Shown one piece after another: positions 1-64,000 of a DNA stretch of 64,000 nt. This DNA is from Candidatus Woesebacteria bacterium (lineage in GTDB: Bacteria; Patescibacteriota; Saccharimonadia; Saccharimonadales; EFPC-124). The notes below the pieces were generated by a model. That model was not told the origin of the DNA and searched no databases. It was given only the letters and a program-made list of their open reading frames with translations. Location: positions 71,601-135,600 of the forward strand of contig JASFQB010000004.1 in NCBI GenBank assembly GCA_050115675.1, given 5' to 3'. The translations under genes were made by a program, and so were the position numbers. Numbering within the stretch: the stretch's first letter is position 1; every line of letters begins with the position of its first letter.

Positions 1-1185
1 TATCGCACGCACCAAGGTAGTTTTACCAACGCCATTACGGCCAATCAAGCGAACACGCTCGCCAGATTGCAAAGCAAATTTTACAGACTCAAATAATGGC
101 TTGCTGTCGTAGCCAAGCTGTAAATTATCAATTTTTAGCAGTTCGTGCGAATGACCAGACAAGCTGTTTTTGGCAATTTTAATATTTTTTGCCTTGTACT
201 TGGCGTAATTATCGCTAACTTTTTTGCCCAGACTCTCTGCAGACTCGCGGTCAATCCAAAAACTTGGCTTTTGTAAACTTTCTTCTAACTGCTCATACTC
301 TTTGAGCAGACGTCTTTCAAGCGGAATAAACGGGTTGGGAGTTTTATTGGTGCTGGCTTTTTTGGCGCGAACTGCTTGTATCTGCTTGTGCAGATTGTCT
401 AGAGTCTTTAAGCCAACCTCATAATCGTGCATTTTTGCAGCAGTGGTTGTGGCATTTTGTTTTAGGTACGCATCGTAGTTACCCTTAAAAATATGCGCCT
501 TACCATCTTTAATTTCTATTACGCGATCAACGTATTTTAGAACATCGCGATCATGCGTAATAACCAAAACTGTTTGCTTTGCAGCTTTTAGCCAATCAAT
601 AAATGCATTTTTTGCAATGTAATCCATGTGATTTGTTGGTTCGTCAATAAGTGCAAGATCAGCATGCGAATGCTCTATGCGCACTAACTCTACAAAACGC
701 TTTTGGCCGCCAGACAGACGCGCCATAGGAGAGTAAGCTTTATCTATGTCTATTTGATAATCTTCTAAGCTCTGAACAATCTGGTTTTCGATGTCATAAT
801 AATCTAACATACCAAACCGCTCTAAAGCCTCGCTGTATTTTTGGATTCTGCGAAGATCATCGCCCATAACGTCTGGGTAGGTATCAATTATATGTTTTAA
901 ATCAGAGTATTCAGGCAAATTGCGCAAAATATAACCAACCACAGCTTCATCACCAACAGCATGATGCTCTTGCGCGGTACTAACCGTTTGCAGACCACGT
1001 TTTACCTGAACTTCGCCAAAATAGTCGTGATCTTTGCCACTCAAAATACCAAACAGCGTAGTCTTTCCAATGCCATTACGACCAATTATAGCCACACGTG
1101 CACTGGACTCTACGCTAAAACGCAAATCATTAAACAATTCTTTGTTGCCAACGATTTTTGATTTTATGTCAACATTTATAATCAT
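1..1185 (-). CDS. ABC-F family ATPase (two ABC domains); C-terminal end lies beyond window start
   Basis: Not in ORF track because it runs off the edge. My minus-strand translation from ATG (complement of 1183-1185) reads MIINVDIKSKIVGNKELF... It has two Walker A loops, GRNGIGKTT (~1060-1090) and GRNGVGKTT (~20-50). It also has an LSGGQ signature, Walker B LALIDEPTNHMD and a charged inter-domain linker. Confidence 0.85.
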   Translation of the reverse strand, partial: MIINVDIKSKIVGNKELFNDLRFSVESSARVAIIGRNGIGKTTLFGILSGKDHDYFGEVQVKRGLQTVSTAQEHHAVGDEAVVGYILRNLPEYSDLKHIIDTYPDVMGDDLRRIQKYSEALERFGMLDYYDIENQIVQSLEDYQIDIDKAYSPMARLSGGQKRFVELVRIEHSHADLALIDEPTNHMDYIAKNAFIDWLKAAKQTVLVITHDRDVLKYVDRVIEIKDGKAHIFKGNYDAYLKQNATTTAAKMHDYEVGLKTLDNLHKQIQAVRAKKASTNKTPNPFIPLERRLLKEYEQLEESLQKPSFWIDRESAESLGKKVSDNYAKYKAKNIKIAKNSLSGHSHELLKIDNLQLGYDSKPLFESVKFALQSGERVRLIGRNGVGKTTLVRAI

Positions 1186-1302
1186 CTTGTACAGTATAAC
1201 AGATGAGCTAGTACTAACATATTTTCAAAGTTAATTTTTATTGATATCATTAAGCTACGTCATAGTGCTTATGGCATGATAAAAAATAAATAAAGGAACA
1301 AC

Positions 1303-1737
1303 ATGTCTCTACAAGAAAATTTAGCAAAAGCAGACGAACAAATTGGTGGCGGCGTAAAAACCAAACTACTAACCCAAACTGGTCGACTAAAAAACAGTGA
1401 GGCAGAAACCGCTGAAGACGTTACAGGCTTTGACAATATAATTACAGACGGCAACGGCAAATGCTACACCTTTTACGCTGCAAACCCACCATTAATTGGC
1501 CTAACGCAGCCAACTCCATGTCCATGTCCACTTGGCGCAGCAGCTTTTGAAGATTACAAAATCGACTACAAGCAAGCAATCGACATCTTTCACAAAGGCA
1601 ACTGGGGCTCAAAGTTTAACGCCATTTCTATTGGCCAAGCCTTAACTCCAGAGGTCAAAGATCCTCACTGGCGAATTATGTCTACACTTGGCACAGAGGT
1701 TGTTATAAACGCAAACACTGGCGAAGTAGAGAAGTAG
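1303..1737 (+). CDS. hypothetical protein (144 aa)
   Basis: Track ORF with ATG start. A 9-bp hairpin (~1763-1785) plus T-rich tail follows the stop. No motif recognised. Confidence 0.55.
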   Translation: MSLQENLAKADEQIGGGVKTKLLTQTGRLKNSEAETAEDVTGFDNIITDGNGKCYTFYAANPPLIGLTQPTPCPCPLGAAAFEDYKIDYKQAIDIFHKGNWGSKFNAISIGQALTPEVKDPHWRIMSTLGTEVVINANTGEVEK

Positions 1738-1844
1738 CTTTTAACAAAACGCGCGCAATACAAGGGGGCTCCACACGAGCCCTCTTTACTTTACGCAAAA
1801 AATATGTTAAACTATTTTCTGCACCTACTGCTATTGGAGGAAAA

Positions 1845-2075
1845 ATGGTTAAGGTTGTCGGTGGAGGCTTTAGGGCAACTTGCGCTAATTGCGGTTCGAG
1901 TCTGGAATTTACACAAGACGACACTCGCGCTGGTGAACACATGGCAAACAATCCCGAGCAAGAATATTACACCGTAATTACATGCCCTCGTTGCCGACGC
2001 GCCGTAGACGTCACTAGTGTCGTTGGCAGAAGCTACTCTCGCCCCGAGTTTGATTACAGCGACTACGACCTTTAG
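1845..2075 (+). CDS. small zinc-ribbon protein (76 aa)
   Basis: Two CxxC pairs (CANCGSS...CPRCRR). GGAGGA RBS lies 5 nt upstream of ATG. GC-richer than flanks and followed by its own terminator. Confidence 0.55.
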   Translation: MVKVVGGGFRATCANCGSSLEFTQDDTRAGEHMANNPEQEYYTVITCPRCRRAVDVTSVVGRSYSRPEFDYSDYDL

Positions 2076-2081
2076 TCCACC

Positions 2082-2109
2082 GGCCACCCAAAACAGGGTG
2101 GCCATTTTA
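2082..2109 (+). terminator. intrinsic terminator after the 76-aa gene
   Basis: GGCCACCC-aaaaca-GGGTGGCC hairpin followed by ATTTTA. Confidence 0.6.
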
Positions 2110-2110
2110 C

Positions 2111-2139
2111 TTGACAAGTATTTACAATACTGCTAAAGT
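2111..2139 (+). promoter_or_regulatory. sigma70-type promoter for the 2185 gene
   Basis: TTGACA (2111-2116), 17-nt spacer, TAAAGT (2134-2139). Confidence 0.55.
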
Positions 2140-2184
2140 AGGTCGGTACGTTTAACCTAAACGTCAAAGAAAGGTGAGGAAACA

Positions 2185-2463
2185 GTGTCATCTGCAGTCC
2201 GCAACCCAAGGCCACTGACGTTCGGAACGATCCGCGAAATCAACGGCAGGACTTGCGTCTGGACTCCCGTATACGACTACATCCTGCCCGAGTATTACAG
2301 TCACGGTGGGCCTGGCTGGGACTATCGAGCCGTCTTGCTTGAACCTGGTTTTTGCATGGAGCGCTACGGCTTTGAGCCTACCGATGACCAGGTATGGAGC
2401 CACCCAAACACGCTTCCCAAGCTTGTTGTTGGAGAATGGTCAGAAGTACAGGACAACTCATGA
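2185..2463 (+). CDS. hypothetical protein (92 aa), GC-rich
   Basis: Track ORF with GTG start preceded by AAAGGTGAGGA. Has its own promoter and terminator. No motif recognised. Confidence 0.5.
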   Translation: MSSAVRNPRPLTFGTIREINGRTCVWTPVYDYILPEYYSHGGPGWDYRAVLLEPGFCMERYGFEPTDDQVWSHPNTLPKLVVGEWSEVQDNS

Positions 2464-2469
2464 TTTTTT

Positions 2470-2499
2470 GCCTTGGCCCCACGGGGTCAAGGCATTTTT
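2470..2499 (+). terminator. intrinsic terminator (T-runs on both sides)
   Basis: GCCTTGGCCCC-acg-GGGTCAAGGC (11 bp, one G.T), flanked by TTTTTT and ATTTTT. Confidence 0.65.
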
Positions 2500-2520
2500 A
2501 ATTTAAAAATTATTTTATAA

Positions 2521-2556
2521 CAAAAGGAAAGACCCCGAACATCGTTGTTCGGGGTC
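2521..2556 (-). terminator. intrinsic terminator of the minus-strand GC-rich gene
   Basis: Perfect 11-bp stem GACCCCGAACA/TGTTCGGGGTC. It is followed on the minus strand by CTTTCCTTTTGTT. Confidence 0.65.
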
Positions 2557-2595
2557 ACAGAGCGCGCGTCCACAAAAGACGCTAACTCAGCCCTA

Positions 2596-2952
2596 TCACT
2601 GCTTGCTGGCCGCCCGGGCCTCCTTGGCCGTCAGGCGACGGCGCGGAGCGGTGGGCTCCTTGGCCGACTTGGCCTTGGGCTCCTCGACTACAGCCACCGT
2701 GGTGACGACATTCGAGTTCGCGATCTTGCGCGTCAAGCGCGCACGCTCGCGATCCGCACCCACACCGACACCCAGACGCTTGTCCAGCAGCTCGATGCGC
2801 TGCTGGGGCGTCAGACTGGCAGCGGCTGCATTGCGCTCGAGAGCGCGGTCGCGACGCGATGCCGGGCCGCGCGTCCTCCGCCACTCGGTACGAGCGGCGT
2901 CGACGACGGACTGCAGGGCGGAGGGACGGGTACGGTTGTTGTACTTGGCCAT
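2596..2952 (-). CDS. small, very basic Arg/Ala-rich protein (118 aa) in a strongly GC-rich block
   Basis: I prefer the start at MAKYNNRT (complement of 2950-2952) because GGAG lies 7 nt upstream. The track start at 2997 adds 15 codons. Composition is visibly far more GC-rich than neighbours. Other-frame ORFs here are treated as artefacts. Confidence 0.6.
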   Translation of the reverse strand: MAKYNNRTRPSALQSVVDAARTEWRRTRGPASRRDRALERNAAAASLTPQQRIELLDKRLGVGVGADRERARLTRKIANSNVVTTVAVVEEPKAKSAKEPTAPRRRLTAKEARAASKQ

Positions 2953-2960
2953 GACAATCT

Positions 2961-3061
2961 CCTTCACTTGCCAAAAGCGCATGGGCGTTAGGCCCACAAG
3001 CTTTCAGCATCTGGATGGCGCCCTTCACTTGCTCAAAATCACATGGGCATCAGGCCCACAG
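2961..3061 (-). repeat. two imperfect 40-nt direct repeats in the 5' leader of the 2596-2952 gene
   Basis: Unit 1 (2961-3000) is CCTTCACTTGCCAAAAGCGCATGGGCGTTAGGCCCACAAG. Unit 2 (3022-3061) is CCTTCACTTGCTCAAAATCACATGGGCATCAGGCCCACAG. Each contains a TGGGC-N5-GCCCA palindrome. Unit 1 supplies the RBS. Confidence 0.8.
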
Positions 3062-3123
3062 ATCCCGAACATCAGGACGATAGATAGGACTAGTCGCACA
3101 AAAATCATGCGATCACGTAAGTA

Positions 3124-3152
3124 ATAATAGCATGGTATGCTAAAATTGTCAA
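3124..3152 (-). promoter_or_regulatory. sigma70-type promoter (minus strand) for the GC-rich basic-protein gene
   Basis: Read on the minus strand: TTGACA (3152-3147), 17 nt, TATTAT (3129-3124). This implies a leader of about 165 nt. Confidence 0.6.
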
Positions 3153-3205
3153 CACTTTTGTACGCATTTTATATTTTTGTCAATCACCACCCCTGTAATA
3201 CAGCT

Positions 3206-3871
3206 CTACAGTGCGGGCTCGGACAGTTCGGTTGGAACAGTGCTTACAAAGCGATACAACATTGCAGGACGATGTCTACCTCCGTCTGACTGCTTTTTAG
3301 TAGGTTCGATAAGCCCCAAAGACAAAAACTTTTTACGAAAATTACGCTTATCAAATGACGTTCCGTTAACAATTTCGTAAATTCGCTGCAGTTCAGTCAA
3401 AGTAAACTCGGCAGGCAACAAAGAATAAGCTGCATTTGTATAACTAAGCTTAGCGCGCAAGCGCGTTATGGCGTATTTTAATATTTGATTATGGTCAAAA
3501 GCCAATTTTTTTACGTCATTTACAGACTGTAGTCTAGGTATTTGCGTAGTGTGACTTTCGCGGATGACTAGCTGCTCTGGGCGAAGCAAGGCGTAGTATG
3601 CCACTGTTACAACGCGCCCTCTTGGATCGCGCCTGGGCTCATCAAAGGTACATAACTGCTCTATAAACACTTGGTGCACGCCAGCCTTATGATGCAATAT
3701 GCGTCTTGCGGCAGCTAAGGTTGTTTCGTCTGGCTCGATAAAACCACCTGGCAAAGAAGCTATATTTGCAAATGGATCGTAAGAACGAGTTACTAAAAGC
3801 ACTTTTAGTTGATTATCTTTTACTGTAAAGATTACTACGTCTACAGCTATTTGACCTTTAGGTGTTTTCAT
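3206..3871 (-). CDS. NrtR-like transcriptional regulator (degenerate Nudix domain plus C-terminal winged helix)
   Basis: Nudix-box region is GGFIEPDETTLAAARRILHHKAGV, with HH in place of the catalytic EE. The C-terminal segment FTLTELQRIYEIVNGTSFDKRNFRKKF matches the wHTH of NrtR-type regulators as I remember the family. Confidence 0.7.
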   Translation of the reverse strand: MKTPKGQIAVDVVIFTVKDNQLKVLLVTRSYDPFANIASLPGGFIEPDETTLAAARRILHHKAGVHQVFIEQLCTFDEPRRDPRGRVVTVAYYALLRPEQLVIRESHTTQIPRLQSVNDVKKLAFDHNQILKYAITRLRAKLSYTNAAYSLLPAEFTLTELQRIYEIVNGTSFDKRNFRKKFLSLGLIEPTKKQSDGGRHRPAMLYRFVSTVPTELSEPAL

Positions 3872-3906
3872 AATTTGCCCATATTATTTTTAATATTATA
3901 ACATTA

Positions 3907-3921
3907 GTGTATATTTTACAC
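3907..3921. promoter_or_regulatory. palindromic operator candidate 1 (GTGTA-N5-TACAC)
   Basis: GTGTATATTTTACAC, in the divergent intergenic region between the regulator and the 4035 operon. Confidence 0.5.
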
Positions 3922-3929
3922 AAAGTATA

Positions 3930-3958
3930 TTGACTTCGCCTTTGCAAAACAATACTAT
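3930..3958 (+). promoter_or_regulatory. sigma70-type promoter of the 4035-7646 operon
   Basis: TTGACT (3930-3935), 17 nt, TACTAT (3953-3958). Confidence 0.55.
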
Positions 3959-3973
3959 CAAGACATTGGGCTG

Positions 3974-3988
3974 GTGTACGATGTACAC
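3974..3988. promoter_or_regulatory. palindromic operator candidate 2 (GTGTA-N5-TACAC)
   Basis: GTGTACGATGTACAC is a perfect 6+6 inverted repeat just downstream of the predicted -10 and transcription start. Confidence 0.5.
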
Positions 3989-4034
3989 TAACTCACGTTT
4001 TTTGACTCTTTGACGCAAAAGGAGAATTTAGACC

Positions 4035-5183
4035 ATGCACAGGGACTTTGCCAAAACCGCAGAACTAATTCGCAAGGCTAGGCAGCCAGAAGACGTTTTT
4101 GGTCGACACAAAGGCACTCCTCAGCAACAGATTGATGCGGCAAAAAGTGTTAGGCGACGACTACTGAGGGTGGTTGCGCCAGACGTTAACGACGACTCCG
4201 CAGAAGCAACAGAGGTTTTTAAGCTTCTTGATGACCTTTGGCAGGACTTTACAAATAAGACGATGCCCAGCACGGTCAAAATTCGCACGCGTTTGCGCGA
4301 GTATACAATTGGACCACTTTTTGCAGCTGGCGATGAAGCAGATTTGTTCAAGTGTAGTTATAACGATGGCGCACATGCAAAAGATGCAGTACTTAAAGTT
4401 GCAGTGGATCCAGTCAGCAACAGCCTGATTCAGGCTGAGGCTAGCGCGCTTAGGATTTTGCACGATTCGACAAGACCTAGCGATGCAAGCTTTCTGTCTT
4501 ATTTGCCAAGGCTGATTGAGACTCTTGGATACAGAGAAGGCGCGAATGCGCCAGTTCGCCAGGCAAATGTTTTGGCGTTTGAGATGAGTGACGGTTTTGT
4601 TAGTCTAGAAGAAATCAAGTCCGCATATCCAAGAGGTATTCACCCTAAGGATGCTGCCTGGATTTGGCGACGACTACTTTTGACCATGGCGTACGCGCAC
4701 AGCAAAAAGGTGATTCATGGCGCAATTTTGCCATCGCACATTTTGGTGCATCCAAAATATCATGGCATTGCTTTGATTGACTGGTGCTATTCGGTTTACG
4801 AACCTGCTAAATCTGGTCAGCGTATTTTGGCCGTAGTTGAAAAGTACCGTTCGTGGTATCCGGAACAAGTGTTTGCAAAGGCCTCACCGCTACCCGGAAT
4901 TGATCTGTCTATGGCGGCCAAGTGCATGATTTGGCTAATGGGCGGAAATCCCCGGACTGGCGAGCTGCCAAAGCAAACAAGTGTTGCCGAGGGCGGCGCA
5001 ATTCCGCAAGAGCTTCGGGGCGTCTTTAAGATGTATACGTATTTGGCCACGGCAAAACGGCCAGAAACGCAAGATGCTTGGAGGCTCGGGCGCGAATTTG
5101 AGAACCTGCTTGTAAGAGCTTGGGGACCTCGTAAATTCCGTCCGTTTGACTCAATCTACCCAAAGATTGGGTCTGTTAGTTAG
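4035..5183 (+). CDS. J-domain-like plus protein-kinase-like protein (predicted pseudokinase)
   Basis: The N-terminus resembles a J domain, but the HPD position reads APD (LLRVVAPDVN). The kinase-like core has AVLKV, EASALRIL, a catalytic-loop position VIHGAILPSHILV (HRDLKPxN expected) and LIDW at the DFG position. Confidence 0.6.
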   Translation: MHRDFAKTAELIRKARQPEDVFGRHKGTPQQQIDAAKSVRRRLLRVVAPDVNDDSAEATEVFKLLDDLWQDFTNKTMPSTVKIRTRLREYTIGPLFAAGDEADLFKCSYNDGAHAKDAVLKVAVDPVSNSLIQAEASALRILHDSTRPSDASFLSYLPRLIETLGYREGANAPVRQANVLAFEMSDGFVSLEEIKSAYPRGIHPKDAAWIWRRLLLTMAYAHSKKVIHGAILPSHILVHPKYHGIALIDWCYSVYEPAKSGQRILAVVEKYRSWYPEQVFAKASPLPGIDLSMAAKCMIWLMGGNPRTGELPKQTSVAEGGAIPQELRGVFKMYTYLATAKRPETQDAWRLGREFENLLVRAWGPRKFRPFDSIYPKIGSVS

Positions 5184-5210
5184 TGCCCGCAACTATGTCT
5201 GGAGGACAAG

Positions 5211-6224
5211 ATGGGCTACACTCCGTGGAGATCCGAACAATATCAAGCAACGCAGCATCGGCGTACTGTTACTGGATCGGCGTTTAGCTACCACCGAGCC
5301 CAGGCCGCTCAGCCTATGAGTCAGCGGCGGGTACATGGTGATCTTGATCCTAAATGGACCAATCATGCTGGCCAGAAGATTCGAGAGAGTCGCGACTCTG
5401 CGGCCCACCCGAACTCTCTGGCAATTGCCACCCTGTTTGACCAAACGGGATCGATGGGCGAGGGTCCGGTTATTCTGCAAAGGAAGCTCGGCACTCTAAT
5501 GAAGGTACTGCTCGAACGCGGCTATGTTGCAAGTCCGCACGTGCTGTTTGGTGCCATTGGCGACGCTCATGCAGGTGAGGTCGCGCCGCTTCAGGTTGGA
5601 CAGTTTGAGTCTGGCCTAGAAATGGACACTCAGCTCGATAACCTCTACCTCGAGGGCTGTGGAGCCGGAAATGGTGGCGAAACGTACGGACTGGGGCTGT
5701 ATTTTATGGCCCGCCATTCTAGCATTGACTGCTGGGGGAAGCGTCATCAGAAGGGATTTTTGTTTCTGATTGGCGACGAGTGCCCGCATCGCGCTATTAC
5801 TCGGCAAGAGGCTTTTACGTACGTTGGCGACAAAATTGAGCGAGATCTGACCATCGAGCAAGTGGTGACCGAGGCTCAGCGTATGTACGAAGTCTTCTTT
5901 TTGCACGTCAGAACAAGTTCAGCTATCGCCCAGGATTCGCTGTCTGTGTGGCGCAAGCTGCTTGGCGATCACGTGATTCAGCTTGAGGGCCTTGACAACA
6001 TCAGCGAGATCATTGCGATCACTGTTGGTATGTCGCTTGGCGCAATTGATTCTGCTGCTCAGGGGGTTAACGATCTGATCGCTTCTGGCGCAGATCCTGG
6101 CGCTGCCAGGCGCGCTGGAAACTCTTTGGCGCAGCTCACTCCCCCTGGCGGGGGAATTGCCGCCAGGTCTACTGGCAACCTGCCTACGTCGCGACGCGGA
6201 CAAGGCGGAAGTAGTCGACTTTAA
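5211..6224 (+). CDS. von Willebrand factor A (vWA) domain protein with G/R-rich tail
   Basis: MIDAS-like LFDQTGSMG and later FLIGDE. C-terminal low-complexity tail PGGGIAARSTGNLPTSRRGQGGSSRL. GGAGG RBS; 27-nt gap from the upstream gene. Confidence 0.7.
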   Translation: MGYTPWRSEQYQATQHRRTVTGSAFSYHRAQAAQPMSQRRVHGDLDPKWTNHAGQKIRESRDSAAHPNSLAIATLFDQTGSMGEGPVILQRKLGTLMKVLLERGYVASPHVLFGAIGDAHAGEVAPLQVGQFESGLEMDTQLDNLYLEGCGAGNGGETYGLGLYFMARHSSIDCWGKRHQKGFLFLIGDECPHRAITRQEAFTYVGDKIERDLTIEQVVTEAQRMYEVFFLHVRTSSAIAQDSLSVWRKLLGDHVIQLEGLDNISEIIAITVGMSLGAIDSAAQGVNDLIASGADPGAARRAGNSLAQLTPPGGGIAARSTGNLPTSRRGQGGSSRL

Positions 6225-6296
6225 TCGTTGCGCGTCAATGAGCCCGGTGCAATTTGCCGGGCTCTACTACTTTTTACAAACTCTCAAGGAGGAGCA

Positions 6297-7646
6297 ATGT
6301 CATCTAGTAAACGCCGCGCCTATATTGTGACAGATTTAGGCTTTGGAGATGCAGGCAAGGGGAGTGTTGTTGACTACTTAACTCGACAAGCCCCGCCCGG
6401 CAAAACACTTGTGGTTCGCCATAATGGAGGAGCACAGGCTGCGCACAACGTCGTAACTCCAGATGGCAGACACCATAGGTTTTCGCAATTTGGATCAGGA
6501 TCTTTTGTGCCAGGCACAAAAACGCATCTTTCGCGCTTTATGGTGGTAGATCTTTTTACTCTGCACGACGAAGCAAACGAACTTGCCGCGTACCACGGCA
6601 TGTCTGACATTGTACAGCGACTTACAATCGACAAAGACGCTTTACTTGTAACGCCACACCAGCAAGCAGCAAACAGGCTGCGCGAACTTATTCGCGGCAT
6701 TCACAGACATGGATCTTGTGGCATGGGAATTGGCGAAGCCATGTACGACATGCTAAACCACGCCGATGCTAGTTTGCGTGTTGGGGACATTTTTAGCCCA
6801 AGCAAAATGTATCGTCGGTTAGAATTGCAAAGACAGCTAAAGATTGATATCTTTAAGCCATTGCTTAGCCGTCTAACTGCAGACGCGCGCGCACGAATGG
6901 AGTGGACGCTACTCAAAAACACATCAGACGAAATTGCCTCGTTTTACAGCGCCATGGCATCGCGGCTTAGGATTGTACCGCTAGACCATATCGAGCAGGC
7001 GATTTGCGACAATGATCAGGTAATTTTTGAAGGAGCACAAGGCGTACTTCTTGACGAGTGGCGTGGATTTCATCCATACACTACATGGAGCACAACCACA
7101 CACAGCAATGCCCAAACTTTGCTTACCGAAGCCAACTATGATGGCGAAATAATTAAGCTAGGGCTTTTGCGTGCATACGCCACGCGTCATGGCGCAGGTC
7201 CGCTACCAACCGAAGATGCAGCACTAACACAAAAAATTCAAGACACACACAACGAATTTGGTCTGTGGCAGAGGCATTTTAGGGTAGGTTATTTTGACGC
7301 AGTTACTGCGCGCTACGCCTTAAATGTTACAGGCGGAGTTGACCAGTTAGTACTTACCTGCGTTGACAGGCTTTACGGCCAGCAAAACTGGAAAGCTGCA
7401 ACCAAATACAAGGCAAGCTCAACAGAGGTAGTCGATCTTAGACCTGGCAGATATACAGATTTAAGACACCAGACAGAATTAACTCGATTGCTGCAAAGTT
7501 GCCAGCCACAATACAAAGTAGCAGTTTCTGGCAGATTTAGTCCAAAAAGAATAAAAAGCTACGTTGATTTTGTAGAATCAGAAATTGGACATAAAGTTGG
7601 GCTAATCTCGACCGGACCAACCGCCAATAACAAGCATGCAATTTAG
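6297..7646 (+). CDS. divergent adenylosuccinate-synthetase-like (PurA-family) ligase
   Basis: Start chosen at MSSSKRR (AAGGAGGAG RBS); the track start at 6228 lies upstream. PurA-like blocks present: GFGDAGKGSVVDYL, VVRHNGGAQAAH, FEGAQGVLLDEW, RAYATRHGAGPLPTE. The GATTGRRRR-type loop is replaced by FGLWQRHFRVGYFD. Confidence 0.7.
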   Translation: MSSSKRRAYIVTDLGFGDAGKGSVVDYLTRQAPPGKTLVVRHNGGAQAAHNVVTPDGRHHRFSQFGSGSFVPGTKTHLSRFMVVDLFTLHDEANELAAYHGMSDIVQRLTIDKDALLVTPHQQAANRLRELIRGIHRHGSCGMGIGEAMYDMLNHADASLRVGDIFSPSKMYRRLELQRQLKIDIFKPLLSRLTADARARMEWTLLKNTSDEIASFYSAMASRLRIVPLDHIEQAICDNDQVIFEGAQGVLLDEWRGFHPYTTWSTTTHSNAQTLLTEANYDGEIIKLGLLRAYATRHGAGPLPTEDAALTQKIQDTHNEFGLWQRHFRVGYFDAVTARYALNVTGGVDQLVLTCVDRLYGQQNWKAATKYKASSTEVVDLRPGRYTDLRHQTELTRLLQSCQPQYKVAVSGRFSPKRIKSYVDFVESEIGHKVGLISTGPTANNKHAI

Positions 7647-7660
7647 AGCACATGCACAAC

Positions 7661-7687
7661 AAGCCTCAAGAATATCTTGGGGCTTTT
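7661..7687 (+). terminator. terminator after the PurA-like gene
   Basis: AAGCCTCAAG-aatat-CTTGGGGCTT (10 bp, one G.T) followed by TTTT. Confidence 0.55.
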
Positions 7688-7696
7688 ACAATAGTC

Positions 7697-7705
7697 TGCT
7701 ATAAT
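7697..7705 (+). promoter_or_regulatory. extended -10 promoter of tRNA-Trp
   Basis: TGCTATAAT lies about 20 nt upstream of the mature tRNA 5' end. Confidence 0.5.
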
Positions 7706-7724
7706 ATTATCCGTTACACGATAT

Positions 7725-7801
7725 AGGGGTGTAGCTCAGTTGGCCAGAGCATCGGTCTCCAAAACCGAGGGCCGGGGGTTCGAGTCCCTCCACCCCTGCC
7801 A
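7725..7801 (+). tRNA. trnW: tRNA-Trp (anticodon CCA), CCA end encoded
   Basis: Manual cloverleaf. Acceptor AGGGGTG/CACCCCT. D arm GCTC-AGTTGGCCA-GAGC. Anticodon arm TCGGT-CTCCAAA-ACCGA. T arm GGGGG-TTCGAGT-CCCTC. Discriminator G followed by CCA. Confidence 0.9.
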
Positions 7802-9370
7802 TATAGGACGTAATTGATTTATGAGCTCGGAATTGCCCTCACTAACAGATGTAGCGAGGGCTTTTTCAAAAGTTCGGTTAGCCATTTTTTGACCTTCCAA
7901 AAATTGAACCGTTTCGGCTGTCTTTTTGGCGATTGCATTTGTGAGTTTTGTGTATGTAACAGATAGAGCATCGCCGTTTGATACTAGTTTTTCGAATAGT
8001 TCGGTTATTATGACGCGTTTTTGTTCTGGAACTTTGCTGGCGTAAATCTCAGCGGCCTTCTGAGACAATTCTAAAACCGTCAGACCGCCTTCAAAGTCTG
8101 ATTGCTGTTGTTCTTCAAGTTTGTTGAGCTGATCAATCAAAGAGGCTTTTTCGGCCATGAGCTGATCGTGCTTAGCTTCATAGCGTTCTTTGGTGATGTC
8201 GCCAGCTAGCTTGTCGTCGTAAAGCGTTTCGTCCATGAGCTCAATGCGGCTCAGTTTACTATTGACGAGCGTTACACTTTGCTCGTAGTACTGGGCGCCG
8301 TTTTGAGACTCTGCGCGAATTGCCTCGCTTGTCCAGGCAATGATTTCCTGTGATGGGCTTACGAGCTTTTGTAGCGTCTCTAAGACAAGTTCCTCGGCAC
8401 GATCTTCGCGCAGGAACTTAAGACCCTTGCAGGCAGCATCCTTGCGCTGGCACGTACCGTAATAGCGCTCTTTGTGACGTTCCCATGTTACGGTTGCGCC
8501 ACAGTTTTGACAGCGAATCATATTCTTCAGCACGGGATTGTGTCGAGCCCGCAGCATTGGTTGCTTGTTGTGTAGCTTCTTTTGTACTGCGTTGAATAGC
8601 TCTTTACTGATAAGCGGTTCCTGCGCTCCGGGATAGTCTTTGCCGTCAAAATGGTTGATACCAATGTAAAATGGGTTGCTGAGCATTTTGTGGACGTAGC
8701 TCTTGCTATGCGGTCGGCCTTTGCGCGTCACTATGCCGTTATCCTTCATGAACTCGGTAATAGTGAGAACTGAATGGTTTGGTTCTAGGTATATGCGGAA
8801 CACTTTGCGCATGATACTTGCGGTGGCCTTGTCGATAATATGAATACGCTTACCACCGCGCGTAACGGTGATATAGCCTGGCGGCGGTGGCGCAGGCAGC
8901 CACCCTTGTGCCAGCTTCTCGGCCCAGCCTTTCATTGCTTCTTCACGCAAGTTATCTGTGTACTTTTTGGCAACCGATAAATGGATGTTCCACATAAACT
9001 TAACGTCAGACTTGGCATTCTTGTGTACGAGTAAGTTTTCCTTCACGGCATGTAGTCGCCGATCCTCGTCTTGCTCAAGCCAGTCGTCGATAGCTACTGC
9101 ATCACGCATGTTGCGTGTAAATCGGTCAGTCTTTTCAACGGCCAAGTGATAGATGTCATTCTTGGAGATGTAGTGCAGCATTTCTGTGAAGACCTTACGA
9201 CTTTGCTGCTTGGACGCCGTCTCGGCAATCTTGAATACTTTGACGACCTTAAAGCCTTTTGCTTGGCAGTATCCAGTAAGTAACTTCACCTGTGAGTCAA
9301 GCGAATAGCCCTCATCCTCTTGCGCCTTGCTTGATACACGCGCAAGTATTACTGCGTTAGTTTGCCCCAT
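7736..9370 (-). CDS. large serine recombinase (integrase)
   Basis: N-terminal resolvase domain with AVILARVSSKAQ (catalytic Ser). Also a recombinase domain, a zinc ribbon CQNCGATV...C...C and a long coiled-coil. The last ~22 codons are antisense to tRNA-Trp (..WQGWRDSNPRPSVLETDALAN). Confidence 0.9.
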   Translation of the reverse strand: MGQTNAVILARVSSKAQEDEGYSLDSQVKLLTGYCQAKGFKVVKVFKIAETASKQQSRKVFTEMLHYISKNDIYHLAVEKTDRFTRNMRDAVAIDDWLEQDEDRRLHAVKENLLVHKNAKSDVKFMWNIHLSVAKKYTDNLREEAMKGWAEKLAQGWLPAPPPPGYITVTRGGKRIHIIDKATASIMRKVFRIYLEPNHSVLTITEFMKDNGIVTRKGRPHSKSYVHKMLSNPFYIGINHFDGKDYPGAQEPLISKELFNAVQKKLHNKQPMLRARHNPVLKNMIRCQNCGATVTWERHKERYYGTCQRKDAACKGLKFLREDRAEELVLETLQKLVSPSQEIIAWTSEAIRAESQNGAQYYEQSVTLVNSKLSRIELMDETLYDDKLAGDITKERYEAKHDQLMAEKASLIDQLNKLEEQQQSDFEGGLTVLELSQKAAEIYASKVPEQKRVIITELFEKLVSNGDALSVTYTKLTNAIAKKTAETVQFLEGQKMANRTFEKALATSVSEGNSELINQLRPIWQGWRDSNPRPSVLETDALAN

Positions 9371-9422
9371 ACCCTCTCCTTGTTATTATTTTATCAGCTA
9401 TGAGTGCGCGTAGGGCGTGCAA

Positions 9423-9587
9423 CTAGGCTTCTTCGGCAAGAGCCTTAAAGAACCGCACTAATGATCGCCCGATCTCTAGCGCTTCGTCATAAGTGACAGG
9501 TTTGCACTGTTCTTTTTCAAGGATAAGCCGCAAGGCCTCTATCCTCTCTGGTTCTAGCGCAATGATGTCACCCTCATGACTACTCAT
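9423..9587 (-). CDS. small acidic protein (54 aa) upstream of the integrase; possible directionality or accessory factor
   Basis: Below the track cutoff. My translation: MSSHEGDIIALEPERIEALRLILEKEQCKPVTYDEALEIGRSLVRFFKALAEEA. Same strand as the integrase, divergent from the XRE gene. RBS is weak. Confidence 0.35.
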   Translation of the reverse strand: MSSHEGDIIALEPERIEALRLILEKEQCKPVTYDEALEIGRSLVRFFKALAEEA

Positions 9588-9653
9588 AGTCCCATTTTAA
9601 CAAGTACTGAATGAAAAAGCTACTGTGAGTAGTCATTTTCTTATCCACAGGTG

Positions 9654-9662
9654 TGCTATAAT
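9654..9662 (+). promoter_or_regulatory. extended -10 promoter giving a leaderless XRE transcript
   Basis: TGCTATAAT ends 7 nt before the ATG at 9670. The palindrome CTACTgtgAGTAG (~9621-9633) lies upstream. Confidence 0.55.
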
Positions 9663-9669
9663 CTAGACA

Positions 9670-9891
9670 ATGAATATCGAATATCAGCAAGTCTTTGGCA
9701 AACGTGTGCGCGAGCTTCGTAAGGAGCGCGGACTAAGCCAGGTTGAGCTTGCTTCTAAGGTTGGCATTGACCGCAGCTACATGGGTTTCCTGGAGCGCGG
9801 CGAGCGCAACCCTAGTCTTGAGATGATTGCAAAGATCGCTGAAGCTCTGAGCGTGACGCCCGACGAGCTGCTAAAGAAGTCAGCTAAATAG
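9670..9891 (+). CDS. XRE-family helix-turn-helix regulator
   Basis: FGKRVRELRKERGLSQVELASKVGIDRSYMGFLERGERNPSLEMIAKIAEAL is a classic HTH_3 pattern. Confidence 0.85.
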   Translation: MNIEYQQVFGKRVRELRKERGLSQVELASKVGIDRSYMGFLERGERNPSLEMIAKIAEALSVTPDELLKKSAK

Positions 9892-9922
9892 CGCTTTATA
9901 GTTCTTTTTGAGACTAAGGCAA

Positions 9923-9955
9923 ACTGTCACCAAGCACGGTGACAGTATTTCTATT
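9923..9955 (+). terminator. terminator after XRE gene
   Basis: ACTGTCACC-aagcac-GGTGACAGT (9 bp) followed by ATTTCTATT. Confidence 0.55.
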
Positions 9956-10066
9956 GTCGTAAGGTGTTATACTCAAAATAGCGTATCCCTTACCTATGAA
10001 ATAAATTGGAGTAGGAGGGGTAGGCAAACTATTCTATCTCATCGCCAAACTACAGACTCAAACACT

Positions 10067-10843
10067 ATGACCACTCTTCCCTCAATAACCACCAAACAAC
10101 AAGAAATACTAAAACTAATTTATAGATATAGATTCCTCAACAGAACTCAAATACAAACATTACTAAAACACAAAGATAAAAGACGGATAATAAGCTGGCT
10201 CAAAGACTTACGAGAGAAGCAGTATGTAGATTGGCGATATGATGCAACCAACTTCATCGCTAAAAGCCAGCCAGCAATATACTACCTATCTATAAATGGT
10301 ATTCGGTATTTGCGCGAGACTGGTGAGTATTCGAGTGAAGAGCTGCGGAAGCGGTATAAGGAGCCCGGCCGGACGCAAGTTTTTATTGATAGGTGTCTGC
10401 TGATCGCGGATTGTTGCATAGTCCTACAGACTAAAAGCACAGACGAACTGGACTACTCATACGTGTTGCCTGCCGACTATGCCGATCCCGACAGTCCACA
10501 ACACTTCTTGAATGAGCTAAAGCCCCACCTATTCTTTGCAAAACGGCATAACGGTGAAGCCGTCAATTATGCGTTGGAGAACTTTGAGCTTACCTTGCCG
10601 CGCTATCAGCTGCGCCAACGAATAAAGGACTACGTAGAATATATTGATATTTGGGATGAAGAGAACGGGTCTGCGCCCATAGCCTTATTTATTTGCGCTA
10701 CTACAGCCGACCTGCTCTACGTTAAGCGTCGCGCTAAAAAGCAGATCGAAGAAAGTGGCAACGACGATATAGTAATTCGTGCTGCAACCTTTGAGAAAGT
10801 TAAAGCTACTGGCGTTGCTAGCGCAATCTGGGAGGATACATAG
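10067..10843 (+). CDS. replication-relaxation (Replic_Relax-like) family protein
   Basis: Start chosen at MTTLPSITTKQQEILKLIYRYRFLNRTQIQTLL. This wHTH-like N-terminus is typical of the plasmid replication-relaxation family as I recall it. The track start at 9908 overlaps the terminator. Confidence 0.55.
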   Translation: MTTLPSITTKQQEILKLIYRYRFLNRTQIQTLLKHKDKRRIISWLKDLREKQYVDWRYDATNFIAKSQPAIYYLSINGIRYLRETGEYSSEELRKRYKEPGRTQVFIDRCLLIADCCIVLQTKSTDELDYSYVLPADYADPDSPQHFLNELKPHLFFAKRHNGEAVNYALENFELTLPRYQLRQRIKDYVEYIDIWDEENGSAPIALFICATTADLLYVKRRAKKQIEESGNDDIVIRAATFEKVKATGVASAIWEDT

Positions 10844-10883
10844 CCTCCTGGGCAGTTTCTCGTCCTACCCAGGACGCTGATGA

Positions 10884-11141
10884 CTACTCGGCTGTCACGA
10901 TCTCCACCCAGTCAACTCGGCCAAGCGCCGCGTTTACAAAGTCGGCAATCAGACCAACCGGCTCAAACTCATACAGCTCTTGCACGAGCTCTTCGAGCTG
11001 TTCTGCTTTACTATGCACACTGCCGTCCTCGGCTTTTAGCGCCACCAGCGCGTTGTAGCTTGCTTGCTCATTGTTGAGCCAAAGCGCCACTAACCACGTC
11101 TCGTAATTGCTCCAACCGTTGTATCCTGTCGTTTCACTCAT
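10884..11141 (-). CDS. small acidic protein (85 aa) of a type seen on plasmids and phages
   Basis: N-terminal NGWSNYETWLVALWLNN motif. GAGGAG RBS. Lies downstream of the DUF3768 gene on the same strand. Confidence 0.5.
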   Translation of the reverse strand: MSETTGYNGWSNYETWLVALWLNNEQASYNALVALKAEDGSVHSKAEQLEELVQELYEFEPVGLIADFVNAALGRVDWVEIVTAE

Positions 11142-11167
11142 CGTCTAACTCCTCAAAAAAACTTAGT

Positions 11168-11203
11168 TAAAACAAAACCCGGAAGCCGAACCGACTTCCG
11201 GGT
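11168..11203 (-). terminator. terminator between the DUF3768 gene and the 85-aa gene
   Basis: ACCCGGAAG/CTTCCGGGT stem followed on the minus strand by TTTTGTTTT. Confidence 0.6.
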
Positions 11204-11225
11204 TATACTGAAAAACACCAGTGGA

Positions 11226-11540
11226 CTAATATTCACTGGCGAGCATAACGGTCAGGACTCGCCGACACTTCAACGAAAGCGGGTCCTCTCCGTACTCAAG
11301 TGTCTGATTGTAGTACGATATTTTCCAGAATACCTTTTCGCCAAACCAATGCACGACACCAAAGTCATGTTCACCATACGGATCATTTTCCTCGGTAAAC
11401 TGGTTGAACCGACGAATCTCATCGATCAACCCGCCAAGATCCTCTAATACTTGCACGCCTGGCGTTACCGTAACCCCAAACCCACTACGACGGAACACGT
11501 CATTTTTCATCGCAATCTGAATCGTTTCTTCTGTCTGCAT
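11226..11540 (-). CDS. DUF3768-family protein
   Basis: ENDPYGEHDFG...FWKISYYN...RVLTVMLASEY matches the family signature as I remember it. AAAGGAGG RBS. Confidence 0.75.
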   Translation of the reverse strand: MQTEETIQIAMKNDVFRRSGFGVTVTPGVQVLEDLGGLIDEIRRFNQFTEENDPYGEHDFGVVHWFGEKVFWKISYYNQTLEYGEDPLSLKCRRVLTVMLASEY

Positions 11541-11580
11541 AGCAAACCTCCTTTTAATTCTTATTCCTGAACGGAATCGA

Positions 11581-11699
11581 CCTTCCCGCTCACGGCCGGG
11601 GCAAGGGGTAAATTGGTCGAGTCAAGGTGGAGCGCCTCACCGGACGAACGACCTTGGGTCGGGCGATTTACCCCTTATCATGGAGAGGCAGTGGGAAGG
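11581..11699 (+). other. 119-nt GC-rich imperfect long hairpin (candidate ssDNA promoter, oriT-associated structure or structured RNA)
   Basis: CCTTCCCGCT pairs with AGTGGGAAGG. AAGGGGTAAAT pairs with ATTTACCCCTT. TGGTCGAGTCAAGGT pairs with ACCTTGGGTCGGGCG using three T.G pairs that work only on the plus strand. The right arm carries TTGGGT-16 nt-TATCAT. Confidence 0.6.
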
Positions 11700-11776
11700 C
11701 TAAGCCTTAGCTGTGCCACCAATCTTTGGCTATGAGGTACTGTGGTAATTGGCGAGAATAGTTATAAAATATACAT

Positions 11777-14242
11777 GTGAGGAAAGATAACGAATCCTTT
11801 TTGACTTTTACTCGGAATCGGCCAACTCGTATAGCGTTCGTTGTCGATATCAAGGAAGAAAACGCCTACAGAACGATAGTAGACCTTATTTGTGACGCCT
11901 CAAAAAAGTGGGGTGGTCGTTATTACCAAATTATCCCAGCCGCCAAGGGCACCGTTTCAAAGGTATGGATTGAATACTTAGCGGCATATGACCCCGACCT
12001 AATCTATACCTATTACTCTCTAGCGCCAAAGACGGTGCAACAAATATCGGAAGTCAGCAGCCCCCTCGCGTTCATGAATGCTCAATTCAAAGGCGTGCCG
12101 AATCATCCCTTCGACCCCGTGGATATTTTTCCAGATAATCGCAACACTGCCATGCTATGGCGAAACCCGGTTCAAACTCCCGAAATATTATCGTTTGACC
12201 TCGGTGGGTTTTCGCCCACCGCACCACAATATATTACTGATTTCGTCATGCTGAACTTCGGCACCATCCAGAACGACCTCGCCAATATTAACGCCATAAA
12301 ACAATCGCAAGTAATACTTACAAAGCCGCCAGCTCAGACGGAAGAACAGTTTTTGGAGGCGATGAAGAAGCTCGACGAATGGAATAGGCGGATTTATCCC
12401 ATAGAGTATTCGATGATCCCAGGGCTGACTTATGAATCAGATAGGGATTTAACAAAGGAAACAACGACTGTATATATTGGTGACGAGCCCCTAGACCTGA
12501 TCTATTATTGGAATGACGCGCTGCTGCGCCCTGACTGGCTTACGCACCAGAAAAACCAGGCCATTTTGCCTACAAAGTTCATTGAGGACGAGAAGCTAAG
12601 GCTCGCGGTACGAGGCTGGCTGACCAAGTTCATCAGACAGGAGAACGGTAACTCAAGTCTTCAACGAGTAGAAATTGTTTCGGCTTCCGTAAGCCTTACT
12701 AAGCTGCAAGCATACGCCAAACAGCTACTTGATGGCACTTATATCTTCCATCAGGAATCAAAAGTGACCGTGCCGATCATCCCCAAATACTCCACGCACA
12801 TAGCTACTACGCCCGACATGACATCATTTAGCGTTTCGGGAGATTCATTCACGGTTAATGTTCCCTCGATTGATGTCGTACAGGGAGTAATGGGCGGCCA
12901 AAAGTGGATGACCGACGTGTTAATCGAGCGAAAAGACCACAATGAGCATCGCCAGCCACTAAAAGATTTTTGGCTTCAGTTGCCGCTCAACAATAGCCTG
13001 ACCCTGTTATTAACAAACCGTACGCGCGCCGCACGAATAAATCGTTTGGGATTTTTGTCGGTGCCGCTTTCGCGAGATGTAGATGACCTGCGGCTAACCG
13101 TAAATATTCCAGATGGTGCAAGGATAGCCGAATCAATACTCCGTGCGGACAAAAACAGCATTTTCTATAATGGCGACTTACGACAAGGAAAAGAAGACTA
13201 TCCGTTTTCAGGCGCTAAAAGTTCGACAGCCGGAAAGGCGCTTCGTGGAGCAATACATCTATTCAGAGAGCTTCCCGAAGCGGCAAACTTCTTTCAAAGT
13301 GATTATTGGCGTGACATTTTTATGATTATGGCTGGACAAGATCCATTAGGCAGTCCAAAGACGAAGCAAGCCCTAGAGAACGCTATAAAGAAGAATTTTA
13401 GCAAGGTAAAGCAAACGATCGAGAATGACGTAAGGAAAGGGTTGGCGACTACAAAGCAGCCCGTATCTCAAAAAGTGGTAGATTTTTGGTCTAATAAAAT
13501 TGGATACTTAGCCTCCGATCTTCGAGCAAGAACCGACGTACAGGAGATAGGGTTTTTTGATGATGTTCTTAAAAATAAAGTAGCGGAAGCCAATAAAAAC
13601 GGTGATAAGGAACGATTCGCCGAGTTAAGAGAACGTATGCTTGGCACCCTTGACTGGCTTATCGCAAATGGCATTTTCAGTATCGGCACCCTTAACCACT
13701 GTCGGAGATGTGGATTAAAAGAGTGGCATTCTGTCGATGACCTAAAAACCGACAATGCTTGTCGCGGGTGCGGCAATTCCTTTACTGTTGCCCCTGAACA
13801 GCAGTGGTGGTATAAGCTCAATAGCCTGATATCGAGCGAGGGCGGCATTTACAATCAGGTTCCACTCATCTTAGCTCTCGGTGAGCTTTATGAAGGTTCA
13901 ACATCCTCCTTCATGTACTTCCCGCCGGTCGATGTCTACACTGGCAAAGGTTATAGATTACTAACCGATTTAGATATTTTTGCGATTGTGGATGGCAAGC
14001 TCGTAGTCGGTGAGGTTAAAAACAGCGCAGCGCTATTTGACGATGAAGAAATCGATAAGCTGTTAAAGGCGGCCGCTCGGCTCAAACCTTGCCGTGTCGT
14101 GCTTTTTGCGCCAGACAAACCTAATCAGGCCCTTTTAGACAAAGTCAGATTGTTGAATCAACAGTATTCGGCAAAAGGAATTACAGTTGAATGGCTGAAC
14201 ATGACTCATCTCTGGGGCATGGGTAGTCTTTGGAACATATAA
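11777..14242 (+). CDS. large hypothetical protein (821 aa) with C-terminal zinc ribbon and PD-(D/E)xK-like nuclease motif
   Basis: CRRCGLKEWHSVDDLKTDNACRGCGNSF is followed by LTDLDIFAIVDGKLVVGEVK (D...ExK). The N-terminal ~650 aa are unrecognised. Start codon is uncertain (GTG at 11777, directly after TATAAAAT). Confidence 0.6.
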   Translation: MRKDNESFLTFTRNRPTRIAFVVDIKEENAYRTIVDLICDASKKWGGRYYQIIPAAKGTVSKVWIEYLAAYDPDLIYTYYSLAPKTVQQISEVSSPLAFMNAQFKGVPNHPFDPVDIFPDNRNTAMLWRNPVQTPEILSFDLGGFSPTAPQYITDFVMLNFGTIQNDLANINAIKQSQVILTKPPAQTEEQFLEAMKKLDEWNRRIYPIEYSMIPGLTYESDRDLTKETTTVYIGDEPLDLIYYWNDALLRPDWLTHQKNQAILPTKFIEDEKLRLAVRGWLTKFIRQENGNSSLQRVEIVSASVSLTKLQAYAKQLLDGTYIFHQESKVTVPIIPKYSTHIATTPDMTSFSVSGDSFTVNVPSIDVVQGVMGGQKWMTDVLIERKDHNEHRQPLKDFWLQLPLNNSLTLLLTNRTRAARINRLGFLSVPLSRDVDDLRLTVNIPDGARIAESILRADKNSIFYNGDLRQGKEDYPFSGAKSSTAGKALRGAIHLFRELPEAANFFQSDYWRDIFMIMAGQDPLGSPKTKQALENAIKKNFSKVKQTIENDVRKGLATTKQPVSQKVVDFWSNKIGYLASDLRARTDVQEIGFFDDVLKNKVAEANKNGDKERFAELRERMLGTLDWLIANGIFSIGTLNHCRRCGLKEWHSVDDLKTDNACRGCGNSFTVAPEQQWWYKLNSLISSEGGIYNQVPLILALGELYEGSTSSFMYFPPVDVYTGKGYRLLTDLDIFAIVDGKLVVGEVKNSAALFDDEEIDKLLKAAARLKPCRVVLFAPDKPNQALLDKVRLLNQQYSAKGITVEWLNMTHLWGMGSLWNI

Positions 14243-14253
14243 GAGCCTAGTGG

Positions 14254-15597
14254 CTATAATTTTGGCTGAATAATTTGCTCAGGCGGTTTATCGTCATGAT
14301 TCCACTCGACCGAAGCTGAACCGTTAATCGACTTCTCCCATCCTTCTGAGCTTTTGGAAGGATAGCCTTGCGGTCGATTTATGCCATCGTAGAGCCATAC
14401 GTCAGCGACATGCGACGTGCCTCCGACGCCGAAGTAGTAGCCATTTGGCATTTGTCGCCAAGCAAACCACGCAAGTTTATCACCCCGTACCCTCATATGC
14501 ACCCCATGATCATCATTGGATAGCCCCGATAGTGCCGCTTCAATCGGAAAATCTGGATTGTAGTGATGGTGAATGTTCTTAAACTGAGCCGTCTGCATGT
14601 AGAGTAAGCTTCTTAGGCTAGTTTTTGATTCGTGATATTCTCGACGATCGATTTGCAAACCCCCGTTATCCACGCCCCGTACGCCCGTCATCTTACGCAT
14701 ATGCTTTTGGTAGTCGCGCATTTTTCGGTTCTGTATGTTAACGGCCTTCTTGAACTCTTGAAGGCAAATTGACGCTTCGCGATAGTTGCTTGTTTGGGCA
14801 AGCTGTTGTCGCCAAAGACCTATAAAATTGCCGAACAGCCCGAGACGAACATTTAAATGTACGATGATCGCAAGCCATACATGCCGCGGCATTTGCCTTT
14901 TATCATTGAAGCTGGGCAGTGAATACGCAAGAGATTCATAACGCATTACTATGGCGAAAATGTAGACTGTCGGCAGTAACGCCAGTGGTAACAGTATCGA
15001 GAGGAGTAATTCTTCGGTGGATTGGTGGACTTCCTTCTCGGACCAATTTGAGATTATCGTGGCAGTTGTGCGCCATACAAGCCATATGCCTAGTATTGCG
15101 AGTACCCCGTCAACTAATCGCTTCGCCGGTTTTTGCTCTGGCTCCCTTGCTGCAACGCTCAAGATTGAGAGAAGCGAAATAATAGGCAGCAATATTAACT
15201 CACCAACAAGCGAGAATGGTTCAAGGCCGATATAGATAACAAGCAGTGCCGAGACGCCAACCGCATCGCGAAGAGTCTTCTTTATTAGGCTGTCGGCGTC
15301 TTTGGCGGTACTCGCATTCATAAACATAGGCACGCCGACAAAAAGGATGATGACGACAGTGTCGATGAATAAGCTGTCGTGCCATAATTTGAGATGGTCC
15401 GCTAGCGTAACTACACCTATTGAGTAAGCAAAATACACAGTGAACGGTACGATAATCTGCCATTTTGCCATCGATCTTAGAACATCAAGCAACGCTGGCC
15501 ACGCTACACGACGTACTTTAGGCCACACTGCTAGGCCAATAACTATAATCACCGACCATATCAGCGTAGCGATTTGACGATTATCTAACTCAAACAT
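14254..15597 (-). CDS. polytopic membrane protein (447 aa) with soluble C-terminal domain
   Basis: Multiple hydrophobic segments in the first ~260 aa. Begins 26 nt downstream of the ATPase gene on the same strand, so probably co-transcribed. Confidence 0.6.
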   Translation of the reverse strand: MFELDNRQIATLIWSVIIVIGLAVWPKVRRVAWPALLDVLRSMAKWQIIVPFTVYFAYSIGVVTLADHLKLWHDSLFIDTVVIILFVGVPMFMNASTAKDADSLIKKTLRDAVGVSALLVIYIGLEPFSLVGELILLPIISLLSILSVAAREPEQKPAKRLVDGVLAILGIWLVWRTTATIISNWSEKEVHQSTEELLLSILLPLALLPTVYIFAIVMRYESLAYSLPSFNDKRQMPRHVWLAIIVHLNVRLGLFGNFIGLWRQQLAQTSNYREASICLQEFKKAVNIQNRKMRDYQKHMRKMTGVRGVDNGGLQIDRREYHESKTSLRSLLYMQTAQFKNIHHHYNPDFPIEAALSGLSNDDHGVHMRVRGDKLAWFAWRQMPNGYYFGVGGTSHVADVWLYDGINRPQGYPSKSSEGWEKSINGSASVEWNHDDKPPEQIIQPKL

Positions 15598-15623
15598 TCC
15601 GCTTACCTTGTCCTGTTACCCAG

Positions 15624-18320
15624 CTACAAGCTATGCACCTTTGATTCAGTTTGTGCTTCTTGCTGCTTATTAATTTTTCGAGCAGGTGGCCTTTTCCTTA
15701 CCTCGCCCGTTATTGTAAGTAGCTGCTCTATCTGTTTCTCGACGGAAGCTTTAGGCTTAGCGTAGAGCTTCCGGCTGCTTTTGACAACTTGCTTTGCAGT
15801 GCTACTAGATTCATCTACTTCAAGAGGTACGGTCTGCCCCGAAAATGCGTCCTCACTCTCGTCACCTGTAACCTTCATGTAGAAATGATACGGCGCAAGG
15901 TTCACAATGTCACCCTTTTCAACCTCGGGCTTCATGTATGGCAATATGAAGTCCTCGTCCTCTGGGTTAGCCTTAAGGCAAATAATCGTTGCTGCGTTCC
16001 CGGCGATTACTTTCACTAGGTCTTTATCTTCCATTTGTGCGATGTTCTGGTGTGACACGATCAGTGAAACATGGAACTTGCGCCCTTCGCTGGTGATTGC
16101 GCCAAACTGTGGCGTAGCAAAGTTTTGGAACTCATCTACGTACACAAAGAAGTCGCGCCGTTTCTTTTCAGGTATCTTGGTCCGCTGGTATGCTGCCATC
16201 CAGATGAGCGCCGTCAGAATTGTGCCGAAGAATTCACTCTGGTCTTCACCGATGTCACCTTTAGATAGGTTCACGAGCAGGATTTTACCTTCATTCATAA
16301 TGTCAGCAATTCGCACAGTCGTTTCTTCTTGCAGCAGGATGTGCCGCGACATTTTGCTAGTAATGAAATGCCCCAATCTATGGGTAAGTGGCGCAGTAGC
16401 AGCCGACATTTGCATGCTACCCATCATCTTGAATTCTTTTTCCCAGAATTGTTTGAGTACGGGGTCTTTAAGCGTTTTAGCTACTTCTTTTTGGTATTTC
16501 TTGTCGGTTAGTAATTGCTGCAAGGTGTAGAGACTGGGCTTTGGAGTTTGCAACGCCGTAAGCGTAGTATTGCGCAGGATGTGTTCCATGCGCGGCCCCC
16601 ATTGTGCTTCGTCGGACAGTTTCTTGAATACAGACAAGACGGCACTGGTAATCCAATCGTGTTTGCTGTCTTCATTTTCAAAATCAATACCAGGGTCGAG
16701 GATGTTCAGCCCAACGGGATGGTCACGATCGGATGGATCGAGTACGACTACATCTTTACGGCGGTTTTCTGGCACGATGGCAAGTAACTCGCGTAACATA
16801 TCACCATGCGGATCAAGGACGGCTAGGCCTTTGCCGTTGAGCATATCTTGGTAGATGGAGCTTTTCAGCAGGGTTGTTTTACCTGTACCAGTTTTTCCAA
16901 TGATGTAGGTGTGCTTTTGGCGCTGCTCTAACGTCATACCAATTTCTTGTATCTCGCCACCAAAGAGGTTTGCGCCAACAGTAACATCCAGTTTTGTTTC
17001 GCTGTGCTTAATAGATAGTGGCGTGGCTAGCTCACGACTGCGGCTCTTCACTAGGCCTTCTGTTTTGGTGAGATCGGTGTTTGGGAAGTGATAGAGGTCG
17101 GCTAGTTCTGAGGCGGAGAGGATAGTTTGCTGGGTGAAGATGTGGCGAAGTAGTGAACGATTGCGGAACCGAGCGATCCATCTATCCGCAGTATTGATGA
17201 ACGGCAAACAGCTTCGAGTTTCAATCCGCTGGTAGGTGCTAGAAAACGTGTCAAACGAAGACGTAATGGCATTGATGCGCGTCTGGTTTTCACTGGCGTC
17301 CTGCGAAGCAATAAGGACTCTCATAGATATCTCGAACAACTGTTGATCTAGTTTTTGCTTAATGGCTTTGCCAAGCTCCTGCTCGTATGGATTGTCGGCT
17401 GGTTTCTTGTGGCCACTTTTCCAATCCGCAGGCAGATCATTGGTCGTAATCGCCTCGATTACTCCTGCAACGATCTTTGCGCCCATTGCTATAAGCCAAA
17501 ACGGTGCTAGTAATGCCCGAAGCATAATGCGCGGCGCGTTAATCTTGTACTTGGTTAACTTTGGCGTAAGCTGCTTGTTGAGCGCGATTCTGTGCTCGGT
17601 GTTTCGTGTGTGTCGCAGTTCATTAGGGTGCGTGTTGCTAAAAACAGGTACGGCAACTATCTGAAAGGCAATTAGCGCATCGGTTGGCAGGCTGCGCATG
17701 TGGCCAGTGAGGTACGCTATAGGATCATGCTCGTCCAAGGTTTTGTGGTCGCCTAGCGGTAGCACAAAGTCGCTTGCAAGTTTTAGCTCGGCTATGCTGG
17801 TGGGAATGCTTCCCGAGTCGGGCAAGTAGTCATTAACCTCTGCGATTTTAAGGCCGGGCAGATATGACAATAACGTGCGTTTTACGGTTTCAACCTCGCG
17901 CTTGGGTATACGGATGACGTACCGGATACCTCCGTCGCGAGTCGCAACCAGCTCCAAAGAATACGGTTGCTTGCGTGCGGCCAGATTATCCCAAAAGCCG
18001 TAGTATTTCACCATGCTGCGCATCAGGATATGCAACTGCTCGGTCGCATAGGCAGATTTAGAAGTGTCTGCCGGAAATGTGAGCTGCAAAAAAGTATACT
18101 CAGGCTCCGCGTTGCCAATGCCAAAACGACGCAGGGCAAAGGATAAAAACGTACGAGAGTATTGCCCGAGTTTTATAAGGAGGTAGATGATAACGTAGGC
18201 GACGCCAAATTCAAACAGAAATGCACCAATGACAACAACCAGTGTCCAGCCGTCACTTAAGTGATGTTCTTGCGTATAGCGAACGGGGCCGTTAATTATT
18301 GTGTCCAGAATACCCGGCAT
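15624..18320 (-). CDS. membrane-anchored TraD/VirD4/FtsK-HerA-superfamily P-loop ATPase (coupling-protein or DNA-translocase-like)
   Basis: N-terminal TM segments. Walker A YIIGKTGTGKTTLL. Walker B FFVYVDEFQNF. SLIVSHQNIAQM also present. Confidence 0.7.
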   Translation of the reverse strand: MPGILDTIINGPVRYTQEHHLSDGWTLVVVIGAFLFEFGVAYVIIYLLIKLGQYSRTFLSFALRRFGIGNAEPEYTFLQLTFPADTSKSAYATEQLHILMRSMVKYYGFWDNLAARKQPYSLELVATRDGGIRYVIRIPKREVETVKRTLLSYLPGLKIAEVNDYLPDSGSIPTSIAELKLASDFVLPLGDHKTLDEHDPIAYLTGHMRSLPTDALIAFQIVAVPVFSNTHPNELRHTRNTEHRIALNKQLTPKLTKYKINAPRIMLRALLAPFWLIAMGAKIVAGVIEAITTNDLPADWKSGHKKPADNPYEQELGKAIKQKLDQQLFEISMRVLIASQDASENQTRINAITSSFDTFSSTYQRIETRSCLPFINTADRWIARFRNRSLLRHIFTQQTILSASELADLYHFPNTDLTKTEGLVKSRSRELATPLSIKHSETKLDVTVGANLFGGEIQEIGMTLEQRQKHTYIIGKTGTGKTTLLKSSIYQDMLNGKGLAVLDPHGDMLRELLAIVPENRRKDVVVLDPSDRDHPVGLNILDPGIDFENEDSKHDWITSAVLSVFKKLSDEAQWGPRMEHILRNTTLTALQTPKPSLYTLQQLLTDKKYQKEVAKTLKDPVLKQFWEKEFKMMGSMQMSAATAPLTHRLGHFITSKMSRHILLQEETTVRIADIMNEGKILLVNLSKGDIGEDQSEFFGTILTALIWMAAYQRTKIPEKKRRDFFVYVDEFQNFATPQFGAITSEGRKFHVSLIVSHQNIAQMEDKDLVKVIAGNAATIICLKANPEDEDFILPYMKPEVEKGDIVNLAPYHFYMKVTGDESEDAFSGQTVPLEVDESSSTAKQVVKSSRKLYAKPKASVEKQIEQLLTITGEVRKRPPARKINKQQEAQTESKVHSL

Positions 18321-18435
18321 TATTAGTAAACCCTGTTTAAGCCTGACAAAACAGCAAAATCCACCGCATCTATTGCTATCTTATATTCATAGTAGCATCT
18401 CTGTTAATTTGACGGCAATATATCATGGTGTTTTA

Positions 18436-19221
18436 ATGAAAAATATGAGAGACAACAGCTATACCTCTGAAATTGTGAGTAACGGTAAAAAACTTATTCT
18501 GCTTGTAGCGAAGCTAGAAGACGATCGTCCAGTGACGCCTGATATAGAGCAAATGGTAAAGCAGGCTTTTGGTAGAGTTTCAAAATACCTCAAGAAAGAA
18601 GTCAGCATTTTATATATCCGTGACAATTTTGAGCAAGTTGTCAAAGACAATATGTATTGGGGTATCAATATTACCAACCCCCACGAGGTATTTATAGCTA
18701 TGCCACGATGGGGCGATGATCAGGTGCAAAGCGAACACCTAGCCTTGGCTATTAACGAGGCGTGCTACAGCCTGGTGCGTGCTCAGCGTATCGGTGTGCC
18801 ATTTCTTTTTGGCGACGAAGTTCTTAGTAGAGGTTTTGCAGCGCTATACGCCGAAAACGTTACGGGCTACGAGTATCCAACTAGCCAGGAGCTTAAAAAG
18901 TATATGCGGCGCATGATATTTCGTAGATGGTATAGGTTCCATGCCGGGCACAACAAGTCATGGAGTGTAAAACAGGGCGATCTCCGTATGGCTACCCTTG
19001 TAGGCTATGAATTAGCCCAGACAATATGCGGCGATGATGACCCAAAGACATTTTGCCTAGAAGAGTCTGTGAAGTTATTCGGCATTTTCCGAACGCAAGA
19101 TATATTGTGGGCTCTAGTTCATCCAAAACGAAGACGAAGCGCACGCATCTTGGAAGGTAAAGCACGTAGGCCAACCACCATAAAGGATGTGGTGCTAAGG
19201 CTACTGCCTACATACCTTTAA
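18436..19221 (+). CDS. hypothetical protein (261 aa)
   Basis: Start chosen at MKNMRDNSY. The track start at 18301 overlaps the ATPase start region. No motif recognised. Confidence 0.5.
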   Translation: MKNMRDNSYTSEIVSNGKKLILLVAKLEDDRPVTPDIEQMVKQAFGRVSKYLKKEVSILYIRDNFEQVVKDNMYWGINITNPHEVFIAMPRWGDDQVQSEHLALAINEACYSLVRAQRIGVPFLFGDEVLSRGFAALYAENVTGYEYPTSQELKKYMRRMIFRRWYRFHAGHNKSWSVKQGDLRMATLVGYELAQTICGDDDPKTFCLEESVKLFGIFRTQDILWALVHPKRRRSARILEGKARRPTTIKDVVLRLLPTYL

Positions 19222-19447
19222 ATAGTTCTTCTACAGAAGCCCCAAGCCCTTTAGCAATAGCTCCAATCACAATAAGCGAGCTATTTTGCTCCCCTCGCTC
19301 AATGCGACCAATATAGGTCATGTCTAGGCCACACTTATCGCCTAGGCCTTCTTGTGTAAGCCCACGTTCAAGCCGGAGCTGCCGAACTCGCTTTCCGAAC
19401 TTTTTTACAATAGGCTTTATCATTACTTCTAGAGTAACCAGATACAT
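19208..19447 (-). CDS. XRE-family helix-turn-helix regulator (second copy)
   Basis: FGKRVRQLRLERGLTQEGLGDKCGLDMTYIGRIERGEQNSSLIVIGAIAKGL. The true start may be the internal MIKPIV. Confidence 0.8.
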   Translation of the reverse strand: MYLVTLEVMIKPIVKKFGKRVRQLRLERGLTQEGLGDKCGLDMTYIGRIERGEQNSSLIVIGAIAKGLGASVEELFKGM

Positions 19448-19493
19448 ATAATTACTCTACGGACGATATGTATTATTTTATCTGTAAAAACGC

Positions 19494-19522
19494 TTGCAAA
19501 GAAAATTCGTTTAGCCTATTAT
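19494..19522 (+). promoter_or_regulatory. sigma70-type promoter in the 370-bp intergenic region
   Basis: TTGCAA (19494-19499), 17 nt, TATTAT (19517-19522). Confidence 0.5.
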
Positions 19523-19599
19523 AAAAATAAGCTTCGCAATTGAAGCGAACAATTTAGAAGGCCTAACCCGTATCTTTTAGATATGGTATGGTCTAAAAT

Positions 19600-19638
19600 C
19601 CTGACAGATACTGATCCCGTCGTTCAGCATCTGTCAGG
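19600..19638. repeat. inverted repeat CCTGACAGAT / ATCTGTCAGG (extends to 14 bp with one mismatch)
   Basis: Arms at 19600-19609 and 19629-19638, with inner CTGA/TCAG. A third CCTGACAG copy lies at 19723-19730. Confidence 0.75.
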
Positions 19639-19817
19639 TCATGCGCCGAAAGGTTCATGGGGTGAAAGCCCGCTGGCGGCGGGTTCTGTGTTTTAAAACT
19701 TCGTCGCCATAATACAAGAAAGCCTGACAGCAATTATGACGAAACGACTAAAGGCAGTCGCTGCGACTGCTATTTATTTTGCGCTTTTTTCTGGCAAACA
19801 TTTGGTGGAGTGTGGCT

Positions 19818-20258
19818 ATGCACGGTTTGCGTGTTGAAAGATTGCGCCCGCAAAAAGGCTTGCCCTACGATCTTGCACGCCATATATGCAATGATAGCCT
19901 TCCTGGCAAGATAGTTGTAGTTGCAGATAGGCCACTAAGCCTTCTGTCTACAACCCGCAAACAGTGGCTGCGTCTTATTCGCAGAGTCGAGATCGAGCGC
20001 GCCAGGATACTCAACGCAAAGCAGCGCGAAGAATTCTCTGACCAAATTCGCTGGATGAATAACTTGCGCTTTAGTGCCAAGCCGCCAACGGATTTATTAG
20101 AAGCTGATGTTACTTTTGCTACTGTGGAGCGCTTGGTTCTGTATGCGCCGGACTGCACCACGATGTATGTGACCTGCGATATTCCTCGCGAAATGCTACA
20201 CATCATAACAAGCTGGATGCCGCGACGAGGCTTAGTAGTGATTTATGGACAAGACTAA
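19818..20258 (+). CDS. hypothetical protein (146 aa)
   Basis: Start chosen at MHGLRVERL, preceded by GGTGGAG. The track start at 19779 lies inside a terminator-like T-tract. Overlaps the RadC-like gene by 14 nt. Confidence 0.5.
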   Translation: MHGLRVERLRPQKGLPYDLARHICNDSLPGKIVVVADRPLSLLSTTRKQWLRLIRRVEIERARILNAKQREEFSDQIRWMNNLRFSAKPPTDLLEADVTFATVERLVLYAPDCTTMYVTCDIPREMLHIITSWMPRRGLVVIYGQD

Positions 20259-20628
20259 GCCACTACTAACAGTTGAGGATATATTGCCGTATCTTAAATT
20301 CATTAGGAATAAACGGCAGGAATATACGATTTGCTTATCTTTAGATAGCGGTCAAAGGCTTATAGCTCGTAGAGTCGTGACAATTGGGACGCTAACCGCG
20401 TCGCTTGTTCATCCAAGGGAAATATTCGCCGGGCCACTCAAAGACAGAGCAGCCAGCATAATTGTTGCGCATAACCATCCGTCGGGTGATCCAAGGCCAA
20501 GCAGAACTGATTTGAAAACAACGCAGCATCTTGTTGCGGGCGGAATACTATTAGGCGTTTGTTTGAGGGATCATATTATTGTGGCGAAGGAGGAGTATTA
20601 TAGTTTTAGCCAGAGCGGCTTGGTATAA
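20245..20628 (+). CDS. RadC-like JAB/MPN domain protein
   Basis: AHNHPSGDPRPSRTDLKTT is a JAMM motif (HxHPx6Sx2D). The form is short and JAB-only. Confidence 0.8.
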   Translation: MDKTKPLLTVEDILPYLKFIRNKRQEYTICLSLDSGQRLIARRVVTIGTLTASLVHPREIFAGPLKDRAASIIVAHNHPSGDPRPSRTDLKTTQHLVAGGILLGVCLRDHIIVAKEEYYSFSQSGLV

Positions 20629-20675
20629 ATGTGATAGTGCTAAGAAACACCGATACGTGATACTATAGAATTAAG

Positions 20676-21695
20676 ATGAAGTACGCGCGAACAAAGAAAT
20701 TGACCTTTTTCAATAACAAAGGAGGAGTTGGTAAAACAACTCTTGCCTTCAACTGTGCCGTTGAATTTGCTCAGCGTGGCTACAAAACTGTTCTCGTTGA
20801 CCTTGACCCTCAGTGTAATCTGACGCGTCTTGCGCTTGGTGATGAATATTATGAAAACACAATATTTTCAGCAACCTCTAAAAGTATCTATGATGTTTTA
20901 AGTGGCGTCGTTAGAGGTGGTGGAGATGTAGATGGCAAGGTGGCTTTTGAACCAGCAAAGGATGGTTCGGGAAACTTATTCTTGTTACGTGGAGATTTGC
21001 GGCTTTCAGAGTATGAGAACTTATTGTCTACCGCCTATAACCAAGCGGCCGCTGGACAGCAGATCGGTTACTTCCAAACAAGCGCCATTGACCGTTTCTT
21101 AAGAGAAAAAGGTTTGAATGATCAGATAGATATCTTTATTATTGACACTTCCCCTAACCTCAACCTATTGAATCGCGTGATTTTCTTGGGATCTGATTAT
21201 TTTGTAGTACCCGTAATGCCGGATGCTTTCAGCCTCCAGGGCATCGAGAACTTAGGTACCATTTTTGAACAATGGAAGATAAACTGGAAAAACACTGGCA
21301 AGGCACTATCAGGTGATATCGAGAACAAATATGTTCTTGGCAGTGAAGGCCTATTCATCGGTTATATTCTTAATTCCTACAACGTATATGGCAAGCAGCC
21401 CATCAAGGATCATCGTAAATGGATAAACCAAATACCTTCTAATGTTAAGACGTATCTTTCAGAGAAACACTGTAAGAATGGCTTAGTGGCCGCAAGCGCC
21501 GAAAAGTCTCTGCATGATATTCAGGATTATGGTCGTATCCCGGCCCTATGTCAGGAGTATGGCAAGGCAATTTTTGATATCGATCCAGCTAAAGTTGAAG
21601 CGAACCAGATTGGCACACGAGATAACATCGAGAAGGCCAAAGAAGAGTTCGGCGAACTTGCTGAAAATATTTTGACCATATTAGCTAAGTACTAG
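20676..21695 (+). CDS. ParA/Soj-family P-loop ATPase
   Basis: Deviant Walker A FFNNKGGVGKTTLA, then LVDLDPQCN and IIDTSPN. Confidence 0.8.
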   Translation: MKYARTKKLTFFNNKGGVGKTTLAFNCAVEFAQRGYKTVLVDLDPQCNLTRLALGDEYYENTIFSATSKSIYDVLSGVVRGGGDVDGKVAFEPAKDGSGNLFLLRGDLRLSEYENLLSTAYNQAAAGQQIGYFQTSAIDRFLREKGLNDQIDIFIIDTSPNLNLLNRVIFLGSDYFVVPVMPDAFSLQGIENLGTIFEQWKINWKNTGKALSGDIENKYVLGSEGLFIGYILNSYNVYGKQPIKDHRKWINQIPSNVKTYLSEKHCKNGLVAASAEKSLHDIQDYGRIPALCQEYGKAIFDIDPAKVEANQIGTRDNIEKAKEEFGELAENILTILAKY

Positions 21696-21711
21696 TCGTA
21701 TTCAGTGCGGT

Positions 21712-22800
21712 ATGATTATACACCTCAAAGGCCGCAAGCACTACGAAGATCTGTATGACAAAATAACTGTCGACATTGGTCGCCGTGAGGCGGGTTGCCT
21801 GCTTCAATCACGCGATCAATTGTACAAAAAGATTAAAACGGACAATAAAGACGACGTAAACGTTATGGAATTCTGGTGGGAGCGATTCTACTGGTGGCTT
21901 GTTGAGTTGCCGTACCTACTACCTCGATGGGAAGAGCGAGAACAAACAATAAAATCGTGGATGGCCGACGATCGTGCGCTTGACGAGCGCCTTGCCGCCG
22001 CTCGACCGTGTGTCGAGCCGGTCTGCGAGCATTGTAATGGGTCCGGTCTGAGATTGACCGATAAAATGTTCATGTACAGAGATGGTAGTTCAGAAAAGCA
22101 AATAATCTTCATATTCAAATGTACTCCATGCAAAAAGCGCACAATATATTGGGAAGACGGTTCTGTATGGATAACCCCGGTAACGCCTTGCCCAAAGTGC
22201 AAGTCGCCGTTAGATATGGACGTCAAAACCAAGGGGCGCATGATGACGACAACGCTAACCTGCACCAAATGCAGCCATAAAGACATCGAACGCACCACAC
22301 TAGGAAAACATAAAGAAGAGGTAGACCCGAACTTTGAGTGCGACAGAAAGATTTTCTGTTTAAGCGAAGAGCGAGCCAGAACAATGCAAGCCTATCGGCC
22401 AAAGTGGGAAGACGGTATGCGTATGCTTGATGAGGAGATGGAACGGGATGCACATAAAGAAGTATATGCGGCAGTAGCAAGGATTGAGCGTCTTAAGATT
22501 CCGCAAGTTATTGAGCGCTTGCGTCCTGCTATAGAGGCTGCGGGTTACGCCGAGGTAGCATTTGATAAACCAGAGCTCGGCGGTTATGTGACCGTTGGCT
22601 TTAGCTGTATGGACAGCCGTTCTGACCGCGATGACGCTAAGAGTCGCAAAGAACTCAAGAAGGTTGTCGGCGAAACACTGTCCGAAACAAACTGGCAACT
22701 TATGTCTGACGGCATTTCGTATAGGCTTGGCTATCTGACTGGCAGGCTTCGTGCGTACGAGGATGAGACTGATTTAATTAAGCTTATTTCGGCTTTGTAA
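21712..22800 (+). CDS. hypothetical protein (362 aa) with tandem zinc ribbons
   Basis: CEHCNGSG, CTPCKKR, CPKCKSP and CTKCSH. Starts 16 nt after parA-like, so probably the same operon. Confidence 0.55.
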   Translation: MIIHLKGRKHYEDLYDKITVDIGRREAGCLLQSRDQLYKKIKTDNKDDVNVMEFWWERFYWWLVELPYLLPRWEEREQTIKSWMADDRALDERLAAARPCVEPVCEHCNGSGLRLTDKMFMYRDGSSEKQIIFIFKCTPCKKRTIYWEDGSVWITPVTPCPKCKSPLDMDVKTKGRMMTTTLTCTKCSHKDIERTTLGKHKEEVDPNFECDRKIFCLSEERARTMQAYRPKWEDGMRMLDEEMERDAHKEVYAAVARIERLKIPQVIERLRPAIEAAGYAEVAFDKPELGGYVTVGFSCMDSRSDRDDAKSRKELKKVVGETLSETNWQLMSDGISYRLGYLTGRLRAYEDETDLIKLISAL

Positions 22801-22855
22801 AGCCTCTCCAGAGTATAATGTAGACAAGCCAGCAAACCTAGGAGACCTATACCGT

Positions 22856-24613
22856 ATGAATATTCGTAGAATTGAAATCAGTAATTTCAGAGGCATCAAA
22901 GAGTCTACATGGGTGATCCCAGATGATCGCAAGTTTATTTGCTTAATTGGCCCAGGCGATAGCGGAAAGACCGCGCTACTTGATGCCATACACTATACGC
23001 TTGGTGATCGCTGGAGACTAAGCATCTCAGACACCGATTTTTATAACTGCGATACCGCTAATCCTATCTGCATCCGAGCAGTTATAGCGGATATACCTAA
23101 AGAGCTACTCAAGGAATCGGCTTTTGGGTTGCACTTAAGCGGGATCGATGACGAGGGCAACTTGCATCAAGATCCTGAAGATGGGCTCAAGGCGTGCTTA
23201 ATAATACAGCTCAAGGTCGATGAAACGCACGAACCTATCTGGTCGGTCGAACGAGTTGATGGTTCTGATGGTGTAGAAATTCGATCGAGCCAGCGGCATT
23301 ATCTTGCGACGTTCAAGGTTGATGAGCGAGCTGACGTTCATTTAAGGTGGACATCGACCTCGGCATTAGGCAGACTATCGCACGACAAGAATAGCGCTGT
23401 CCGCGCTATGGCCAGCGCAGCGCGTGCAGCTAGCAAAGCAATCTCGGAACATGAAGACGCTGAGCTAGCTAAGCTTACGGATCAAGTACAAGCAAAGATC
23501 AACGAGGCGGGTGGAGGCAGCTTCTCTTCAATTAAGCCGGGGCTAGACACGTCGTTATCTTCAGTTGGCGGAAATTTAGCCCTGTACGAAGCGGATATAC
23601 CTCTCACAAATTACGGCCTGGGCACTCGGAGGATATCAGGCCTTGCCGTGCAGCAGATTGCTGCCTCTAATAAATCCCTACTCTTAGTAGACGAGATTGA
23701 AACAGGCCTTGAGCCTCATCGGCTGGTTAGGTTGATCCACTATCTTCGAGAAGATAAGGCATATTCTCAGGTCTTCATAACTACACATTCACCTGTTGCG
23801 GTGGAACAGGCTCTTACTGAAAATCTAGCTGTAGTCCGTAGTAATGACGACGGAGTTACAAACGTAGCATTCTTACCTGATGGCACTGGAACCGCCTTAA
23901 AGTTGCGTCGATCGCGACCGTCATCCTTCTTAGCCAATCGAATACTTGTGGTTGAGGGTAAAACTGAAGAGGGGCTATTGCTCCATTCTGTAACGACATG
24001 GGATAAAGAAAGAATACGAACGGGACTTCCAGTTGCGGCAGGAGAAGGATCTGTGATTCAAGACGGCCAAGGTGGCTCGGACGCTCCCCTTCGGGCAATA
24101 GCTCTGTCGGAGCTAGGTTACGATGTCGCGGTTTTCATCGATAATGATGATTCATCCGTAGACGAGCATGTAGCGGCTGCGCAGGGCCTAGGTATCAATG
24201 TTATAAGGTGGGAAAAAGACAACAACACCGAACGGCAAATCATATTTTCACTCGAGGCCCAAGAGCTTAACAGTTTTCTACTGCTTGCTAAAAGCACCAG
24301 AGGTGATGAGACGACCGTACTCAATGATCTTCACTCTGCCGGTCTCCCTGTAGAGTGCACTACCTTAGATGTGGGTGATTGGAGCGCTCACGGTGTTAGC
24401 ACCGACGATGCAAAGCAATATGTAGCAAAAGCAGCCGCACATAAAGATCGGAGCTGGTTTAAGACGGTCGATGGCGGCAAGCTTCTGGGCGGTTGGATCG
24501 AAGAAAATAGTCCGCAGTTTAACAGCACAGTAGTTAGAGAAAAGCTCGAAGAGGTGAAAAACTTTCTCTATCCGACGCAAGAGCAAGCCGAGACGGAAGA
24601 TGTGGGAGAATAA
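22856..24613 (+). CDS. gajA: Gabija GajA-like OLD-family ATPase/TOPRIM nuclease
   Basis: MNIRRIEISNFRGIK..LIGPGDSGKTALLDAI (ABC-type P-loop). LLLVDEIETGLEP (Walker B) and FITTHSP. TOPRIM ILVVEGKTEEGLL and VFIDNDDS. Confidence 0.8.
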   Translation: MNIRRIEISNFRGIKESTWVIPDDRKFICLIGPGDSGKTALLDAIHYTLGDRWRLSISDTDFYNCDTANPICIRAVIADIPKELLKESAFGLHLSGIDDEGNLHQDPEDGLKACLIIQLKVDETHEPIWSVERVDGSDGVEIRSSQRHYLATFKVDERADVHLRWTSTSALGRLSHDKNSAVRAMASAARAASKAISEHEDAELAKLTDQVQAKINEAGGGSFSSIKPGLDTSLSSVGGNLALYEADIPLTNYGLGTRRISGLAVQQIAASNKSLLLVDEIETGLEPHRLVRLIHYLREDKAYSQVFITTHSPVAVEQALTENLAVVRSNDDGVTNVAFLPDGTGTALKLRRSRPSSFLANRILVVEGKTEEGLLLHSVTTWDKERIRTGLPVAAGEGSVIQDGQGGSDAPLRAIALSELGYDVAVFIDNDDSSVDEHVAAAQGLGINVIRWEKDNNTERQIIFSLEAQELNSFLLLAKSTRGDETTVLNDLHSAGLPVECTTLDVGDWSAHGVSTDDAKQYVAKAAAHKDRSWFKTVDGGKLLGGWIEENSPQFNSTVVREKLEEVKNFLYPTQEQAETEDVGE

Positions 24614-26051
24614 CACGCCCGATGACCTTGAGCTACTCTCGATGGCAGTTCTCGAAAACGCTCCATGCGCTCTTGAGATGCCAGCCGGTACGGGAAAAAC
24701 ACACCTTTTAGCCAAGGCGGTGTATGCAGCGCATAGCGAAGGGGCCAGATCACTCATCTTAACTCACACCAACGCTGGGGTCGATGCACTTAAAAAGCGT
24801 CTTAAACGGTTTGGCGTTCCTTCATCGGCATTTAGAGTCGATACCATTACCGGCTTTGCTTTTTCCCTTGCACGAGCCTACACCACCATTGGAGGTGTGA
24901 CAGTGCCAGCTACACCTGACTGGACGGAGTCAGATTCGTATATCCAAGGGGCTATAAGAGTTGCTGGAGCAGACTCCATAGGAATGATGCTTGCCAATTC
25001 CTTTGAGTATTTCTTCGTAGATGAATATCAGGATTGCAATATCAGACACCATGAGCTTGTGCGATCTATCTGCACATCAATACCCAAAACTGTGGTACTT
25101 GGCGATCGACTGCAGGGCATTTTTGGCTTTGCTGGGGAGAGGTTGGTTGATTGGGATACTGATGTTATTCCGTGTTTCCCTCTTCTGAATGTTAATCACA
25201 CTCCTCACCGTTGGCGAGACGTAAATCCTGAACTGGGATCATGGCTCCAAGCTATACGTCCTTCGATGAACTCTGGTGTGACGCTCGACTTGCAGACAAT
25301 ACAAGTCCCTGGCGTAGAGTGGTTACAGAGCGGTGATGGAGTACTCGCCAGCAAGGCCTTCTCGTTTAGTGATTACAATGAAACTGTTCTGCTGCTCGAC
25401 AAGTGGCCTGCCTCCGTCGCTGACCATGCTAGTCGCCTCGGTGGGGCTTATGTCGTCATGGAAGACATTCGGGGGAGGTTTATGCATGATGAGCTGAGTC
25501 TTCTCCCACAGAGCAATTCTTTTATGTTAGCGCACTGGCTAGCGCAGTTTGCTAAGAAATGCATGGTTGGTTTAGCTGGGATTGATGCTCCAGTGCTTCG
25601 GAAGCTGGAAAGCAATCAATCAATAACTCACTATCAGCGAGATGGTATTGCAGACATCTTGACGGCTTTAGACGAGCTGAGGCAAGCTCCTTCCTATACA
25701 ACGCTGTGCTCTGTTGCCGAAAAACTATCAGGCCACAATGACACCAAATTGTATCGTTGGGAGGCATGGCGAGATACTTTGTCGGCTATAAGGAACTCAA
25801 AGGATGGCGAAACGAACCCGCTTGATGAGCTTGCTGTGATAAGAGATAAAATACGTCATACTGGACGCAAACAGCACTCACATGTAGCATCTCGAACCGT
25901 GCTTGTGAAAGGCTTGGAGTATGATCACGTGATTATTGCGGATGTTGCCAACCTGCTTGACCCCAAGAACCTATATGTCGCACTAACAAGGGCACGGAAG
26001 ACAATTACTATAACATCTTCGAGTAGATACCTCCGACTAGCTGATGATTAA
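24600..26051 (+). CDS. gajB: Gabija GajB-like UvrD/PcrA-type helicase
   Basis: MPAGTGKTHLL (motif I), FFVDEYQDCN (II), LGDRLQGIFGFAG (III), YVALTRARKTITI (VI). Overlaps gajA by 14 nt. Confidence 0.8.
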   Translation: MWENNTPDDLELLSMAVLENAPCALEMPAGTGKTHLLAKAVYAAHSEGARSLILTHTNAGVDALKKRLKRFGVPSSAFRVDTITGFAFSLARAYTTIGGVTVPATPDWTESDSYIQGAIRVAGADSIGMMLANSFEYFFVDEYQDCNIRHHELVRSICTSIPKTVVLGDRLQGIFGFAGERLVDWDTDVIPCFPLLNVNHTPHRWRDVNPELGSWLQAIRPSMNSGVTLDLQTIQVPGVEWLQSGDGVLASKAFSFSDYNETVLLLDKWPASVADHASRLGGAYVVMEDIRGRFMHDELSLLPQSNSFMLAHWLAQFAKKCMVGLAGIDAPVLRKLESNQSITHYQRDGIADILTALDELRQAPSYTTLCSVAEKLSGHNDTKLYRWEAWRDTLSAIRNSKDGETNPLDELAVIRDKIRHTGRKQHSHVASRTVLVKGLEYDHVIIADVANLLDPKNLYVALTRARKTITITSSSRYLRLADD

Positions 26052-26600
26052 TTCCTGTAGCTGGTTTCTGTTAATGAGAATGCAGTTATTGTATCTGGCA
26101 ATTTCAACAGCCGGGCCACTAAACAGTCCGTTAGTGATCACCATGCTGCGCTCGCAGCCATATTTATTAAGTCCGGCTATTACTTGCCGCACGGCAGCAA
26201 CCTTCACAAGACCTAAACTTCGTTTTGTCTGAACACCCCATCGAATGCCATCCTTGTGAGCAATGATGTCTACGCCCCAGTCGTAGCGCTCAGTCAGCGT
26301 GACGTTAGTAAAACCTCGCTTCTTGAGCAGTGCTGCAATATAGCGTTCAAACTCAAGGCCGCTCATAGTATCGATCTGCGACATGCCCGCATTGCTTAAC
26401 GAGTGGCGTCTCTTTAGCCGCTTAGATATAGCAACCAGCGCATAAACGATAACGCCAGTCGTGACGATAATGGATGAATAGGCGAGAACTCTGGCTGCCA
26501 TATCAACCGTAAGCCCGTACGCATGTGCCACAAGCCCAGCAAGTATGAGTGGCACTGCAATACTGTCGCCACCCTTTTTGCGATAGCATCTACGAGCCAT
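26037..26600 (-). CDS. membrane-anchored Mrr-type (restriction endonuclease-like) nuclease domain protein
   Basis: Two N-terminal hydrophobic helices. Then LEFERYIAALLKKRGFTNVTL..DWGVDIIA...VQTKR, typical of the Mrr_cat domain. Convergent 15-nt overlap with gajB. Confidence 0.7.
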   Translation of the reverse strand: MARRCYRKKGGDSIAVPLILAGLVAHAYGLTVDMAARVLAYSSIIVTTGVIVYALVAISKRLKRRHSLSNAGMSQIDTMSGLEFERYIAALLKKRGFTNVTLTERYDWGVDIIAHKDGIRWGVQTKRSLGLVKVAAVRQVIAGLNKYGCERSMVITNGLFSGPAVEIARYNNCILINRNQLQELIIS

Positions 26601-26718
26601 CGCCCAGGCCTCCGACGTCGTCTAGCAGCTCCCGAACTCGCTTTATATCACATTCAATATCAACCGCAAACGTTCGGTAGTTGTCCACGAACCCCTGCCA
26701 AGGCTTCGAAATGACCAT
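26590..26718 (-). CDS. possible 42-aa acidic ORF translationally coupled to the Mrr-like gene
   Basis: My translation: MVISKPWQGFVDNYRTFAVDIECDIKRVRELLDDVGGLGDGS. Its stop overlaps the Mrr-like ATG (GATGGCTCGTAG). There is no clear RBS. TACAAT -10-like element lies upstream. Confidence 0.3.
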   Translation of the reverse strand: MVISKPWQGFVDNYRTFAVDIECDIKRVRELLDDVGGLGDGS

Positions 26719-27245
26719 AGGTCGTTACGAAGCCTTGTTTTATTGTAGATGAAAGCATCAAGAAACAAAGCTGGGGACGCACCCATTCAGACACACCCCA
26801 GCTACTACTACGTCGCCAGTTCCCAGTAAAACGGCGGTTTATCAGAAGACGCTTTGACTACAAAATCAGGTTAGATGCCGTACTTTCAGGCCATGAGCAC
26901 ACAGCTCCTGGCTATGTCGCCAAGTTCTATAACGATATTGACAGCTTTGAGCAAAAGAAGATCGCGACTACTGAAAGTCCGCTTCAAAATTACCTCGAAT
27001 TGCTCGACAAGCTCATACGGCTCCATATCCTTGAATCCCAAAGATTAACAGGATACGAAAGAGTCACTACTAATATTATAAAATTTTACACATATAGTCA
27101 GATAGGACCGCAAAGTCACACGGTGTTTCAAAAATAAAATGTTGTAATGTTATGCAATATCCTCGCAATCGATTAAATTTTATTATACATTCAAATGGGA
27201 TTGTTGTGCCGGCTCAACCCACCGGCACGAGCATGGGAGTGCCAA

Positions 27246-28697
27246 ATGAAGTTCTCCGCATTCTTGATGCGGACCGGCGTAGTAACGACTACAGTCGCCC
27301 TTGTAAGTGCTGGCATGTCGTCTATCGCGCTTGCCGCGAACACACCCGTCCCGCACGACCAGGTAAAGCATCTGACTGGTGGTAACCCCAGCGGAAAAGT
27401 TGACTCTTTTGGTCGTCCGCTGCACCAAATGTCAGCTAGACACAAGGTCAAGAAGCCAAAAACGCCAAGCGCCACTAGCGAAACTACCGAATGCCCACCC
27501 AAACTAGGTTGTAGCTTTGTACCCGCAGCCTACGTGCAAAACAGCACGCCAGAAGACTACAGCAATTACGACATTGCTAACCGCCCATCTGATGGCATGG
27601 CGATTCGACAGATTGTCATTCACGACACTGAAGGATCTCTGTCCGACACTGTTGCAGTGTTCCAAGACCCAATGACCTACGCATCTGCGCATTACGTCGT
27701 TAACACTAATGGTCGCGTAGTCCAGATGGTTCATGTCAAGGACGTGGCCTGGCACGCTGGCAACTACGGCACCAACATGCAATCTGTTGGCATCGAAGTT
27801 GTTGGCCATGCTGCAACCGGCGATTACACCAACGCGCAGTATCGTGCGGTGTCCAAGCTGGTTAGCTACCTTGGTCAGCAGTACAACGTGCCCATGGATG
27901 CTCAACATGTCATTGGTCATATGAACGTACCAGCGCCTACCGCTGGATACATCTCAACAATGCACATGGATCCGGGACCTTTCTGGAATTGGTCTCTGGT
28001 CTATAACATGATTGGGCACAACGTGAATTCGTCGGACGACCCGCAGACCAGCCAGCTGGTTGTGGTGGCGCCGAAGTGGTCGCAGAACAAGCAGCTTGTA
28101 ACCGGGTGCTTCCCGGGAACAACGAGCTGCGTTGACGACACTCGTTCGTCCAATCTGCTGTACGTGCACACCGAGCCGTCGTTTGACTCACCCCTTGTGA
28201 CCGACTCGGTACTGGGCGCGGGTTCGACCGACATCGGCAACAGCGCTGCTAAGGCGTATTACGGCCAAAAGTTCGTTCGGCTTACCAGTCAGACAGAGTC
28301 GAAAGGCATCTGGTTCCAGATTCAATACAGCGGGCAATCTGGCTGGATCTTTAGCCCCTACAAGTCGCCGGCGGTGTTTGCCGCTCAAGGTGATTACATC
28401 ACGCCTGCGGCTAGTTCAAACATTGCGGTATACGGACGGGCATATCCCGATCCGTCCATCTATCCGACAGACATGCTATATTACCCAGGCGTCGTAACTC
28501 TGCCATATACGGTTTTGGCCGGGCAGCAGTATGCCACGGCGAGTGAGGCCCATTCGGCCCAGTGGTACAACAATGCCACATACGACTACAGCTGGCCGCA
28601 CGATCATGTTGTCTTTGCGGACAATGATCACCAGTACGTACTAATTCAGTACGGAAGCCGACAGACATACATATTGCTTGCGGATGTCACGGCGTAG
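27246..28697 (+). CDS. secreted N-acetylmuramoyl-L-alanine amidase (Amidase_2/PGRP type) with C-terminal SH3-like region
   Basis: Start chosen at MKFSAFLMRTGVV.. (signal peptide; GGGAG RBS). IVIHDTEGS...AHYVV...VAWHAGN...GIEVVGH is the amidase_2 pattern. GIWFQIQYSGQSGWIFS is SH3b-like. The gene is visibly GC-rich. Confidence 0.8.
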   Translation: MKFSAFLMRTGVVTTTVALVSAGMSSIALAANTPVPHDQVKHLTGGNPSGKVDSFGRPLHQMSARHKVKKPKTPSATSETTECPPKLGCSFVPAAYVQNSTPEDYSNYDIANRPSDGMAIRQIVIHDTEGSLSDTVAVFQDPMTYASAHYVVNTNGRVVQMVHVKDVAWHAGNYGTNMQSVGIEVVGHAATGDYTNAQYRAVSKLVSYLGQQYNVPMDAQHVIGHMNVPAPTAGYISTMHMDPGPFWNWSLVYNMIGHNVNSSDDPQTSQLVVVAPKWSQNKQLVTGCFPGTTSCVDDTRSSNLLYVHTEPSFDSPLVTDSVLGAGSTDIGNSAAKAYYGQKFVRLTSQTESKGIWFQIQYSGQSGWIFSPYKSPAVFAAQGDYITPAASSNIAVYGRAYPDPSIYPTDMLYYPGVVTLPYTVLAGQQYATASEAHSAQWYNNATYDYSWPHDHVVFADNDHQYVLIQYGSRQTYILLADVTA

Positions 28698-28714
28698 GTA
28701 CGCAATATAAAAGC

Positions 28715-28752
28715 CTAGGCGTGGAACTTGAAGTTTTAAGTTCCACGCCTAG
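28715..28752 (+). terminator. strong hairpin terminator after the amidase gene
   Basis: Perfect 15-bp stem CTAGGCGTGGAACTT/AAGTTCCACGCCTAG with an 8-nt loop. Confidence 0.6.
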
Positions 28753-28865
28753 ATTCAACTACACTTAATATTCAATTATTTTTACTTCGCCACAACATTG
28801 ATTGACAAGCAAGCATGCTACTGCTATATTCGTAAAATAGTTTCAGTTTTTGCTGGGAGGCTCAG

Positions 28866-29174
28866 ATGCTATCTGCTACGCCGTGGTATGTTGACTTGGC
28901 GCTGTTGGCTTTTTCCTCGTTTGCGGTGATTGAACTTAGTGATCGTCTTCACAGGGAGATGGAGAAGCGCAGCCCAGTAGTCATTGTAATGCTAAATCTC
29001 TTTGCGGTTGCGTCTGCCTATGTATGCACAATCTATGCGCTTATCAGCTGCACGAGCAAAAATCCACCGGTGCTGCTGGCTTCAGCTATCGGAGTTGTCA
29101 TGCTTGTTGGCATTGTTTTGCGAATCAATAGCAAAAAGAAACAAGAGAAAGCTGCTCGACGCCGCAGGCGCTAA
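28866..29174 (+). CDS. small membrane protein (102 aa) with basic tail
   Basis: Three hydrophobic segments. C-terminal KKKQEKAARRRRR. Confidence 0.55.
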   Translation: MLSATPWYVDLALLAFSSFAVIELSDRLHREMEKRSPVVIVMLNLFAVASAYVCTIYALISCTSKNPPVLLASAIGVVMLVGIVLRINSKKKQEKAARRRRR

Positions 29175-29185
29175 GCACGGATCAT

Positions 29186-29223
29186 ACCCCCGCGGTTACA
29201 CACCGCGGGGGTCCTTTGTTTTT
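29186..29223 (+). terminator. intrinsic terminator
   Basis: ACCCCCGCGG-ttacaca-CCGCGGGGGT followed by CCTTTGTTTTT. Confidence 0.7.
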
Positions 29224-29269
29224 GCCGCAAACAACAAAATTCAAACTTATCCTGCTATACTTAAGCTCA

Positions 29270-30544
29270 ATGGAGCATAACACACCTAACCAGTTTCAAA
29301 GTTTTTGGCGCAACTGCAAGTGGCCGCTTTGGATTATTAGCGCGAGCGCCTTGCTTGCAATTTTAATTATTGCCATTTTGGTGATCTTTAAGTCTGACGT
29401 CTCGCAGTCAAATGGCAATGACGAGATGCCGCAGGCCCAAGAGTCAATTGCAGTGCAGGCCGGTAAAAACTTGTCACACCAGGCATGTACGGGCGAAGAC
29501 GTAACTAATAAATTATCCGTCTCACCCATGAAGCCAGAAGATTTTAATATTGTCGTGCCATATGGTCTAGTAGTAGGCGCGCATGTCACGCCCATTGATC
29601 ACCAGTACTTCACTCCCAAAGATTACAATTCGCCGGTAGACGCCTACGAGGTTTACGCCATGGGCGACGCACATATTGTAGATATTAGCGCACGCACCCG
29701 TCCGTTTGGCGAAGAATACCGCCTGGTGTTTAGCGTAAGCTGCACATACTTTTACTATTACGATTTAGTCACCAGCCTGGTGCCCGACATTAAAGCTGCC
29801 TACGACGACTACAAACAAAACAGCACTCCCATCGACCTGCCAGTAAGCGCCGGCCAGCTAATTGGTTACATTGGCGGCCAAACTTTGGACTTTGCGGTTT
29901 GGGACACAACTAAGCCTCTGAGCGGTTTTGTAATTCCAGAGCATTACAGCTCGGAGCCCTGGAAAATCTACACCGCCGATCCACTAAATTACTACACCGA
30001 CGAACTCAAAACATTTATATTGAGCCGCTACGTGCGCACCGCCCAGCCAATTAGTGGCAAAATAGATTACGACATTGACGGCCGGCTAATTGGCAACTGG
30101 TTTTTAGAAGGCACCAATGGCTATGAGGGCGACACCAGCGACAACAAAACTCACTATTGGTCAACGCATTTATCTTTTGCGCCCGACCTTTATGACCCCA
30201 ACTGGTTTATAGTGTCAATCGGCAGCATGCAAGGGCACGAAGGTCTGTGCGCACAATTTGTTAGCACGACCAATACGCCCAATCCACAAGATGTCTCCAC
30301 AGAGACAGGGCTGATAAAATACAATCTTAAAACCTGGAGCTATATAAAACCTGATGGCAATATGTGGGACCAAAATAGTTTGGCAGCAAACATTAAAGTA
30401 GAAGTTAACGACCAAGAGCCTGTTCAGGGCTGCGCACTCGTACAAATGATAGAAGATCGCAAGATTAAGTTTCAGGTCTTTAAAAATCAAGCATGCAACA
30501 ACCTAGGTAGTTTTACAGACGAGGCACAAATTTACAACAGATAA
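29270..30544 (+). CDS. membrane-anchored or exported hypothetical protein (424 aa)
   Basis: Start moved to MEHNTPNQ because the track start at 29216 lies inside the terminator. N-terminal TM WPLWIISASALLAILIIAILVIF. No confident domain. Confidence 0.6.
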   Translation: MEHNTPNQFQSFWRNCKWPLWIISASALLAILIIAILVIFKSDVSQSNGNDEMPQAQESIAVQAGKNLSHQACTGEDVTNKLSVSPMKPEDFNIVVPYGLVVGAHVTPIDHQYFTPKDYNSPVDAYEVYAMGDAHIVDISARTRPFGEEYRLVFSVSCTYFYYYDLVTSLVPDIKAAYDDYKQNSTPIDLPVSAGQLIGYIGGQTLDFAVWDTTKPLSGFVIPEHYSSEPWKIYTADPLNYYTDELKTFILSRYVRTAQPISGKIDYDIDGRLIGNWFLEGTNGYEGDTSDNKTHYWSTHLSFAPDLYDPNWFIVSIGSMQGHEGLCAQFVSTTNTPNPQDVSTETGLIKYNLKTWSYIKPDGNMWDQNSLAANIKVEVNDQEPVQGCALVQMIEDRKIKFQVFKNQACNNLGSFTDEAQIYNR

Positions 30545-30617
30545 AATACTGGTCAAAGGTAAGTTGACACTCGTTTATGTTACGCATATAATTAGCACGA
30601 CCCGAAGGGAGATAATC

Positions 30618-30926
30618 ATGTTGGTCGAGATTGGCTTTGATGTCGTGGACGGTCAAAATGAACCAAGTGACCTGCGTTTTATATATAACACCGGGGATTG
30701 GCCCGCGCTGCAGGTTGGTGAGCGTCTTGAATTTAACGATCCCAGGGGCAACAACGACATCGTACTAGAGATAGAAGGGCTTATCAGAGAATACGGACTA
30801 GGACCCTACAGGCGCTATCGCGCCGATGCCAGCGCGCAACGCGGCAACGCAGCAACACTAGTTCAGGTGCTTAAGGAAATGTCCTGCGTTAGCAATATCA
30901 CAGTAGATGGAGTAGAAGTCTCGTAG
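30618..30926 (+). CDS. hypothetical protein (102 aa)
   Basis: Start chosen at MLVEIGFD after GAAGGGAG. A terminator hairpin AGGCGCC/GGCGCCT plus TTTTT follows at ~30938-30962. Confidence 0.5.
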   Translation: MLVEIGFDVVDGQNEPSDLRFIYNTGDWPALQVGERLEFNDPRGNNDIVLEIEGLIREYGLGPYRRYRADASAQRGNAATLVQVLKEMSCVSNITVDGVEVS

Positions 30927-31045
30927 ACAACCGCTCCTAGGCGCCTTCAGAGGCGCCTTTTTACTACAAGCAACCCCGTATCTTGTAACAAAAGACAATA
31001 CCTAAAACAGCTACAAAAACTTGCACACTTGGGTATAATTGTTAT

Positions 31046-31411
31046 ATGCAACAAAACACGCAAACACTCATTGACCAAATAAAAAAAGACGCAATTACGG
31101 CACGCAAGCAGCACGACATGCTAACAGCCTCAACCTTGCAGTCTTTATTGGCACGCATAACCAATTCTGAAGCAGTTGCAGCCCAAAAAGCATCAGATAC
31201 AAAGTCTGGCCATATCGCAAACGCCAGCGCAGGCGTGGGCTCTACAGAAGCTCCACGCAAGGAACTTTCTGTAGATGATATAAAAAATATTATAAACGAC
31301 GAAATAAACGAACTAAAACAAGCAACCGAGCATTTTTCAAAAGACAACACAAGTCCATACCTGAACGAGCTCAATAAAAAGATATTAATAGCTACTAAAT
31401 ATCTAACATAA
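31046..31411 (+). CDS. GatB/YqeY-domain-like protein
   Basis: Length and pattern fit (LIDQIKKDAITARK...LQSLLARITNSE...ELSVDDIKNIINDEINELK). Call made from memory of the family. Confidence 0.5.
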   Translation: MQQNTQTLIDQIKKDAITARKQHDMLTASTLQSLLARITNSEAVAAQKASDTKSGHIANASAGVGSTEAPRKELSVDDIKNIINDEINELKQATEHFSKDNTSPYLNELNKKILIATKYLT

Positions 31412-31533
31412 ATAAAAAAGACGCTTTAAGGCAGTGTCATTTTTATTTTTAGGGTACTTACTCAGCCACTACACTGCAGGTTTTTGTATCTAATTAAAGG
31501 GGAGCGCAAATCTGCGCTCCCCAGACCATAGAC

Positions 31534-31884
31534 CTAAAGCATCGTTCCACAAGAATAGCAATGCAGCCTGTCGTTCCATCGTGTGATATCGGCGCTATAC
31601 CCAAAGGGCACGGAATTATATGCACCACACGATTCGCAGGTCCTGTTATCAGCTCCATAGCTCATATAACTCGGCTGTGCTGCACGCGATCCTGGTTGTC
31701 GACGGGCGCCATTTAACATCGAAGCATTTGCCGACCAAGTTGACGACCTTTTACATGCGGTTTCTTGGCTAAAGCCATTACTCGTCTTCGAAATCACCCA
31801 CCCCACAAGACACAAAAATGGCAAAAGACACAGCACAGAGCTAACAAAAGCCGCCATATCCACTCCAGCCTTCAAGATGATCAT
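31534..31884 (-). CDS. membrane-anchored small zinc-ribbon protein (paralog 1)
   Basis: TM MAAFVSSVLCLLPFLCLVGWVI and C-terminal CESCGAYNSVPFGY...LHCYSCGTML. The real start may be MAAF (31857). A terminator hairpin GGGGAGCGCA/TGCGCTCCCC lies at ~31500-31523. Confidence 0.6.
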   Translation of the reverse strand: MIILKAGVDMAAFVSSVLCLLPFLCLVGWVISKTSNGFSQETACKRSSTWSANASMLNGARRQPGSRAAQPSYMSYGADNRTCESCGAYNSVPFGYSADITRWNDRLHCYSCGTML

Positions 31885-31956
31885 CCCTTTAATGCGTTAG
31901 CACTAAAGCCTTGTTCGTAATTATGTACGAAAACTGCAGTAGTGTCAAGCTACGTT

Positions 31957-33432
31957 TTACGCCGTAACTGTCCAGCCCTTTGCAGTAGCAATGGTTGAAT
32001 CATACCCAGGCTGCGTCACGCCGTAGCAGTTCGTTACCGTAATGGTGCCACTGCCAACAGTGGCAAGACCGGTGAATATGTCGTTAAGATCGCTTGCGCC
32101 AAGCAGACATCCGGTATAACTAACGTCAGATGCCGTGCCTGATAGCGCTGCGGAACGCAAAGAGTAACCGTGATAGAATGCTCCACCAAAGTTAGTGACA
32201 TTCGATACATCCAGCGCTGGCACGTATTCCAAATTTACACAGTCATAGAACATGCTAGCTATACTTGTAGCTGACGACGTATCCAGCAAAGGAACGGTAG
32301 TTAACGTACTGCAACGTGCAAACATGTTATTGAGGTCTAAGCCCGCCGAGGTATCAAGATTTGGCGCCGTTCCTAAAGATTGACAGCGATAAAACATATA
32401 CGAAAAGTCTGTGCACGACGAAGTGTCAAGCGCTGGCACATCCTTCAACGAAAAACAGTTGTAAAAAAGCCGGGCTAGATTTGTGCACGATGAGGTATCG
32501 AGCACAGGAACTCTTTGTAGTGCGTAACAATTGTTAAACGCACTCAAAAAACTGGTTGCCGACGAAGTATCGAAAGAAGGCACAGTCTCTAGCGAATAGC
32601 AGCTAGCAAACATGTAAGAAAAGGTAGTCCCCGCCGAGGTATCAAAACACGCGACATTCCTTAACGAATAGCACCCACTAAACATTGTAGAAAAAGTAGT
32701 AACTGACGATGAGCTGTAGGGCGGAACGGTCGTTAATCCACAGCAGCTATTAAACATATTCGAAAAGGTCGTAGCTGACGAAGCGTCAAGCATCGGTGCA
32801 TGTGTTAACGAGTAACACCCATAAAACATGTACGAGAAGTCTGTGCATGACGAAGTATCAAATTGCACAATATTTCGTAATGCCGTGCATCCTCTAAACA
32901 TGTTCTCGCAAGAGGTTATACTATTGCTGCCAATGTACTCGAATTGCTCCAACATTGCCTGCCTTGCATCACTAGCACCGTATGTTGTGATTGAACTGAC
33001 ATTTGCACCAGCCATCCTGATATCCAGCCAGCTAGTTGAAAACAAGTAGGACAAACTCGGAGACGAGGGCATGCGCTGCAATTCAATATTCGTCAACGAT
33101 TGACCAGCTTGCGGTGTAATTGTAATGATTGCCTGACGATAACCACGAGAGGTCAGATCGCCGTAGTCCGAATAACTAAGGTTTTTCGTGGTTGCGGTTC
33201 CACTGGCAACATCTTCGGTGGCGCCACCGTCGCCCCAGTCAACTGTATATGCGCCTTCGGCGTAAACGGTAACAAAATTTGAATCACAATCATATACTGC
33301 GTGCAACCCAACAAATTTTTCCTCACCAGCGCTAACGACTGGTAAGGTTAACCAATCCGAAGGGCGACAATAAGGATCTGCTTTGTCACACATCACCCCT
33401 GGTATACGCGTACGTTTGTGTTCTAGTGCCAT
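31957..33432 (-). CDS. BspA/DUF285-type leucine-rich-repeat surface protein
   Basis: About eleven 24-aa repeats of the form FDTSSxTxFSYMFxxCxSLxxxPx. Confidence 0.75.
   Translation of the reverse strand: MALEHKRTRIPGVMCDKADPYCRPSDWLTLPVVSAGEEKFVGLHAVYDCDSNFVTVYAEGAYTVDWGDGGATEDVASGTATTKNLSYSDYGDLTSRGYRQAIITITPQAGQSLTNIELQRMPSSPSLSYLFSTSWLDIRMAGANVSSITTYGASDARQAMLEQFEYIGSNSITSCENMFRGCTALRNIVQFDTSSCTDFSYMFYGCYSLTHAPMLDASSATTFSNMFNSCCGLTTVPPYSSSSVTTFSTMFSGCYSLRNVACFDTSAGTTFSYMFASCYSLETVPSFDTSSATSFLSAFNNCYALQRVPVLDTSSCTNLARLFYNCFSLKDVPALDTSSCTDFSYMFYRCQSLGTAPNLDTSAGLDLNNMFARCSTLTTVPLLDTSSATSIASMFYDCVNLEYVPALDVSNVTNFGGAFYHGYSLRSAALSGTASDVSYTGCLLGASDLNDIFTGLATVGSGTITVTNCYGVTQPGYDSTIATAKGWTVTA
32143..32934 (-). 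repeat. degenerate 72-nt tandem coding repeats (24-aa LRR units)
   Basis: Repeat units read directly from the translated protein, residues ~167-430. Confidence 0.7.
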
Positions 33433-33445
33433 TAATTAATCTCGA

Positions 33446-33802
33446 CTAAGTAGCTGTTATTCTATTAACAAAGCCCACAACGTTAATAACATCGCCTGTG
33501 GCGGCATAGGCACGAATAGGCAATGAGTTATTGATAATTAGCCCAGGAATCGCCAAAGACAGGTCCGAATTGCTACCCACGCTTACTTTAATATGGTTGT
33601 CCGGAGATGTGGCACCCCCGTATTCTATGGTCAGCACTACATCTGCGCTGCTGGTATTGGTGGCATAAATCCACACTTCATCCATATCGGACGTACCTGA
33701 TACTGCAGTATGTATAAGTGTGCCGGGCGTAGACGTAGCGCCAACCTTGATTGGCTGGCCATTGGTCGATCCCGACAATAATTGTTTACTTACTGTGCTC
33801 AT
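33446..33802 (-). CDS. hypothetical beta-rich protein (118 aa)
   Basis: Track ORF. Its start overlaps the upstream stop (ATGA). No motif recognised. Confidence 0.55.
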   Translation of the reverse strand: MSTVSKQLLSGSTNGQPIKVGATSTPGTLIHTAVSGTSDMDEVWIYATNTSSADVVLTIEYGGATSPDNHIKVSVGSNSDLSLAIPGLIINNSLPIRAYAATGDVINVVGFVNRITAT

Positions 33803-34164
33803 CCAAACACCTGACTTTTAAGTATTTGGTCCCAGTCAAATGAGTTATCTACATAGGTTTTATTAGCAGCATCGGTGTCACTAACAGGCGTAGGCACCAC
33901 TGGAGAGGACGAGTACGTCTTAACACCCGCCACAGACTCATCGCCAGTTAAGTGCATAACCGCAGAATCGTCTGCCTTTGCCGCAAGGCTTGTCGATAAA
34001 CCGCTAATCTTGCTTTGAGCAATTGCAGCACCAGAAGCAACGGTATCGTCAGAGACACTACCGCTTTTAAGCGTACCGCCAGATGCATGTGAAACAAGAA
34101 GAAATTCATTAAGAACATCCCCCCAAACCCCACTATCAGAACCGCTTATAGGTAATCTTGCCAT
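33799..34164 (-). CDS. phage tail-fibre-like N-terminal domain protein (121 aa)
   Basis: LPISGSDSGVWGDVLNEFLL and TGDESVAGVKTY...DAANKTYVDN resemble motifs I associate with tail-fibre or receptor-binding proteins. Low certainty. Confidence 0.4.
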   Translation of the reverse strand: MARLPISGSDSGVWGDVLNEFLLVSHASGGTLKSGSVSDDTVASGAAIAQSKISGLSTSLAAKADDSAVMHLTGDESVAGVKTYSSSPVVPTPVSDTDAANKTYVDNSFDWDQILKSQVFG

Positions 34165-34223
34165 ATTTTGCTTACGCTTATATTCACCAGTTTATCTACA
34201 ATTATTATACGTGTCAAAGTTTT

Positions 34224-34667
34224 TTACTCAACCACTACATTATAAGCCCTTGTGTTTACCTTGCTAGAATCACCCTCCCACGAACGCTCGTATTCTAAGG
34301 TTAAAGTAGTAGAACCAATACTTTTAGCCTTAAATGTCCAAACTTCTTCTCCGGATGCTCCGATAGAGCTGCTTTTTGGTGCAATGTATTCGTCATTAAC
34401 TTTTGTGACGACGTTTTTGTCATAAGCATCGCTTAATGCCCAGCTGTAACCAGTAGAGGCATTAGACGGCAATGTAATTGTAAACTCTTGACCATTTTTA
34501 ACCTGAATATCAGTTTGGTCCTCAGATATTGCAACCGTTGATGGATTGGCTGTTGAATATAATATTATTCCACCAATCACCAAAAAGGCGACCACAATTA
34601 GCGACGATGCAATAATTAGTGCCTTCTTGCCTGCGCCAGCACCAGCATTAGATCGAGATTTAGCCAT
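34224..34667 (-). CDS. chagasin-family (I42) peptidase inhibitor, membrane anchored
   Basis: N-terminal TM, then LPSNASTGYSWAL, GASGEEVWTFKA and LTLEYERSWEG, the characteristic I42 blocks. Confidence 0.7.
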   Translation of the reverse strand: MAKSRSNAGAGAGKKALIIASSLIVVAFLVIGGIILYSTANPSTVAISEDQTDIQVKNGQEFTITLPSNASTGYSWALSDAYDKNVVTKVNDEYIAPKSSSIGASGEEVWTFKAKSIGSTTLTLEYERSWEGDSSKVNTRAYNVVVE

Positions 34668-34824
34668 GAAAATTATTCCCCTTATGCTTATAATTTACAC
34701 TATTGATTAAAAAAATTATAGGATTATAAAATTGAACCCTACATACAGATGGGCTAAGACAAAAAATCATGATAAAATAAGTAATACCAAGTTCAGTCAT
34801 AATAAGTTTGATAAAATAGCAAAT

Positions 34825-35463
34825 ATGAAATCCCTCAACCTCGCCCAGCCCGTAGTAATGATAGTTGTTGGCTTGCCAGGTTCTGGCAAGAGTTTTTTTG
34901 CCAAAAAGTTTTCTGGAACCTTTGGAGCGCCAGTAGTCAGTGTAGACCGCATACGTTACGAATTATTTGGGCAGTCCTCCTTTAGTTCCGACGAACAAGA
35001 CTTGGTCGAACGACTCACCAACTATCAAATCGAAGAGCTATTAAAATCCTCCCGTAGCTTTATCATAGATGGAGGATTTGAGCCAAAAGTCGCCAGACAA
35101 AAACTTGGCACATTAGCCAAAAAGGCAGGATACGACGTATTGATAATTTGGGTTCAAACACACGAAACAATCGCTCAAAAAAGATCTTTAAAGCGCAACC
35201 CAAAAAAAGAGGACGACAAGCACAACAACAGCCTCACCTCAGAACAATTCAAAACATTATCCAAACGTTTTACACCTCCCGCAACCGAGCACAATGTTGT
35301 AATTAGCGGCATGCACACATACAGCACACAGGCAAAAGCAGTGCTACGAAAACTAGTAGCAAAACGCGAAGCACAGGCCGAAGCTGCGCATAAGTCAGAG
35401 CTGCAAACCGTACAGCACCAACCACGACCAGAATCACCACGACGCAGTGTAATTATTAGGTAG
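34825..35463 (+). CDS. P-loop kinase-like ATPase (AAA_33/zeta-toxin-like fold)
   Basis: Start chosen at MKSLNLAQPVVMIVVGLPGSGKSFFAKKF (Walker A). Confidence 0.6.
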   Translation: MKSLNLAQPVVMIVVGLPGSGKSFFAKKFSGTFGAPVVSVDRIRYELFGQSSFSSDEQDLVERLTNYQIEELLKSSRSFIIDGGFEPKVARQKLGTLAKKAGYDVLIIWVQTHETIAQKRSLKRNPKKEDDKHNNSLTSEQFKTLSKRFTPPATEHNVVISGMHTYSTQAKAVLRKLVAKREAQAEAAHKSELQTVQHQPRPESPRRSVIIR

Positions 35464-35464
35464 C

Positions 35465-36151
35465 ATGTCTACTTTTGTTGACCCAGAATTTGGCAGCATC
35501 TACATAAGAAGATCGAGCTCGTCGTCATCTGTTAAGTTGCGATTAGATCAAAACGGCAAAATATCAATATCGTTGCCAAAATACGCCCCAGCTTTTTTTG
35601 CAAAAAAACTGCTTAACGAATCGCGCCAAAACTTGCGCAAAATGCTCAGCGATATCGCCACAAAACGTCACACGTACAAGCACGGCGACCTAATTGGCAA
35701 AAGCCACACCCTAGTTTTTGAAGAAGGCGAGACGTACAAGCATCGCATCTATCAAACAAATGCAATTGTTACAAAACCGCCACAAGCCAACCGAGATTTA
35801 GTCAACAAGCAAGTATATTTGGTGGCAAAAAAAGCTCTAAAAATTCAAGCCAACGCCTACCTGCCAAGAAGAATTGCCCAATTTGCCGAATCTTACGGTT
35901 TTACATACCAAAAATTGCGTTTTAGCAGCGCCGGAACAAGATGGGGGAGTTGCTCTAGCCAACAAACAATAAGCCTAAATATATGGCTAATGACACTACC
36001 GCTAGAGCTTATAGACTACGTAATAATTCACGAGCTTTGTCACACAAAATACATGAACCACAGCCAAGAGTTTTGGCAACTGGTAGGCACATACTGCTCA
36101 GATTATAAGTTAAAAAGAAAAGCACTGAAGCTGCACCAGCCGAGCATTTAA
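35465..36151 (+). CDS. YgjP-like (DUF45/SprT-like) metallopeptidase
   Basis: HELCHTKYMNHSQEFW (HExxH...H) near the C-terminus, with typical length. Confidence 0.7.
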   Translation: MSTFVDPEFGSIYIRRSSSSSSVKLRLDQNGKISISLPKYAPAFFAKKLLNESRQNLRKMLSDIATKRHTYKHGDLIGKSHTLVFEEGETYKHRIYQTNAIVTKPPQANRDLVNKQVYLVAKKALKIQANAYLPRRIAQFAESYGFTYQKLRFSSAGTRWGSCSSQQTISLNIWLMTLPLELIDYVIIHELCHTKYMNHSQEFWQLVGTYCSDYKLKRKALKLHQPSI

Positions 36152-36220
36152 AGCCCTGTGATAAAATCTACAGCAATTCAAGAGGGCGCAAAGTCACGCC
36201 CTCTGCTAGCTCGACTTAAT

Positions 36221-36527
36221 CTATAGCATGTGATTACAGTCACAGCAGCGCAACGCATCTTCGTAAATTTGCTCATAGCCACGGTAGCCAGGTGGAACAT
36301 CATTACGTGCGCCGCATTCGCATTCTATTGACTCAGCGCCAGTAATCGTGCCAGCCGGGAATGCCATATTGCCGCATTGTTTATACCCTTCAATCGACCC
36401 CATCTGTGTTGGAGGTTTTTAGGTTTGCGGAATTGTTACCAAAAAGCCAGCAAGGCTTAGCAAATAGCGCCCAAGCAACAAATATCAGCGGCAAAAAACA
36501 AAGCGCAGAACTAATAAAATTTGCCAC
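36221..36527 (-). pseudogene. frameshifted paralog of the 31534-31884 membrane zinc-ribbon gene
   Basis: The N-terminal frame (GTG at 36527 to TGA at 36390) encodes (M)ANFISSALCFLPLIFVAWALF... The C-terminal frame (36403-36221) encodes ..CECGARNDVPPGY..LRCCDCNHML. Removing one G from the GGGG run (C4 at 36398-36401 on the plus strand) fuses them. Confidence 0.65.
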
Positions 36528-36927
36528 AACACAACTCCAATCACTAGCCAGATATATTTAGACCAACATGCAATACAAAAACAAAGTATCTTAGTCCCGT
36601 AATTAGCTTAGCGGCTAGCGCTCTGCTTATCAAGCCGCTGTTCAACAAGCAAACCTCAGCAATCCCATCTTCTAAAAATAAACTATGTAAGATACTAAAT
36701 ACCCATACAGAGCATCTAAATATAACCATGCACTATTGCAGGAACTTGACGATCTGGTTGACCATCGTCGCGAAATTGAATCTAAAATCGACACTAGGAT
36801 AGCCCTCAGCCCAAAACGCACTTAGCCATAAAAAGCCTCCTTGGCGATAGCGATTTACGATATCAACACTAACAGTCTCTTGATAACCAAGTTACAAATC
36901 CTCCAACTTATGCCATAATAAAATCAC

Positions 36928-38580
36928 ATGGAAAAACATAAGCCAGTCAACGACAAGCACAGTAAACGTTACAACAGGTTATTGGCATTTTTTCGAAACG
37001 CCGCAGCGCTTTTGCCTTTTATTATGATTCCTTTTGGGTTACTGGTACGAAACGACACACTTAATAACGATTTTTATGTTAGCGATATAGTCTTTATAGC
37101 GATTAGTATTGCGTGCAGCGTTTTTTCGTTGGCGTATTTTTGCATTCTTAAATTTATTCCTCAAAAAATGCCCCATATCTTCTTTTTGGCAGGGTTTCAT
37201 GTTTTAACAATATTTTTTGTACTGTTTGTTAGTGGGTTTTTGACAGCGTTTTTGGCAATTTGGATAGTTTTAATGGCCGTATCAGACATGCTTTACAAAA
37301 AACGTGGCTTTACGTTAAGCCTATCTGCTCTATTGCTAACTGCTGCGCTAAGTTTTGTAGTACATCCTGATTTGCTTGGCAATCAAAAATTAGAAATAGC
37401 CCAAGGCACATTAATTGTTGCAATAATTGGATATGCAATTGCCAAAATTCGCAGTACAACCGAACGCGAACAACTTACGCTTCAGCGCACGCGCGAACAA
37501 GAAAGCTTTCAGCGCGAAAGGTTACTGGCCTTAGTTAACAGCATGGGCGACGCAGTAGTAACTACAACCGAAGACGGCACCATAAAAGTTTACAACGCAG
37601 CACTTATAAGCCTGCTTGACACAAACGCCAACTTGACAGGCAAGAATTTAGATAAAATATTAAGCCTATGCGACAAAAACAAAAAATCTGTTAGCATTTT
37701 GCAAGATGCACAAGCAATTGGCAAGCTTTTTAGCCGAACAGATCTAATGCACAAATTTAACGACGACGAGTACATGCGCCTTTACATAAACGTCGCGCCA
37801 ATTAGACCAGGCTACCAAAGCCGCACCGAAACAGGTTTTATCTTTATTATTCGCGACATCACCAAAGAAAAAACGCTTGAAGAAGAGCGTGACGAATTTA
37901 TCTCAGTCGTAAGCCACGAACTACGTACACCGGTGGCGATTGCCGAAGGTAATTTATCTAACATTCAACTTTTGCAAGAACGCGGCGCAGCACCCGAAAT
38001 GATAAAACATGCCGTAATTGATTCTCACGAACAAATAGTTTATCTATCAAAAATCATCAACGACCTAGGCACACTATCTAGGGCAGAGCGTGGGGTGAAC
38101 GCAGAGGGCACAGAAGTAATTAACACCGCAGATTTTTTAACAGAAATGTTTCGCACTTACGCTCCACAGGCTCAAAAAAAGAAGATACATTTAGACTTGG
38201 ACATATCTCCACAGCTTTCGCCAATCTGTAGCAGTAGGCTTTATCTAGAAGAAATTTTACAAAACTTTATTACAAACGCTATAAAATACACTCAGCACGG
38301 ATCAGTCACAATTATCGGCCACGACACGCCAAAAGGAGTATATATTGCGGTAAAAGACACAGGCATTGGCATGAGCAAAACCGACCAAAGGCACGTTTTT
38401 GAAAAATTTTACAGATCAGAAGATTACCGAACTCGCGAGTCTAGCGGCACAGGACTTGGACTTTACATTAGTCAAAAACTAGCAACCAAACTTAACATTC
38501 AAATACAATTCGAAAGTCGTCTAAACCACGGATCAACATTTAGCATTTTAGTAAAACCCGCCCCCGAACAGAAAAAGTAA
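36928..38580 (+). CDS. sensor histidine kinase (multi-TM, PAS, HisKA, HATPase_c)
   Basis: H-box VVSHELRTPVAIAEG. N-box ILQNFITNAIKYT. G-boxes VKDTGIGM and GTGLGLYISQKLA. No response regulator is adjacent. Confidence 0.85.
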   Translation: MEKHKPVNDKHSKRYNRLLAFFRNAAALLPFIMIPFGLLVRNDTLNNDFYVSDIVFIAISIACSVFSLAYFCILKFIPQKMPHIFFLAGFHVLTIFFVLFVSGFLTAFLAIWIVLMAVSDMLYKKRGFTLSLSALLLTAALSFVVHPDLLGNQKLEIAQGTLIVAIIGYAIAKIRSTTEREQLTLQRTREQESFQRERLLALVNSMGDAVVTTTEDGTIKVYNAALISLLDTNANLTGKNLDKILSLCDKNKKSVSILQDAQAIGKLFSRTDLMHKFNDDEYMRLYINVAPIRPGYQSRTETGFIFIIRDITKEKTLEEERDEFISVVSHELRTPVAIAEGNLSNIQLLQERGAAPEMIKHAVIDSHEQIVYLSKIINDLGTLSRAERGVNAEGTEVINTADFLTEMFRTYAPQAQKKKIHLDLDISPQLSPICSSRLYLEEILQNFITNAIKYTQHGSVTIIGHDTPKGVYIAVKDTGIGMSKTDQRHVFEKFYRSEDYRTRESSGTGLGLYISQKLATKLNIQIQFESRLNHGSTFSILVKPAPEQKK

Positions 38581-38583
38581 TAA

Positions 38584-40152
38584 TCACTTAATATCTGGCA
38601 ATTTACTGGCTGTAGCCATTAAAACTGGATAGCAAACATTGCGACCCTTCCAGTTTACGCTGCCAAATTCATACATCAACATGCTAATCACAAGCAGTGC
38701 AAATTCTTGCACCAAAACAACTGGCAAAAACCAAACGGCAAGCCACCAAGTATGTGACATTACCCTAAACAACACCAAAGTATAACTAAACAACAGCAAG
38801 ACAGACACCGCTGCAGCCATAGCCCAATACAAGTTGAACTTACCTAAAACGCCATAAACAATTAATACGGCAAACGGCAAAATCGTAAATATTGCCAAAC
38901 AAAAACAAGCAAGCATTACAAAAACTGGCTGCCTTTTAAAAGTAGGGTACAGCAAACGAATCGCTGTCTCGTTCTGACTAGTCCAGCGCTTGGCGGTTGT
39001 TATGCCCAATTCTTGATTAGACACTAAAAACCTATACGAATCAGATGCAAAAAGCCTGCGCGCGAACGTCCCTTCTGGCACAATTTTATGTTTTGCAGCT
39101 TTTATTCCACCAAAACGCCTTAAAGCATCTGTTTTTATTAACCAGCATTGGCTAGCAACTGGCACTCTTTTGCGCGTAATTGGCAATACAATTTGCCAAT
39201 AATAACGAAGCTGCCAAAGCAAATTAGCCATATCAATTCCGTCTCTGCGACTAGCCAAAACAGAGACCATCTCAACCTTATTTGATAACGCATATGCAAC
39301 AAGCTTGCTAATGCTCTGTGCGCTAAGATTTGTGTCAACATCTGCAAACAAAATATATTCGCCACTTGCAGCGTCAACCAACGTGCGCAAAGCCTGATTT
39401 TTGCCCAACCAACCTTCAGCCAATTTGCCACCAGGCGCAAAACGTACGCCGCGCTGCGCAAAATCGCGTATTAATTGCGGAGTTTTATCTTGCGAACAAT
39501 CATCTAAAACAATTATTTCTAGTTTTGGATAGTCAGATTCAACCGCGGCCTGCAAGCATTTTACCAATGCATGGTCCTCGTTTCTGGCTGGAATCGCCAA
39601 AGTAACCGTAGGCAAATCCTTTAAACTTAGATTGCTGTTGATTTTTCGCAGCTTATAATGCTCAAGAGTCCAAATTGCCTGCCACAAGAACAAAGCCGAA
39701 ATAACCAGCCCAAACAAAAGGGCAAAAAACAAAAGTATCTCATAAAATAGCCGCACTCCAAGCGGAACAAAAACAACCAACAAAACAGTCAAAAGTAATA
39801 TGATCGCAAACGAAATCAAAGCATTCAGCTTTGTACTAGATTGCAAAAACAAGCCGCTCAACCTTCCAAAAATTAAACGCCAGCTTAAAATTGCAAGCCA
39901 CAACATAGATGCAACCAAAATTACTTTTGTTTCAACAGAAAGCAAAGATACAAGCAAAAATGGCAATCCAGCCAACAGCAGACCAAAAGACGCCTCTGCA
40001 ATAATTTTACGTCTTTGCCAAAACTGCCCACCAAACCCAGTTAGACCAATAATCATCACCGCTATGGTTATTGTTATCAACCAACATGCTATAGATATAT
40101 GCATACTTACATTATCTAATGCCCGCAGCATAAAACCAAGTAATATCTGCAT
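38584..40152 (-). CDS. family-2 glycosyltransferase with flanking transmembrane domains
   Basis: VTLAIPARNEDHALVKCLQAAVESDYPKLEIIVLDDCSQD, then FADVD. Multiple TM helices on both sides. Confidence 0.8.
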   Translation of the reverse strand: MQILLGFMLRALDNVSMHISIACWLITITIAVMIIGLTGFGGQFWQRRKIIAEASFGLLLAGLPFLLVSLLSVETKVILVASMLWLAILSWRLIFGRLSGLFLQSSTKLNALISFAIILLLTVLLVVFVPLGVRLFYEILLFFALLFGLVISALFLWQAIWTLEHYKLRKINSNLSLKDLPTVTLAIPARNEDHALVKCLQAAVESDYPKLEIIVLDDCSQDKTPQLIRDFAQRGVRFAPGGKLAEGWLGKNQALRTLVDAASGEYILFADVDTNLSAQSISKLVAYALSNKVEMVSVLASRRDGIDMANLLWQLRYYWQIVLPITRKRVPVASQCWLIKTDALRRFGGIKAAKHKIVPEGTFARRLFASDSYRFLVSNQELGITTAKRWTSQNETAIRLLYPTFKRQPVFVMLACFCLAIFTILPFAVLIVYGVLGKFNLYWAMAAAVSVLLLFSYTLVLFRVMSHTWWLAVWFLPVVLVQEFALLVISMLMYEFGSVNWKGRNVCYPVLMATASKLPDIK

Positions 40153-40166
40153 TTTAATGCGCCTAC

Positions 40167-40195
40167 TTGCAATTTATACAATAGTATGCTATAAT
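40167..40195 (+). promoter_or_regulatory. near-consensus promoter of the 68-aa cassette
   Basis: TTGCAA, 17 nt, TATAAT. Confidence 0.6.
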
Positions 40196-40240
40196 TATCT
40201 CAAGATCGTATTGATTTTTTTGTGAAGGGAATCACAGGTG

Positions 40241-40447
40241 ATGTACGTGCTTCGAGACATGCTCAGTGCAATCAGGAGGTTCACCAACAGGTACACCGTG
40301 TGCGCACTTCGCGGACACCTGTCCACGGGCACATTTCTGTGGTGGATGTGCGACAGGTGCCACGCCGATTTCGCAAGCAAAAACACGGGTTCCGTCTGGG
40401 TCGACGACATGAAGATCACCACGTCACCCGGCCTGCTTCGCAAGTAA
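40241..40447 (+). CDS. small GC-rich Cys/His-containing protein (68 aa)
   Basis: ATG at 40241 (GTG at 40238 is also possible) after GAAGGGA. Contains C..H...CDRCH. Has its own promoter and terminator. Confidence 0.5.
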   Translation: MYVLRDMLSAIRRFTNRYTVCALRGHLSTGTFLWWMCDRCHADFASKNTGSVWVDDMKITTSPGLLRK

Positions 40448-40471
40448 CTTCAATCAATACGTCCAAGCCAC

Positions 40472-40508
40472 AGGGGCTGCGCAACCCAGCGTCAGCCCCT
40501 CTTCTATT
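40472..40508 (+). terminator. terminator after the 68-aa cassette
   Basis: AGGGGCTG/CAGCCCCT stem followed by CTTCTATT. Confidence 0.5.
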
Positions 40509-40535
40509 GACTATCACCTACAAAAGCTATATACT
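40507..40535 (+). promoter_or_regulatory. secE-nusG promoter
   Basis: TTGACT, 17 nt, TATACT. Confidence 0.55.
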
Positions 40536-40587
40536 TGACACAGATCACCTACTACTTTAATGTAGGTTTTTTAATTTGGAGAAAATC

Positions 40588-40893
40588 GTGACCAAGCAAA
40601 AGACTACTAAGTCTGCAAAAGATCAGGACAAAAAACGCGACTTACTTAAAAAACGTGTTTCTTTACCTGGCAAAGGCAAGCTTTCGCGCAGCGTCAAGAC
40701 TCCAAGGTGGCTAAGAGCAATCGGTCGCTACTTTGCTGGAGCGTGGCATGAACTTCGCGAGGTAAGCTGGCCAACAAGGCGAGCAACATGGGGACTAACC
40801 CTAGCAGTAATAATTTTTACATGCGCCATAATGATCCTTGTTCTAGCTTTAGACTACGGATTTGAACAATTATTTAAATGGATATTATTTTAA
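40588..40893 (+). CDS. secE: preprotein translocase subunit SecE
   Basis: C-terminal YFAGAWHELREVSWPTRRATWGLTLAVIIFTCAIMILVLALD. GTG at 40588 with GGAG 6 nt upstream is preferred; the track gives TTG at 40576. Confidence 0.85.
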   Translation: MTKQKTTKSAKDQDKKRDLLKKRVSLPGKGKLSRSVKTPRWLRAIGRYFAGAWHELREVSWPTRRATWGLTLAVIIFTCAIMILVLALDYGFEQLFKWILF

Positions 40894-41438
40894 TGACAAG
40901 CAAAAGATACGACTCAACAAGACAATGGTATGCCGTACATACATACTCTGGCTACGAAGAAAAAGTTGCACACTCAATTAAACAGCGTGTTGACTCTGTA
41001 GACATGGCCGACAAAATTTTTGACGTAATGGTTCCCAAAGAAAAGCAAATCGAAATCAAAAACGGCAAACGCAAAGTTGCAGAAAAAAAGATTTTTCAGG
41101 GCTACGTTTTGGTAGAAATGAAGCTTTCTGAAGACGCTTGGTACATCATTCGTAACACACCCGGAGTAACAGGTTTTGTTGGCAGCGGCGTCACTCCAAC
41201 ACCAGTTAGCGACGACGAAATGGCCAAAATCAAAAAACGAATGGGCGTTGAAGATCCAAAACACCAAATTGACTTTAGTGTCGGCGAGGTTGTCAACATT
41301 ATCGACGGACCATTTAAAGGTTTTGATGGTGCCATAAATGAGATCGACACTCAAAAAGGCAAAATCAAAGCATTGGTTAGCCTTTTTGGTCGTGAAACTC
41401 CTGTCGAGCTAGACGCACTTCAGGTTAAAAAAGTTTAG
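40893..41438 (+). CDS. nusG: transcription termination/antitermination factor NusG
   Basis: WYAVHTYSGYEEKV (NGN domain) and a C-terminal KOW (GEVVNIIDGPFKGFDGAINE). TAATG overlap with secE. Confidence 0.9.
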   Translation: MTSKRYDSTRQWYAVHTYSGYEEKVAHSIKQRVDSVDMADKIFDVMVPKEKQIEIKNGKRKVAEKKIFQGYVLVEMKLSEDAWYIIRNTPGVTGFVGSGVTPTPVSDDEMAKIKKRMGVEDPKHQIDFSVGEVVNIIDGPFKGFDGAINEIDTQKGKIKALVSLFGRETPVELDALQVKKV

Positions 41439-41454
41439 CCACTTCAAAAAATAG

Positions 41455-41493
41455 ACTCTAAAAGACCAGTTGCATCTGGTCTTTTAGAGTTTA
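41455..41493 (+). terminator. terminator after nusG
   Basis: 15-bp stem ACTCTAAAAGACCAG/CTGGTCTTTTAGAGT. Confidence 0.65.
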
Positions 41494-41503
41494 TACCGTA
41501 AAA

Positions 41504-41532
41504 TTGACATTTTTTACAAATAATCATACTAT
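41504..41532 (+). promoter_or_regulatory. consensus-like promoter of the 84-aa cassette
   Basis: TTGACA, 17 nt, TACTAT. Confidence 0.6.
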
Positions 41533-41569
41533 CGTACTGCTGATAACGCTTCATTAGAAGGGAACAACA

Positions 41570-41824
41570 GTGCAACTAGTAGAGACCTTCTCCACTAGTA
41601 AGCCCGGGCACGGCAATTGCAGGTGCCTTGTTTTAAAGACAGAAGGCGAGGAGGATGTAGCGGCTATAGCCGCAGAAATTGTTCAAAGCTTTTGCGGCGT
41701 AATACTCTGCCCAGTGCCAGAAATTAAGGACGGATGTCTATATCTGTACCTCTATAACGTCGAGGAGACGAAAGTAACCCTAGTCAGTCGAGGTCTTCTC
41801 CCTTGGCTGCAGACAATCATCTAA
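41570..41824 (+). CDS. hypothetical Cys-containing protein (84 aa) inserted between nusG and rplK
   Basis: GTG start after GAAGGGA. Has its own promoter and terminator. Confidence 0.5.
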   Translation: MQLVETFSTSKPGHGNCRCLVLKTEGEEDVAAIAAEIVQSFCGVILCPVPEIKDGCLYLYLYNVEETKVTLVSRGLLPWLQTII

Positions 41825-41843
41825 TTTAAGAATGGTATCACCC

Positions 41844-41878
41844 CCGTGCTCGTGCACATAAAAGCGAGCACGGTTTTT
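41844..41878 (+). terminator. intrinsic terminator
   Basis: CCGTGCTCG/CGAGCACGG stem followed by TTTTT. Confidence 0.7.
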
Positions 41879-41960
41879 ATATAATTACCAAACATATCTG
41901 TACATTTATTGCATTTATTGGTATAATAACCTCGTTACGCACTCCAAAGGAGTAAATTTT

Positions 41961-42386
41961 ATGGCAAAAAAAGTTAAAGCAAATCTTAAGTTCCGCGTTC
42001 CAGGCGGCAAAGCAACCGCAGGTCCTCCAGTAGGATCAATTTTAGGACAACACGGTCTAAACCTAATGGACTTTGTTGGCGTATTTAACGACCGAACAAA
42101 AGACATGATGGGCAAGTTGGTAACTGTGCATCTTACAGTTTACGAAGACCGCACTTTTAGCTTTACGGTCATTGGTCAGCCTGTTGACGAAATGATTCGC
42201 GAAGCCGTTGGCATCCAAAAAGGTTCCGGTAAACCTCACGCAGAAAAAGTTGGCAAAATTACACGTGCGCAACTAGAAGAAATTGCAAAAGCTAAAATGC
42301 ACACCCTAAACGCAAACGACCTAGACGCAGCTGTAAAAGTTGTGGCCGGCACTGCTCGCTCAATGGGTGTAGAAGTAGAAAAATAA
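41961..42386 (+). CDS. rplK: 50S ribosomal protein L11
   Basis: MAKKVKANLKFRVPGGKATAGPPVGSILGQHGLN is a canonical L11 N-terminus. Confidence 0.95.
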   Translation: MAKKVKANLKFRVPGGKATAGPPVGSILGQHGLNLMDFVGVFNDRTKDMMGKLVTVHLTVYEDRTFSFTVIGQPVDEMIREAVGIQKGSGKPHAEKVGKITRAQLEEIAKAKMHTLNANDLDAAVKVVAGTARSMGVEVEK

Positions 42387-42435
42387 TTTTTAACAGTGGG
42401 AGGTCAGCAACCGTTTGAACCACGAGGAGTCTTTT

Positions 42436-43365
42436 ATGACAAAAAATGAAGATCTAGAAAAGCAAACCTCCGAAGTCGAGACTTCAGAAGCAAAGACTAC
42501 AGAGACTAAAACCGAGAAAACTACTGCAAAAGCTGGTAAGCGCAGTGAGAAATCTTTAAAAGAAGCTGAAGAAAAAGCAGCAAAAGAAGAGCGCAAAGCT
42601 AGCGGCGACACATCACCACAGTCAGAAGAAGCCGCCTCAACATCACGTGGCCCAGCACCAAAAGTTCGTTCAAAGCTTGAACGACGTGGCAAGGCCTACC
42701 GAAAAGTTGCAGAGCAAGTCGAAACTGGCAAAGCATATGGCGTAAATGACGCTCTTGAGCTAGCAACAAAAACTAGTGTTGGGAGGTTCGACTCTACTGT
42801 TGAAATGCACATAAATCTTGGCGTTGATCCACGACAGGCAGATCAAAACATTCGTGCAACCGTTGCCTTGCCAAATGGCACAGGCAAAAACATTAAAGTT
42901 GCCGTTTTTGCGCCTACAGACCAACACGATGCTGCCAAAAAAGCTGGCGCCGACACTGTTGGCGAAGAAGACTTTTTGGCACAACTAGACAAAGAGCAGT
43001 TAAACTTTGACATCTTGATTTCTACACCTCAGCTTATGCCAAAGCTTGGCAAATACGCTAGATTGCTTGGTCCACGTGGACTAATGCCAAACCCAAAAAG
43101 TGGAACCGTAACTGCTAAAGTTGCAGAAGCAGTTAAAGAGGCAAAAGCTGGTCGCGTAGAATATCGCGTAGACAAGCAAGCTATTGTTCACCTGGGAATT
43201 GGTAAAGTCAGCTTTGGTCAAGAGAAACTTGCAGAAAACGCAAAAGCATTTGTTGAAAGCATTAACAGTGTAAAACCAACTGGACTAAAGGGCGCCTACA
43301 TAAAGAGCGTGACCATCAGCACAACAATGGGCCCAGGGATAAAAGTAGATACATCTAGTCTGTAG
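42436..43365 (+). CDS. rplA: 50S ribosomal protein L1 with an N-terminal K/E/T-rich extension of ~78 aa
   Basis: Core motifs: [33 protein letters not shown] and [19 protein letters not shown] at 42436 follows GAGGAG. Confidence 0.9.
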
Positions 43366-43393
43366 GGTAACGTAAAAAATAGGAGGTCATGCG

Positions 43394-43660
43394 ATGTTAA
43401 GGGTAGAACACGCAAGCGGCTCAAAAAAAGATGATACGGGCGAATTAGAAGAAGTAATTCGCGAGGCAGAGGCAAATATTTTGCCTCCAGACGCTCGTAA
43501 AATCACCGAAAGACGACTTGGAATGCTAGCTCAGGCAGCAAGTATGGTAGAAAGAATTGACGACGTACTCGGCAATTATGACATACACAAACAGGTTGCC
43601 GAAGCACCAAGGACGCCCCCTCCTAAACATCAAGAAACCCTCGAGCTAATAGACAGCTAG
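43394..43660 (+). CDS. hypothetical protein (88 aa)
   Basis: AGGAGG RBS. No motif recognised. Confidence 0.5.
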   Translation: MLRVEHASGSKKDDTGELEEVIREAEANILPPDARKITERRLGMLAQAASMVERIDDVLGNYDIHKQVAEAPRTPPPKHQETLELIDS

Positions 43661-43705
43661 CAAACAAAGCTCCTAAACAGGGGCTTTGTTTGCTATTATT
43701 AGATT

Positions 43706-44455
43706 ATGATCATAGGAATAGCAGGCGCCATAGGCAGCGGAAAAAGCACGGTGGCAGAAATTTTGGCGCAGCTCGAACCAAAGCACGCAATTTATGAATC
43801 GGGTTTAATAATATCTGAACTGGCTAACGATTTTAACAAAATACTACAAAACGAGCTAAATGACGATACCGATCAAGACATTATAAATCAGACATTAATA
43901 CAATTTGTAGATACAATAAACAGCCAATTAGACGTAAAAGTAACCTGGAATCAGCTAGCAATCACCCCAGAACGCCTTATTGCCAATCCAAAAAATTACG
44001 ACAAAATATTTAAGTATCTAAAACTCATAAAACATGACCCGCAAATATTAACACAAAAAATAACGCCGCAAAATAAACCAACATATCGCATGTTGCTGCA
44101 GTGGATTGGTGGCTATCTAATTGCAATGACAAAGCCAACAATTTGGACAGACGAGATTCTTAGAAGAATTAGCAGATTTGATGATGACAAAAATCTAATA
44201 ATAATCTGCGGCATAAGATACCCCAAAGATGCAGAGATAATAAAGCAAAGTGGCGGAATTATCTTAAAAGTCGAAAGGCCAGGAATTGAATCTGACACAA
44301 CCGACATCACTGAAGAGCAGCAAGGTGACATTAAGCCCAGCACAACATTAGTAAATAATGGCAGCATGAACGATCTTCAGGCAGTATTAGAAAAGGTATG
44401 GTTTGACGCATCTGTAAACAAAACAAAAAACCGATATCAAGCACTGGCGCAATAG
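43706..44455 (+). CDS. dNMP-kinase-like P-loop protein
   Basis: MIIGIAGAIGSGKSTVAEIL (P-loop). LIIICGIRYPKDAEIIKQSGGIILKVERPG resembles deoxynucleotide monophosphate kinases. Confidence 0.55.
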   Translation: MIIGIAGAIGSGKSTVAEILAQLEPKHAIYESGLIISELANDFNKILQNELNDDTDQDIINQTLIQFVDTINSQLDVKVTWNQLAITPERLIANPKNYDKIFKYLKLIKHDPQILTQKITPQNKPTYRMLLQWIGGYLIAMTKPTIWTDEILRRISRFDDDKNLIIICGIRYPKDAEIIKQSGGIILKVERPGIESDTTDITEEQQGDIKPSTTLVNNGSMNDLQAVLEKVWFDASVNKTKNRYQALAQ

Positions 44456-44524
44456 TGTAATAAGCACAACCTCCTTGCCCACAGCACAAAAATCCGTCAC
44501 AATAGTAAAGAGTCAGGAGGAGAG

Positions 44525-45211
44525 ATGGGGGTTTTTAGCAACACCGATATTAAATCGGCCATTAAATCTGGCCAATTGATTTTTTACCCGTACGTCGAAG
44601 ATCATATTAACGGAAGTAGTATAGATGTTACACTTGGCGAATGGTACTACAAAACAGAAAAAAACAATCTTGGAGGTGTTTATAATCCATTTGACCCAAA
44701 GGCAGTCGAACGTTATTTTGATGGACCGCATAAAGCAGAAAATCATAAAGATTGGTGTCAAAAACACGGAAGGGTTTTATTTGAGGGAATTCCAGCTGAC
44801 CACCCAATAATCGTATTGGGACCAGGCGAACGCATCTTAGCCCACACGCATGAATTTATTGGCGTAAAAGGCAACGCCACCAGCACAATGCAAGCACGCA
44901 GCACCTGGGGACGCAATGGAGTAGCAGTTTGCTTAGATGCTGGCTGGGGGGATCCAGGCTATATAAATCGCTGGACCATGGAAATATACAACATGAACAA
45001 ACTAGACTCAGTCGTTTTGCCAGCAGGCGAACGAATTGCCCAAATTGTTTTTTACAATACAGGACCAGTGGATAGCGAATATCACAAATTAAGCGGCAAA
45101 TACCAAGACGCCAAAGCAGACGATCTTAAGGCGGTAATAAAAAACTGGAAACCTCAACAAATGTTACCACGAGCACACATTGACGAACGGAGGAAGCTTA
45201 TTGATGTCTAA
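44525..45211 (+). CDS. dcd: dCTP deaminase/dUTPase-superfamily protein (long form)
   Basis: GSSIDVTLG, ARSTWGRNG, DAGWGDPGY, TMEIYN and a C-terminal GKYQ. Confidence 0.7.
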   Translation: MGVFSNTDIKSAIKSGQLIFYPYVEDHINGSSIDVTLGEWYYKTEKNNLGGVYNPFDPKAVERYFDGPHKAENHKDWCQKHGRVLFEGIPADHPIIVLGPGERILAHTHEFIGVKGNATSTMQARSTWGRNGVAVCLDAGWGDPGYINRWTMEIYNMNKLDSVVLPAGERIAQIVFYNTGPVDSEYHKLSGKYQDAKADDLKAVIKNWKPQQMLPRAHIDERRKLIDV

Positions 45212-45809
45212 ATATATCGTGATTGAAGGCCTAGACGGCACCGGAAAAACTACTCAATTTAACAATACTTTAGACTTTTTGGGCGCAAACACTTTGGGCG
45301 TGCGCGAACCTGGCGGCACGTTAATGGCCGAACAGATTCGCACCCTGCTTAAAAGCAAAGACTTGCCGCGTTCGGCACATACAAATATGTTTTTGTTTTC
45401 GGCTGCACGCACAGATTTAATTGACTCAGTAATAAGACCAGCAATTAAAGATGACAAACGAGTAGTAAGTGATCGCTGCTGGCTTTCTACGGTTGCATAT
45501 CAAGCTGCAGAAGGCGCAGATGTTAACCACATAGTCAACCTTAGCAAAATTGCAACGGGCGAGTTGTTTGAGCCAGATTTGCTAATTTTGATAGATCTAG
45601 ACCCAGAAGTTTGTCGCCAGCGGCTTGATGGCCGCGGCGGCAGCGAAGCAGACTTTTTTGACAGCAAAGGGCTAGACTATTTTAAGCGCGTGCGACACGA
45701 GTATCTTAATCAGGCAAAACAGCTAAAAAACGCACACATCGTAGACGGCAAGCCATCACAAGACAATGTTTGGAAACAAATAAAAGACATACTAAAGGAG
45801 AGCGTGTGA
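45204..45809 (+). CDS. tmk: thymidylate kinase
   Basis: MSKYIVIEGLDGTGKTTQ and DRCWLSTVAYQ. GGAGGAAG RBS. Overlaps dcd by 8 nt. Confidence 0.85.
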   Translation: MSKYIVIEGLDGTGKTTQFNNTLDFLGANTLGVREPGGTLMAEQIRTLLKSKDLPRSAHTNMFLFSAARTDLIDSVIRPAIKDDKRVVSDRCWLSTVAYQAAEGADVNHIVNLSKIATGELFEPDLLILIDLDPEVCRQRLDGRGGSEADFFDSKGLDYFKRVRHEYLNQAKQLKNAHIVDGKPSQDNVWKQIKDILKESV

Positions 45810-47422
45810 AAAACCAAAACCCATACATAAAACAAAATGAAGACGGAAGTTTTGAAGTTACCGCAGAAGGCCAAGATTACCTAGCTCAATCCGTTACCAA
45901 TACAAGCGGCAGTGTTTACAGCTTTTTAGACAAATTTAGCCCAACAATTATCGCGGCAGCCATGGCACGACTTAGCCGTTTTGGCGGCGACATGCGCGAG
46001 CTTATATTGAAAGAATTTGCTAACCAAGAAGGTCAGGACGAGGCGCTATTAAGACGCGTACTGACTCAATTTGGCGACGATTCTGTGCAGCAACTTAGCT
46101 CGGTACCAGTGGTGGTAGAAAACGCCAGCAACTTACTGACAAAACAACTAGAGTGGGGAAGATTAGCAGCTTACCTCGAGCAGTCAACAAGATACATTTA
46201 TTACGACGAAAAAAAGAACGATCAGTACAGATACTACACGCCAAATAATCTTCCAAAAAAACTCGCATCCGACTACAAAAAAGTGATGGACCAAATATTT
46301 GACAATTACTCGCAAATTGTACGCAAAATGACCGAGTATTATCATAAAATTGACGACACCCCAAAAGAAGAGCGTGACGTCGCCTGGAGAATAGCCATGC
46401 GCGGCAAGGCCTGCGATGCCGCCAGAGGTCTTTTGCCCGCAGCCACAACATCAACGGTTGGAATCGTAGGCTCTGGTCAAGCGATAGACAACCTAATAAT
46501 GAACCTACTAAGTCAAGATTTACCAGAGGCGCAAGAAGTAGGAAAACAAATCCTACAAGAAGTTCGTAAACAACACGGTATATTTTTTGAGCGAACAGAC
46601 ATGCCAAATCGTGGCGGCGCAACTGTAGAACACAAACGAAAAACCCGCGCATTAACCAAACATGTCGCCACAAGCAACTTCGGTCGGGCAATTAGCAGCT
46701 ACGACAACGTACCAGTTAAGCTTTTGGACTACACACCAAAAGACGAGTACGAGTTAATTGCTCACATGCTATACCCGCACACATCACTTAGCTTTGACGA
46801 AATAAAAGACGAGGTAAAAAGCTGGGACAAAGCCAAAAAAGCAGCCGCATTTGATGTTTACGTTGGCGAACGCAGCAACAGAAGACATAAACCGGGTCGT
46901 GCACTTGAAGTAGCGCATTATACCTTTGAACTTGTCTGCGATTACGGAATATTTCGCGACTTACAGCGCCATCGAATGGTAGACGCACTAGAGTGGCAAC
47001 TACTTAGTCCAAACTTGAGCTATGAAGTACCGCAGCCTATAATCGATGCAAAACTTGACGACTTATACAATAAAACCCTACAGATATCCGAGAGTCTGTA
47101 CAAAAAACTCAACAAAGCAGGCTTTTTACTTGAAGCACAATACGCCACACTTTTTTGCAACAGAATGCGCTGGAAACTAACCATAAACGCTCGCGCAGCG
47201 TTTCACCTCATAGAACTACGCACTCAACCCGCTGGACACATCGGTTACCGCAAGCTAGCAAAACAAATGCACGACGAAATAGCCAAAGTACATCCGCACC
47301 TAGCCGAAGCCATGCTATTTGTTAACCGCGAGGCAGATGACCCAACAAAAAGCAGACTAGAGCAAGCCAGGCATGCACAAAGAAAGCTACAAGCACTTGG
47401 CCTTGAAGGTTTAATAGAATAA
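45806..47422 (+). CDS. thyX: flavin-dependent thymidylate synthase ThyX-like, double-length form
   Basis: FRDLQRHRMVD (RHR motif) in the C-terminal half and EQSTRY in the N-terminal half. GTG at 45806 follows AAAGGAGAG and overlaps the tmk stop. The track start at ATG 45770 is an alternative. Confidence 0.7.
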   Translation: MKNQNPYIKQNEDGSFEVTAEGQDYLAQSVTNTSGSVYSFLDKFSPTIIAAAMARLSRFGGDMRELILKEFANQEGQDEALLRRVLTQFGDDSVQQLSSVPVVVENASNLLTKQLEWGRLAAYLEQSTRYIYYDEKKNDQYRYYTPNNLPKKLASDYKKVMDQIFDNYSQIVRKMTEYYHKIDDTPKEERDVAWRIAMRGKACDAARGLLPAATTSTVGIVGSGQAIDNLIMNLLSQDLPEAQEVGKQILQEVRKQHGIFFERTDMPNRGGATVEHKRKTRALTKHVATSNFGRAISSYDNVPVKLLDYTPKDEYELIAHMLYPHTSLSFDEIKDEVKSWDKAKKAAAFDVYVGERSNRRHKPGRALEVAHYTFELVCDYGIFRDLQRHRMVDALEWQLLSPNLSYEVPQPIIDAKLDDLYNKTLQISESLYKKLNKAGFLLEAQYATLFCNRMRWKLTINARAAFHLIELRTQPAGHIGYRKLAKQMHDEIAKVHPHLAEAMLFVNREADDPTKSRLEQARHAQRKLQALGLEGLIE

Positions 47423-47506
47423 TACAAATTAAAGTAGGGGTGTTCGTGTAAAAAATACACGAACACCCCCTTTTGCCCACCTTACCAACCAAATATCATA
47501 TGCCCA

Positions 47507-48376
47507 TTAGAAAAAAGGGCGCCAAGCATTTAGCCCAGCATAAAATGTTGCGATCGGAAATTCGCTGCCGCGCTGCGTAAACCAACCGATAAAAGGCCGA
47601 TCAATGCGCAAAGGTAGGGGCCTCGGACCTCCACCTCTTGTCGTTGCCAACCCAGAAGCCACGCGAACTTCAGCTCCAACCTCATCCATCGTCAGCTTAA
47701 AAATCTGAAAGGCCTGGTCGATGACATGGTCGCCAGAACGCATACCAAGCATCCAGGGCAGTTGCAAAGCCTTGTCAATATCAACGCATGGAACCTCTAC
47801 AGACGGGAAAAATTCAGTACTCCGTCGTCGCAAGCGCATAGATCGCATGGCAACATCGACCATATCCAGGCAGTTGCCTGGCCTGTCCGCAATAAGCAGC
47901 CAAACAGAGCTACCATCTTGAGCCAGCAATCTGACAAGCCTACCAGCATCACTGTCAAAAACCTCAAAACCATCAGGCAATAGAGAGAAGGCCTGATACG
48001 AGGCTCTGTTGTCGCTGGTAAGCGTAATGACTGACCTACTGGCCTTAGCAGCCCACTTCAGCATCATCTCAAGGATTGCAACAGCACCAACGCCCCCACG
48101 CTCCAGCCTGCGAAACATTGGAGTAAATCCGTTGTCTGTCAAAAACTGATTAAGCACATCGGCATCACCAGAGGCTAGCGATCGAAGACCAGAAAGCTCT
48201 TTAACAGCACGGAGATGCGATGAATACAGCCTCAGAAAACGTCTCTGCATGGCACCATTTCCGTCACCAGGAAGAGCAGTCCAAGGCACACCAGTATTGG
48301 CGATAGCGTCCAGTTCGGCAAAGGCCTTCGTCAATGTAGCCAAATCGAAAACATCAACGTTGGTCGGATAACGCAT
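47507..48376 (-). CDS. hypothetical protein with serpin-like C-terminal region
   Basis: MDEVGAEVRVASGLATTRGG...LRIDRPFIGWF resembles the serpin hinge/RCL and the xDRPFLF strand. At 289 aa it is short for a serpin. The gene is GC-richer. Confidence 0.35.
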   Translation of the reverse strand: MRYPTNVDVFDLATLTKAFAELDAIANTGVPWTALPGDGNGAMQRRFLRLYSSHLRAVKELSGLRSLASGDADVLNQFLTDNGFTPMFRRLERGGVGAVAILEMMLKWAAKASRSVITLTSDNRASYQAFSLLPDGFEVFDSDAGRLVRLLAQDGSSVWLLIADRPGNCLDMVDVAMRSMRLRRRSTEFFPSVEVPCVDIDKALQLPWMLGMRSGDHVIDQAFQIFKLTMDEVGAEVRVASGLATTRGGGPRPLPLRIDRPFIGWFTQRGSEFPIATFYAGLNAWRPFF

Positions 48377-48513
48377 TTTTTCTCCATTCGGACATTAGGT
48401 GCAAAACTACGCCATGATAGCAGAATATACACTTCATGTCAAATATGTTTGATAAATAATATAAATATGGTATAATAAAATCGGGATTGTCGCTACCAAG
48501 CCTGGAGGTAAAT

Positions 48514-48867
48514 ATGGTTGTTATGACGTTATCTCACGTCCGGTCCGCAATACTATCAAAGAGGGGAGTCAAAGCCAGAATCTTTGACGCAAGCAAGAGT
48601 GCACACATCAGCCAAACACAAGCAAAAGTGCGCATAGCGCTCTATACAGCATGCTCACTTGTATGCACCGTAGCAGCAATAATGATGCTTATAGTAGCAG
48701 CGGTAATGCCAGCAGTCGAATGGGGCTACTGCGTTCTCAACTACAAGGAGTACACATATCCGACCAACTCGATTACCCTGTTCATTGCAGCGATACTACT
48801 ACTAGCAATGACTGCGCCCATGCTTTCAAAGGCAACAAAGTACTCCAGGCTAACCAACGAGGACTAA
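48514..48867 (+). CDS. small membrane protein (117 aa)
   Basis: Start chosen at MVVMTLSH after GGAGG. Two hydrophobic helices. Confidence 0.5.
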   Translation: MVVMTLSHVRSAILSKRGVKARIFDASKSAHISQTQAKVRIALYTACSLVCTVAAIMMLIVAAVMPAVEWGYCVLNYKEYTYPTNSITLFIAAILLLAMTAPMLSKATKYSRLTNED

Positions 48868-48897
48868 TGCTCTAGTTTTTTGGCAATCCTAAAGCAT

Positions 48898-48938
48898 GCA
48901 GCCTGCCGCACCAAGCAGCCAAAGGTGCGGCAGGCTGC
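48898..48938 (+). terminator. 15-bp perfect hairpin (terminator-like, no U-tract)
   Basis: GCAGCCTGCCGCACC/GGTGCGGCAGGCTGC with an 11-nt loop. Confidence 0.45.
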
Positions 48939-49025
48939 CGATTGGTCTCAGAGGTGGTTTCGATCATAAATTGACAAAATCTTATTTTTATAGTAAAATT
49001 AAATAATTCGCCCCTACCAAGAAAG

Positions 49026-49703
49026 GTGAGCACCTTGCATCTGGTGTACACTGTAGATTACTGCAATGCTCGCGTTACAAACAGAGCTCTTACCGAATTT
49101 GGCCAGATTGAGTTTATTAGCAAAGCATGGGCTAATTCATCAGACTGGAGGAGCGACAGAGTTCCCGTTGACGTTTTTATGCTGGAGTTTGAAGAAAGTA
49201 ACCTCAAGCTCACAACAAAAGTTCGATACCTGCTTGACGAGTGGGGGTTTGACAAAAAGCGCAACATTGCCGAGATCCTTGGCACAGACTGTCCGCAGAT
49301 TCAGCACATGCTGGGCACTCCAGACCCAAGGACGCCAAGCTTGACTTGGTGCGTAAGCCGTTTCAAAGAATATTTCCCAAACGACTGGGACAACTTCTGG
49401 ACAGCGGTTGGTCAGTGCGCGGTTGTTTCGCAGGACTTTCTTTCTTTTATGGAGTCAAAGGGAGCGGTCACGCCAGAGCAAGTCCAAGCTGGATATGCGC
49501 ATGTCCACATAGTCTACTTTGGCGACCCAAGAAGCGGATCACCAACGTTAGGAGGGCCAGAGTATCACGCAACCGTACACGTTGGTGGTATTAGCGTCGA
49601 CTGGACGCACCGCCAATACAAAAGCGATGTTCCCGTGCCGTACATTCGGCGCGTGCGCGACCTTCCACCACACATGCGATACTGCAGAATATGTCAACCA
49701 TAG
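49026..49703 (+). CDS. hypothetical protein (225 aa), GC-richer
   Basis: Track ORF with GTG start. No motif recognised. Confidence 0.5.
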   Translation: MSTLHLVYTVDYCNARVTNRALTEFGQIEFISKAWANSSDWRSDRVPVDVFMLEFEESNLKLTTKVRYLLDEWGFDKKRNIAEILGTDCPQIQHMLGTPDPRTPSLTWCVSRFKEYFPNDWDNFWTAVGQCAVVSQDFLSFMESKGAVTPEQVQAGYAHVHIVYFGDPRSGSPTLGGPEYHATVHVGGISVDWTHRQYKSDVPVPYIRRVRDLPPHMRYCRICQP

Positions 49704-49738
49704 CCCCTGGGCCTCCGCCCGGGGGCCGTTTATTCTTT
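49703..49738 (+). terminator. intrinsic terminator
   Basis: GCCCCTGGGC-ctcc-GCCCGGGGGC followed by CGTTTATTCTTT. Confidence 0.6.
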
Positions 49739-49949
49739 AGACTTGACAATCTTTTAACCAAATACTATAAATATATAAGTAATGAACACAAGCGCAAATC
49801 AAATTATTGTATGCTTTATGCAAAGACTCTTCAACAAGAGTCGGCTTGGTTTGCGATAAGAATTTAATAAAATATAAAATGCCAAAATGCCAGCAACCGA
49901 GCCGCAGCTCGGTTTTTCAATCTATGTCATATTTGCAGAAAGCTCCAAC

Positions 49950-51038
49950 ATGAAAGACATACTAAAAACCTTAGTAGAAATACCAACCGTAAGTAACAAC
50001 GCAAAAGCAAACAAACAAGCTCTAGATTATATTGCTAATTTTTTAAGTGCTCGTGGAATGTTTGTTGCAGAGCACAACTTTAACGGATATGGATCTATCG
50101 TAGCCACAACTCAAAACACAAAAACACCAACCCTAATGCTGTCTGGCCACGTCGACGTAGTAGATGCTGATCCGCAATTATTTAAATTAGTCCAAAAAGG
50201 TGGCTATTTTTACGGACGCGGAGTAATAGATATGAAATTTGGCATAACAGCATTTTTGCAACTTGTAGACGACCTTAAAGACAACCTTAAAAAGTACGAT
50301 TTTGGCATCATGATAACCTCCGACGAAGAAATTGGCGGCCAAAACGGTACAAAAAAACTACTTGAAGAAGGCTATGTTCCACAAGCCTGCCTTGTGCCGG
50401 ACGGAGGAAAAAACTGGGCCATAGAAAGGTTTGCCAAAGGAATAACTTGGTTTACCATAGCAATGCCAGGCAAAAGCACCCACAGCTCACGCCCTTGGGA
50501 TGGTGAAAACGCCCTAGACAAGCTCTTGCCACTACTTGCCGAGATTAAAAAATTACTGCCCAAAGACTCCCCAGGTGCAAGCACTTTGGCATTATGCCAG
50601 CTGCATGCTGGCCAAGCAACTAACCAGGTTCCAGATAAGGCCGAGGCAAGATTAGATGGCAGGTTTATAAGCCTACAAGATCAGCAGTCCACCAAAAATA
50701 AAATTGCTGCATTGTGCAAAAAATATGGCGCCACATTAAAAACACCAATAGACGACCCGTATTACCAAAATGACCTATCTAGCAAGTACATCAAGACCTA
50801 TATAAACGTTGCTCAAAAAACGCTTGGCTATAAAATTGACACAATGGAGGCGCAAGGCGCAAGCGACGCCCGTTATTTTGGCAAGCTAGGCATACCCTGC
50901 ATTGTGACATATCCTCCAGGGGGAGATTACCACTCACCAAACGAACACTTGCACGTAGAGGGTTTTTATCAATTTTACGACGTCTTAAAAAACTACGTAA
51001 ACAAAGTGGCAAAAAACCTAGACAAAAACAGCATCTAG
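49950..51038 (+). CDS. M20-family metallopeptidase (ArgE/DapE-like)
   Basis: Start chosen at MKDILKTLVEIPTVS. Motifs SGHVDVV, GRGVIDMK and TSDEEIGG. Confidence 0.8.
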   Translation: MKDILKTLVEIPTVSNNAKANKQALDYIANFLSARGMFVAEHNFNGYGSIVATTQNTKTPTLMLSGHVDVVDADPQLFKLVQKGGYFYGRGVIDMKFGITAFLQLVDDLKDNLKKYDFGIMITSDEEIGGQNGTKKLLEEGYVPQACLVPDGGKNWAIERFAKGITWFTIAMPGKSTHSSRPWDGENALDKLLPLLAEIKKLLPKDSPGASTLALCQLHAGQATNQVPDKAEARLDGRFISLQDQQSTKNKIAALCKKYGATLKTPIDDPYYQNDLSSKYIKTYINVAQKTLGYKIDTMEAQGASDARYFGKLGIPCIVTYPPGGDYHSPNEHLHVEGFYQFYDVLKNYVNKVAKNLDKNSI

Positions 51039-51144
51039 ACAATCTACTGCACCAGACAGCACAACCGCCACTTATGAACCTGGGCTTGCAAGTAGCATAA
51101 ATATTTCATACATCAATGCAATATCAAGTATGCACAGTCGATGT

Positions 51145-51174
51145 TTGACAAATATTAATATATATATATATAAT
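51145..51174 (+). promoter_or_regulatory. promoter of the small basic-protein cassette
   Basis: TTGACA, an 18-nt (TA)n-rich spacer, TATAAT. Confidence 0.55.
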
Positions 51175-51254
51175 TACTTCTGACTAGGCAACCGTCTAGG
51201 TACGTTGTGTGACAATGTTTTGTTGTCACTCTCACCTTGAAAGAGGTAACCAAA

Positions 51255-51419
51255 ATGGCTCGTGGTAAAGGTGGCAAGGGCGGCCTTGGCTGGACCTTTC
51301 TGAGCAGCGGAAAGAAAACAACCAAGCGCAAGGGATCTTCGCTGTCGAAGCGTCAGACCTCCACCAAGGTGCATAACAGCAAGGGCAAGCCCAGCCACGG
51401 TAAGGGCAAGAGGTTCTGA
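51255..51419 (+). CDS. small lysine/glycine-rich basic protein (54 aa)
   Basis: MARGKGGKGGLGW...KGKPSHGKGKRF. AAGAGG RBS. GC-richer than flanks. Confidence 0.45.
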   Translation: MARGKGGKGGLGWTFLSSGKKTTKRKGSSLSKRQTSTKVHNSKGKPSHGKGKRF

Positions 51420-51435
51420 CTACAAGCCTATCTTT

Positions 51436-51464
51436 GCGCCTGTGTTATCGGACAACACAGGCGC
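51436..51464 (+). terminator. hairpin after the small basic-protein gene
   Basis: Perfect 11-bp stem GCGCCTGTGTT/AACACAGGCGC. Confidence 0.5.
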
Positions 51465-51503
51465 AATATATTCTGAAGTACATCAAAGAGTATAATCATC
51501 AAC

Positions 51504-52451
51504 ATGAGACTAACAATTATTAAAGAATGTAACGCTCCACGCATCGCGCAGCTTTATTGTTACATGTACAGCATTGAGTTAACTCATTTTTTAAAGCGAC
51601 TTAGACTTTTAAGCTATCTAGATTACCACGTTGAAGGCACCACTCACGACAACGGTCTTATTCGAATATCAGCGATACTTACTAGCAACAGAGCCATCAA
51701 ACTAAAGCCAAATATACAAACTATCAACTTAAAAATTAACGAAGAGTCAATTAACATCGGTATACAGCAGGTTGTTGCCGAAAATAAACAGATGGTAGAT
51801 GGCAAGATTGATATCATCAAGCAAGATCTTGCGACACTGCATAACAAACCGTGGAGTACTATAAACAACTGTGGCGTCATTGGCCTCAAGAGCATAAGAC
51901 ATAACTATAAATCGCTTTGGATGGTTGATAAACCAAAAGCCGACCTTAAAAAATTATTTTGCGAGCTAAGCCTAAATAACACTCCACACAACAAGCTATT
52001 GCCAGTATTTTATGTAATATGCAACGTTTTGCATGCAAATACAGAAGATGCGTTGGCCGAACAACACGGATATTATATACAAGATGAAAAAATTTGCTAC
52101 AGCAAAAAAGTTGCCAAACACACAAACGTCCTTGTGGCTTCAGATCGGATAATCCCATCCTTGACGAACGAGTTAGAAATTTGCAAGCAAACAATCCGCG
52201 AGATTTTAGACTTTGGCATGGTAGCTCGTACAATAGAAAAGCTACAAAATATTAATTATAACAGTTCAGAATTTAGTGAGATGTCACTATTTGAAGCAAC
52301 TGGTATAGTTGTTGGCCAGGTTGGCTGGCGCGAACTTGCAACCGAGAAAAATATTCAAGAAACCCTAGGTCAGATAAGCCTAAACTTAACTTATGGCAAG
52401 CAGAAGCTAAAATTTAGACTTGCTGACATATCTAGTAGAAGTTGCAATTAA
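51504..52451 (+). CDS. hypothetical protein (315 aa), AT-rich
   Basis: Track ORF. No motif recognised. Confidence 0.5.
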   Translation: MRLTIIKECNAPRIAQLYCYMYSIELTHFLKRLRLLSYLDYHVEGTTHDNGLIRISAILTSNRAIKLKPNIQTINLKINEESINIGIQQVVAENKQMVDGKIDIIKQDLATLHNKPWSTINNCGVIGLKSIRHNYKSLWMVDKPKADLKKLFCELSLNNTPHNKLLPVFYVICNVLHANTEDALAEQHGYYIQDEKICYSKKVAKHTNVLVASDRIIPSLTNELEICKQTIREILDFGMVARTIEKLQNINYNSSEFSEMSLFEATGIVVGQVGWRELATEKNIQETLGQISLNLTYGKQKLKFRLADISSRSCN

Positions 52452-52469
52452 GAAAATAGCTCGAGCACA

Positions 52470-52762
52470 TTGACTTAAGTGCAATATTTTGCTAAAATAC
52501 CCCATGAACATTACCACAGACAGTAGCTGTTGGCCTGCCAACTTAATTTGCTACCGAGGCAATGAGACAAAAATCTATTTTTCTCTTTGACTAGTCTTTG
52601 GTAATGCGAGAGCCAAGGACTTTTCTTTTTGGCTTAACGCATTTTAACAATCTGGTCGATAACGCAAGTTTTATGCTTTCTTCTGGCAGCCGTTTTGTGC
52701 CCAAAAAAGAACAGTAAAAGCTTGCGGGTAATAACAGTAATATAAAACGAGGTGAAGTAATT
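52470..52762 (+). promoter_or_regulatory. rplJ promoter plus a ~258-nt leader (candidate L10-leader-type autoregulatory RNA)
   Basis: TTGACT (52470-52475), 17 nt, TAAAAT (52493-52498). The long untranslated leader before rplJ fits the known L10(L12)4 autoregulation, but I did not verify the fold. Confidence 0.45.
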
Positions 52763-53284
52763 ATGGCGATAAGTCGCGATAAAAAACAAACCGTAGTATC
52801 TGACCTAGGCCAGTTGCTTGGCAACGCTAAGCTAACCGCCTTTGCCTCATACCAAGGTTTAACCGTAGCTGACCTACAACAACTTCGCCGCGCAGCTCGC
52901 GAGCAAAATGTAACCATCAAAGTGGTCAAAAACCGCCTTGTACGCGTTGCCATGCAGCAAACAAGCAACCTTAAGAACGCTGACGCCAGCACCCTAAAAG
53001 GCCAGCTTTTGTACGCAATTGGCGATGACGAAGTTACATCAGCTCAGCTTTTAGCAAAATTTGCAAAAACCCACGAAGCCCTAAAGCTTGTTGGTGGCGT
53101 TTCTGCTGAAGGCAAGATGCTAGACACGGCAGAAGTAAACGCTTTGGCAACCATGCCAAGCAAAAACGAGCTCATTGCTCAAGTTATGGCAACCCTCGCT
53201 TCTCCTGTGCACGACGTACTTGGTGGCCTTTCTGGCAACCTGCACGCCTTGCTTGATGGAATTGAGGCTAAAGCCGCTAACTAA
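52763..53284 (+). CDS. rplJ: 50S ribosomal protein L10
   Basis: [19 protein letters not shown]..., [27 protein letters not shown]. Confidence 0.9.
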
Positions 53285-53307
53285 ATAATATTTTAAAAGG
53301 AACCAAC

Positions 53308-53685
53308 ATGGCTGATTTGAAAAAACTAGCAGAAGAGCTAACAGGCTTGACTGTTTTGGAAGTAAACGAACTAAAAAACATTCTTAAAGACGAATACGGC
53401 ATTGAGCCAGCTGCTGCTGCAGTTGCTGTAGCTGCTGCACCTGCTGAAGGTGGCGCTACTGCTGCCGACGAAAAAACTGAGTTTACCGTAACTCTTAAAG
53501 ACGCCGGCGCACAAAAAGTTGCTGTAATTAAAGCTGTTAAAGAACTAACCGGCCTTGGCCTTGGTGAGGCTAAAGCTTTGGTTGACAACACTCCAAGCGC
53601 AATCAAAGAAAAAGTCAGCAAAGACGACGCCGAAGCTGCTAAAAAAGCTTTGGAAGAAGCTGGCGCAACCGTCGAAGTCGCTTAA
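53308..53685 (+). CDS. rplL: 50S ribosomal protein L7/L12
   Basis: Ala-rich hinge and C-terminal [24 protein letters not shown]. Confidence 0.95.
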
Positions 53686-53720
53686 TTTTAGCAATATCGC
53701 AAAATCGACCAGATATAAGC

Positions 53721-53756
53721 AAAACTCCGCTTTAAAAGGCGGGGTTTTGTTTTTTG
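53721..53756 (+). terminator. intrinsic terminator after rplL
   Basis: AAAACTCCGC/GCGGGGTTTT stem followed by GTTTTTT. Confidence 0.75.
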
Positions 53757-53972
53757 GCGAAAATACCATTACCTAACAAAATAAAACACAGCAACGCTCA
53801 CAGTATTTTGTAATAGTTTACTGCGTGGGGTTTTGGGAAGAAGTTTTTTAATGGAGGAGGTTTTGGAGGTTAATGTTTTTTAGGCATAACAAAATTGTAC
53901 TTAAGCTTGGATAAAAATTAAATAACGTATTTTTAACTTCAAATCTCAAGGATGCCATGCTAGTATTTATCC

Positions 53973-54380
53973 ATGGCGTCACATAAAAACATAATTAACT
54001 ACCTGCTTATAGCACTTTCCTTGATACCAGTCCAAATAGCTGGATTTCTAACCAATGATCTGCAAGGGCTGTTCAGCTTCTACTTCATGCCTTTGTTTGC
54101 TCTTGCAGCAATTTTTTGCCGTCTCGCAAACACTAAACCACACCTATTAAGGGTCATTACCACAACTCTAGCCATAGCAGCTTTATTGCTATGCGCTTAC
54201 ATACTGTCGTCCTATGCTATCTTACAAAATACCGTCGGTTTTTTTGGAACATCGAAGGCAACACCAGTGGAGGTGAACATTGCAGGCGGATTGGGACTTG
54301 CCATGCTGGCTATCGGCACGACCAGCCTAACCTTTGATTACATACATAAATACGGCAGAATACACAAAAACAGACAGTAG
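53973..54380 (+). CDS. membrane protein (135 aa, four predicted TM helices)
   Basis: Hydrophobic profile of the track ORF. Confidence 0.55.
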   Translation: MASHKNIINYLLIALSLIPVQIAGFLTNDLQGLFSFYFMPLFALAAIFCRLANTKPHLLRVITTTLAIAALLLCAYILSSYAILQNTVGFFGTSKATPVEVNIAGGLGLAMLAIGTTSLTFDYIHKYGRIHKNRQ

Positions 54381-54442
54381 AAGATACTATTTTTGAGTAT
54401 TTTAATAGCCGCCTCATCTCTACACGACAAGGCGGCTTTACG

Positions 54443-56680
54443 CTATTCAGCGATACTTGCCGATAATAGACGGTAGTAGCCCTCTGTTACACCCAATTGG
54501 TTGGGGTGAAACGAGAACTCTTTGTTCATATCACCGGTAGGCGCTATGTATACACCATTAAAATACGGATCATCAGTACATAGCTCGTGACCAACAAAAG
54601 GAGAGCTACCCACTAATGGATCTATGTAAATCAAGCGCTCATTACCAACTAGCTGCACAGTTTCTTTGATCTTATCATCAATAGCCACGACCAATTCACG
54701 ACCAGCTTGCATTTCTGACGAGCTAAACGCCGTCATCCATACATCAGCTGGACTACAAGTCAGACTTGATGGAAGTAGCTGTGGATAACCGACTGCATAC
54801 ACCTTAGCATTTGGCGCAATTTGCAGCACTTGCTCATAAACATTTCGCAAAGATTCGCCCAGAGAGTCAACAGACTCAAAAAAGCGCCTATTATCACCAG
54901 GGGAACTACAATCACCAAATAGACACAACTGTACAAAATCCGCAAAACCAATATCATTACCTCCAATTGAGATAGTAACAATATCGGCATCGGGCTGAAT
55001 ATTAACAGCTTGCGGGTCTTCGGTCTTAAAAGCGAAAGATGCTTTTTGCTGCAACGTCATCATGTCGTAATCGTCAGGCTTAAATACGTTTTCAGTCTCC
55101 GCACCAGAACACGCAACAAATCCACTACTTGGAACTTGCAACTTTAGACTGGCGTTTTGCTCAAGCTGTTTAGCGTAAGCAAAAAGACTGCGGTGACAAG
55201 TATCTACAATGTCATCATCATTGATAGCAACTTCGTCGGTACCAATCTCAAAGGGCTCCACACTTTCGCCCGAGGCAAACGAGTCACCAAGGGCGTAGTA
55301 CTTGCGATAGCCACCTTGCATGATTGATCCGCGAGGGGAGTCAATTTTAAAATGACTGTCACTAAGAATTACCAAGCTAGAATACCTGCCAAGACAATCT
55401 GGCTTGCCGCCATTAGTAGAGTAGTTACAGTTGCTTGGAGCAAGATAGACCTTGCCGTCGGCAAGAGCCATGCCACGAGGGCCACCAAGCCTATAGCTAA
55501 CGCTCAGGCTGCTATCTGGCGCAATGTCGTTAACTACAATTGCCTGACCATCTGCGCCCGACAACAAGCTAAGCATAACACCGTAATTGGCGTCGCTGCG
55601 CGTGTAGTTACCAGCAACTGCGATATCGCCAGAGGCAGTAACACTAAACACAGGGGAGTCGTACTTTGTGCCACCACTGGTATAGGGAGCGTCAACCATC
55701 CAACGCTGGCTTCCGTCAAAGTTGATTGCAATTAGCCTACGATTTTTTACGGTACCATCGTCGCTTTCTGTCAACATCACAGCTCCACCATCTGGCAAGG
55801 GCTTAATACTGCTAACAGAGGTGCAGGTTGGCAACGCTTCGGAGTTAATATTACCCAAAAGACTGCCAATAGTTACATGGTCAATCAAGGGCAAACTTTG
55901 CGCAGGGCAAGTATTTTGCAGGTTAGAACGAATTGGCAAGTATACCTGACCACTTTGACTAACCATAAACTCGCCAGTGTTCCAAAAGTTTGACAGACTT
56001 ACCGAGCCTCGGGCGCTACCGTCGTAATTAAAGTATTCTACCAAAGCACTGTAGTATTGCACGGCCAATCCGCCACCGTAAGCTGCAAGGCCTACAGTAT
56101 TGCGCTCGCCGCTTGCAACCAGCGTTTTATCAAACAAAATACTTGGAGCAGAACTACTTAGGCCAGAGTAACCAAAAAGGTGCTGCTCAAGACCGTTGAG
56201 ACTACTGCTAATACCATACAAATTACCATTCGCACCAATCACCAGCTTAATGATGCTGGTTGATGGCGGATCGATGTTCCAAAGCAAACTTCCGTCTTGA
56301 TTAAACGCCAAGATCCTAGAATTGTAGTTATTTGGCAACGTAGACGCCGCAGGAACATACAGTCGGCCGGCACTATCTGTCACAGCCTGACCGTTTGCAA
56401 AATTTGTACAATAATCTACATCTGGCACAGACGCCAAGTTTACAGGAGTTACTACTGTTGTAGAATCGTAGGTAGTAATTTGACCAGCGCAATCACCAAC
56501 AGTTACTTTGCCATTTGCATAGCTTAGCGTAGCAGGGTTGCGCGAGGCAATTTGAATGATGTTTGACACTTGCGCACTGGTTGACGCAACAGCAGCTGTA
56601 GGTGGCAAAGTTAACATACCAAAAAACATAGCCACAGCCGCTAACATGCGGGCAGCACGACCACTCATGCGGTTTTTCAC
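54443..56680 (-). CDS. secreted protein with N-terminal repeat/beta-propeller-like region and C-terminal SGNH/GDSL hydrolase domain
   Basis: Signal peptide MLAAVAMFFGMLTLPPTAAVA. YYALGDSFASGE (block I), SIGGNDIGF (block III) and a C-terminal D..H region. Confidence 0.7.
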   Translation of the reverse strand: MKNRMSGRAARMLAAVAMFFGMLTLPPTAAVASTSAQVSNIIQIASRNPATLSYANGKVTVGDCAGQITTYDSTTVVTPVNLASVPDVDYCTNFANGQAVTDSAGRLYVPAASTLPNNYNSRILAFNQDGSLLWNIDPPSTSIIKLVIGANGNLYGISSSLNGLEQHLFGYSGLSSSAPSILFDKTLVASGERNTVGLAAYGGGLAVQYYSALVEYFNYDGSARGSVSLSNFWNTGEFMVSQSGQVYLPIRSNLQNTCPAQSLPLIDHVTIGSLLGNINSEALPTCTSVSSIKPLPDGGAVMLTESDDGTVKNRRLIAINFDGSQRWMVDAPYTSGGTKYDSPVFSVTASGDIAVAGNYTRSDANYGVMLSLLSGADGQAIVVNDIAPDSSLSVSYRLGGPRGMALADGKVYLAPSNCNYSTNGGKPDCLGRYSSLVILSDSHFKIDSPRGSIMQGGYRKYYALGDSFASGESVEPFEIGTDEVAINDDDIVDTCHRSLFAYAKQLEQNASLKLQVPSSGFVACSGAETENVFKPDDYDMMTLQQKASFAFKTEDPQAVNIQPDADIVTISIGGNDIGFADFVQLCLFGDCSSPGDNRRFFESVDSLGESLRNVYEQVLQIAPNAKVYAVGYPQLLPSSLTCSPADVWMTAFSSSEMQAGRELVVAIDDKIKETVQLVGNERLIYIDPLVGSSPFVGHELCTDDPYFNGVYIAPTGDMNKEFSFHPNQLGVTEGYYRLLSASIAE

Positions 56681-56866
56681 ATCCTTTCTTAAGGTACAAG
56701 GACATTAAAAATAACCCTATTTGCAGGGGACCAATACATCGTTGTATTGGCTGTGAACAAACTTTATTACACGCTGGCCATTGCGTCAATAGGTTTTTTA
56801 TAATTTTGTTAAAAAAGTTATAAAAATAGCATCAAACTGGGCCTTTAGTCATGTTATAATGTGCTC

Positions 56867-57490
56867 ATGCCTAAGAAAACTCAAAAAAATAGCTTTATAA
56901 ATAAAATTCGCACATTAAGCAGTACTGCAAAATTAGTACTTATTATCTTAAGCATTGTTTTGGTGGTCGTAACTGTCAATTTGGTCACATTTTTACATCA
57001 AAAATACACCCCAACAAAAGAGCAGACTACAGCATTTTTGCAAGAACAAGCCAATAAAATCAACTTTAACGACACCGTAGTTTACCAAAAAATTCAAGAC
57101 AACGGCTGTCACGCAAACGAAACTAGCTGGCTTGGCGACTTGCCCATGTATCATATATGCACCGTAAGCATGCAAAAGTATTTTAAAAATTCGGGCAATA
57201 TCAGCGATGACTTACTGGACGCACACGAGAAAATGATAGCACTTGGGTTTACGGGGGGAGCAGATAATCCAAGTGCAAGTGAGACCGGCGCAACAAGCTA
57301 CTTACTGCCTTCAGACGGCTTTACTACCTATAACTTCGAGATCTACAATCCAAAAGACAATGTACTAAACATGGATATTAGAGTATTTACGGCCTCCGAC
57401 CAGGCAATCCAACTTCAATTAGATGAGTATGTTTATGGCATTCAAACCGTTCGCGCATACAAACTTGGCCCTTTTGAATCTAAAAATTGA
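56867..57490 (+). CDS. membrane-anchored hypothetical protein (207 aa)
   Basis: ATG at 56867 lies 6 nt after the extended -10 TGTTATAAT (56852-56860), so it is probably leaderless. N-terminal TM LVLIILSIVLVVVTV. Confidence 0.55.
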   Translation: MPKKTQKNSFINKIRTLSSTAKLVLIILSIVLVVVTVNLVTFLHQKYTPTKEQTTAFLQEQANKINFNDTVVYQKIQDNGCHANETSWLGDLPMYHICTVSMQKYFKNSGNISDDLLDAHEKMIALGFTGGADNPSASETGATSYLLPSDGFTTYNFEIYNPKDNVLNMDIRVFTASDQAIQLQLDEYVYGIQTVRAYKLGPFESKN

Positions 57491-57554
57491 CTTTTTGCAG
57501 TATTAATTATACAATTCGCAAGTCATAGTTGTTTTGACTGAGGGGATATAAATC

Positions 57555-57782
57555 ATGTCTGGCTTGACTCAGGTGCTCGCAACTCTTTGCGGCAAAAAGC
57601 AGAACCATCCAGTTTTTGAGGTTATGCCATGTGATAAATGCAATGGCGAAAGTAAGTGCCCAAGCTGCAATGGCCGCGGTCATGACGACAAGCGAGGCTG
57701 CGCAGTGTGCCTAGGAAGTGGGCGCGGTGAATGCTGCGTTACAGCATATAGCGACAACAAACAACGACAGCAACAGCAGTAA
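57555..57782 (+). CDS. small DnaJ-type zinc-finger (CxxCxGxG) protein
   Basis: CDKCNGESKCPSCNGRGHDDKRGCAVCLGSGRGEC. GAGGGG RBS. Confidence 0.55.
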   Translation: MSGLTQVLATLCGKKQNHPVFEVMPCDKCNGESKCPSCNGRGHDDKRGCAVCLGSGRGECCVTAYSDNKQRQQQQ

Positions 57783-58008
57783 AGCGATGGGGCACCATAC
57801 ATGCCCCATCTAGCAAAGTCTATATTTATTTTGTAAAAAACGTTGACACAACAGGTCTGCACTTGCATACTTATTTGCATGGCAACAAACAAGCTTAATG
57901 TGCAACAAATTATTATTATTGAACCCACACCGCCGCGGGCATAATTGTAATTTTGCAAAAAATCACACCCGCACAAGCGGGTATTTTTAATTGAAAGGAA
58001 CACAAAAA

Positions 58009-59040
58009 ATGTCAACAGCAGAAATGTTGTTATCTCGCGAGACCACGCCAAAAAGTGCAGAGCAGTGGAGAGATTTTGCCGAAAAACACGTACACGAAGT
58101 TGCGGCCATCACTCCAAGTGAGCTACTAGAAACAACTCCAAGTGGCATAGAACTTTACGGAAAACTAGAAAGCTACCAAAGCGTTGGGTCGTTTAAATTA
58201 CGTGGCGCATACATATGCGCGCTGGGGATAAGACAAACAAATCCAGAACAGTTTTATAATGGATTAGTAAGCGCCAGTGCTGGCAACCACGCACAGGGCG
58301 TGGCACTTGCCGCAGACAAATTACACACCAGTTCCACAATCTTCATGCCAGAGGGCACGCCTGCCGTTAAAATTAAAGCCGTAGAGGCTTTAGGCGGACA
58401 AGTAGCAATATTTGGTCAAACATTCGATGAGGCACTTGTGGCTGCTCAAGACTACGCACAAGACAAAAATGGAGCATTTTTACACGCCTTTGACAACGAA
58501 GCAGTAATAGCGGGACAGGGAACAATTGGCACCGAAGTTTTGGACCAAATTCCGGACGTAGATACAATAGTTGTACAAATTGGGGGTGGCGGACTTTTGG
58601 CCGGAATTGCCGAAAGCGTTAAATCACGCCGCCCAGACATTAATATTATTGGTGCGCAGCTAGAGCGTTGCGACGCAATGGCGCAAAGCGTTCAGGGGAG
58701 CAAACCAATAAAGCTGCCGCGTGTTAATAAAATTGCCGACGGAATTGCTGTACAACAGCCAGGCCAAAGAACATTTGCCACAATTAGCAACCCAAGTTAT
58801 GTTGACGACATTATAACAATTACCGAGCGTGACCTTGGGCTAGCGATAGACGCATTTGCAGGCAATCGCGGCGAGATTGCCGAACCTGCGGGATTGGTAG
58901 GCTACGCCGCCATGAGAAAACTTGCGCAAAATCCGCCAAATAATTTAGGAAAAAAGTGGATAAGTGTAATTTCGGGTAGAAATGCAGACGAAAATCGTGT
59001 AATGTGGTTACTTGAGACAGCTGGCATAAATCTGCAATAA
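58009..59040 (+). CDS. PLP-dependent threonine/serine dehydratase (no regulatory ACT domain)
   Basis: SVGSFKLRGA (PLP lysine), SAGNHAQGVA and GGGGLLAG. Confidence 0.8.
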   Translation: MSTAEMLLSRETTPKSAEQWRDFAEKHVHEVAAITPSELLETTPSGIELYGKLESYQSVGSFKLRGAYICALGIRQTNPEQFYNGLVSASAGNHAQGVALAADKLHTSSTIFMPEGTPAVKIKAVEALGGQVAIFGQTFDEALVAAQDYAQDKNGAFLHAFDNEAVIAGQGTIGTEVLDQIPDVDTIVVQIGGGGLLAGIAESVKSRRPDINIIGAQLERCDAMAQSVQGSKPIKLPRVNKIADGIAVQQPGQRTFATISNPSYVDDIITITERDLGLAIDAFAGNRGEIAEPAGLVGYAAMRKLAQNPPNNLGKKWISVISGRNADENRVMWLLETAGINLQ

Positions 59041-59162
59041 TGTCACGACCCAACACTACATATAGCGTAGGTTGAAGGTTTTTATTGACATGCGCTTCAT
59101 TGTGGTTTATGCTGCAAGTAATATATAGTTAATCAAACAAACAGATAGGATTTTGCGAGAAT

Positions 59163-59669
59163 ATGTCTGATTTACCAGAAAAACAGATTAAGCGACTAAG
59201 ATCGCTTATTCAGGAGGCCGAGACAAATCTTGCTGCTGCAAAAGAGTTGCTAATAAGCTTAGTTGGCGACGAGGATGCACCAGTTACAGCTGGCGACGAA
59301 GTAGCGGGCAAGGTTATAGAAGGAGTTTTTGACGGCCAAATCATGATTGGGCCAGATGGCAAAAGCTACCCAGTACCTGCCAACTATGCAAGTAAGTCTA
59401 AGTTAGTTGAAGGCGACATACTAAAATTAACAATTGCCGACGACGGAGCATTTTTGTACAAGCAAATCGGCCCAGTTGCACGCAAACAAATAATTGGCAC
59501 CCTTGTACAGCACGATGGTGCATATTATGTAGAAACAAACGGCCGCGAATATCGCGTACTACTTGCCAGCGTAACCTACTTTAAGGCAAAGATGGGCGAT
59601 CAAATTAGTATAATTGTCCCAGAGGACAATCGCGAAGCAGAGTGGGCCGCAATTGAAGCCGCGCTTTAG
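59163..59669 (+). CDS. hypothetical protein (168 aa)
   Basis: Track ORF. N-terminal coiled segment followed by a beta-rich region. Confidence 0.55.
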   Translation: MSDLPEKQIKRLRSLIQEAETNLAAAKELLISLVGDEDAPVTAGDEVAGKVIEGVFDGQIMIGPDGKSYPVPANYASKSKLVEGDILKLTIADDGAFLYKQIGPVARKQIIGTLVQHDGAYYVETNGREYRVLLASVTYFKAKMGDQISIIVPEDNREAEWAAIEAAL

Positions 59670-59940
59670 ACCCTAAAAACAAGACAAAAATCAGGCTCAG
59701 TATTTGCTGATCCTGTTTTTTTGTTGACAAATTATAAAGACCAAGAGTAACATAAGCACTATGGCTTCTGTCGAAAAACAAAACATAACTTTTTACGCGC
59801 AATATTTTTCAATTTGGCATCACATGCTCGTGTGCTTTTTTGATTTTGCGGCGGTAGAAAAACTACAAATATAATAAAAAATAACAATTATCAAATATTT
59901 ACCGCCCCCAAGGGCGATTTTTATTTAGGAAAGAAAAAAA

Positions 59941-61299
59941 ATGGAAAGATCACGCTCGCGAGAGCAAAAAGAGCAAATTGAAGAAATATCACTAAGCTTT
60001 AACATAGACACTGACATCACGCCCACCGAACTGGCAAGTTTAAGCAAAAAATTACCTGATGGCGCGTTTGTTAGATCTCCCCACGTTGGAGGTCAGCATG
60101 GCAATCAGATGGCAGTACTATTGCCAGAATTTTCTGGAGTAGAAATTCATGCGCTAGACATGAATACTTTACATAGAGACCGCGATTTTTTGCCTGCTTA
60201 CGAAGTAATACCTACAGGTATTGGCGAACCAAACGACTTAGACCCACTAACCACCATAGACGCAAACGACAGATACGTAGCAAATACAACCACAAATCGC
60301 CCAATAAAAGTTGGAGGAAAAAAATTCAGATCAGGCGCATCACTATCCGATGTTCACATTGAGAGCATGCGCCAAGCAGCCGCTAGCCCCAAAAGAGTAC
60401 AAACACTAACAGAAGTGTACCAAGATAACGACGAAATTTACCAAGCCGTCCTTAATGCAATTGGCGAGCCGCGATTTGCATCGCTAATACGACGACTGGT
60501 TGGACCAGACGGTCGCTATGTTGAGTTGCAAGAGGGGCAAAAGACTCCAACTCTACAAAAATACGGCTTTCATCGCCAAAACGGATTATCCAACCCAAAC
60601 ACAGGTGTTGTTGTCCCACTTGAAGGGTTGCTAGTTTTAGATGCTATGATAAGATCACATCAAACTGGGCGAGAACATATTTGGCATCTTGCTGGCCAAG
60701 ATATGATTAAGTACATTCAAAGCAGTAGCATGCAGCAACGACTAAACGGTCTGTATTTTGAAGCTTACGGCAAATTGCCAAAAAGAATCAAGAAAAACAC
60801 GCCACCACACGTTGAAATGACCATAATTCCAAGTGGCGGATTGCGCTTTTTTGGAGACAAAAAATCCCTGCCAACACTAGAGCGTACTTTTGACGCCTAC
60901 ATAGAGTACCAGATGGCACAACGCAGGCTACAAGCAGCTACAAAAGAACGCAACAGGCAAATAGGGCAAGCAATCCGGCAACTAACAACTGATCAAAATG
61001 GTCGCATTCCAAACTTTGCCACACACAAACAGCAAATTGACAGTACCATATCGCGCCAAGCCGTCGATCAATCATCACGAGATGTAGGCTCTAGCAGGAA
61101 ATTGTTAGCAGACTTAGTCGCAGCCTACCCCGAACCGTACCTAAACGCAGATGCACAAAACTGCATAACTCAATGGCATGTTATTTCTGGGAAGGTCAAA
61201 AAGCTTGCTTTTGCCCCAAGCTATATGGACATGTCGCTGGGCAACCTAGCCAAAATGCAAGCAGAACTAGCACAATTTTACAGAGGAACAACTTCATGA
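59941..61299 (+). CDS. hypothetical protein (452 aa)
   Basis: Track ORF. ATGA overlap with the downstream dipeptidase gene. Confidence 0.55.
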   Translation: MERSRSREQKEQIEEISLSFNIDTDITPTELASLSKKLPDGAFVRSPHVGGQHGNQMAVLLPEFSGVEIHALDMNTLHRDRDFLPAYEVIPTGIGEPNDLDPLTTIDANDRYVANTTTNRPIKVGGKKFRSGASLSDVHIESMRQAAASPKRVQTLTEVYQDNDEIYQAVLNAIGEPRFASLIRRLVGPDGRYVELQEGQKTPTLQKYGFHRQNGLSNPNTGVVVPLEGLLVLDAMIRSHQTGREHIWHLAGQDMIKYIQSSSMQQRLNGLYFEAYGKLPKRIKKNTPPHVEMTIIPSGGLRFFGDKKSLPTLERTFDAYIEYQMAQRRLQAATKERNRQIGQAIRQLTTDQNGRIPNFATHKQQIDSTISRQAVDQSSRDVGSSRKLLADLVAAYPEPYLNADAQNCITQWHVISGKVKKLAFAPSYMDMSLGNLAKMQAELAQFYRGTTS

Positions 61300-62069
61300 C
61301 AGAATTAAGAGCATTCACATCTTTGCAGCAAATCACCAAGCTAAGCCCGCGCGAGCGTGCAAGATATTACATTCCAGCAGAAGTACGCGAACAAATACCT
61401 ATAATTGACAATGGCGAACCATTAATTACTCAGCCTAATATAGAAAATTTGGGCATAGTTTGCAGGCCCTTTTGGCAAGATCCGTCGACTAATCAGTCAG
61501 TAGACGAGGGCGAAGCTTTTAGGCAATATATCGCCAGCAATCCAAGTTTTAAATTATACATACGACAAAAAACCGCGCAACAGCTAGCATTAGCCCAATC
61601 ACATTTACCAAACGGCTGGAAGATCGTATTAAAGGCCGCCTACAGACCGCCTCAGGTGCAGCAAATTTTATTTGACGAAATGCTTAAATTGGCAAAAAAT
61701 AATAACCCCAAGTGGAGCAATCAACAATTAATTGAGCATACTCGCAAATACGTAGCTGACCCCACGCTTTCTGCGCCAGCGCACACCACTGGTGGGGCGA
61801 TAGACATTGTTGTCATAGATAGAAATGGCAATTATGTTGACATGGGCAGTCCAATAAACGTTGACGGACCCAAGTCTATGACTTTTTGCAAAAATATACC
61901 CAAGCAAGCCCAAAAAAACCGCATTACTCTGCTTGAAGCAATGCTTAAGGCAGAATTTGCCAATCTTGTAGACGAATGGTGGCATTTTTCTTACGGCGAC
62001 CCAACCTGGGCAGCGTTTTATTGCAAAAAAGTTACGCCATACAGCAAAATAACACAAACTTCACGTTGA
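61296..62069 (+). CDS. D-alanyl-D-alanine dipeptidase (VanX/M15D family)
   Basis: Start chosen at MTELRAF (ATGA overlap). Motifs AYRPPQVQ, SAPAHTTGGAIDIVV and DEWWHFSYGD. Confidence 0.75.
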   Translation: MTELRAFTSLQQITKLSPRERARYYIPAEVREQIPIIDNGEPLITQPNIENLGIVCRPFWQDPSTNQSVDEGEAFRQYIASNPSFKLYIRQKTAQQLALAQSHLPNGWKIVLKAAYRPPQVQQILFDEMLKLAKNNNPKWSNQQLIEHTRKYVADPTLSAPAHTTGGAIDIVVIDRNGNYVDMGSPINVDGPKSMTFCKNIPKQAQKNRITLLEAMLKAEFANLVDEWWHFSYGDPTWAAFYCKKVTPYSKITQTSR

Positions 62070-62128
62070 GGCAAAGGCGCTAACAGTTTATAATTAGTGT
62101 AAACACAAAAACAAAGGGAGGAAGCCCA

Positions 62129-63592
62129 GTGGGGCAGGCATTGTACCGTAAGTATCGCTCTAAAACGCTGTCCGAGCTTGTTGGCCAAGAACACATAACC
62201 AACACACTTGCCAGCGCTATTAAAAGTGGTCGAATTAGCCACGCCTACTTGTTTACTGGACCTCGCGGAGTTGGGAAGACCAGCGTAGCACGCATTTTGG
62301 CACACGAGATAAATCAGCTACCTTATAGCGACGATGGCCATCTTGACATTATAGAAATTGACGCTGCAAGCAATCGTCGAATAGACGACATTCGCGACCT
62401 GCGCGAAAAAGTCCACATCGCCCCCACAAGCGCAAAATACAAAGTGTATATCATTGACGAAGTGCACATGCTAACAGGTGAGTCTTTTAACGCACTACTA
62501 AAAACGCTAGAGGAACCACCAAAACATGTTGTGTTCATTTTAGCCACAACAGAGGCACACAAACTGCCAGCCACAATTGTTAGCCGCACGCAACGCTACG
62601 GATTTAGGCCAGTAGACCTAAAAAAAGTTGCAGACCATTTAAGACACATTGCCGACAGCGAAAAAATTACAATAGACGACGACGCCTTAACTTTACTTGC
62701 CGAGCACGGCGAGGGCAGCTTTAGAGACAGTATTAGTGTACTTGATCAAATTGCCAACATTAGCAACAAGCAGGTAACTGCAGAAGGAGTAGAAGCAACC
62801 CTTGGCATTGCCTCTAAAACCGCCATCAGCGACTTGCTGTCATTATTAAAAAATAAAGAGTTTTCTGGCCTAGTATCCCAGCTAGAAACACTACATAACC
62901 AAGGCATAACCGCTGCCAGCCTTGGCCCTCAGCTAATTCGTGCGCTGACTAAAGAGGCAACAAGCCAGCCCGATTTTTATGAGGTTATCGACCAACTGAT
63001 TGACTTGCCGCGCGCATATAATCCTCAAATAAAATTGCTAACAATTTTAGCCAAGCATACACTTGAAAACACCCAAACCGCGCCTATTGTCACAGCAAAA
63101 AGCGCACCTGTTGTAGCTTCTACCGCAAAACCTGTGTTTGAAACAACAAAAAGGACGTCAACGCCCATCGCACCAAAGCAAAAAGCAAACACTCCGCCAG
63201 TAGTAGCAGAGCCACAAAAACCAAGCTTAAATCCCATCAGCAAAATGTCACCCGAACAATGGGGTCAAATATTAGCAGAGGTAAAAGTGCATAGCACTGC
63301 GCTTCAGAGCATTTTGCGTCAATCTTCACCAGTACTAGACGAGAAAACTCAAACTTTAACACTTACTTTTAAACATGCGCTACATAGCCGCAAAATAGAC
63401 GACGCTAAAGCCAAAGAGATTTTAGTCAATGCCATGGTTAAAATCTTAGACGGCGCACCAATAATAAATACTGTCGTTGACGCAAGCGTTGAGCCTTTAG
63501 AAGTAAAGACTGCGCCACCTGCGGCTAATCTGGACTCAAACGCCCAAGCAGTAGCAGATTTGATGGGCGGCGGGGAAGCGATAAGCGCCTAA
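62129..63592 (+). CDS. dnaX: DNA polymerase III subunit gamma/tau
   Basis: YRKYRSKTLSELVGQEH, GPRGVGKTS, IIDEVHMLT and ATTEAHKLPATIVSRTQ. Confidence 0.9.
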   Translation: MGQALYRKYRSKTLSELVGQEHITNTLASAIKSGRISHAYLFTGPRGVGKTSVARILAHEINQLPYSDDGHLDIIEIDAASNRRIDDIRDLREKVHIAPTSAKYKVYIIDEVHMLTGESFNALLKTLEEPPKHVVFILATTEAHKLPATIVSRTQRYGFRPVDLKKVADHLRHIADSEKITIDDDALTLLAEHGEGSFRDSISVLDQIANISNKQVTAEGVEATLGIASKTAISDLLSLLKNKEFSGLVSQLETLHNQGITAASLGPQLIRALTKEATSQPDFYEVIDQLIDLPRAYNPQIKLLTILAKHTLENTQTAPIVTAKSAPVVASTAKPVFETTKRTSTPIAPKQKANTPPVVAEPQKPSLNPISKMSPEQWGQILAEVKVHSTALQSILRQSSPVLDEKTQTLTLTFKHALHSRKIDDAKAKEILVNAMVKILDGAPIINTVVDASVEPLEVKTAPPAANLDSNAQAVADLMGGGEAISA

Positions 63593-63629
63593 TAAAACCC
63601 TTGGCAAAAACTAGCCAAGGGCACAACAA

Positions 63630-64000
63630 CTAGCTAGACAGCTCCTCAATGACAAACTGTTCGACAGCAGGATTAAATGTATTCTGCCAGGCATCGTAAA
63701 GCAGGCTGGAGTTTGGAGATCCTCCATAAATAACCTGACCAAACTCTCCAGCTAGAGCCCAAAGGTCCATCTGAGAATCTCCGCAAACCAATTCCATCCT
63801 TTGACAAGGACCTAGATCTACAAAACCCATTCTAGCCAGTACCTTTTGGGCTCTAGTATTGTCTGTTGAGGTTCTAGCATGCAGCGCCAAAGCGCCTTGC
63901 TTAAACATATACTTACAAATAGCCAAACAGGCAACAGTGCCAAAGCCCCTGTTTAAAAAAGGCTCCTTGTAAATCATTGCTGATATTTCGTGCATTCTTA
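63630..64000 (-). CDS. GNAT-family N-acetyltransferase, N-terminus probably beyond window end
   Basis: NRGFGTVACLAICKYMF...NTRAQKVLARMGF is the acetyl-CoA-binding motif A region. The frame stays open to the window edge. Confidence 0.6.
   Translation of the reverse strand, partial: RMHEISAMIYKEPFLNRGFGTVACLAICKYMFKQGALALHARTSTDNTRAQKVLARMGFVDLGPCQRMELVCGDSQMDLWALAGEFGQVIYGGSPNSSLLYDAWQNTFNPAVEQFVIEELSS

Follow-up and report, generated by a model that had tools for sequence, protein, structure and literature searches.

A PurA-like protein with a replaced aspartate pocket, encoded beside a pseudokinase and a vWA-fold protein in bacteria and large phages

The gene analysed here, in a 64-kb stretch of DNA (the window), encodes a PurA-like protein that is best placed, on sequence grounds, in a separate and uncharacterised clade of the adenylosuccinate synthetase (AdSS) superfamily and is predicted with moderate confidence to be catalytically competent. 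Its residues suggest, about as firmly, a GTP-dependent enzyme that would aminate C6 of a purine with an amine other than aspartate, within an NAD- or ADP-ribose-linked module. A conserved cassette ends with this gene (Table 1); the setting points to an undescribed nucleotide-modifying module and away from ordinary purine synthesis.

Table 1 Features of the cassette and its upstream region, in window coordinates
Feature	Position	Strand	Basis and remarks
NrtR-type regulator (Nudix and NrtR winged-helix domains)	3206..3871	-	Pfam; divergent from the cassette
Operator-like palindrome 1, GTGTATATTTTACAC	3907..3921	.	Pattern scan; divergent intergenic region
Sigma-70-like promoter candidate (TTGACT, 17 nt, TACTAT)	3930..3958	+	Consensus scan; 9/12 matches, weak alone
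Operator-like palindrome 2, GTGTACGATGTACAC	3974..3988	.	Pattern scan; downstream of promoter candidate
Pseudokinase of protein-kinase fold with J-domain-like N-terminus, 382 aa	4035..5183	+	Pfam, alignments, AF2, Foldseek
vWA-fold protein with MIDAS-like DxTGS, 337 aa	5211..6224	+	AF2, Foldseek, alignments
GC-rich hairpin, 10-bp stem	6240..6264	+	Terminator-like scan; between the vWA and PurA-like genes (72 nt apart); poor T-tail TACTACTTTT
PurA-like enzyme, 449 aa	6297..7646	+	ATG at 6297, stop codon at 7644-7646; GTP and phosphoryl-transfer core intact, aspartate pocket replaced

Family assignment and active site of the PurA-like protein

The PurA-like protein is 100% identical to one recorded from a Candidatus Woesebacteria (CPR) MAG, and its public annotation is adenylosuccinate synthetase. 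It matches Pfam Adenylsucc_synt (PF00709; E 3.9e-72, 243.7 bits, cut-off 27), with residues 11-444 aligned to profile positions 2-413 of 416, and shares the fold of E. coli AdSS (1ade) over its full length at 28-30% identity. However, it reaches only about half of the cut-off or less with every NCBIfam PurA equivalog model, namely NF002223 (202.7, cut-off 402), TIGR00184 (182.4, cut-off 395.6), NF010355 (160.9, cut-off 445), NF010357 (112.3, cut-off 700) and NF003295 (108.8, cut-off 368). The score with the PurZ model NF038379 is 57.7, against a cut-off of 300. A subfamily HMM gives 413-440 bits for members of the PurA-like family, 200-219 for an alpha-proteobacterial branch, 146-162 for canonical PurA and 35 for phiVC8 PurZ; these scores and the alignment together set the four groups apart. 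A TTG codon at 6228 is a possible alternative start that would lengthen the ORF.

Residue-by-residue alignment to 1ade bears out the motif changes listed in the initial annotation. The P-loop GDEGKGK is present as GDAGKGS, and FEGAQGVLLD and TRHGAGPLPTE are recognisable, while the GGHNAGH block is rewritten (NGGAQAAHN in place of QGGHNAGH), the IMP-contacting loop reads HGSCGMGIGE instead of IGTTGRGIGP, and the basic loop that positions aspartate reads FGLWQRHFRVGYFD instead of FGATTGRRRRTGWLD. These changes are far beyond chance, since 80 relatives at 45-52% identity share them with little or no variation.

When these 80 family members were mapped onto E. coli AdSS numbering, G12, D13, G15, K16, G17, H41, G127, D333 and G416 proved invariant; Q224 and T239 are each kept in 79 members and S414, in the S414-x-G-P motif, in 74, while K331 is replaced by H or C. 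The family thus retains the canonical catalytic and GTP residues (P-loop, H41, Q224, D333, S414-x-G-P), and its likeness to canonical PurA covers the fold, the P-loop, Asp13, Lys16, His41, Gln224, Thr239, Asp333 and the SxGP motif.

The substrate side differs from canonical PurA. T300, T301, R305, V273 and R131, which we take to be L-aspartate determinants of E. coli AdSS, have become W, Q, F, H and variable, respectively, so that TT at the aspartate loop reads WQ. R303, also an aspartate determinant of AdSS (PMC8342488), is deleted. The 5'-phosphate ligands of IMP are N38, T129, T239 and R143 of the partner subunit, and only T239 is kept: N38 is Q, T129 is C and the R143 position holds H, Y, F or L. 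With three of the four ligands changed, the nucleotide itself may differ. The complete set of new invariant or near-invariant replacements is N38Q, T129C, P135E, S240W, V273H, T300W, T301Q and R305F. Such changes are not decay, given that the core is invariant and the aspartate contacts are swapped for new invariant residues across the 80 relatives.

The proposal in the initial annotation of a conserved GTP and phosphoryl-transfer core with retargeted substrate loops therefore agrees with both the HMM scores and the mapping over 80 members. Intact IMP and aspartate pockets, which it named among the things that would speak against that proposal, are not found, residues of both being changed. 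The substrates proposed below are predictions from residue homology.

The cassette, its partner proteins and its spread

The cassette begins with the pseudokinase gene, whose product often carries a J-domain, continues with the vWA gene and ends with the PurA-like gene; an NrtR-type regulator and operator often lie alongside. Among 85 loci, the vWA gene adjoins the PurA-like gene in 79 and the kinase-like gene is adjacent in 68, with the order kinase, vWA, PurA-like in 56, an arrangement reproduced by independent gene calls. Linkage is tightest between the vWA and PurA-like genes, which often overlap; in the window they lie in the same reading frame with a single stop codon between them. This decisive context, namely the conserved operon together with its phage carriage and NrtR/NAD link, was absent from the initial annotation.

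The first gene encodes a kinase fold that lacks the residues of an active eukaryotic-type protein kinase (ePK). The window copy gives a weak Pfam APH/Pkinase match, and among 30 family members Pfam finds DnaJ in 16 and Pkinase in 14. The AF2 model (pLDDT 91.5) confirms the fold, with PknB, CK1, Aurora and CASK as Foldseek matches (E ~1e-8). The VAIK lysine and the alpha-C glutamate are kept, but the catalytic loop has an invariant HGA rather than HRD, the catalytic asparagine is replaced by His, and the DFG position reads x-[D/G/N]-W. The J-domain consensus of the family is YRxLAxxxHPD; the window copy has APD in place of HPD, the tripeptide that J-domains require for stimulating Hsp70, and giant-phage copies have no J-domain. 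Thus, recruitment of Hsp70 is not universal to the mechanism.

The vWA protein matches no Pfam family significantly, vWA models included, and its family profile matches no PDB sequence; comparison of folds alone succeeded. Its AF2 model (pLDDT 87.5, pTM 0.86) resembles the SpaC vWA domain, integrin beta-I, TFIIH p44 and vWF A3 in Foldseek (E 4.5e-6 to 1e-3), and the best BFVD match is the homologue in phage Sauce (TMq 0.82). D77-x-T79-G80-S81 is invariant or nearly so in the family. The protein ends in a disordered tail whose last residues are RL, an ending shared by 81 of 120 homologues.

A cytosolic MIDAS-vWA protein encoded beside a kinase-fold protein is reminiscent of PrkA-YeaH/DUF444-SpoVR, and 5 of 30 vWA-like members give weak DUF444 matches. 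In contrast to that system, the kinase here has no catalytic residues and often bears a J-domain, and the third partner is PurA-like instead of SpoVR. The TerY-P triad presumably pairs a kinase with a vWA protein in the same way, its third partner being a PP2C phosphatase where the present cassette has the PurA-like protein.

The family is not marginal. The PurA-like gene occurs in at least 568 GTDB species from CPR, Chloroflexota, Actinomycetota, Myxococcota and Proteobacteria, that is, in hundreds of bacterial species of at least five phyla; it is carried on megaplasmids or plasmids of Rhodococcus, Acetobacter and Rhizobium, and it is present in phages and on hundreds of uncultivated large-phage contigs. 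The latter comprise 225 IMG/VR contigs, many of 100-512 kb; of the 80 retrieved, 41 carry a vWA motif upstream of the PurA-like gene. The initial annotation argued from a reduced genome style, an impression that fits the CPR source; the argument itself is beside the point, as the family is found equally in large genomes of Actinomycetota, Myxococcota and Chloroflexota.

The same family includes the 'PurA-like adenylosuccinate synthetase' of cluster C1 mycobacteriophages (Bxz1 gp250, Sauce gp260; phrog_1211). These phage proteins have 40-42% identity, score 440 bits with the family HMM and possess all signature motifs. The gene appears in 201 Mycobacterium phage records; the full cassette was found in the one phage examined fully, Sauce, where gp258 is the J-domain pseudokinase, gp259 the vWA-like protein, whose gene is split by an intein, and gp260 the PurA-like protein. 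In the literature the C1 PurA-like protein has an annotation label only, and full-text searching found no study of its function, of the phage gene or of the cassette. Taken together, order, linkage and spread make it reasonably probable that the cassette is a self-contained, horizontally mobile module, with the PurA-like protein as its enzyme, and not a part of the purine pathway.

Two other contexts were considered and rejected. To the right of a tRNA-Trp gene in the window, a serine recombinase, a relaxase, a coupling protein and ParA have the look of an integrated element; the cassette is not part of such an ICE, as it lies on the opposite side of the tRNA gene and has housekeeping neighbours in other CPR genomes. 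A defence island was rejected as the primary reading because the PADLOC-DB 2.0 models include no match for the PurA-like or vWA proteins and 100 flanking ORFs display no enrichment in defence genes; the pseudokinase gives weak generic matches only (PglW and PD-T4-6).

The NrtR-type regulator and neighbouring NAD genes

The regulator contains the domains expected of NrtR, with Pfam matches to NrtR_WHD (86.6, cut-off 27), NUDIX (50.1, cut-off 21.1) and AraR_C; its score with the NCBIfam NtrR model (170.7, E 3.7e-50) is below the cut-off of 400. The Nudix box is degenerate (RRILHHKAG), so this protein probably senses a ligand and does not act as a hydrolase. An NrtR homologue adjoins the cassette in 36 of the 85 loci, and also in two further loci (L174 and L175).

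The pattern GTGTA-N3-5-TACAC occurs three times in the window against 0.12 expected, and two of the three lie within the 163-bp divergent region. In its GTGTA-N5-TACAC form it includes GT-N7-AC, the core consensus of NrtR operators (PMC2330246), which makes it a predicted operator; the regulator and the palindrome beside the cassette together resemble an NrtR regulon. In five further loci of CPR and Chloroflexota (L010, L016, L023, L039 and L081), the same palindrome precedes the first cassette gene by at most 60 bp, in Chloroflexota exactly in the spacer between the -35 and -10 elements, and several palindrome-bearing loci have no adjacent NrtR gene. The point of interest of the promoter candidate in the window is its position between palindromes 1 and 2. 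NrtR-family regulators also govern regulons unrelated to NAD, such as pentose utilisation (PMC2330246, PMC4666351); thus, adjacency to NrtR is no proof of a role in NAD metabolism.

We infer such a role from large phages, which carry the cassette beside or interleaved with the NAD-salvage genes for NAMPT and NMNAT. One giant-phage contig (L107) has the order NrtR, NAMPT, vWA, PurA-like, pseudokinase, NMNAT-type, and another (L099) the order NrtR, vWA, NMNAT-Nudix, NAMPT, PurA-like, pseudokinase, with NADAR nearby. Flanking ORFs of six further large-phage loci encode NAPRTase/NAMPT (three), NrtR (two) and NADAR (one); these counts come from eight viral loci in all, some of which were picked after a search for NAMPT motifs. 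The cassettes of L107 and L099 lie inside an operon of the phage NARP2 type (NadV/NAMPT and NMNAT-Nudix), whereas the window cassette does not, neither NAMPT nor NMNAT being encoded beside it; the link is one of association in phages rather than of membership. The genes that flank the bacterial cassettes are heterogeneous, with no recurrent NAD enzyme among them.

The three cassette proteins form part of none of the described NAD pathways. Depletion and reconstitution of NAD are a central battleground between phages and bacteria, and the triad offers a testable candidate for a missing component. It cannot be equated with the uncharacterised nrtX-nrtY, which form a two-gene operon (Rodionov 2008).

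Proposed activity and competing readings

From the residues shared with PurA, GTP-dependent phosphorylation of a 6-oxopurine nucleotide would be expected as the first half-reaction: the enzyme would phosphorylate the 6-oxo group with GTP, and the phosphate would then be displaced by an amine other than free aspartate, yielding AMP or an N6-substituted adenylate with no need for PurB. The side chains that bind L-aspartate in PurA are all exchanged for an invariant, largely aromatic set of Trp, Gln, Phe and His, and the inter-subunit Arg143 is lost. Ammonia or another small amine is our tentative choice, held with somewhat less than even confidence. The module might be switched by a ligand of the ADP-ribose type and act in NAD/adenylate homeostasis or in the conflict between phage and host over NAD. 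If the proposed activity is right, PurA chemistry would have been retargeted a second time, on the amine side and hence unlike PurZ, and the enzyme would be either a one-step synthase from IMP to AMP (or to an N6-adenylate) or a protein-directed nucleotide ligase.

The ligase version, in which C6 of the purine would be coupled to the alpha-amine of Gly2 of the vWA protein after removal of Met and the pseudokinase would recognise the tag in its nucleotide pocket, is the strongest of the alternatives, though an unlikely one. The vWA protein begins with Met-Gly in 116 of 120 homologues whose genes were called independently, and 80 of the 85 loci have an ATG followed by Gly precisely at profile position 1, as do giant-phage copies; phage Sauce has GTG as its annotated start, again with Gly next. 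The arginines that bind the aspartate carboxylate have become Trp, Phe and Trp, as would suit a peptide and not a dicarboxylate; no pair in the cassette is tighter than the vWA and PurA-like genes; and the pseudokinase has the Lys and Glu for ATP binding with no catalytic residues. Against this, the scheme is purely inferential and has no precedent, and the invariant N-terminal Gly could be a degron, a structural cap or a metal ligand. Taken further, and a little less probable still, the triad might be a signalling device based on a nucleotide tag, in which the PurA-like protein would purinylate the vWA Gly (N6-linked, ~+330 Da) and the dead kinase would bind the tag, for use by bacteria and large phages in the contest over NAD/ADP-ribose.

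A pyridine nucleotide as substrate is improbable. GTP-dependent amidation of NaMN or NaAD to NMN or NAD would complement NAMPT and NMNAT, with which the gene is interleaved in giant phages, and would suit the linkage to NrtR; the changes at the 5'-phosphate site (N38Q, T129C and loss of R143) also count in its favour, and the closed, hydrophobic amine pocket would suit ammonia. However, D13 is invariant and Q224 nearly so, though a carboxylate substrate has no need of either: we take D13 to be the base that deprotonates N1-H of the lactam and Q224 to be a purine contact, as in AdSS. Moreover, the sequence contains no evidence of pyridine binding.

Still less probable is a non-catalytic GTP-binding scaffold or switch that regulates the vWA-pseudokinase pair or the neighbouring NAD enzymes. 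The pseudokinase partner and the loss of the canonical substrate loops would fit such a protein, but D13 (catalytic base), H41 (catalytic acid), K16 and Q224, which a mere GTP binder does not need, are invariant or nearly so across phyla and phages, and the replaced loops have gained invariant residues of their own, as is typical of a functioning pocket.

The reading as an ordinary PurA that has evolved fast, and that serves AMP synthesis or salvage in a reduced CPR genome by turning IMP into adenylosuccinate, is very improbable. The full-length PF00709 match, the retention of all catalytic and GTP residues and the public label are what it can claim, while the scores with the equivalog models speak against it. 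The changes at T300, T301, R303, R305, V273 and R131 are mostly to other conserved residues, which indicates selection for something else and not drift. The linkage to vWA and pseudokinase genes (79 and 68 of 85 loci) also speaks against it, and the family occurs in prototrophic Actinomycetota and Myxococcota. In an Anaerolineae MAG (L014), a canonical purA lies 3 kb from a family member; the family is thus a paralogue and not a replacement. The PurA-like gene was never found in a purine operon, and the 64-kb window contains neither a match to the purB signature MPHKRNP (up to two mismatches) nor a second PurA-type P-loop. The view in the initial annotation that the protein has a role outside ordinary purine synthesis is accordingly supported by the sub-cut-off PurA scores, the replaced aspartate loop and the paralogy in the Anaerolineae MAG.

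The initial annotation cited PurZ as a precedent. PurZ couples dGMP to aspartate, starting the synthesis of 2-aminoadenine. The phage-borne PurZ (phiVC8, S-2L) is indeed a retargeted PurA homologue, about as far from E. coli PurA (26% identity) as the present protein, but the precedent holds as an analogy only, since its pattern is the opposite one: PurZ, which acts on dGMP with ATP as donor, carries Ser where PurA has D13 but retains the aspartate loop (PMC8342488), whereas the PurA-like family keeps D13 and D333 and has lost the loop. The least credible reading of all is a PurZ-type enzyme, whose product would be N6-succino-2-amino-deoxyadenylate for 2-aminoadenine (Z) DNA: the known retargeting of PurZ and the RefSeq/PHROG label '2-aminooxy adenylosuccinate synthetase' on phage homologues are outweighed by the low score with the PurZ HMM and that of phiVC8 PurZ with the family HMM, by the Asp at D13 and the guanine-specific D333, by a loop tip that is strictly conserved in PurZ and is WQ here, and by the absence of datZ, mazZ and dpoZ neighbours from the loci inspected.

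Under the preferred reading of a purine-C6 aminating enzyme that uses an amine other than aspartate, the labels 'adenylosuccinate synthetase' and '2-aminooxy adenylosuccinate synthetase' would lead metabolic reconstructions to credit CPR bacteria and phages wrongly with a purine or Z-base step. The label of the phage vWA gene, 'HNH endonuclease', is due to the HNH domain of the intein inside it.

Relation to PurA and PurZ and active-site residues

The PurA-like protein matches the Pfam Adenylsucc_synt family over its whole length (E 3.9e-72, 243.7 bits) and its alignment with E. coli adenylosuccinate synthetase (AdSS; 1ade; E 1e-31) runs from one end to the other, which places the protein by sequence in the PurA superfamily; a protein recorded from a Candidatus Woesebacteria MAG is 100% identical to it. 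It falls outside both of its nearest characterised enzymes, PurA and PurZ. Scores against the NCBIfam PurA equivalogs are about half of the cut-off or less (202.7 against 402, 182.4 against 395.6, 160.9 against 445, 112.3 against 700 and 108.8 against 368), and the PurZ model gives 57.7 against a cut-off of 300. All six motif comparisons with PurA made in the initial annotation proved correct (GDAGKGS, NGGAQAAHN, HGSCGMGIGE, FEGAQGVLLD, TRHGAGPLPTE and FGLWQRHFRVGYFD), and the rewritten motifs are invariant in a large database set of proteins 45-52% identical to the query (alignment A1). A family HMM cleanly separates four groups by bit score: family members (413-440 bits), a divergent alpha-proteobacterial/phage branch (200-219), canonical PurA (146-162) and phiVC8 PurZ (35). 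In the alpha branch, Q38, S-C at 128-129, H273 and (W/H)-Q at 300-301 are already in place and GDEGKG is retained (alignment A7). An Anaerolineae MAG locus, L014, carries a fully canonical purA (GDEGKG, GGDNAGH, TTKRGIGP, GATTGRPRR, TKLD) 3 kb from a family member, direct evidence that the two are paralogues. The family is a distinct conserved clade, not a decaying PurA. Neither a second PurA-type P-loop nor a purB signature occurs in the 64-kb window.

The pattern proposed in the initial annotation, a conserved GTP/phosphoryl-transfer core with rewritten loops, recurs in 80 family members mapped to E. coli AdSS numbering. G12, D13, G15, K16, G17, H41, G127, D333 and G416 are invariant; Q224 and T239 are each retained in 79 members and S414 in 74. 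The kept residues supply the P-loop, both catalytic groups (base and acid), the Gln that contacts the base, one ligand of the 5'-phosphate and the Asp for guanine specificity; strong purifying selection therefore acts on the machinery of the first half-reaction. At other positions a different residue is now conserved: A for E14, Q for N38 (80 of 80), S for T128, C for T129 (79), E for P135 (80) and W for S240 (79). Besides R303, the aspartate-side determinants of AdSS are T300, T301, V273, R305 and R131, known from the structural and mutational work of Honzatko and Fromm. V273 has become H and T301 Q in every member, T300 is W in 79 and R305 is F in 77, while R131 is variable, as is R143, the arginine from the partner subunit. 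R303, which in E. coli AdSS touches the IMP ribose and free aspartate (PMC8342488), is deleted. The aspartate pocket has been systematically replaced, and most of the new side chains are aromatic.

In PurZ the pattern is reversed, with Ser at the D13 position, ATP as donor and a strictly conserved tip of the aspartate loop (PMC8342488), whereas the family keeps D13 and has its aspartate site replaced. RefSeq and PHROGs give phage members the PurZ-type name '2-aminooxy adenylosuccinate synthetase' (Mycobacterium phage Sauce, L086, NC_054722.1 gp260; the phage locus L092, NC_070966.1 gp019; phrog_1211). PurZ hallmark residues are absent from the family and the PurZ model stays far under its cut-off; the label looks like a propagated misannotation.

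A conserved three-gene cassette

Relatives' contigs, with real gene calls, have the same two neighbours as the gene in the window. Of 85 loci, 79 have the 337-aa protein next to the PurA-like gene and 68 have the kinase-like protein there (phmmer), and the order kinase, 337-aa protein, PurA-like enzyme holds in 56; contig ends account for most exceptions. No further conserved neighbour except a Nudix regulator was found in these loci, the bacterial flanks being otherwise heterogeneous. No cassette partner was detectable in the 7-kb flanks of the PurA-like gene at L026 and L065, and in some Chloroflexota (L003, L004, L009) the middle gene occurs in two tandem copies with the kinase last. Two Myxococcus loci (L029, L042) have a second vWA-like paralogue 3' of the PurA-like gene (8454-9359). 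A scan of GTDB species representatives found a family member in at least 568 species, the best 80 of which belong to CPR (Saccharibacteria, Uhrbacteria, Paceibacterota, Cerribacteria), Chloroflexota, Actinomycetota (Actinomadura, Spirillospora, Embleya, Micromonospora, Streptacidiphilus), Myxococcota and Proteobacteria.

Coordinates of the cassette, its regulatory sites, the phage Sauce homologues and the adjacent mobile element (window positions unless a locus is named)
Feature	Position	Strand	Remarks
NrtR-type regulator	3206-3871	-	NUDIX and NrtR_WHD well over Pfam thresholds
Palindrome GTGTA-N5-TACAC	3907-3921; 3974-3988		upstream of cassette
Palindrome GTGTA-N5-TACAC, other loci	L010:2737-2751; L016:4181-4195; L023:5984-5998; L039:3198-3212; L081:4786-4800
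Kinase-like gene	4035-5183	+	382 aa; co-directional, upstream of PurA-like gene
Middle gene	5211-6224	+	337 aa; no Pfam family; upstream of PurA-like gene
PurA-like enzyme	6297-7646	+	ATG to stop, 449 aa
Sauce gp258			J-pseudokinase, E 1e-101
Sauce gp259	L086:4203-5990		vWA protein split by intein; two HMM pieces, E 4e-107
Sauce gp260			PurA-like enzyme, E 4.5e-135
tRNA-Trp	7725-7801	+	apparent start of mobile element
Large serine recombinase gene	7736-9370	-	overlaps tRNA-Trp
Replic_Relax protein	9908-10843		mobile element
TraG/TrwB-type coupling protein	15624-18320	-	mobile element
ParA-type ATPase	20676-21695		mobile element

The middle protein is predicted to be a vWA-fold protein: its AF2 model (pLDDT 87.5, pTM 0.86) matches the SpaC vWA domain, integrin beta-I domains, TFIIH p44 and vWF A3 in Foldseek. 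It carries a MIDAS-like D-x-T-G-S plus invariant GD, GQFE, LEGGGG and GDE, and Arg-Leu closes its disordered tail in 81 of 120 homologues. The family forms a compact set of 1,018 clusters at E <=1e-30 among 1.84 billion representatives.

The kinase-like protein is a pseudokinase. Its N-domain is helical and in most members a J-domain (consensus YRxLAxxxHPD; Pfam DnaJ in 16 of 30), and the remainder has a eukaryote-type kinase fold (AF2 pLDDT 91.5; Foldseek matches PknB, CK1, Aurora and CASK) that keeps the VAIK Lys and the alpha-C Glu; the catalytic loop reads H-G-A without exception and has His for Asn. The window protein has APD where most members have HPD (4170-4185, aa 46-50), and in the giant-phage copies L099 and L107 the J-domain is wholly absent, the vWA protein keeping its MG start and RL end. 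Recruitment of Hsp70 thus seems, from these sequences, dispensable or lineage-specific.

The three cassette genes (4035-7646) share one frame, which is open between the single stops at 5181-5183 and 6222-6224; read-through would yield fusion proteins, and the shared frame is probably a coincidence. A strong GC-rich hairpin with a 10-bp stem (GAGCCCGGTG...GCCGGGCTC, 6240-6264) lies in the 72-nt gap between the vWA and PurA-like genes and could be an internal attenuator or RNA-processing site.

Regulator, phages and plasmids

A Nudix plus winged-helix gene adjoins the cassette in 36 of the 85 loci; CPR have it divergent, Actinomycetota have it co-directional, and on a Rhodococcus plasmid it lies downstream. 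The Nudix box of the window regulator is degenerate. GTGTA-N3-5-TACAC occurs twice in the 163-bp divergent region and three times in the whole window, against 0.12 expected, and at five other loci (Saccharibacteria, Uhrbacteria, Chloroflexota) the palindrome lies no more than 60 bp 5' of the gene that opens the cassette. The Chloroflexota copies take up the spacer of a TTGACT-N17-TATAAT promoter, placed exactly between its two hexamers (-35 and -10). Within the palindrome is GT-N7-AC, the core that NrtR operators conserve; ADP-ribose frees NrtR proteins from DNA (PMC2330246). Several palindrome loci have no nearby NrtR gene, so their regulator may be encoded elsewhere. The third exact match in the window (47446-47460, GTGTAAAAAATACAC), far from the cassette, may mark another member of the same regulon.

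All four window proteins are assigned to PHROG families. By tblastn against GenBank phages, the family occurs in 201 Mycobacterium phage records (Bxz1-like, cluster C1), annotated as 'PurA-like adenylosuccinate synthetase'. Phage Sauce has the whole cassette; its gp259 is annotated 'HNH endonuclease', and an intein with an HNH domain (about aa 188-443) sits inside the invariant KGY|xFIGDE motif. A vWA-family representative, P0405 (581 aa), gives the same two-piece match. Rhizobium phage TM30 has the vWA-like and PurA-like pair, with no kinase-like gene detected alongside. In IMG/VR, 225 contigs have a relative bearing the family-specific motifs; genomes of 100-512 kb supply most of the best 80, and 41 of these 80 have the vWA motif Q-x-G-Q-F-E on the same strand, upstream. 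The cassette is also carried on plasmids of Rhodococcus, Acetobacter and Rhizobium. On Acetobacter persici plasmid pAC1084_1 (L090:108-815), an AbiEii/AbiGii-family toxin gene lies about 1.2 kb from a cassette of the divergent alpha-proteobacterial type, the sole defence-type neighbour seen.

NAD-salvage neighbours and candidate reaction

L107 (512 kb), the first giant contig opened, has the order NrtR, NAMPT, vWA, PurA-like, pseudokinase, NMNAT-type nucleotidyltransferase, and L099 (416 kb) has NrtR, vWA, NMNAT-Nudix, NAMPT, PurA-like, pseudokinase, with a NADAR gene nearby. The 36 flanking ORFs of six further large-phage loci include six kinase-fold, three NAPRTase/NAMPT, two NrtR and one NADAR. 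Across the eight viral loci inspected, the cassette thus recurs inside phage operons for NAD salvage (NAMPT plus NMNAT/Nudix type).

In the proposed scheme, the PurA-like enzyme would still form a 6-phosphoryl purine nucleotide, the purine C6 would then pass to an amine other than aspartate, and the product would require no PurB. Cassette expression would answer to an ADP-ribose-like ligand, and the cassette would serve NAD/adenylate homeostasis or help phages to counter NAD depletion. The amine is quite possibly a small one, ammonia included. The vWA partner begins Met-Gly in 116 of 120 independently called homologues, and in 80 of 85 loci ATG-Gly coincides exactly with profile position 1; transfer to the alpha-amine of this invariant N-terminal glycine is unlikely, and such protein tagging, if true, would raise the novelty ceiling. 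A pyridine-nucleotide substrate is improbable, and a protein working without catalysis is very improbable.

For two decades the family has been on view under the name 'PurA-like' in Bxz1-type phages; full-text searches turned up neither a functional study of it nor a description of the cassette. The fold is known and so, probably, is the first half-reaction; the clade, pocket and genetic context are new.

Downstream of the cassette, an integrative mobile element appears to begin at tRNA-Trp (7725-21695); the presence of such an ICE-like element in a CPR (Woesebacteria) genome is noteworthy in itself.

Follow-up and report, generated by a model that had tools for sequence, protein, structure and literature searches.

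An imperfect hairpin that precedes a small DUF3768 gene in a putative mobile element of a CPR/Patescibacteria genome is probably a promoter that works only in single-stranded DNA (ssDNA) and drives the adjacent gene upon entry of the element into a new cell, i.e. a new, sequence-unrelated class of Frpo-like ssDNA promoter. It belongs to a family that, to judge from comparison across loci, is strongly conserved, previously undescribed and carried by mobile elements of the ultrasmall CPR/Patescibacteria; no earlier description was found in the literature on DUF3768, the apical motif of the hairpin or ssDNA promoters in CPR. Throughout, the window is the entire stretch of DNA that was analyzed, 64 kb in length, to which all coordinates refer.

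A strand-biased hairpin upstream of a DUF3768 gene

The features of the hairpin and of the genes that it precedes are:

11581-11699, folded by the + strand, the template strand of the DUF3768 gene: imperfect hairpin of 119 nt, delimited by folding, covariance model and family alignments
11581-11590, + strand: left arm of the basal stem, pairing with 11690-11699 in the DNA minimum-free-energy (MFE) structure
11621-11632, + strand: left half of the apical module, GTCAAGGTGGAG, with its TCAAGGT paired to the -35 region
11654-11659, + strand: -35-like TTGGGT, with the right apical half ACGACC (module 11648-11659) directly before it
11660-11675, + strand: spacer of 16 nt, base-paired with the left arm
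11676-11681, + strand: -10-like TATCAT in the right arm, all but its first T facing an internal loop
11682-11689, + strand, non-template arm: discriminator/start region, forming the lower part of the internal loop, with duplex resuming ~6 nt past the -10
11541-11597, - strand: predicted 5' UTR of the RNA templated by ssDNA, as placed by the hairpin geometry
11226-11540, - strand: DUF3768 gene, 104 aa (Pfam PF12599, E 4.8e-24; 318 homologues)
10884-11141, - strand: DUF7249 gene (Pfam PF23907), downstream of DUF3768

The hairpin occupies the intergenic region between the DUF3768 gene and an ORF of 821 aa on its other side (11777-14242, + strand), and the covariance-model match extends over 11578-11702. 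An earlier note, made from the letters of the window, had drawn an extended imperfect hairpin with defined base and middle stems and three T.G pairs in its upper stem, and held that the plus strand folds better. All of these details hold. In the DNA MFE structure 11581-11590 (CCTTCCCGCT) pairs with 11690-11699 (AGTGGGAAGG), the middle stem joins 11603-11615 to 11664-11676 and holds AAGGGGTAAAT / ATTTACCCCTT, and the upper stems, which pair 11617-11620 with 11659-11662 and 11622-11628 with 11651-11657, include three T.G wobbles. As DNA, the + strand folds at -32.3 kcal/mol (z -5.5; 0/200 shuffles equally good) versus -22.0 kcal/mol (z -2.3) for the - strand; as RNA the corresponding values are -67.1 (z -6.25) and -47.8 kcal/mol (z -3.2), and the covariance model scores 125.5 bits on + against 37.9 bits on -. 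In a scan of the whole 64 kb in windows of 120 nt, the hairpin is the top folding site apart from a GC-rich stretch at 2500-2900, and its strand bias is the largest among the 40 best-folding windows listed. Its G+C is 0.62 versus 0.48 in the 1-kb surroundings.

Neither the covariance model nor a motif search found further copies within the 64-kb window. A LOOT RNA 8 kb away was considered as a second copy and rejected: it is a small RNA of another kind, with several hairpins and a duplex promoter of its own. We also set aside integron attC sites, IS200/IS605 hairpins and CTX-type XerCD sites, since neither a matching core sequence nor a cognate recombinase is present.

A covarying hairpin family in CPR elements

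Iterative nhmmer searches recovered 124 copies of the hairpin at 102 of 160 loci with DUF3768 homologues, in Saccharibacteria, Berkelbacteria and other CPR groups. Every one of the 124 copies lies on the template strand of the gene that it precedes. Secondary copies (22 in 21 loci) are always on the same strand as the primary one, giving 2-3 direct copies per such locus. The family profile stops at the hairpin ends. DUF3768 loci without the family show no consistent template-strand folding bias; in those outside the CPR (Alphaproteobacteria, Cyanobacteriota and others) the family is absent and the bias inconsistent. No blastn match to 9400-14300 of the window was found among the 72,556 plasmids of PLSDB, and searches of known plasmids with the relaxase (tblastn), an IMG/VR hairpin and its gene gave nothing usable.

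The structure appears to be under selection, its stems covarying across the family. In the covariance-model alignment pairing holds in 93.4% of cells, and compensatory changes are seen at 21 of 28 pairs; covariation scores 0.498, versus 0.165 for shuffled alignments (0/500 reach the observed value) and 0.045-0.105 for slid controls. Plain MAFFT alignments retain compensatory pairs (10/15 and 17/28). The basal helix (helix 1) takes part, both sides having changed in three of its four pairs, and pairs of the spacer stem covary too. At paired columns G.T occurs 85 times versus 12 for A.C, and the template strand folds better in 110 of 113 family sequences (mean -30.3 vs -25.3 kcal/mol). The earlier note had proposed folding of both strands, covariation in homologues and a search of Rfam as checks on its reading: the strands fold unequally in the window and in nearly all homologues alike, conservation and covariation are strong, and the whole window scanned against Rfam 15 has no gathering-level match at the hairpin, which speaks against a known, unrelated RNA.

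These data also bear on the possibility that the hairpin acts as a structured RNA made off the + strand. Such an RNA could imitate an open promoter in the manner of 6S RNA, form the leader of the rightward gene, regulate the DUF3768 leader in antisense, or be a small RNA. In favor of it are the high stability of the fold as RNA (-67.1 kcal/mol, z -6.25), the G.U wobbles, which favor the + strand, and the parallel of 6S RNA, itself a mimic of an open promoter; covariation would look alike for RNA and ssDNA. However, a permissive Rfam 15 scan of 11400-11900, with E up to 10, gave as its best match a microRNA model at 16.5 bits against a cut-off of 101 bits, and no Rfam 6S model matches the hairpin; the family profile has no conserved promoter 5' of the hairpin, and a terminator scan of the window found no terminator 3' of it. 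Moreover, the DNA-type -35 and -10 hexamers described below would be a coincidence in an RNA, the copies follow gene starts on the opposite strand, and the far-side gene is co-oriented with DUF3768 in 39 of 102 loci. Hence we regard a structured RNA as very improbable.

Promoter-like elements arranged as in an open complex

The right arm carries, as the earlier note had pointed out, TTGGGT and TATCAT separated by 16 nt, with the -10-like hexamer at an internal loop; in the MFE structure all but the first T of TATCAT is looped. Taken by itself the -35 of the window is weak: it matches the consensus at three of six positions, and a simple promoter scanner makes no call. Its fourth base is a G, whereas the family has A at this position in 90% of members (TTGA), so that the promoter of the window is convincing only through its family. 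Over the 104 unique sequences, TTG of the -35 is 100% conserved (a pattern also present in the MAFFT alignment) and T-A-n-n-n-T of the -10 is 99% conserved. The -35 takes forms like TTGATG, TTGATA and TTGACG; the commonest -10 forms are TATACT (33) and TATAAT (30), with TACAAT (9) and others following. These near-invariant bases of the right arm are the key positions for sigma-70. The spacer measures 15 nt in 58 sequences and 16 nt in 42. The optimum for E. coli sigma-70 is 17 nt, and the short spacer therefore counts against the promoter reading.

Across the family, pairing probability differs between these elements. The TTGA of the -35 is paired at 0.96-0.99 and the spacer at a mean of 0.89, whereas the A at -11 stands at 0.10 and positions 3-6 of the -10 hexamer at 0.17-0.44. 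The successive bases past the -10 have values of 0.30, 0.21, 0.20, 0.23, 0.38, 0.59, 0.62 and 0.72. As modeled, a fold with a paired -35 and an unpaired -10 plus ~6 nt resembles a pre-melted open complex aimed at DUF3768. The Frpo/ssi-type geometry that the earlier note had suggested, with the + strand as template for the leftward gene, is supported by comparison across the family, which conserves it.

The hexamers could equally be read as an ordinary duplex promoter of the divergent rightward gene, with the left arm as a palindromic operator for a repressor. They do read rightward in duplex DNA, a divergent gene lies 20-160 nt away in 63 of 102 loci, and GTCAAGGT...ACCTTGAC is palindromic. 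Yet a protein operator does not predict that ~110 nt of freely varying stems covary, and neither the excess of G.T over A.C nor strand-biased folding would make sense in a duplex. Genes on the far side lack conservation, only one homologue of the 821-aa protein occurring among the hairpin loci, and in the 39 loci with a co-oriented gene such a promoter would fire antisense into it. A rightward element in the duplex state, as the earlier note had stated, is right as far as it goes; it is not the whole story because the far-side gene is so often co-oriented. As the full explanation, a duplex promoter is the least credible of the readings considered here, and a most improbable one.

The most conserved part of the family is the apical module, GTCAAGGTGGAG...AC[GT]ACCTTGA, which extends beyond the mimicry of a -35. 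TGGAG in its left half is 99-100% invariant over the 104 unique sequences, and the invariant columns recur in the MAFFT alignment. The sequence upstream of the -35 is a G+C-rich conserved apex, GGAGCGCC...GGACGAACGACC, and the invariant apex (GTCAAGGTGGAG...ACCTTGA) occurs in elements that range from 30% to 70% G+C. About half of the IMG/VR hairpins that bear the apical motif have longer stems and a loop without TAnnnT. The reading as a promoter accounts only partly for the motif GTCAAGGTGGAG...ACCTTGA.

Genes behind the hairpins

The DUF3768 gene of the window has a Shine-Dalgarno sequence, AAGGAGG, at 11547-11553, 6 nt ahead of its ATG. Across the family the gap from hairpin to start codon is about 24-45 nt (median 27 nt), or 15-60 nt at its widest, and 65 of 69 members have a Shine-Dalgarno-like motif. 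Near the hairpin-linked genes, the strongest sigma-70 match is carried by the template rather than the coding strand. Behind the secondary copies, seven of ten genes encode DUF7249, and an AAA_14 ATPase is also found. Among IMG/VR sequences, copies found by motif stand ahead of a ParB-like gene and of ArdC-N-like genes, one of these downstream genes matching an anti-restriction-protein PHROG (E 2.7e-14). By their domains, the downstream genes are thus predicted to be of the establishment type. The AlphaFold model of DUF3768 is confident (pLDDT 93); a fold search of the PDB with it gave no match (best E 0.019, TM 0.31), and searches of the PDB by sequence and of NCBIfam, PADLOC and PHROGs gave none either.

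A relaxase-bearing element, and alternatives tied to transfer

Further features of the window concern the element in which the hairpin lies:

7725-7798, + strand: tRNA gene (Rfam tRNA, 70 bits)
7736-9370, - strand: large serine recombinase (Pfam Resolvase, Recombinase, Zn_ribbon_recom)
9908-10843, + strand: putative relaxase of the Replic_Relax (MOBC) type, convergent with DUF3768 (Pfam PF13814, 31.4 bits)
15624-18320, - strand: type IV coupling protein, TrwB/TraG-like (Pfam TrwB_AAD_bind, TraG-D_C)

The tRNA gene and serine recombinase make up the left end of an element integrated in a CPR genome, and the coupling protein marks that element as transferable. PF13814 corresponds to MobC (PMC5357655). 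Homologues of Replic_Relax occur within 4 kb in 36 of 47 hairpin loci with full flanks, 55 of 57 being convergent, and the relaxase gene forms part of a conserved module with the hairpin.

This linkage raises the alternative that the hairpin is an oriT, or another site bound or nicked by a MOBC-type relaxase, where a hairpin or cruciform is recognized and the apical motif is the target. Besides the proximity of the relaxase gene, whose stop codon even abuts a hairpin in one locus (L181), a comparable structure belongs to the prototype MOBC oriT: in the plasmid pAM373 an inverted repeat of 142 bp separates the coupling-protein gene from the relaxase gene. Francia and Clewell reportedly placed the nick of pAD1 inside such an inverted repeat in 2002. 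Moreover, the stretches preceding the relaxase genes hold no other obvious oriT: examined in five loci and in the window, they showed no pAD1-like repeat, and no oriT was recognized. The oriT reading keeps some weight because the relaxase gene is so tightly linked to the hairpin.

Several observations nevertheless speak against it. The 22 extra direct copies in 21 loci, including two copies 5 kb apart in L181, are hard to reconcile with an oriT because relaxase-mediated recombination between them would be expected to delete the intervening DNA. Every copy lies just upstream of a gene start, and the relaxase gene has no fixed direction with respect to the hairpin. The apical motif is 99-100% invariant, whereas the relaxases are only ~21-30% identical, a combination more easily explained by a universal host partner than by a relaxase that co-evolves with its target. 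The repeat of pAM373 is perfect (arms 100% complementary), strand-symmetric (-57.6 vs -54.6 kcal/mol on the two strands) and followed by short direct repeats; the hairpin of the window has none of these properties, with no flanking direct repeats within 11400-11950, and the covariance model matches nothing in pAM373. Finally, an oriT gives no reason for a TTGA and a TAnnnT set 15-16 nt apart with the -10 looped. Overall, we consider an oriT quite unlikely.

A further alternative connected with transfer is a single-strand origin of the ssoA or ICEBs1 sso1 type, in which the folded strand would recruit RNA polymerase only for a short primer of the complementary strand, once the element has been transferred or has replicated as a rolling circle, and the downstream gene would be expressed incidentally. 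It would equally fit a strand-specific ssDNA fold with a -35 and a -10, and a relaxase gene close to the hairpin; further, DNA synthesis is primed at Frpo itself (Masai and Arai 1997, cited by PMC11541004 and PMC12672017). However, the hairpin occurs in 2-3 copies per element, each 15-60 nt ahead of a start codon with a ribosome-binding site; transcription is directed out of the hairpin into the gene, away from the loop; and the apex lacks a loop motif of the TAGCGT type. As the principal function, a single-strand origin is unlikely, if the least so of the alternatives weighed here. It is compatible with an ssDNA promoter, one not excluding the other.

A proposed mechanism: transcription from the folded strand

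We propose that the hairpin acts as a promoter when the + strand of the element turns single-stranded, most likely as the conjugatively transferred strand, or by a second route as a rolling-circle intermediate generated by the relaxase of the element. Bases 11581-11699 would then fold back, rebuilding as duplex both the -35 (TTGGGT, or TTGAnn across the family) and the spacer, and leaving unpaired the non-template -10 (TATCAT, or TAnnnT across the family) together with ~6 nt beyond it, up to where duplex resumes at about +1. The host RNA polymerase with a sigma-70-type factor would bind the folded strand with no need to melt DNA. Copying the 5' arm, in which 11581-11590 would serve as both the downstream duplex and the template for the first transcribed bases, it would exit through the base of the hairpin and yield a leftward mRNA. 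Its start is predicted at about 11596 +/- 2, opposite 11688, and the mRNA would have a leader of ~56 nt with the AAGGAGG ribosome-binding site and encode DUF3768, perhaps together with DUF7249. This RNA could also prime synthesis of the complementary strand, as is reported of Frpo.

Once the complementary strand is made, the hairpin would be lost. DUF3768 should then go silent, because the - strand has a -35 (TTGACT) but no -10, and in the duplex DNA the same hexamers would face the 821-aa gene. The single-stranded state, the identity of the transferred strand, polymerase binding, the start site and the shut-off are what we infer; the sequences themselves show the fold and its strand bias, the covariation, the conserved hexamers with their pairing state, and a fixed placement and direction with respect to the downstream genes. 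Precedents are the ssDNA promoters validated in IncF and IncI plasmids, including classes without mutual sequence homology (PMC12672017, PMC11541004). A point against the model is pLS20, in which the transferred strand is the non-template strand, ruling out an ssDNA-promoter reading there (PMC8708921).

Implications

In the literature consulted, ssDNA-only promoters are experimentally established only in enterobacterial IncF/IncI plasmids, and candidates elsewhere rest on sequence similarity or on folds of single sequences (PMC11541004, PMC12672017). The present family adds a candidate class, unrelated in sequence, from a very distant lineage, and its fold, paired -35 and unpaired -10 are backed by covariation and conservation over more than 100 diverged copies rather than by one fold. 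It thereby offers a clean and testable model for a promoter that is opened in advance, points to DUF3768 and DUF7249 as candidates for a role in establishment or anti-defense, and provides a covariance model with which such elements and their early genes can be located in CPR genomes.

The combination of a putative ssDNA promoter with genes for a MOBC-type relaxase and a coupling protein in tRNA-integrated elements would argue for travel as a single strand. More tentatively, and with less confidence than we attach to the promoter itself, we suggest that elements of the Patescibacteria may pass through a defined single-stranded stage, that they may conjugate via MOBC relaxases and their own coupling proteins on a chromosomal secretion system, and that the hairpin may serve as a strandedness switch with its apex as a docking site. 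If so, real DNA conjugation would take place in these bacteria, although the current view of the phylum is that most of its type IV secretion systems have been adapted to other tasks; uptake of ssDNA by these naturally competent cells would be another way to reach the single-stranded stage. The switch would direct transcription leftward from ssDNA into establishment genes (DUF3768, DUF7249, ArdC-like, ParB-like) and rightward from the duplex, and the invariant apex would be a dock for RNA polymerase or for an ssDNA-hairpin factor common to several phyla.

Comparison with known systems

Among the known systems, 6S RNA shares with the hairpin a long stem whose central bubble gives it the look of an open promoter, but it is an RNA without sequence identity to the -35/-10 and is encoded by a single chromosomal gene. 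The MOBC oriT regions (pAD1 oriT2 and pAM373) are alike in having an inverted repeat of 120-170 nt near genes for Replic_Relax and a coupling protein. They differ in that the pAM373 repeat is placed between those two genes, whereas the hairpin of the window is imperfect and strand-biased, carries promoter hexamers and belongs to a multi-copy family.

The single-strand origins of the ssoA type and sso1 of ICEBs1 are strand- and orientation-specific ssDNA hairpins that are read by the host RNA polymerase and lie near a relaxase or Rep gene, so that strand specificity, promoter-like elements and gene neighborhood are all shared with the present family. In the ssoA type the loop holds the hexamer CS-6 (TAGCGT), and primer synthesis ends in the loop. 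In contrast, the hairpin apex has no CS-6-like motif and the promoter geometry faces away from the loop; while an sso yields a short primer independently of any gene behind it, each hairpin copy is tied to a start codon with its ribosome-binding site.

Closer parallels are offered by the class 2 (ardA, klcA) and class 3 (M.EcoGIX) ssDNA promoters of pESBL and F, which have no mutual sequence homology and were found by homology-independent mining of hairpins upstream of early-induced operons (PMC12672017). As in those classes, hairpins of the present family precede small genes of the establishment type, one of them anti-restriction-like. Classes 2 and 3 differ from it in phylum and type of element and in the nature of their support: class 2 and 3 have start sites from 5' RACE and induction in RNA-seq, whereas the present family is known from sequence comparison and has a broad support from covariation that is absent from the account of class 2/3 in PMC12672017.

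The closest parallel is with the class 1 promoters, Frpo and ssi1-3, of the leading regions of F and ColIb-P9. These are known to be active, whereas the family described here is known from sequence comparison. It comes from a CPR host and an integrated element with a MOBC relaxase rather than an IncF/IncI plasmid, and has no sequence similarity to any PLSDB plasmid, similarity by BLAST being the criterion of PMC11541004. A G+C-rich invariant apex replaces the A+T-rich UP element used as a criterion for Frpo candidates (PMC11541004), the spacer is 15-16 nt, and the -10 lies in a full internal loop reaching to about +1. The likenesses with the Frpo/ssi hairpins, as the latter are described in PMC11541004 and PMC12672017, extend to the whole design: long imperfect hairpins formed by one strand only, stems that restore a -35 and a -10, the latter imperfectly paired, transcription that leaves the hairpin into genes templated by the folded strand, the possibility of several copies per element ahead of establishment or anti-restriction genes, and an expected silence in the duplex state.

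A strand-biased hairpin upstream of DUF3768

The 119-nt imperfect hairpin that the earlier note had placed ahead of the DUF3768 gene is recovered by folding, with all the pairings named there, including three T.G pairs, present in the minimum-free-energy structure. The features concerned are (window positions):

11226-11540, minus strand (leftward): DUF3768 gene (Pfam PF12599, E 4.8e-24)
11581-11699, plus strand: hairpin, between the DUF3768 start and the 821-aa ORF
11654-11659, plus strand: -35-like TTGGGT, right arm of the hairpin
11676-11681, plus strand: -10-like TATCAT, right arm, 16-nt spacer from TTGGGT
11777-14242, plus strand (rightward): 821-aa ORF, flanking the hairpin on the right

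Folded as DNA, the plus strand reaches -32.3 kcal/mol (z -5.5 against 200 dinucleotide shuffles) versus -22.0 kcal/mol (z -2.3) for the minus strand, and as RNA -67.1 versus -47.8 kcal/mol, in agreement with the strand preference claimed previously. The proposed arrangement of the two hexamers also holds in the computed fold: five positions of TATCAT, the first T excepted, lie opposite an internal loop. When the full 64-kb window was folded in sliding 120-nt segments, the hairpin was the most stable place outside a GC-rich stretch at 2500-2900, and its strand bias is the largest among the 40 best-folding segments listed. The region 2500-3000 (57-72% G+C versus ~45% for the genome) has the strongest predicted folding of the window on both strands, and carries overlapping ORFs of 130-170 aa, also on both strands; it has no Rfam match and its 133-aa ORF no Pfam match. 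A simple sigma-70 scanner makes no call at the hairpin because its -35 matches at just 3/6 positions. Rfam, a check that the note had proposed, holds no family matching the hairpin even at E up to 10.

A hairpin family under selection on one strand

Genome and metagenome collections provided 160 loci with a DUF3768 homologue, which we searched by iterative nhmmer seeded with the window hairpin. This recovered 124 copies in 102 of the 160 loci (113 distinct sequences including the window), every one of the 124 on the template strand of DUF3768. Secondary copies, i.e. those additional to the primary copy ahead of DUF3768, number 22 in 21 loci (one or two extra each), all on the same strand as the primary. 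Among loci with a named organism and enough upstream DNA, all CPR-labelled ones (Saccharibacteria, Berkelbacteria, Howlettbacteria, 'Patescibacteria group') have the hairpin and none labelled Alphaproteobacteria, Cyanobacteriota/Vampirovibrionales, Ignavibacteriales or DPANN archaea does. The window DUF3768 protein has an identical counterpart that NCBI assigns to a Candidatus Woesebacteria genome, and its closest relatives are from Saccharibacteria; its structure model is confident (pLDDT 93), and searches of the PDB by sequence and fold, PADLOC and PHROGs gave no recognisable fold or family function.

In a plain MAFFT alignment of 85 sequences, 10 of the 15 pairs predicted for the upper stem have compensatory changes, and so do 17 of 28 pairs in the 21 closer sequences. 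With a covariance model derived from these 21, the true strand outscores the mirror strand by a wide margin at every locus (125.5 versus 37.9 bits in the window). In its 57 best true-strand matches, standard pairs fill 93.4% of cells (75.3% when shuffled), 21 of 28 pairs have changes on both sides, and the covariation score is 0.498 versus 0.165 for shuffles (0/500 reach it), falling to 0.045-0.105 with partners slid by 1-3 columns; this alignment was fitted to the structure and is therefore flattering, the MAFFT results showing the signal independently of the fitting. The covariation sought by the earlier note in homologues is thus present. Paired columns contain G.T 85 times versus A.C 12 times. 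Alignment-free folding favours the template strand in 110 of 113 sequences (mean -30.3 versus -25.3 kcal/mol), while the 45 DUF3768 loci lacking the family have no consistent strand bias. Judged from these comparisons of sequence, the hairpin structure is under selection, and on one strand.

Promoter-like elements in the shape of an open complex

Column conservation was counted over 104 distinct true-strand sequences and agrees with the MAFFT alignment. Columns at least 90% conserved spell (G)TCAA and TGGAG in the left arm, and AC.A and TTG (100%) with a following A (90%; G in the window) in the right arm; in the -10, the T, A and last T are each at 99%. The -35 hexamers are TTGATG, TTGATA, TTGACG, TTGAGG and similar, and those of the -10 are TATACT (33), TATAAT (30), TACAAT (9), TACGAT (9) and TATCAT (6); the pattern behind this hexamer and spacer tally itself required TTG and TAnnnT, so that their invariance rests on the alignment and column conservation. 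Of the spacers, 58 measure 15 nt and 42 measure 16 nt, both below the canonical 17 nt.

Base-pairing probabilities, averaged over 103 sequences

-35, TTGA: 0.96-0.99
Spacer, mean: 0.89
-10, first T: 0.70
-10, A at -11: 0.10
-10, remaining positions: 0.17-0.44
Five bases after the -10: 0.2-0.4
From ~6 nt past the -10: 0.6-0.7

The profile describes duplex DNA upstream, a bubble reaching from -11 to ~+1, and duplex again downstream: the predicted fold has the geometry of an open promoter complex. Sigma region 2 recognises the flipped-out -11 A and the -7 T of the non-template strand. The Frpo/ssi-like geometry suggested by the note, with the -10 facing an internal loop, is seen in the family at large, where the -35 is paired. 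We consider the family to be probably a single-stranded DNA (ssDNA) promoter of the Frpo/ssi type, i.e. of the kind found in F and ColIb-P9 plasmids, in both function and geometry. Since the hexamers lie on the 3' arm, the 5' arm would serve as template; the polymerase would leave through the hairpin base toward the 5' flank, leftward in the window and into DUF3768. Transcription would start opposite 11688, at ~11596, giving a leader of ~56 nt with AAGGAGG (11547-11553) 6 nt ahead of the DUF3768 ATG.

A structured plus-strand RNA would be compatible with the covariation, but neither a promoter nor a terminator is conserved for it, and DNA-type -35 and -10 hexamers inside it would be a coincidence; we regard it as very improbable. 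An ordinary duplex promoter for the rightward gene is hardly credible: although the hexamers do point rightward in duplex DNA, as the note had stated, and divergent gene starts are nearby in 63 of 102 loci, the far-side gene is co-oriented with DUF3768 in the other 39, where the duplex promoter would fire antisense into that gene. Moreover, conservation does not extend to the rightward genes (for the 821-aa protein, the hairpin loci together yield one homologue), and duplex DNA does not explain ~110 nt of covarying stems with a G.T excess. Dual use, leftward when single-stranded and rightward when duplex, is possible.

Genes behind the hairpins

A co-directional ORF starts a median 27 nt from the hairpin end, and 65 of 69 cases have a Shine-Dalgarno-like motif. 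Within the 220 nt upstream, the best sigma-70 match falls on the template strand (mostly 9-10/12) and not on the coding strand (mostly 8-9), where the apex provides the -35 (TTGACT in the window); sequence inspection past it found nothing -10-like and no evident duplex promoter for DUF3768. Pfam scans of ten ORFs that follow secondary copies gave seven DUF7249, one AAA_14/DUF4143 ATPase and two without a match. A single-strand origin shares with the ssDNA promoter its mechanism, host polymerase reading a folded strand, but would call for no ribosome-binding site or start codon after each copy, and is unlikely; by analogy with Frpo, priming of DNA synthesis may be a second role.

At 11176-11204 (minus strand), between DUF3768 and DUF7249, a G+C-rich stem of 13 bp with a T-run after it has the look of a terminator or attenuator within an otherwise single transcription unit. 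At other loci, DUF7249 is instead preceded by a candidate hairpin promoter of its own.

An apical motif beyond the family

We scanned IMG/VR with an exact pattern of the hairpin tip, GTCAAGGTGGAG-N8-38-ACCTTGA (window 11621-11657), a search blind to gene content. Of 41 loci, ~20 are real hairpins by the covariance model, on contigs of 30% to 70% G+C; several others are coding-sequence coincidences. About half of the hairpins retain TAnnnT 14-16 nt downstream of the motif. In the others (L164, L172, L180, L199, L186, L187, L202, L203) the stem is longer and lacks a -10-like loop; among these, L164 and L172, at 70% G+C, and L180 and L199 have the same apex but no TAnnnT in the loop. This suggests a wider superfamily with a common apex. 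The flanks GGAG and AC[GT]A are conserved beyond the -35 itself, and because about half of these hairpins lack TAnnnT in the loop, the apex may have a role beyond -35 mimicry.

Directly downstream of the IMG/VR hairpins, in the predicted direction, are a ParB-like protein and ArdC-N-like proteins among others; genes of these kinds lie behind the ssDNA promoters of F-like and IncI plasmids (PMC12672017, PMC11541004). In one of these contigs, L181, two copies lie on one strand 5 kb apart:

6806-6935: first hairpin
10952-11761: ArdC-N-like gene (PHROG annotated anti-restriction protein, E 2.7e-14), beside the second hairpin
11821-11944: second hairpin
11942-12769: gene beside the second hairpin

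The second hairpin directly follows a weak gene for Replic_Relax (a putative MOBC-type relaxase) and precedes the ArdC-N-like gene. L181 also encodes a coupling protein, a SMODS cyclase and a lytic transglycosylase.

The host element and the question of an oriT

The window hairpin lies in an element integrated beside a tRNA gene:

7725-7798: tRNA gene
7736-9370, opposite strand to the tRNA gene: large serine recombinase, 544 aa
9670-9891: XRE regulator
9908-10843: Replic_Relax protein
10884-11141: DUF7249
11226-11540: DUF3768
15624-18320: TrwB/TraG-like coupling protein
19560-19671, plus strand: LOOT RNA (Rfam RF03000, 71 bits versus a 46-bit cut-off)
22856-24613: GajA (PADLOC, 542 bits)
24600-26051: GajB (PADLOC, 437 bits)
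26037-26600: Mrr_cat nuclease gene, convergent, after GajB

The last ~20 codons of the recombinase are antisense tRNA sequence, and this overlap, within 7725-9370, marks the integration junction. Replic_Relax (PF13814) is a domain of the MobC/MOBC relaxase superfamily (PMC5357655), and MOBC is the commonest relaxase class in Patescibacteria, often with an adjoining coupling-protein gene (PMC12102498); for these reasons the element looks like an integrative mobilisable one. To the right of the coupling protein are the LOOT RNA, RadC, a ParA-like ATPase and, as cargo, both genes of a complete Gabija defence system (GajA and GajB). The LOOT RNA, upstream of a 159-aa ORF, RadC and the ParA-like gene, has a promoter-like TTGCAA-17-TATTAT at 19494-19522; considered as a relative of the hairpin, it proved unrelated, being a multi-hairpin RNA with GNRA-type loops. 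Inverted repeats at 10842-10878, between the convergent relaxase and DUF7249 genes, and at 9576-9636, flanked by the XRE gene and a small leftward ORF, could each be a terminator, operator or oriT candidate.

That the hairpin is itself the oriT of a MOBC-type relaxase seems quite unlikely. Replic_Relax homologues do lie within 4 kb in 36 of 47 full-flank loci, 55 of 57 are convergent with DUF3768, the weak one of L181 ends right at a hairpin, and no other oriT was recognised upstream of relaxase genes in five loci and the window. In pAM373, a MOBC plasmid, an inverted repeat of 142 bp lies between the genes for the coupling protein and the relaxase, and in pAD1 the nick, by the account of Francia and Clewell in 2002, reportedly falls inside such a repeat. 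However, the arms of the pAM373 repeat are 100% complementary, its two strands fold about equally well (-57.6 versus -54.6 kcal/mol) and short direct repeats come after it, whereas the window hairpin is imperfect, strand-biased and without flanking repeats; the covariance model finds no family copy anywhere in pAM373. Furthermore, a single element can carry as many as three copies in direct orientation, every one at the start of a gene, the position and orientation of the relaxase gene relative to the hairpin vary, and an apex 99-100% invariant beside relaxases ~21-30% identical is easier to reconcile with a universal partner such as RNA polymerase than with a co-evolving relaxase. The MOBC relaxase gene of pAM373 and the co-oriented AcrIIA9-family, PcfJ and ssb genes that follow it (8756-13792) look like a leading-region anti-defence island beside the oriT repeat.

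Comparison with known single-stranded promoters

In the literature consulted, validated ssDNA promoters are described in IncF and IncI plasmids only, in three classes (PMC12672017), and candidates outside these were found by BLAST or motif (PMC11541004). In pLS20 the transferred strand is the non-template strand, overturning the idea of an ssDNA promoter there (PMC8708921). Our literature search returned nothing tying ssDNA promoters, DUF3768 or the apical motif to CPR bacteria. Comparative support for the present family is unusually strong, and the family bears on whether Patescibacteria conjugate DNA at all (cf. PMC12102498). The hairpin region has no sequence similarity to PLSDB plasmids and lacks an A+T-rich UP element, which sets it apart from the Frpo/ssi sequence family; it is like Frpo and ssi in its geometry and proposed function.

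Follow-up and report, generated by a model that had tools for sequence, protein, structure and literature searches.

A widespread, unnamed family of large bacterial proteins with a zinc ribbon and a predicted C-terminal PD-(D/E)xK nuclease domain: candidate single-gene immune sensor-nucleases

Several described systems resemble the protein analysed here in part of their architecture or setting. Shedu (SduA) is likewise encoded by a single gene and works without an NTPase, and it too has a variable or large N-terminal region, which is believed to control the activity of a PD-(D/E)xK nuclease at the C-terminus. Card1, Can2 and VC1899 share a layout in which a Rossmann-like sensor is followed by an effector with a restriction-endonuclease fold. 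NERD proteins, Mrr-type (type IV) nucleases and EcoT38I have in common a PD-(D/E)xK core with a D...ExK motif and, like members of the family described below, often adjoin restriction-modification (R-M) systems. PrrC is an ABC-ATPase anticodon nuclease that is triggered when the neighbouring EcoprrI system is inhibited, and TgvAB is a GmrSD-like protein pair with DUF262 and DUF1524 domains. TgvAB has been reported as a type IV defence system embedded in a type I R-M operon (bioRxiv 10.1101/2024.04.04.588119).

We analysed a gene at positions 11777..14242 (forward strand) of a 64-kb stretch of DNA, called here the window. The gene is complete and encodes 821 amino acids, as the initial annotation of this DNA had it. 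Its GTG start codon is corroborated by the alignment of M1 in 15/15 close homologues. It is monocistronic: its upstream neighbour is divergently oriented and its downstream neighbour convergently. Comparison with an 89%-identical homologue, at a locus designated L001, gave a dN/dS of 0.06. The gene is therefore real and under purifying selection. Its setting is a mobile element that also carries Gabija and an Mrr-type nuclease, as had been noted initially. We found a large serine recombinase adjoining tRNA-Trp, together with Replic_Relax, TrwB/TraD-like coupling protein, RadC and ParA genes. Gabija was identified by matches to GajA (E 4e-163) and GajB (E 3e-131), and the Mrr-type nuclease gene at 26037-26600 matched Mrr_cat (E 6.8e-24). 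No att repeats of the tRNA-Trp end of at least 12 nt were found.

The protein had been described as an orphan, which proved to be true of its name only. It has 15 close homologues, and a profile search recovered 2,927 cluster representatives (clusters defined at 50% identity) at E<=1e-3, 475 of them at E<=1e-30. A word-indexed search with a profile of 87 sequences returned the same 15 close homologues and one other protein. Nearly all of the best 150 of the 2,927 matches are ~800 amino acids long. Members occur in Bacteroidota, Cloacimonadota, Patescibacteria, Poribacteria, Proteobacteria, Acidobacteriota, Planctomycetota, Nitrospirota and other phyla, and all named copies are annotated as "hypothetical protein". 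Scans of the 821-residue protein against Pfam, PADLOC, NCBIfam and PDB sequences gave nothing beyond noise, none of these libraries has an entry that covers the family, and a literature search returned no description of it. Running PADLOC, which had been suggested as a check, gave no match for the window protein (zero families in PADLOC-DB 2.0.0), and 53 diverse family members yielded only four single near-threshold matches (E 0.0016-0.0074). This is a large and widespread family that has no name.

The C-terminal part of the protein contains a PD-(D/E)xK nuclease domain at residues ~688-810 (13838..14206, forward strand), as judged from an AF2 model, Foldseek matches and conservation. The core motif, LTDLDIFAIVDGKLVVGEVK (residues 729-748, nt 13961-14020), includes D733 and E746, which are invariant, and K748, which is at least 90% conserved, among 87 sequences with a mean identity of ~25%; D731 is invariant in the close clade. 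Since the motifs of this domain and of the zinc ribbon preceding it are kept in 87 members at such low identity, they are not due to chance. The model places helices at residues 691-707, 756-769 and 784-800 and strands at 712-715, 718-721, 728-732, 734-738, 741-747 and 773-777, giving a core order of alpha-beta-beta-beta-alpha-beta. D731 lies on strand 728-732 and D733 at its end, while E746 is on strand 741-747 and K748 follows immediately. The pLDDT was 80-88 for the nuclease domain and 69 for the model overall. When this model was searched against the PDB using Foldseek, the best matches to the C-terminal part were VC1899 (1xmx, prob 0.98), EcoT38I (7e8r, prob 0.96, rmsd 5.1 A over 123 columns) and Can2 (8bao, prob 0.82-0.85), with modest scores throughout (E 3e-3 to 9e-2, TM <= 0.24). 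The Pfam NERD model (PF08378) matched 1 of the 53 family members (E 4.8e-5) and did not match the window protein. The D...ExK core recognised initially is thus borne out by conservation, by a model with the core fold and, modestly, by Foldseek. By modelled fold and motif the domain can be assigned to the PD-(D/E)xK superfamily, and it is predicted to cleave.

Inactive PD-(D/E)xK domains exist, for example Pfam NA-iREase1. With this precedent and the modest Foldseek scores, the domain could be read as a catalytically dead, nuclease-like module for DNA binding or oligomerisation, the protein being a regulator or scaffold. However, dead domains normally lose their catalytic residues, and the invariance of D733 and E746, the conservation of K748 and their location on the strands expected for catalytic residues make this explanation very improbable.

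Ahead of the nuclease lies a four-cysteine zinc ribbon (residues 642-665; 13700..13771, forward strand), supported by conservation and by the model. It has the form CRRC-x16-CRGC, with C642-R-R-C645 separated by 16 residues from C662-R-G-C665, and accounts for 4 of the protein's 6 cysteines; the CxxC-x16-CxxC pattern seen at the outset is therefore present, and all four of its cysteines are invariant in the 87 sequences. Beta-hairpins are modelled at the site (634-641 and 648-652). Weak matches to zinc-ribbon Pfam entries were obtained for 5 + 3 + others of the 53 family members, the entries including Zn_ribbon_IS1595, TFIIB and YjdM. These features are those of a two-CxxC zinc ribbon with a conserved four-Cys ligand set, for which metal binding is predicted. 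The module formed by helix, ribbon and nuclease is also attached to N-termini of unrelated kinds: hhalign recognised it in Bradyrhizobium and Rhodococcus plasmid proteins with probabilities of 99% and 98%. Next to the Bradyrhizobium gene are toxin-antitoxin pairs and an Abi-family gene. Shuffling has thus combined the C-terminal module with different N-termini.

About 650 N-terminal residues had been reported to contain no recognisable motif, and the first ~640 indeed had no sequence match in Pfam, PADLOC, NCBIfam or the PDB. A confident AF2 model of residues 1-640 (m17e85171bcaf; pLDDT 84.6, pTM 0.77) resolved three regions. Residues 1-335 (11777..12781, forward strand) form two or three Rossmann-like alpha/beta subdomains with a pLDDT mostly of 85-97, and carry R15, W45-G46-G47, D72-P-D74, N160-F161-G162, G235 and W245-N246, which are conserved family-wide. 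Residues 336-470 (12782..13186, forward strand) form, according to the model and conservation, a beta-rich middle domain with near-conserved D380, P403 and R420 and the family-consensus motifs WMxD..IE, WWxLP and RIxxxG. Residues 471-634 (13187..13678, forward strand), delimited by the same evidence, are helical; this region begins past a conserved S483/G486/G491 loop, contains W511-R512, and has long helices at 527-552, 565-585, 591-607 and 614-630, the last of which is part of the shuffled C-terminal module. A P-loop is absent from the 821-residue protein. An hhalign comparison of the N-terminal subdomains gave no sign of internal duplication. R15, WGG 45-47 and D72xD74 are strictly conserved and would form a pocket, presumably for a ligand, a metal or a partner.

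A Foldseek search, the sole structure-search method applied, had been proposed as a way of identifying both parts of the protein. It was successful for the nuclease core, as described above, and for the N-terminal model it gave nothing convincing in the PDB or BFVD. The family profile likewise produced only sub-threshold matches among PDB sequences, to short zinc fingers and to the C. difficile S-layer CWB2 repeat; the latter covered residues 45-93 at E 0.12-0.14, below significance. Subdomain 1 was aligned by Foldseek with Cwp6 (5j72, prob 0.77) and, in BFVD, with a phage DnaG Toprim (prob 0.11), neither being significant. Subdomain 1 has a DxD motif, as does Toprim. However, the invariant D72xD74 precedes strand 3 rather than following it, and the consensus has no conserved Glu after strand 1. 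A Toprim identity of subdomain 1 was therefore rejected.

Immediately upstream of the gene lie two further features. A divergent gene of 104 amino acids (11226..11540, reverse strand) matches DUF3768 (Pfam E 4.8e-24), on which a literature search returned no papers. Between the two genes is a long imperfect hairpin (11577..11725, forward strand; folding dG -71 kcal/mol), with a z of -4.8 on the forward strand against -0.9 on the reverse strand. Compensatory changes preserve its pairing in L001, the closest relative. Blastn against L001 gave 82.4% nucleotide identity spanning exactly 11226-14250, so that DUF3768, hairpin and target gene make up a conserved block of ~3 kb, whereas the backbone genes flanking it have only 30-45% protein identity. 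The DUF3768 gene and the target may be functionally linked. DUF3768 lies beside the target only in the window and L001 among the ~65 loci compared. The hairpin is missing upstream of six other close homologues and had no Rfam match; being confined to the window and L001, it is not a general family feature, and a role as family-wide regulator was rejected. It may be a 5' leader with a regulatory role, or else an inverted repeat specific to the element.

In both the window and L001, the target gene is flanked by genes for a Replic_Relax protein on one side and a type IV coupling protein on the other. This position, and an 82%-identical block within diverged backbones, would suit a gene that serves the mobile element and not the host, by exclusion of rivals, by post-segregational killing together with DUF3768, or by DNA processing in integration or transfer. 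Three tandem tyrosine recombinases precede the gene on a Burkholderia glumae plasmid, and serine recombinases or integrases are frequent neighbours elsewhere, both in keeping with such a role. Against it, relaxase or coupling-protein neighbours are limited, like DUF3768, to the window and L001 out of ~65 loci, so that the consistent linkage to transfer or replication genes that would have spoken against a defence role was not seen. Many copies have no recombinase in their vicinity and lie within R-M operons of the chromosome or are surrounded by housekeeping genes. In addition, the recombinases that do accompany the gene come from unrelated families (serine, tyrosine, DDE), a pattern predicted for cargo and not for core machinery. 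A function for the element itself is accordingly unlikely.

Individual annotation covered a minority of the neighbours at the ~65 loci, and 12 of these loci are Poribacterial, which makes the sample partly non-independent. With that reservation, the raw count was at least ~18 of ~65 loci with R-M, STAND, HEPN, PLD or Gabija genes within ~10 kb, and most of the remaining loci carry recombinases or transposases. Serine recombinases neighbour the target in the window and in L001, L006, L020, L026, L046, L071 and L073; other loci have tyrosine integrases or Tn3 or IS transposases, and plasmid copies occur in Piscirickettsia as well as B. glumae. STAND/NACHT genes are neighbours in three loci (L067, L072, L075), HEPN and PLD genes in L011, and a type III system with HNH in L007. 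No copies were found on phages in INPHARED or IMG/VR. Clustering of neighbours by blastp and phmmer gave no conserved partner gene across the ~65 loci; a ~370-residue multi-zinc-ribbon protein, which is not a paralogue of the target, was dismissed as a partner since it occurs in only 5-6 loci. Across the family, then, gene context varies and abounds in mobile-element and restriction genes.

The R-M neighbours raise the possibility of a narrower version of an immune function, in which the protein is an accessory or back-up nuclease to R-M, either a type IV-like cutter of modified DNA that escapes R-M or one triggered by inhibition of the neighbouring R-M system. In four Poribacteria loci (among L033-L037) hsdS and hsdM directly flank the target, and in L013, L014 and L031 (Bacteroidales, Saccharibacteria and Parcubacteria) the target ends an hsdM-hsdS-hsdR-ygjP operon. 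It follows a type ISP enzyme in five loci (L038, L040, L042, L044, L050) and lies downstream of a PLD-SNF2 helicase and an Eco57I-like methylase in L032. TgvAB offers a precedent for a type IV system inside a type I operon (bioRxiv 10.1101/2024.04.04.588119). However, the R-M-linked loci stem from few clades, and no Mrr_cat domain or known modified-base reader was detected. Most loci, the window included, have no adjacent R-M genes; any coupling to R-M is therefore not obligatory. We regard this specialised role as a minority possibility.

A housekeeping nuclease for DNA repair, recombination or RNA processing, with no role in conflict, would account for the strong purifying selection and for a length that is constant over many phyla. 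The target keeps a constant place among purL, purQ and purH in six Cloacimonadota genomes, a pattern that resembles long-term residence on the chromosome more than the turnover of an island. Neighbours are also ordinary in some other loci (L005, L074), as they are in Mesorhizobium. However, the distribution is patchy, mostly with single copies in scattered genomes, plasmids included, and the surroundings differ strongly from locus to locus. Split or frameshifted copies are present in about 4 of 57 loci (L048, L050, L052, L054), two copies (L042 and L043) are present in one MAG, and no repair-pathway partner recurs. A housekeeping function is thus improbable.

The reading that we consider somewhat better than evens is that of a stand-alone, NTP-independent PD-(D/E)xK sensor-nuclease with an accessory role in immunity against phages or incoming mobile DNA. 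The gene is usually on mobile DNA or beside restriction systems and is therefore a plausible anti-phage or anti-plasmid gene; for the defence role itself, gene context is the evidence. Speaking against it are the lack of a PADLOC match, the modest Foldseek scores of the nuclease and the ordinary neighbours at several loci, the Cloacimonadota ones among them, and a link to mobile elements would be expected just as much of other selfish functions. The nuclease would be metal-dependent, with D733, E746 and K748 as catalytic residues, probably helped by D731, and the zinc ribbon would probably position the nucleic acid. A regulatory or sensor module of ~630 residues, made up of the Rossmann-like subdomains, the beta domain and a helical stalk, would keep the nuclease inactive; once this module recognises some feature of infection or of invading DNA, the released nuclease would cut DNA. 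We infer nuclease activity, a DNA substrate, N-terminal sensing and a defence phenotype alike. The gene would travel as single-gene cargo of integrative elements and plasmids, lodging in or beside R-M operons.

More tentatively, and with rather less than even likelihood, the family could represent an unrecognised, widespread class of single-protein immune sensor-nucleases. A second site formed by R15, WGG and DxD might then license the nuclease by binding a metal, a small molecule or else a protein, either from a phage or of the anti-restriction kind; the helix-ribbon-nuclease cassette might be a portable effector on several unrelated sensors, and repeated insertion in type I and type ISP loci might reflect a back-up relation with R-M. 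If the protein is an immune nuclease, a widespread single-gene system has been missed by current defence-annotation resources, in hosts ranging from ultra-small Patescibacteria to Proteobacteria, sponge-symbiont Poribacteria and the plasmids of fish and rice pathogens, and defence genes nested in type I R-M operons would gain a further example. For the sensor module, the libraries searched offer no structural precedent. The protein is a compact test case, with D733, E746 and K748 as effector targets and R15, D72 and D74 as sensor targets, and it sheds light on the cargo of poorly understood, integrative conjugation-like elements in candidate-phyla-radiation bacteria.

Compared with Shedu, the target protein has about double the length, a zinc ribbon and an unrelated N-terminus. 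DUF4263 (PF14082)/SduA was not matched by the window protein at E<=1, nor by the 53 diverse members at E<=0.01. The Shedu-like character proposed in the initial annotation holds as an architectural analogy, and membership was rejected because this defining domain was not found. Although the C-terminal part finds its closest structural counterparts in the Card1/Can2/VC1899 group (at a low TM of <= 0.24), the target has no sequence similarity to them. The N-terminal model had no CARF match in the PDB, and the annotated loci showed no CRISPR, cas genes or cyclic-oligoadenylate context; in view of the missing CARF match and type III CRISPR association, membership of the Card1/Can2 CARF-nucleases was rejected. 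Unlike NERD and Mrr proteins, the target has no winged-helix or modified-base reader domain and possesses a much larger N-terminal module. Mrr_cat and Mrr_cat_2 matched neither the window protein nor any of the 53 family members, which led us to reject Mrr/type IV membership, and the modified-base readers SRA, EVE, YTH and DUF262 were not detected in the protein or in family members. PrrC and TgvAB are unrelated proteins, and in the family the embedding is clade-specific and not universal; nevertheless, some members share their placement in type I R-M operons, lying between hsdS and hsdM in Poribacteria or at the operon end in three other taxa.

The target gene (window 11777..14242, + strand) is an open reading frame of 821 codons with a GTG start. 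This start is correct, since the N-terminal methionine and the residues following it align in 15 of 15 close homologues, and the sole upstream ATG directly precedes a stop codon. The protein contains a zinc ribbon (C642-RR-C645, 16 residues, C662-RG-C665), which holds four of its six cysteines, and a nuclease motif at residues 729-748, LTDLDIFAIVDGKLVVGEVK; a sequence check found no P-loop. It matches, at 100% identity, a 'hypothetical protein' from a Candidatus Woesebacteria MAG, and searches of Pfam, NCBIfam, PDB sequences and PADLOC, the last proposed in the initial annotation, returned nothing meaningful. The anatomy described there, an unrecognised N-terminus with a CxxC-x16-CxxC ribbon and a D...ExK core, was borne out, in that the motifs are present and the libraries searched gave no match to the N-terminal region.

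A full-length AF2 model built from 15 sequences had a mean pLDDT of 69, rising to 80-88 for the C-terminal 180 residues. The C-terminal part of the model forms a canonical alpha-beta-beta-beta-alpha-beta core, in which one strand carries D731 and D733 and the next strand carries E746 and K748. The top Foldseek matches to this part in the PDB were the restriction-endonuclease-fold proteins VC1899 (probability 0.98), EcoT38I (probability 0.96, rmsd 5.1 Å over 123 columns) and Can2 (probability 0.82-0.85), in agreement with the restriction-endonuclease-like core suggested earlier. A second model, of residues 1-640 and based on a 55-sequence alignment, was confident (pLDDT 84.6, pTM 0.77). In it, Rossmann-like alpha/beta subdomains (residues about 1-335) are followed by a beta-rich domain (about 336-470) and then by a helical stalk (about 480-632). 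Foldseek comparison of this model with the PDB and with viral models yielded generic alpha/beta likeness alone (TM 0.1-0.2, rmsd ~19 Å), and no internal repeat was detected by hhalign. Faint, non-significant signals of a toprim-like CWB2 likeness recurred; this candidate was rejected, as the Toprim motif test failed.

The protein had been described as an orphan, a view refuted by 15 close homologues and 2,927 cluster representatives. The homologues, found by a word-indexed search, are 806-821 aa long and 40-100% identical, and those with a named host are all from Patescibacteria. A profile built from them was searched against 1.84 billion cluster representatives, and matched 2,927 proteins at E<=1e-3 and 475 at E<=1e-30; among the best 150 of the 2,927 matches, most are 790-830 aa long and align end to end. 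Scanning one genome per species yielded 57 loci, in Bacteroidota, Cloacimonadota, several Patescibacteria lineages, Armatimonadota, Bdellovibrionales, Poribacteria, Gamma- and Betaproteobacteria, Acidobacteriota, Planctomycetota, Nitrospirota and Gemmatimonadota. One proteobacterial host is the isolate Azonexus sp. IMCC34839, and plasmids of Piscirickettsia salmonis and Burkholderia glumae also carry full-length members. Searches of 50,697 phage genomes and of IMG/VR turned up no copy. Four of the 57 loci (L048, L050, L052 and L054; L-numbers denote loci of other genomes) hold copies split into two or three ORFs, which are frameshifted or pseudogenised, or assembly errors. All sources giving a name to a member use 'hypothetical protein'. 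None of 53 diverse members matched a Pfam family over the bulk of the protein, the only Pfam matches being weak zinc-ribbon models and one NERD match, and PADLOC gave nothing credible for this set. The family as a whole, and its N-terminal architecture especially, is missing from every curated library searched.

Across 87 sequences with a mean identity of ~25% to the query, R15, D72, D74, G486, the four ribbon cysteines, D733 and E746 are invariant, and columns conserved at >=90% include K748, W45-G46-G47, N160-F161-G162, W245-N246, D380, R420 and W511-R512. Comparison of the target with its 89%-identical homologue gave a dN/dS of 0.06 (dS 0.72). By these data the gene is functional, with specific constraint on both the effector and the N-terminal region. 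The protein would be an endonuclease that depends on metal and uses D733, E746 and K748 for catalysis, and its zinc ribbon may help to hold nucleic acid. The large, NTP-independent module would keep the nuclease inactive, and the conserved pocket of R15, WGG and DxD could be a sensing or regulatory site. A scaffold built on a dead nuclease, on which the conservation of these catalytic residues bears, is a less likely reading.

An integrative element of conjugation-like type occupies the window from about 7.7 to 33 kb in this Woesebacteria (CPR) genome. It starts at a tRNA-Trp gene (7725-7801, +) that overlaps the 3' end of a large serine recombinase ORF (7736-9370, -), and this overlap is probably the integration site. 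No att repeat of at least 12 nt was found; the right end may lie near 34 kb, beyond which the GC content drops from ~0.47-0.51 to ~0.40-0.43. The element also encodes a TrwB/TraD-like coupling protein (15624-18320), an HTH_3 regulator, Replic_Relax, RadC, ParA and an amidase. GajA (22856-24613, PADLOC E 4e-163) and GajB (24600-26051, E 3e-131) form a complete Gabija system, and are followed by a convergent gene for a 187-aa Mrr_cat nuclease (26037-26600). With the element genes, the Gabija pair and this nuclease identified, the initial account of the surroundings, a mobile element carrying Gabija and an Mrr-type nuclease, is correct.

Within the element the target gene is monocistronic, being divergent from a DUF3768 gene of unknown function (11226-11540, -) and convergent with a membrane-protein gene (14254-15597, -). 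The DUF3768 gene and a gene for a small DUF7249 protein of unknown function (10884-11141, -) lie between a relaxase-like gene and the target, a placement much like that seen for leading-region or anti-restriction genes in conjugative elements. Our literature search found no paper mentioning DUF3768. When the window was compared by blastn with L001, the contig of the 89%-identical homologue, exactly 11226-14250 aligned (82% nucleotide identity; L001 9464-12429), a 3-kb block comprising the DUF3768 gene, the target gene and the intergenic region with a hairpin. In contrast, the backbone proteins flanking the block (recombinase, Replic_Relax and coupling protein) are 30-45% identical, and this difference suggests that a two-gene module was exchanged between diverged integrative elements. 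Clustering of neighbours across loci placed DUF3768 beside a family member in the window and L001 only. The long imperfect hairpin upstream of the target (11577-11725, +; dG -71 kcal/mol, z -4.8, strand-specific) keeps its pairing in L001 through compensatory changes; it was not found upstream of six other close homologues and had no match in Rfam. The hairpin may act as a regulatory leader or a small RNA, or else be an inverted repeat belonging to the element, of the oriT-like or single-strand-initiation kind. That the target serves the mobile element itself is less likely than a role in immunity.

Comparison of neighbours across loci revealed no partner gene conserved family-wide, and the recurrent neighbours fall into restriction/defence, mobile-element and ordinary genes. 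In four Poribacteria loci the family member is directly flanked by HsdS on the upstream side and by HsdM on the downstream side; in Bacteroidales, Saccharibacteria and Parcubacteria the family member is the last gene of an hsdM-hsdS-hsdR-ygjP operon; and five Poribacteria loci have a type ISP enzyme upstream. Other neighbours of this group are a type III system, HNH and PDDEXK_5 (L007), a PLD-SNF2 helicase and Eco57I-like methylase (L032), HEPN_LA2681 and PLDc_2 (L011), STAND/NACHT NTPases (L067, L072, L075), DUF2726, RhuM and Schlafen-AlbA_2. A narrower form of immunity, as an R-M back-up or type IV-like enzyme, agrees with the R-M-embedded loci and with the precedent of TgvAB, a GmrSD-like type IV system within a type I R-M operon (bioRxiv 10.1101/2024.04.04.588119), but does not suit the majority of loci, and we regard it as rather unlikely. 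At L075 a GGDEF-domain gene (9023-9943) follows an nSTAND NTPase and precedes the family member by 57 bp in the same orientation, a single case that hints at a possible nucleotide-signal input.

Mobile-element neighbours include serine recombinases, tyrosine integrases, Tn3/IS transposases, ParB, RadC and toxin-antitoxin pairs. On the B. glumae plasmid pbghn2 (L070, NZ_CP052134.1, 3287-11364), three tyrosine recombinases lie in tandem, arranged like a 'recombinase in trio', upstream of the family member, with a 174-aa hypothetical protein in between; integrase-sized genes also flank betaproteobacterial chromosomal copies. Ordinary neighbours, which bear on the less likely reading of a housekeeping role, occur at L005 and Mesorhizobium L074. 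Six Cloacimonadota genomes (L015, L017, L021, L022, L024 and L025) share a conserved slot with purL/purQ (often with a PF01637 ATPase_2 gene) on one side and a class-V aminotransferase and purH on the other. Putative defence genes rarely show such stable synteny. One possible facultative partner is a ~370-aa protein that has several invariant CxxC pairs and matches no Pfam or PADLOC family; it lies one or two genes away in five loci (L007 8017-9138, L010 663-1868, L019 3544-4653, L020 12425-13519 and L030 1969-3087) and ~6 kb away in L014 (18389-19480), and is absent from the window.

Two plasmid proteins, from Bradyrhizobium (L076 4426-6732, 768 aa) and Rhodococcus (L077 4168-6666, 832 aa), match the family profile only at columns ~607-772 (hhalign probabilities 99% and 98%), that is, the last helix, zinc ribbon and nuclease; their N-termini are unrelated to the family. 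Conflict systems typically exchange an effector between different N-terminal regions in this way. Neighbours of the Bradyrhizobium copy in its island are an Abi-family gene, DUF2971 and a PrlF/YhaV pair.

The target gene behaves like a single-gene cargo carried by mobile elements and R-M loci. Its most likely function, which we propose with moderate confidence, is to confer immunity against phages or foreign DNA. As a candidate it is solid, widely distributed and easy to test. The protein belongs to the PD-(D/E)xK superfamily and carries a zinc ribbon; by the tests run, it does not belong to Shedu, Mrr or Card1/Can2, and probably not to NERD, whose Pfam model gave no match to the target itself and one (E 4.8e-5) among the 53 diverse members. 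The earlier label 'Shedu-like' thus fails as to membership, but may stand as an analogy in way of working, in which the target would resemble Shedu-type and other single-gene sensor-nuclease systems. What is new is the undefined sensor, not a new principle.
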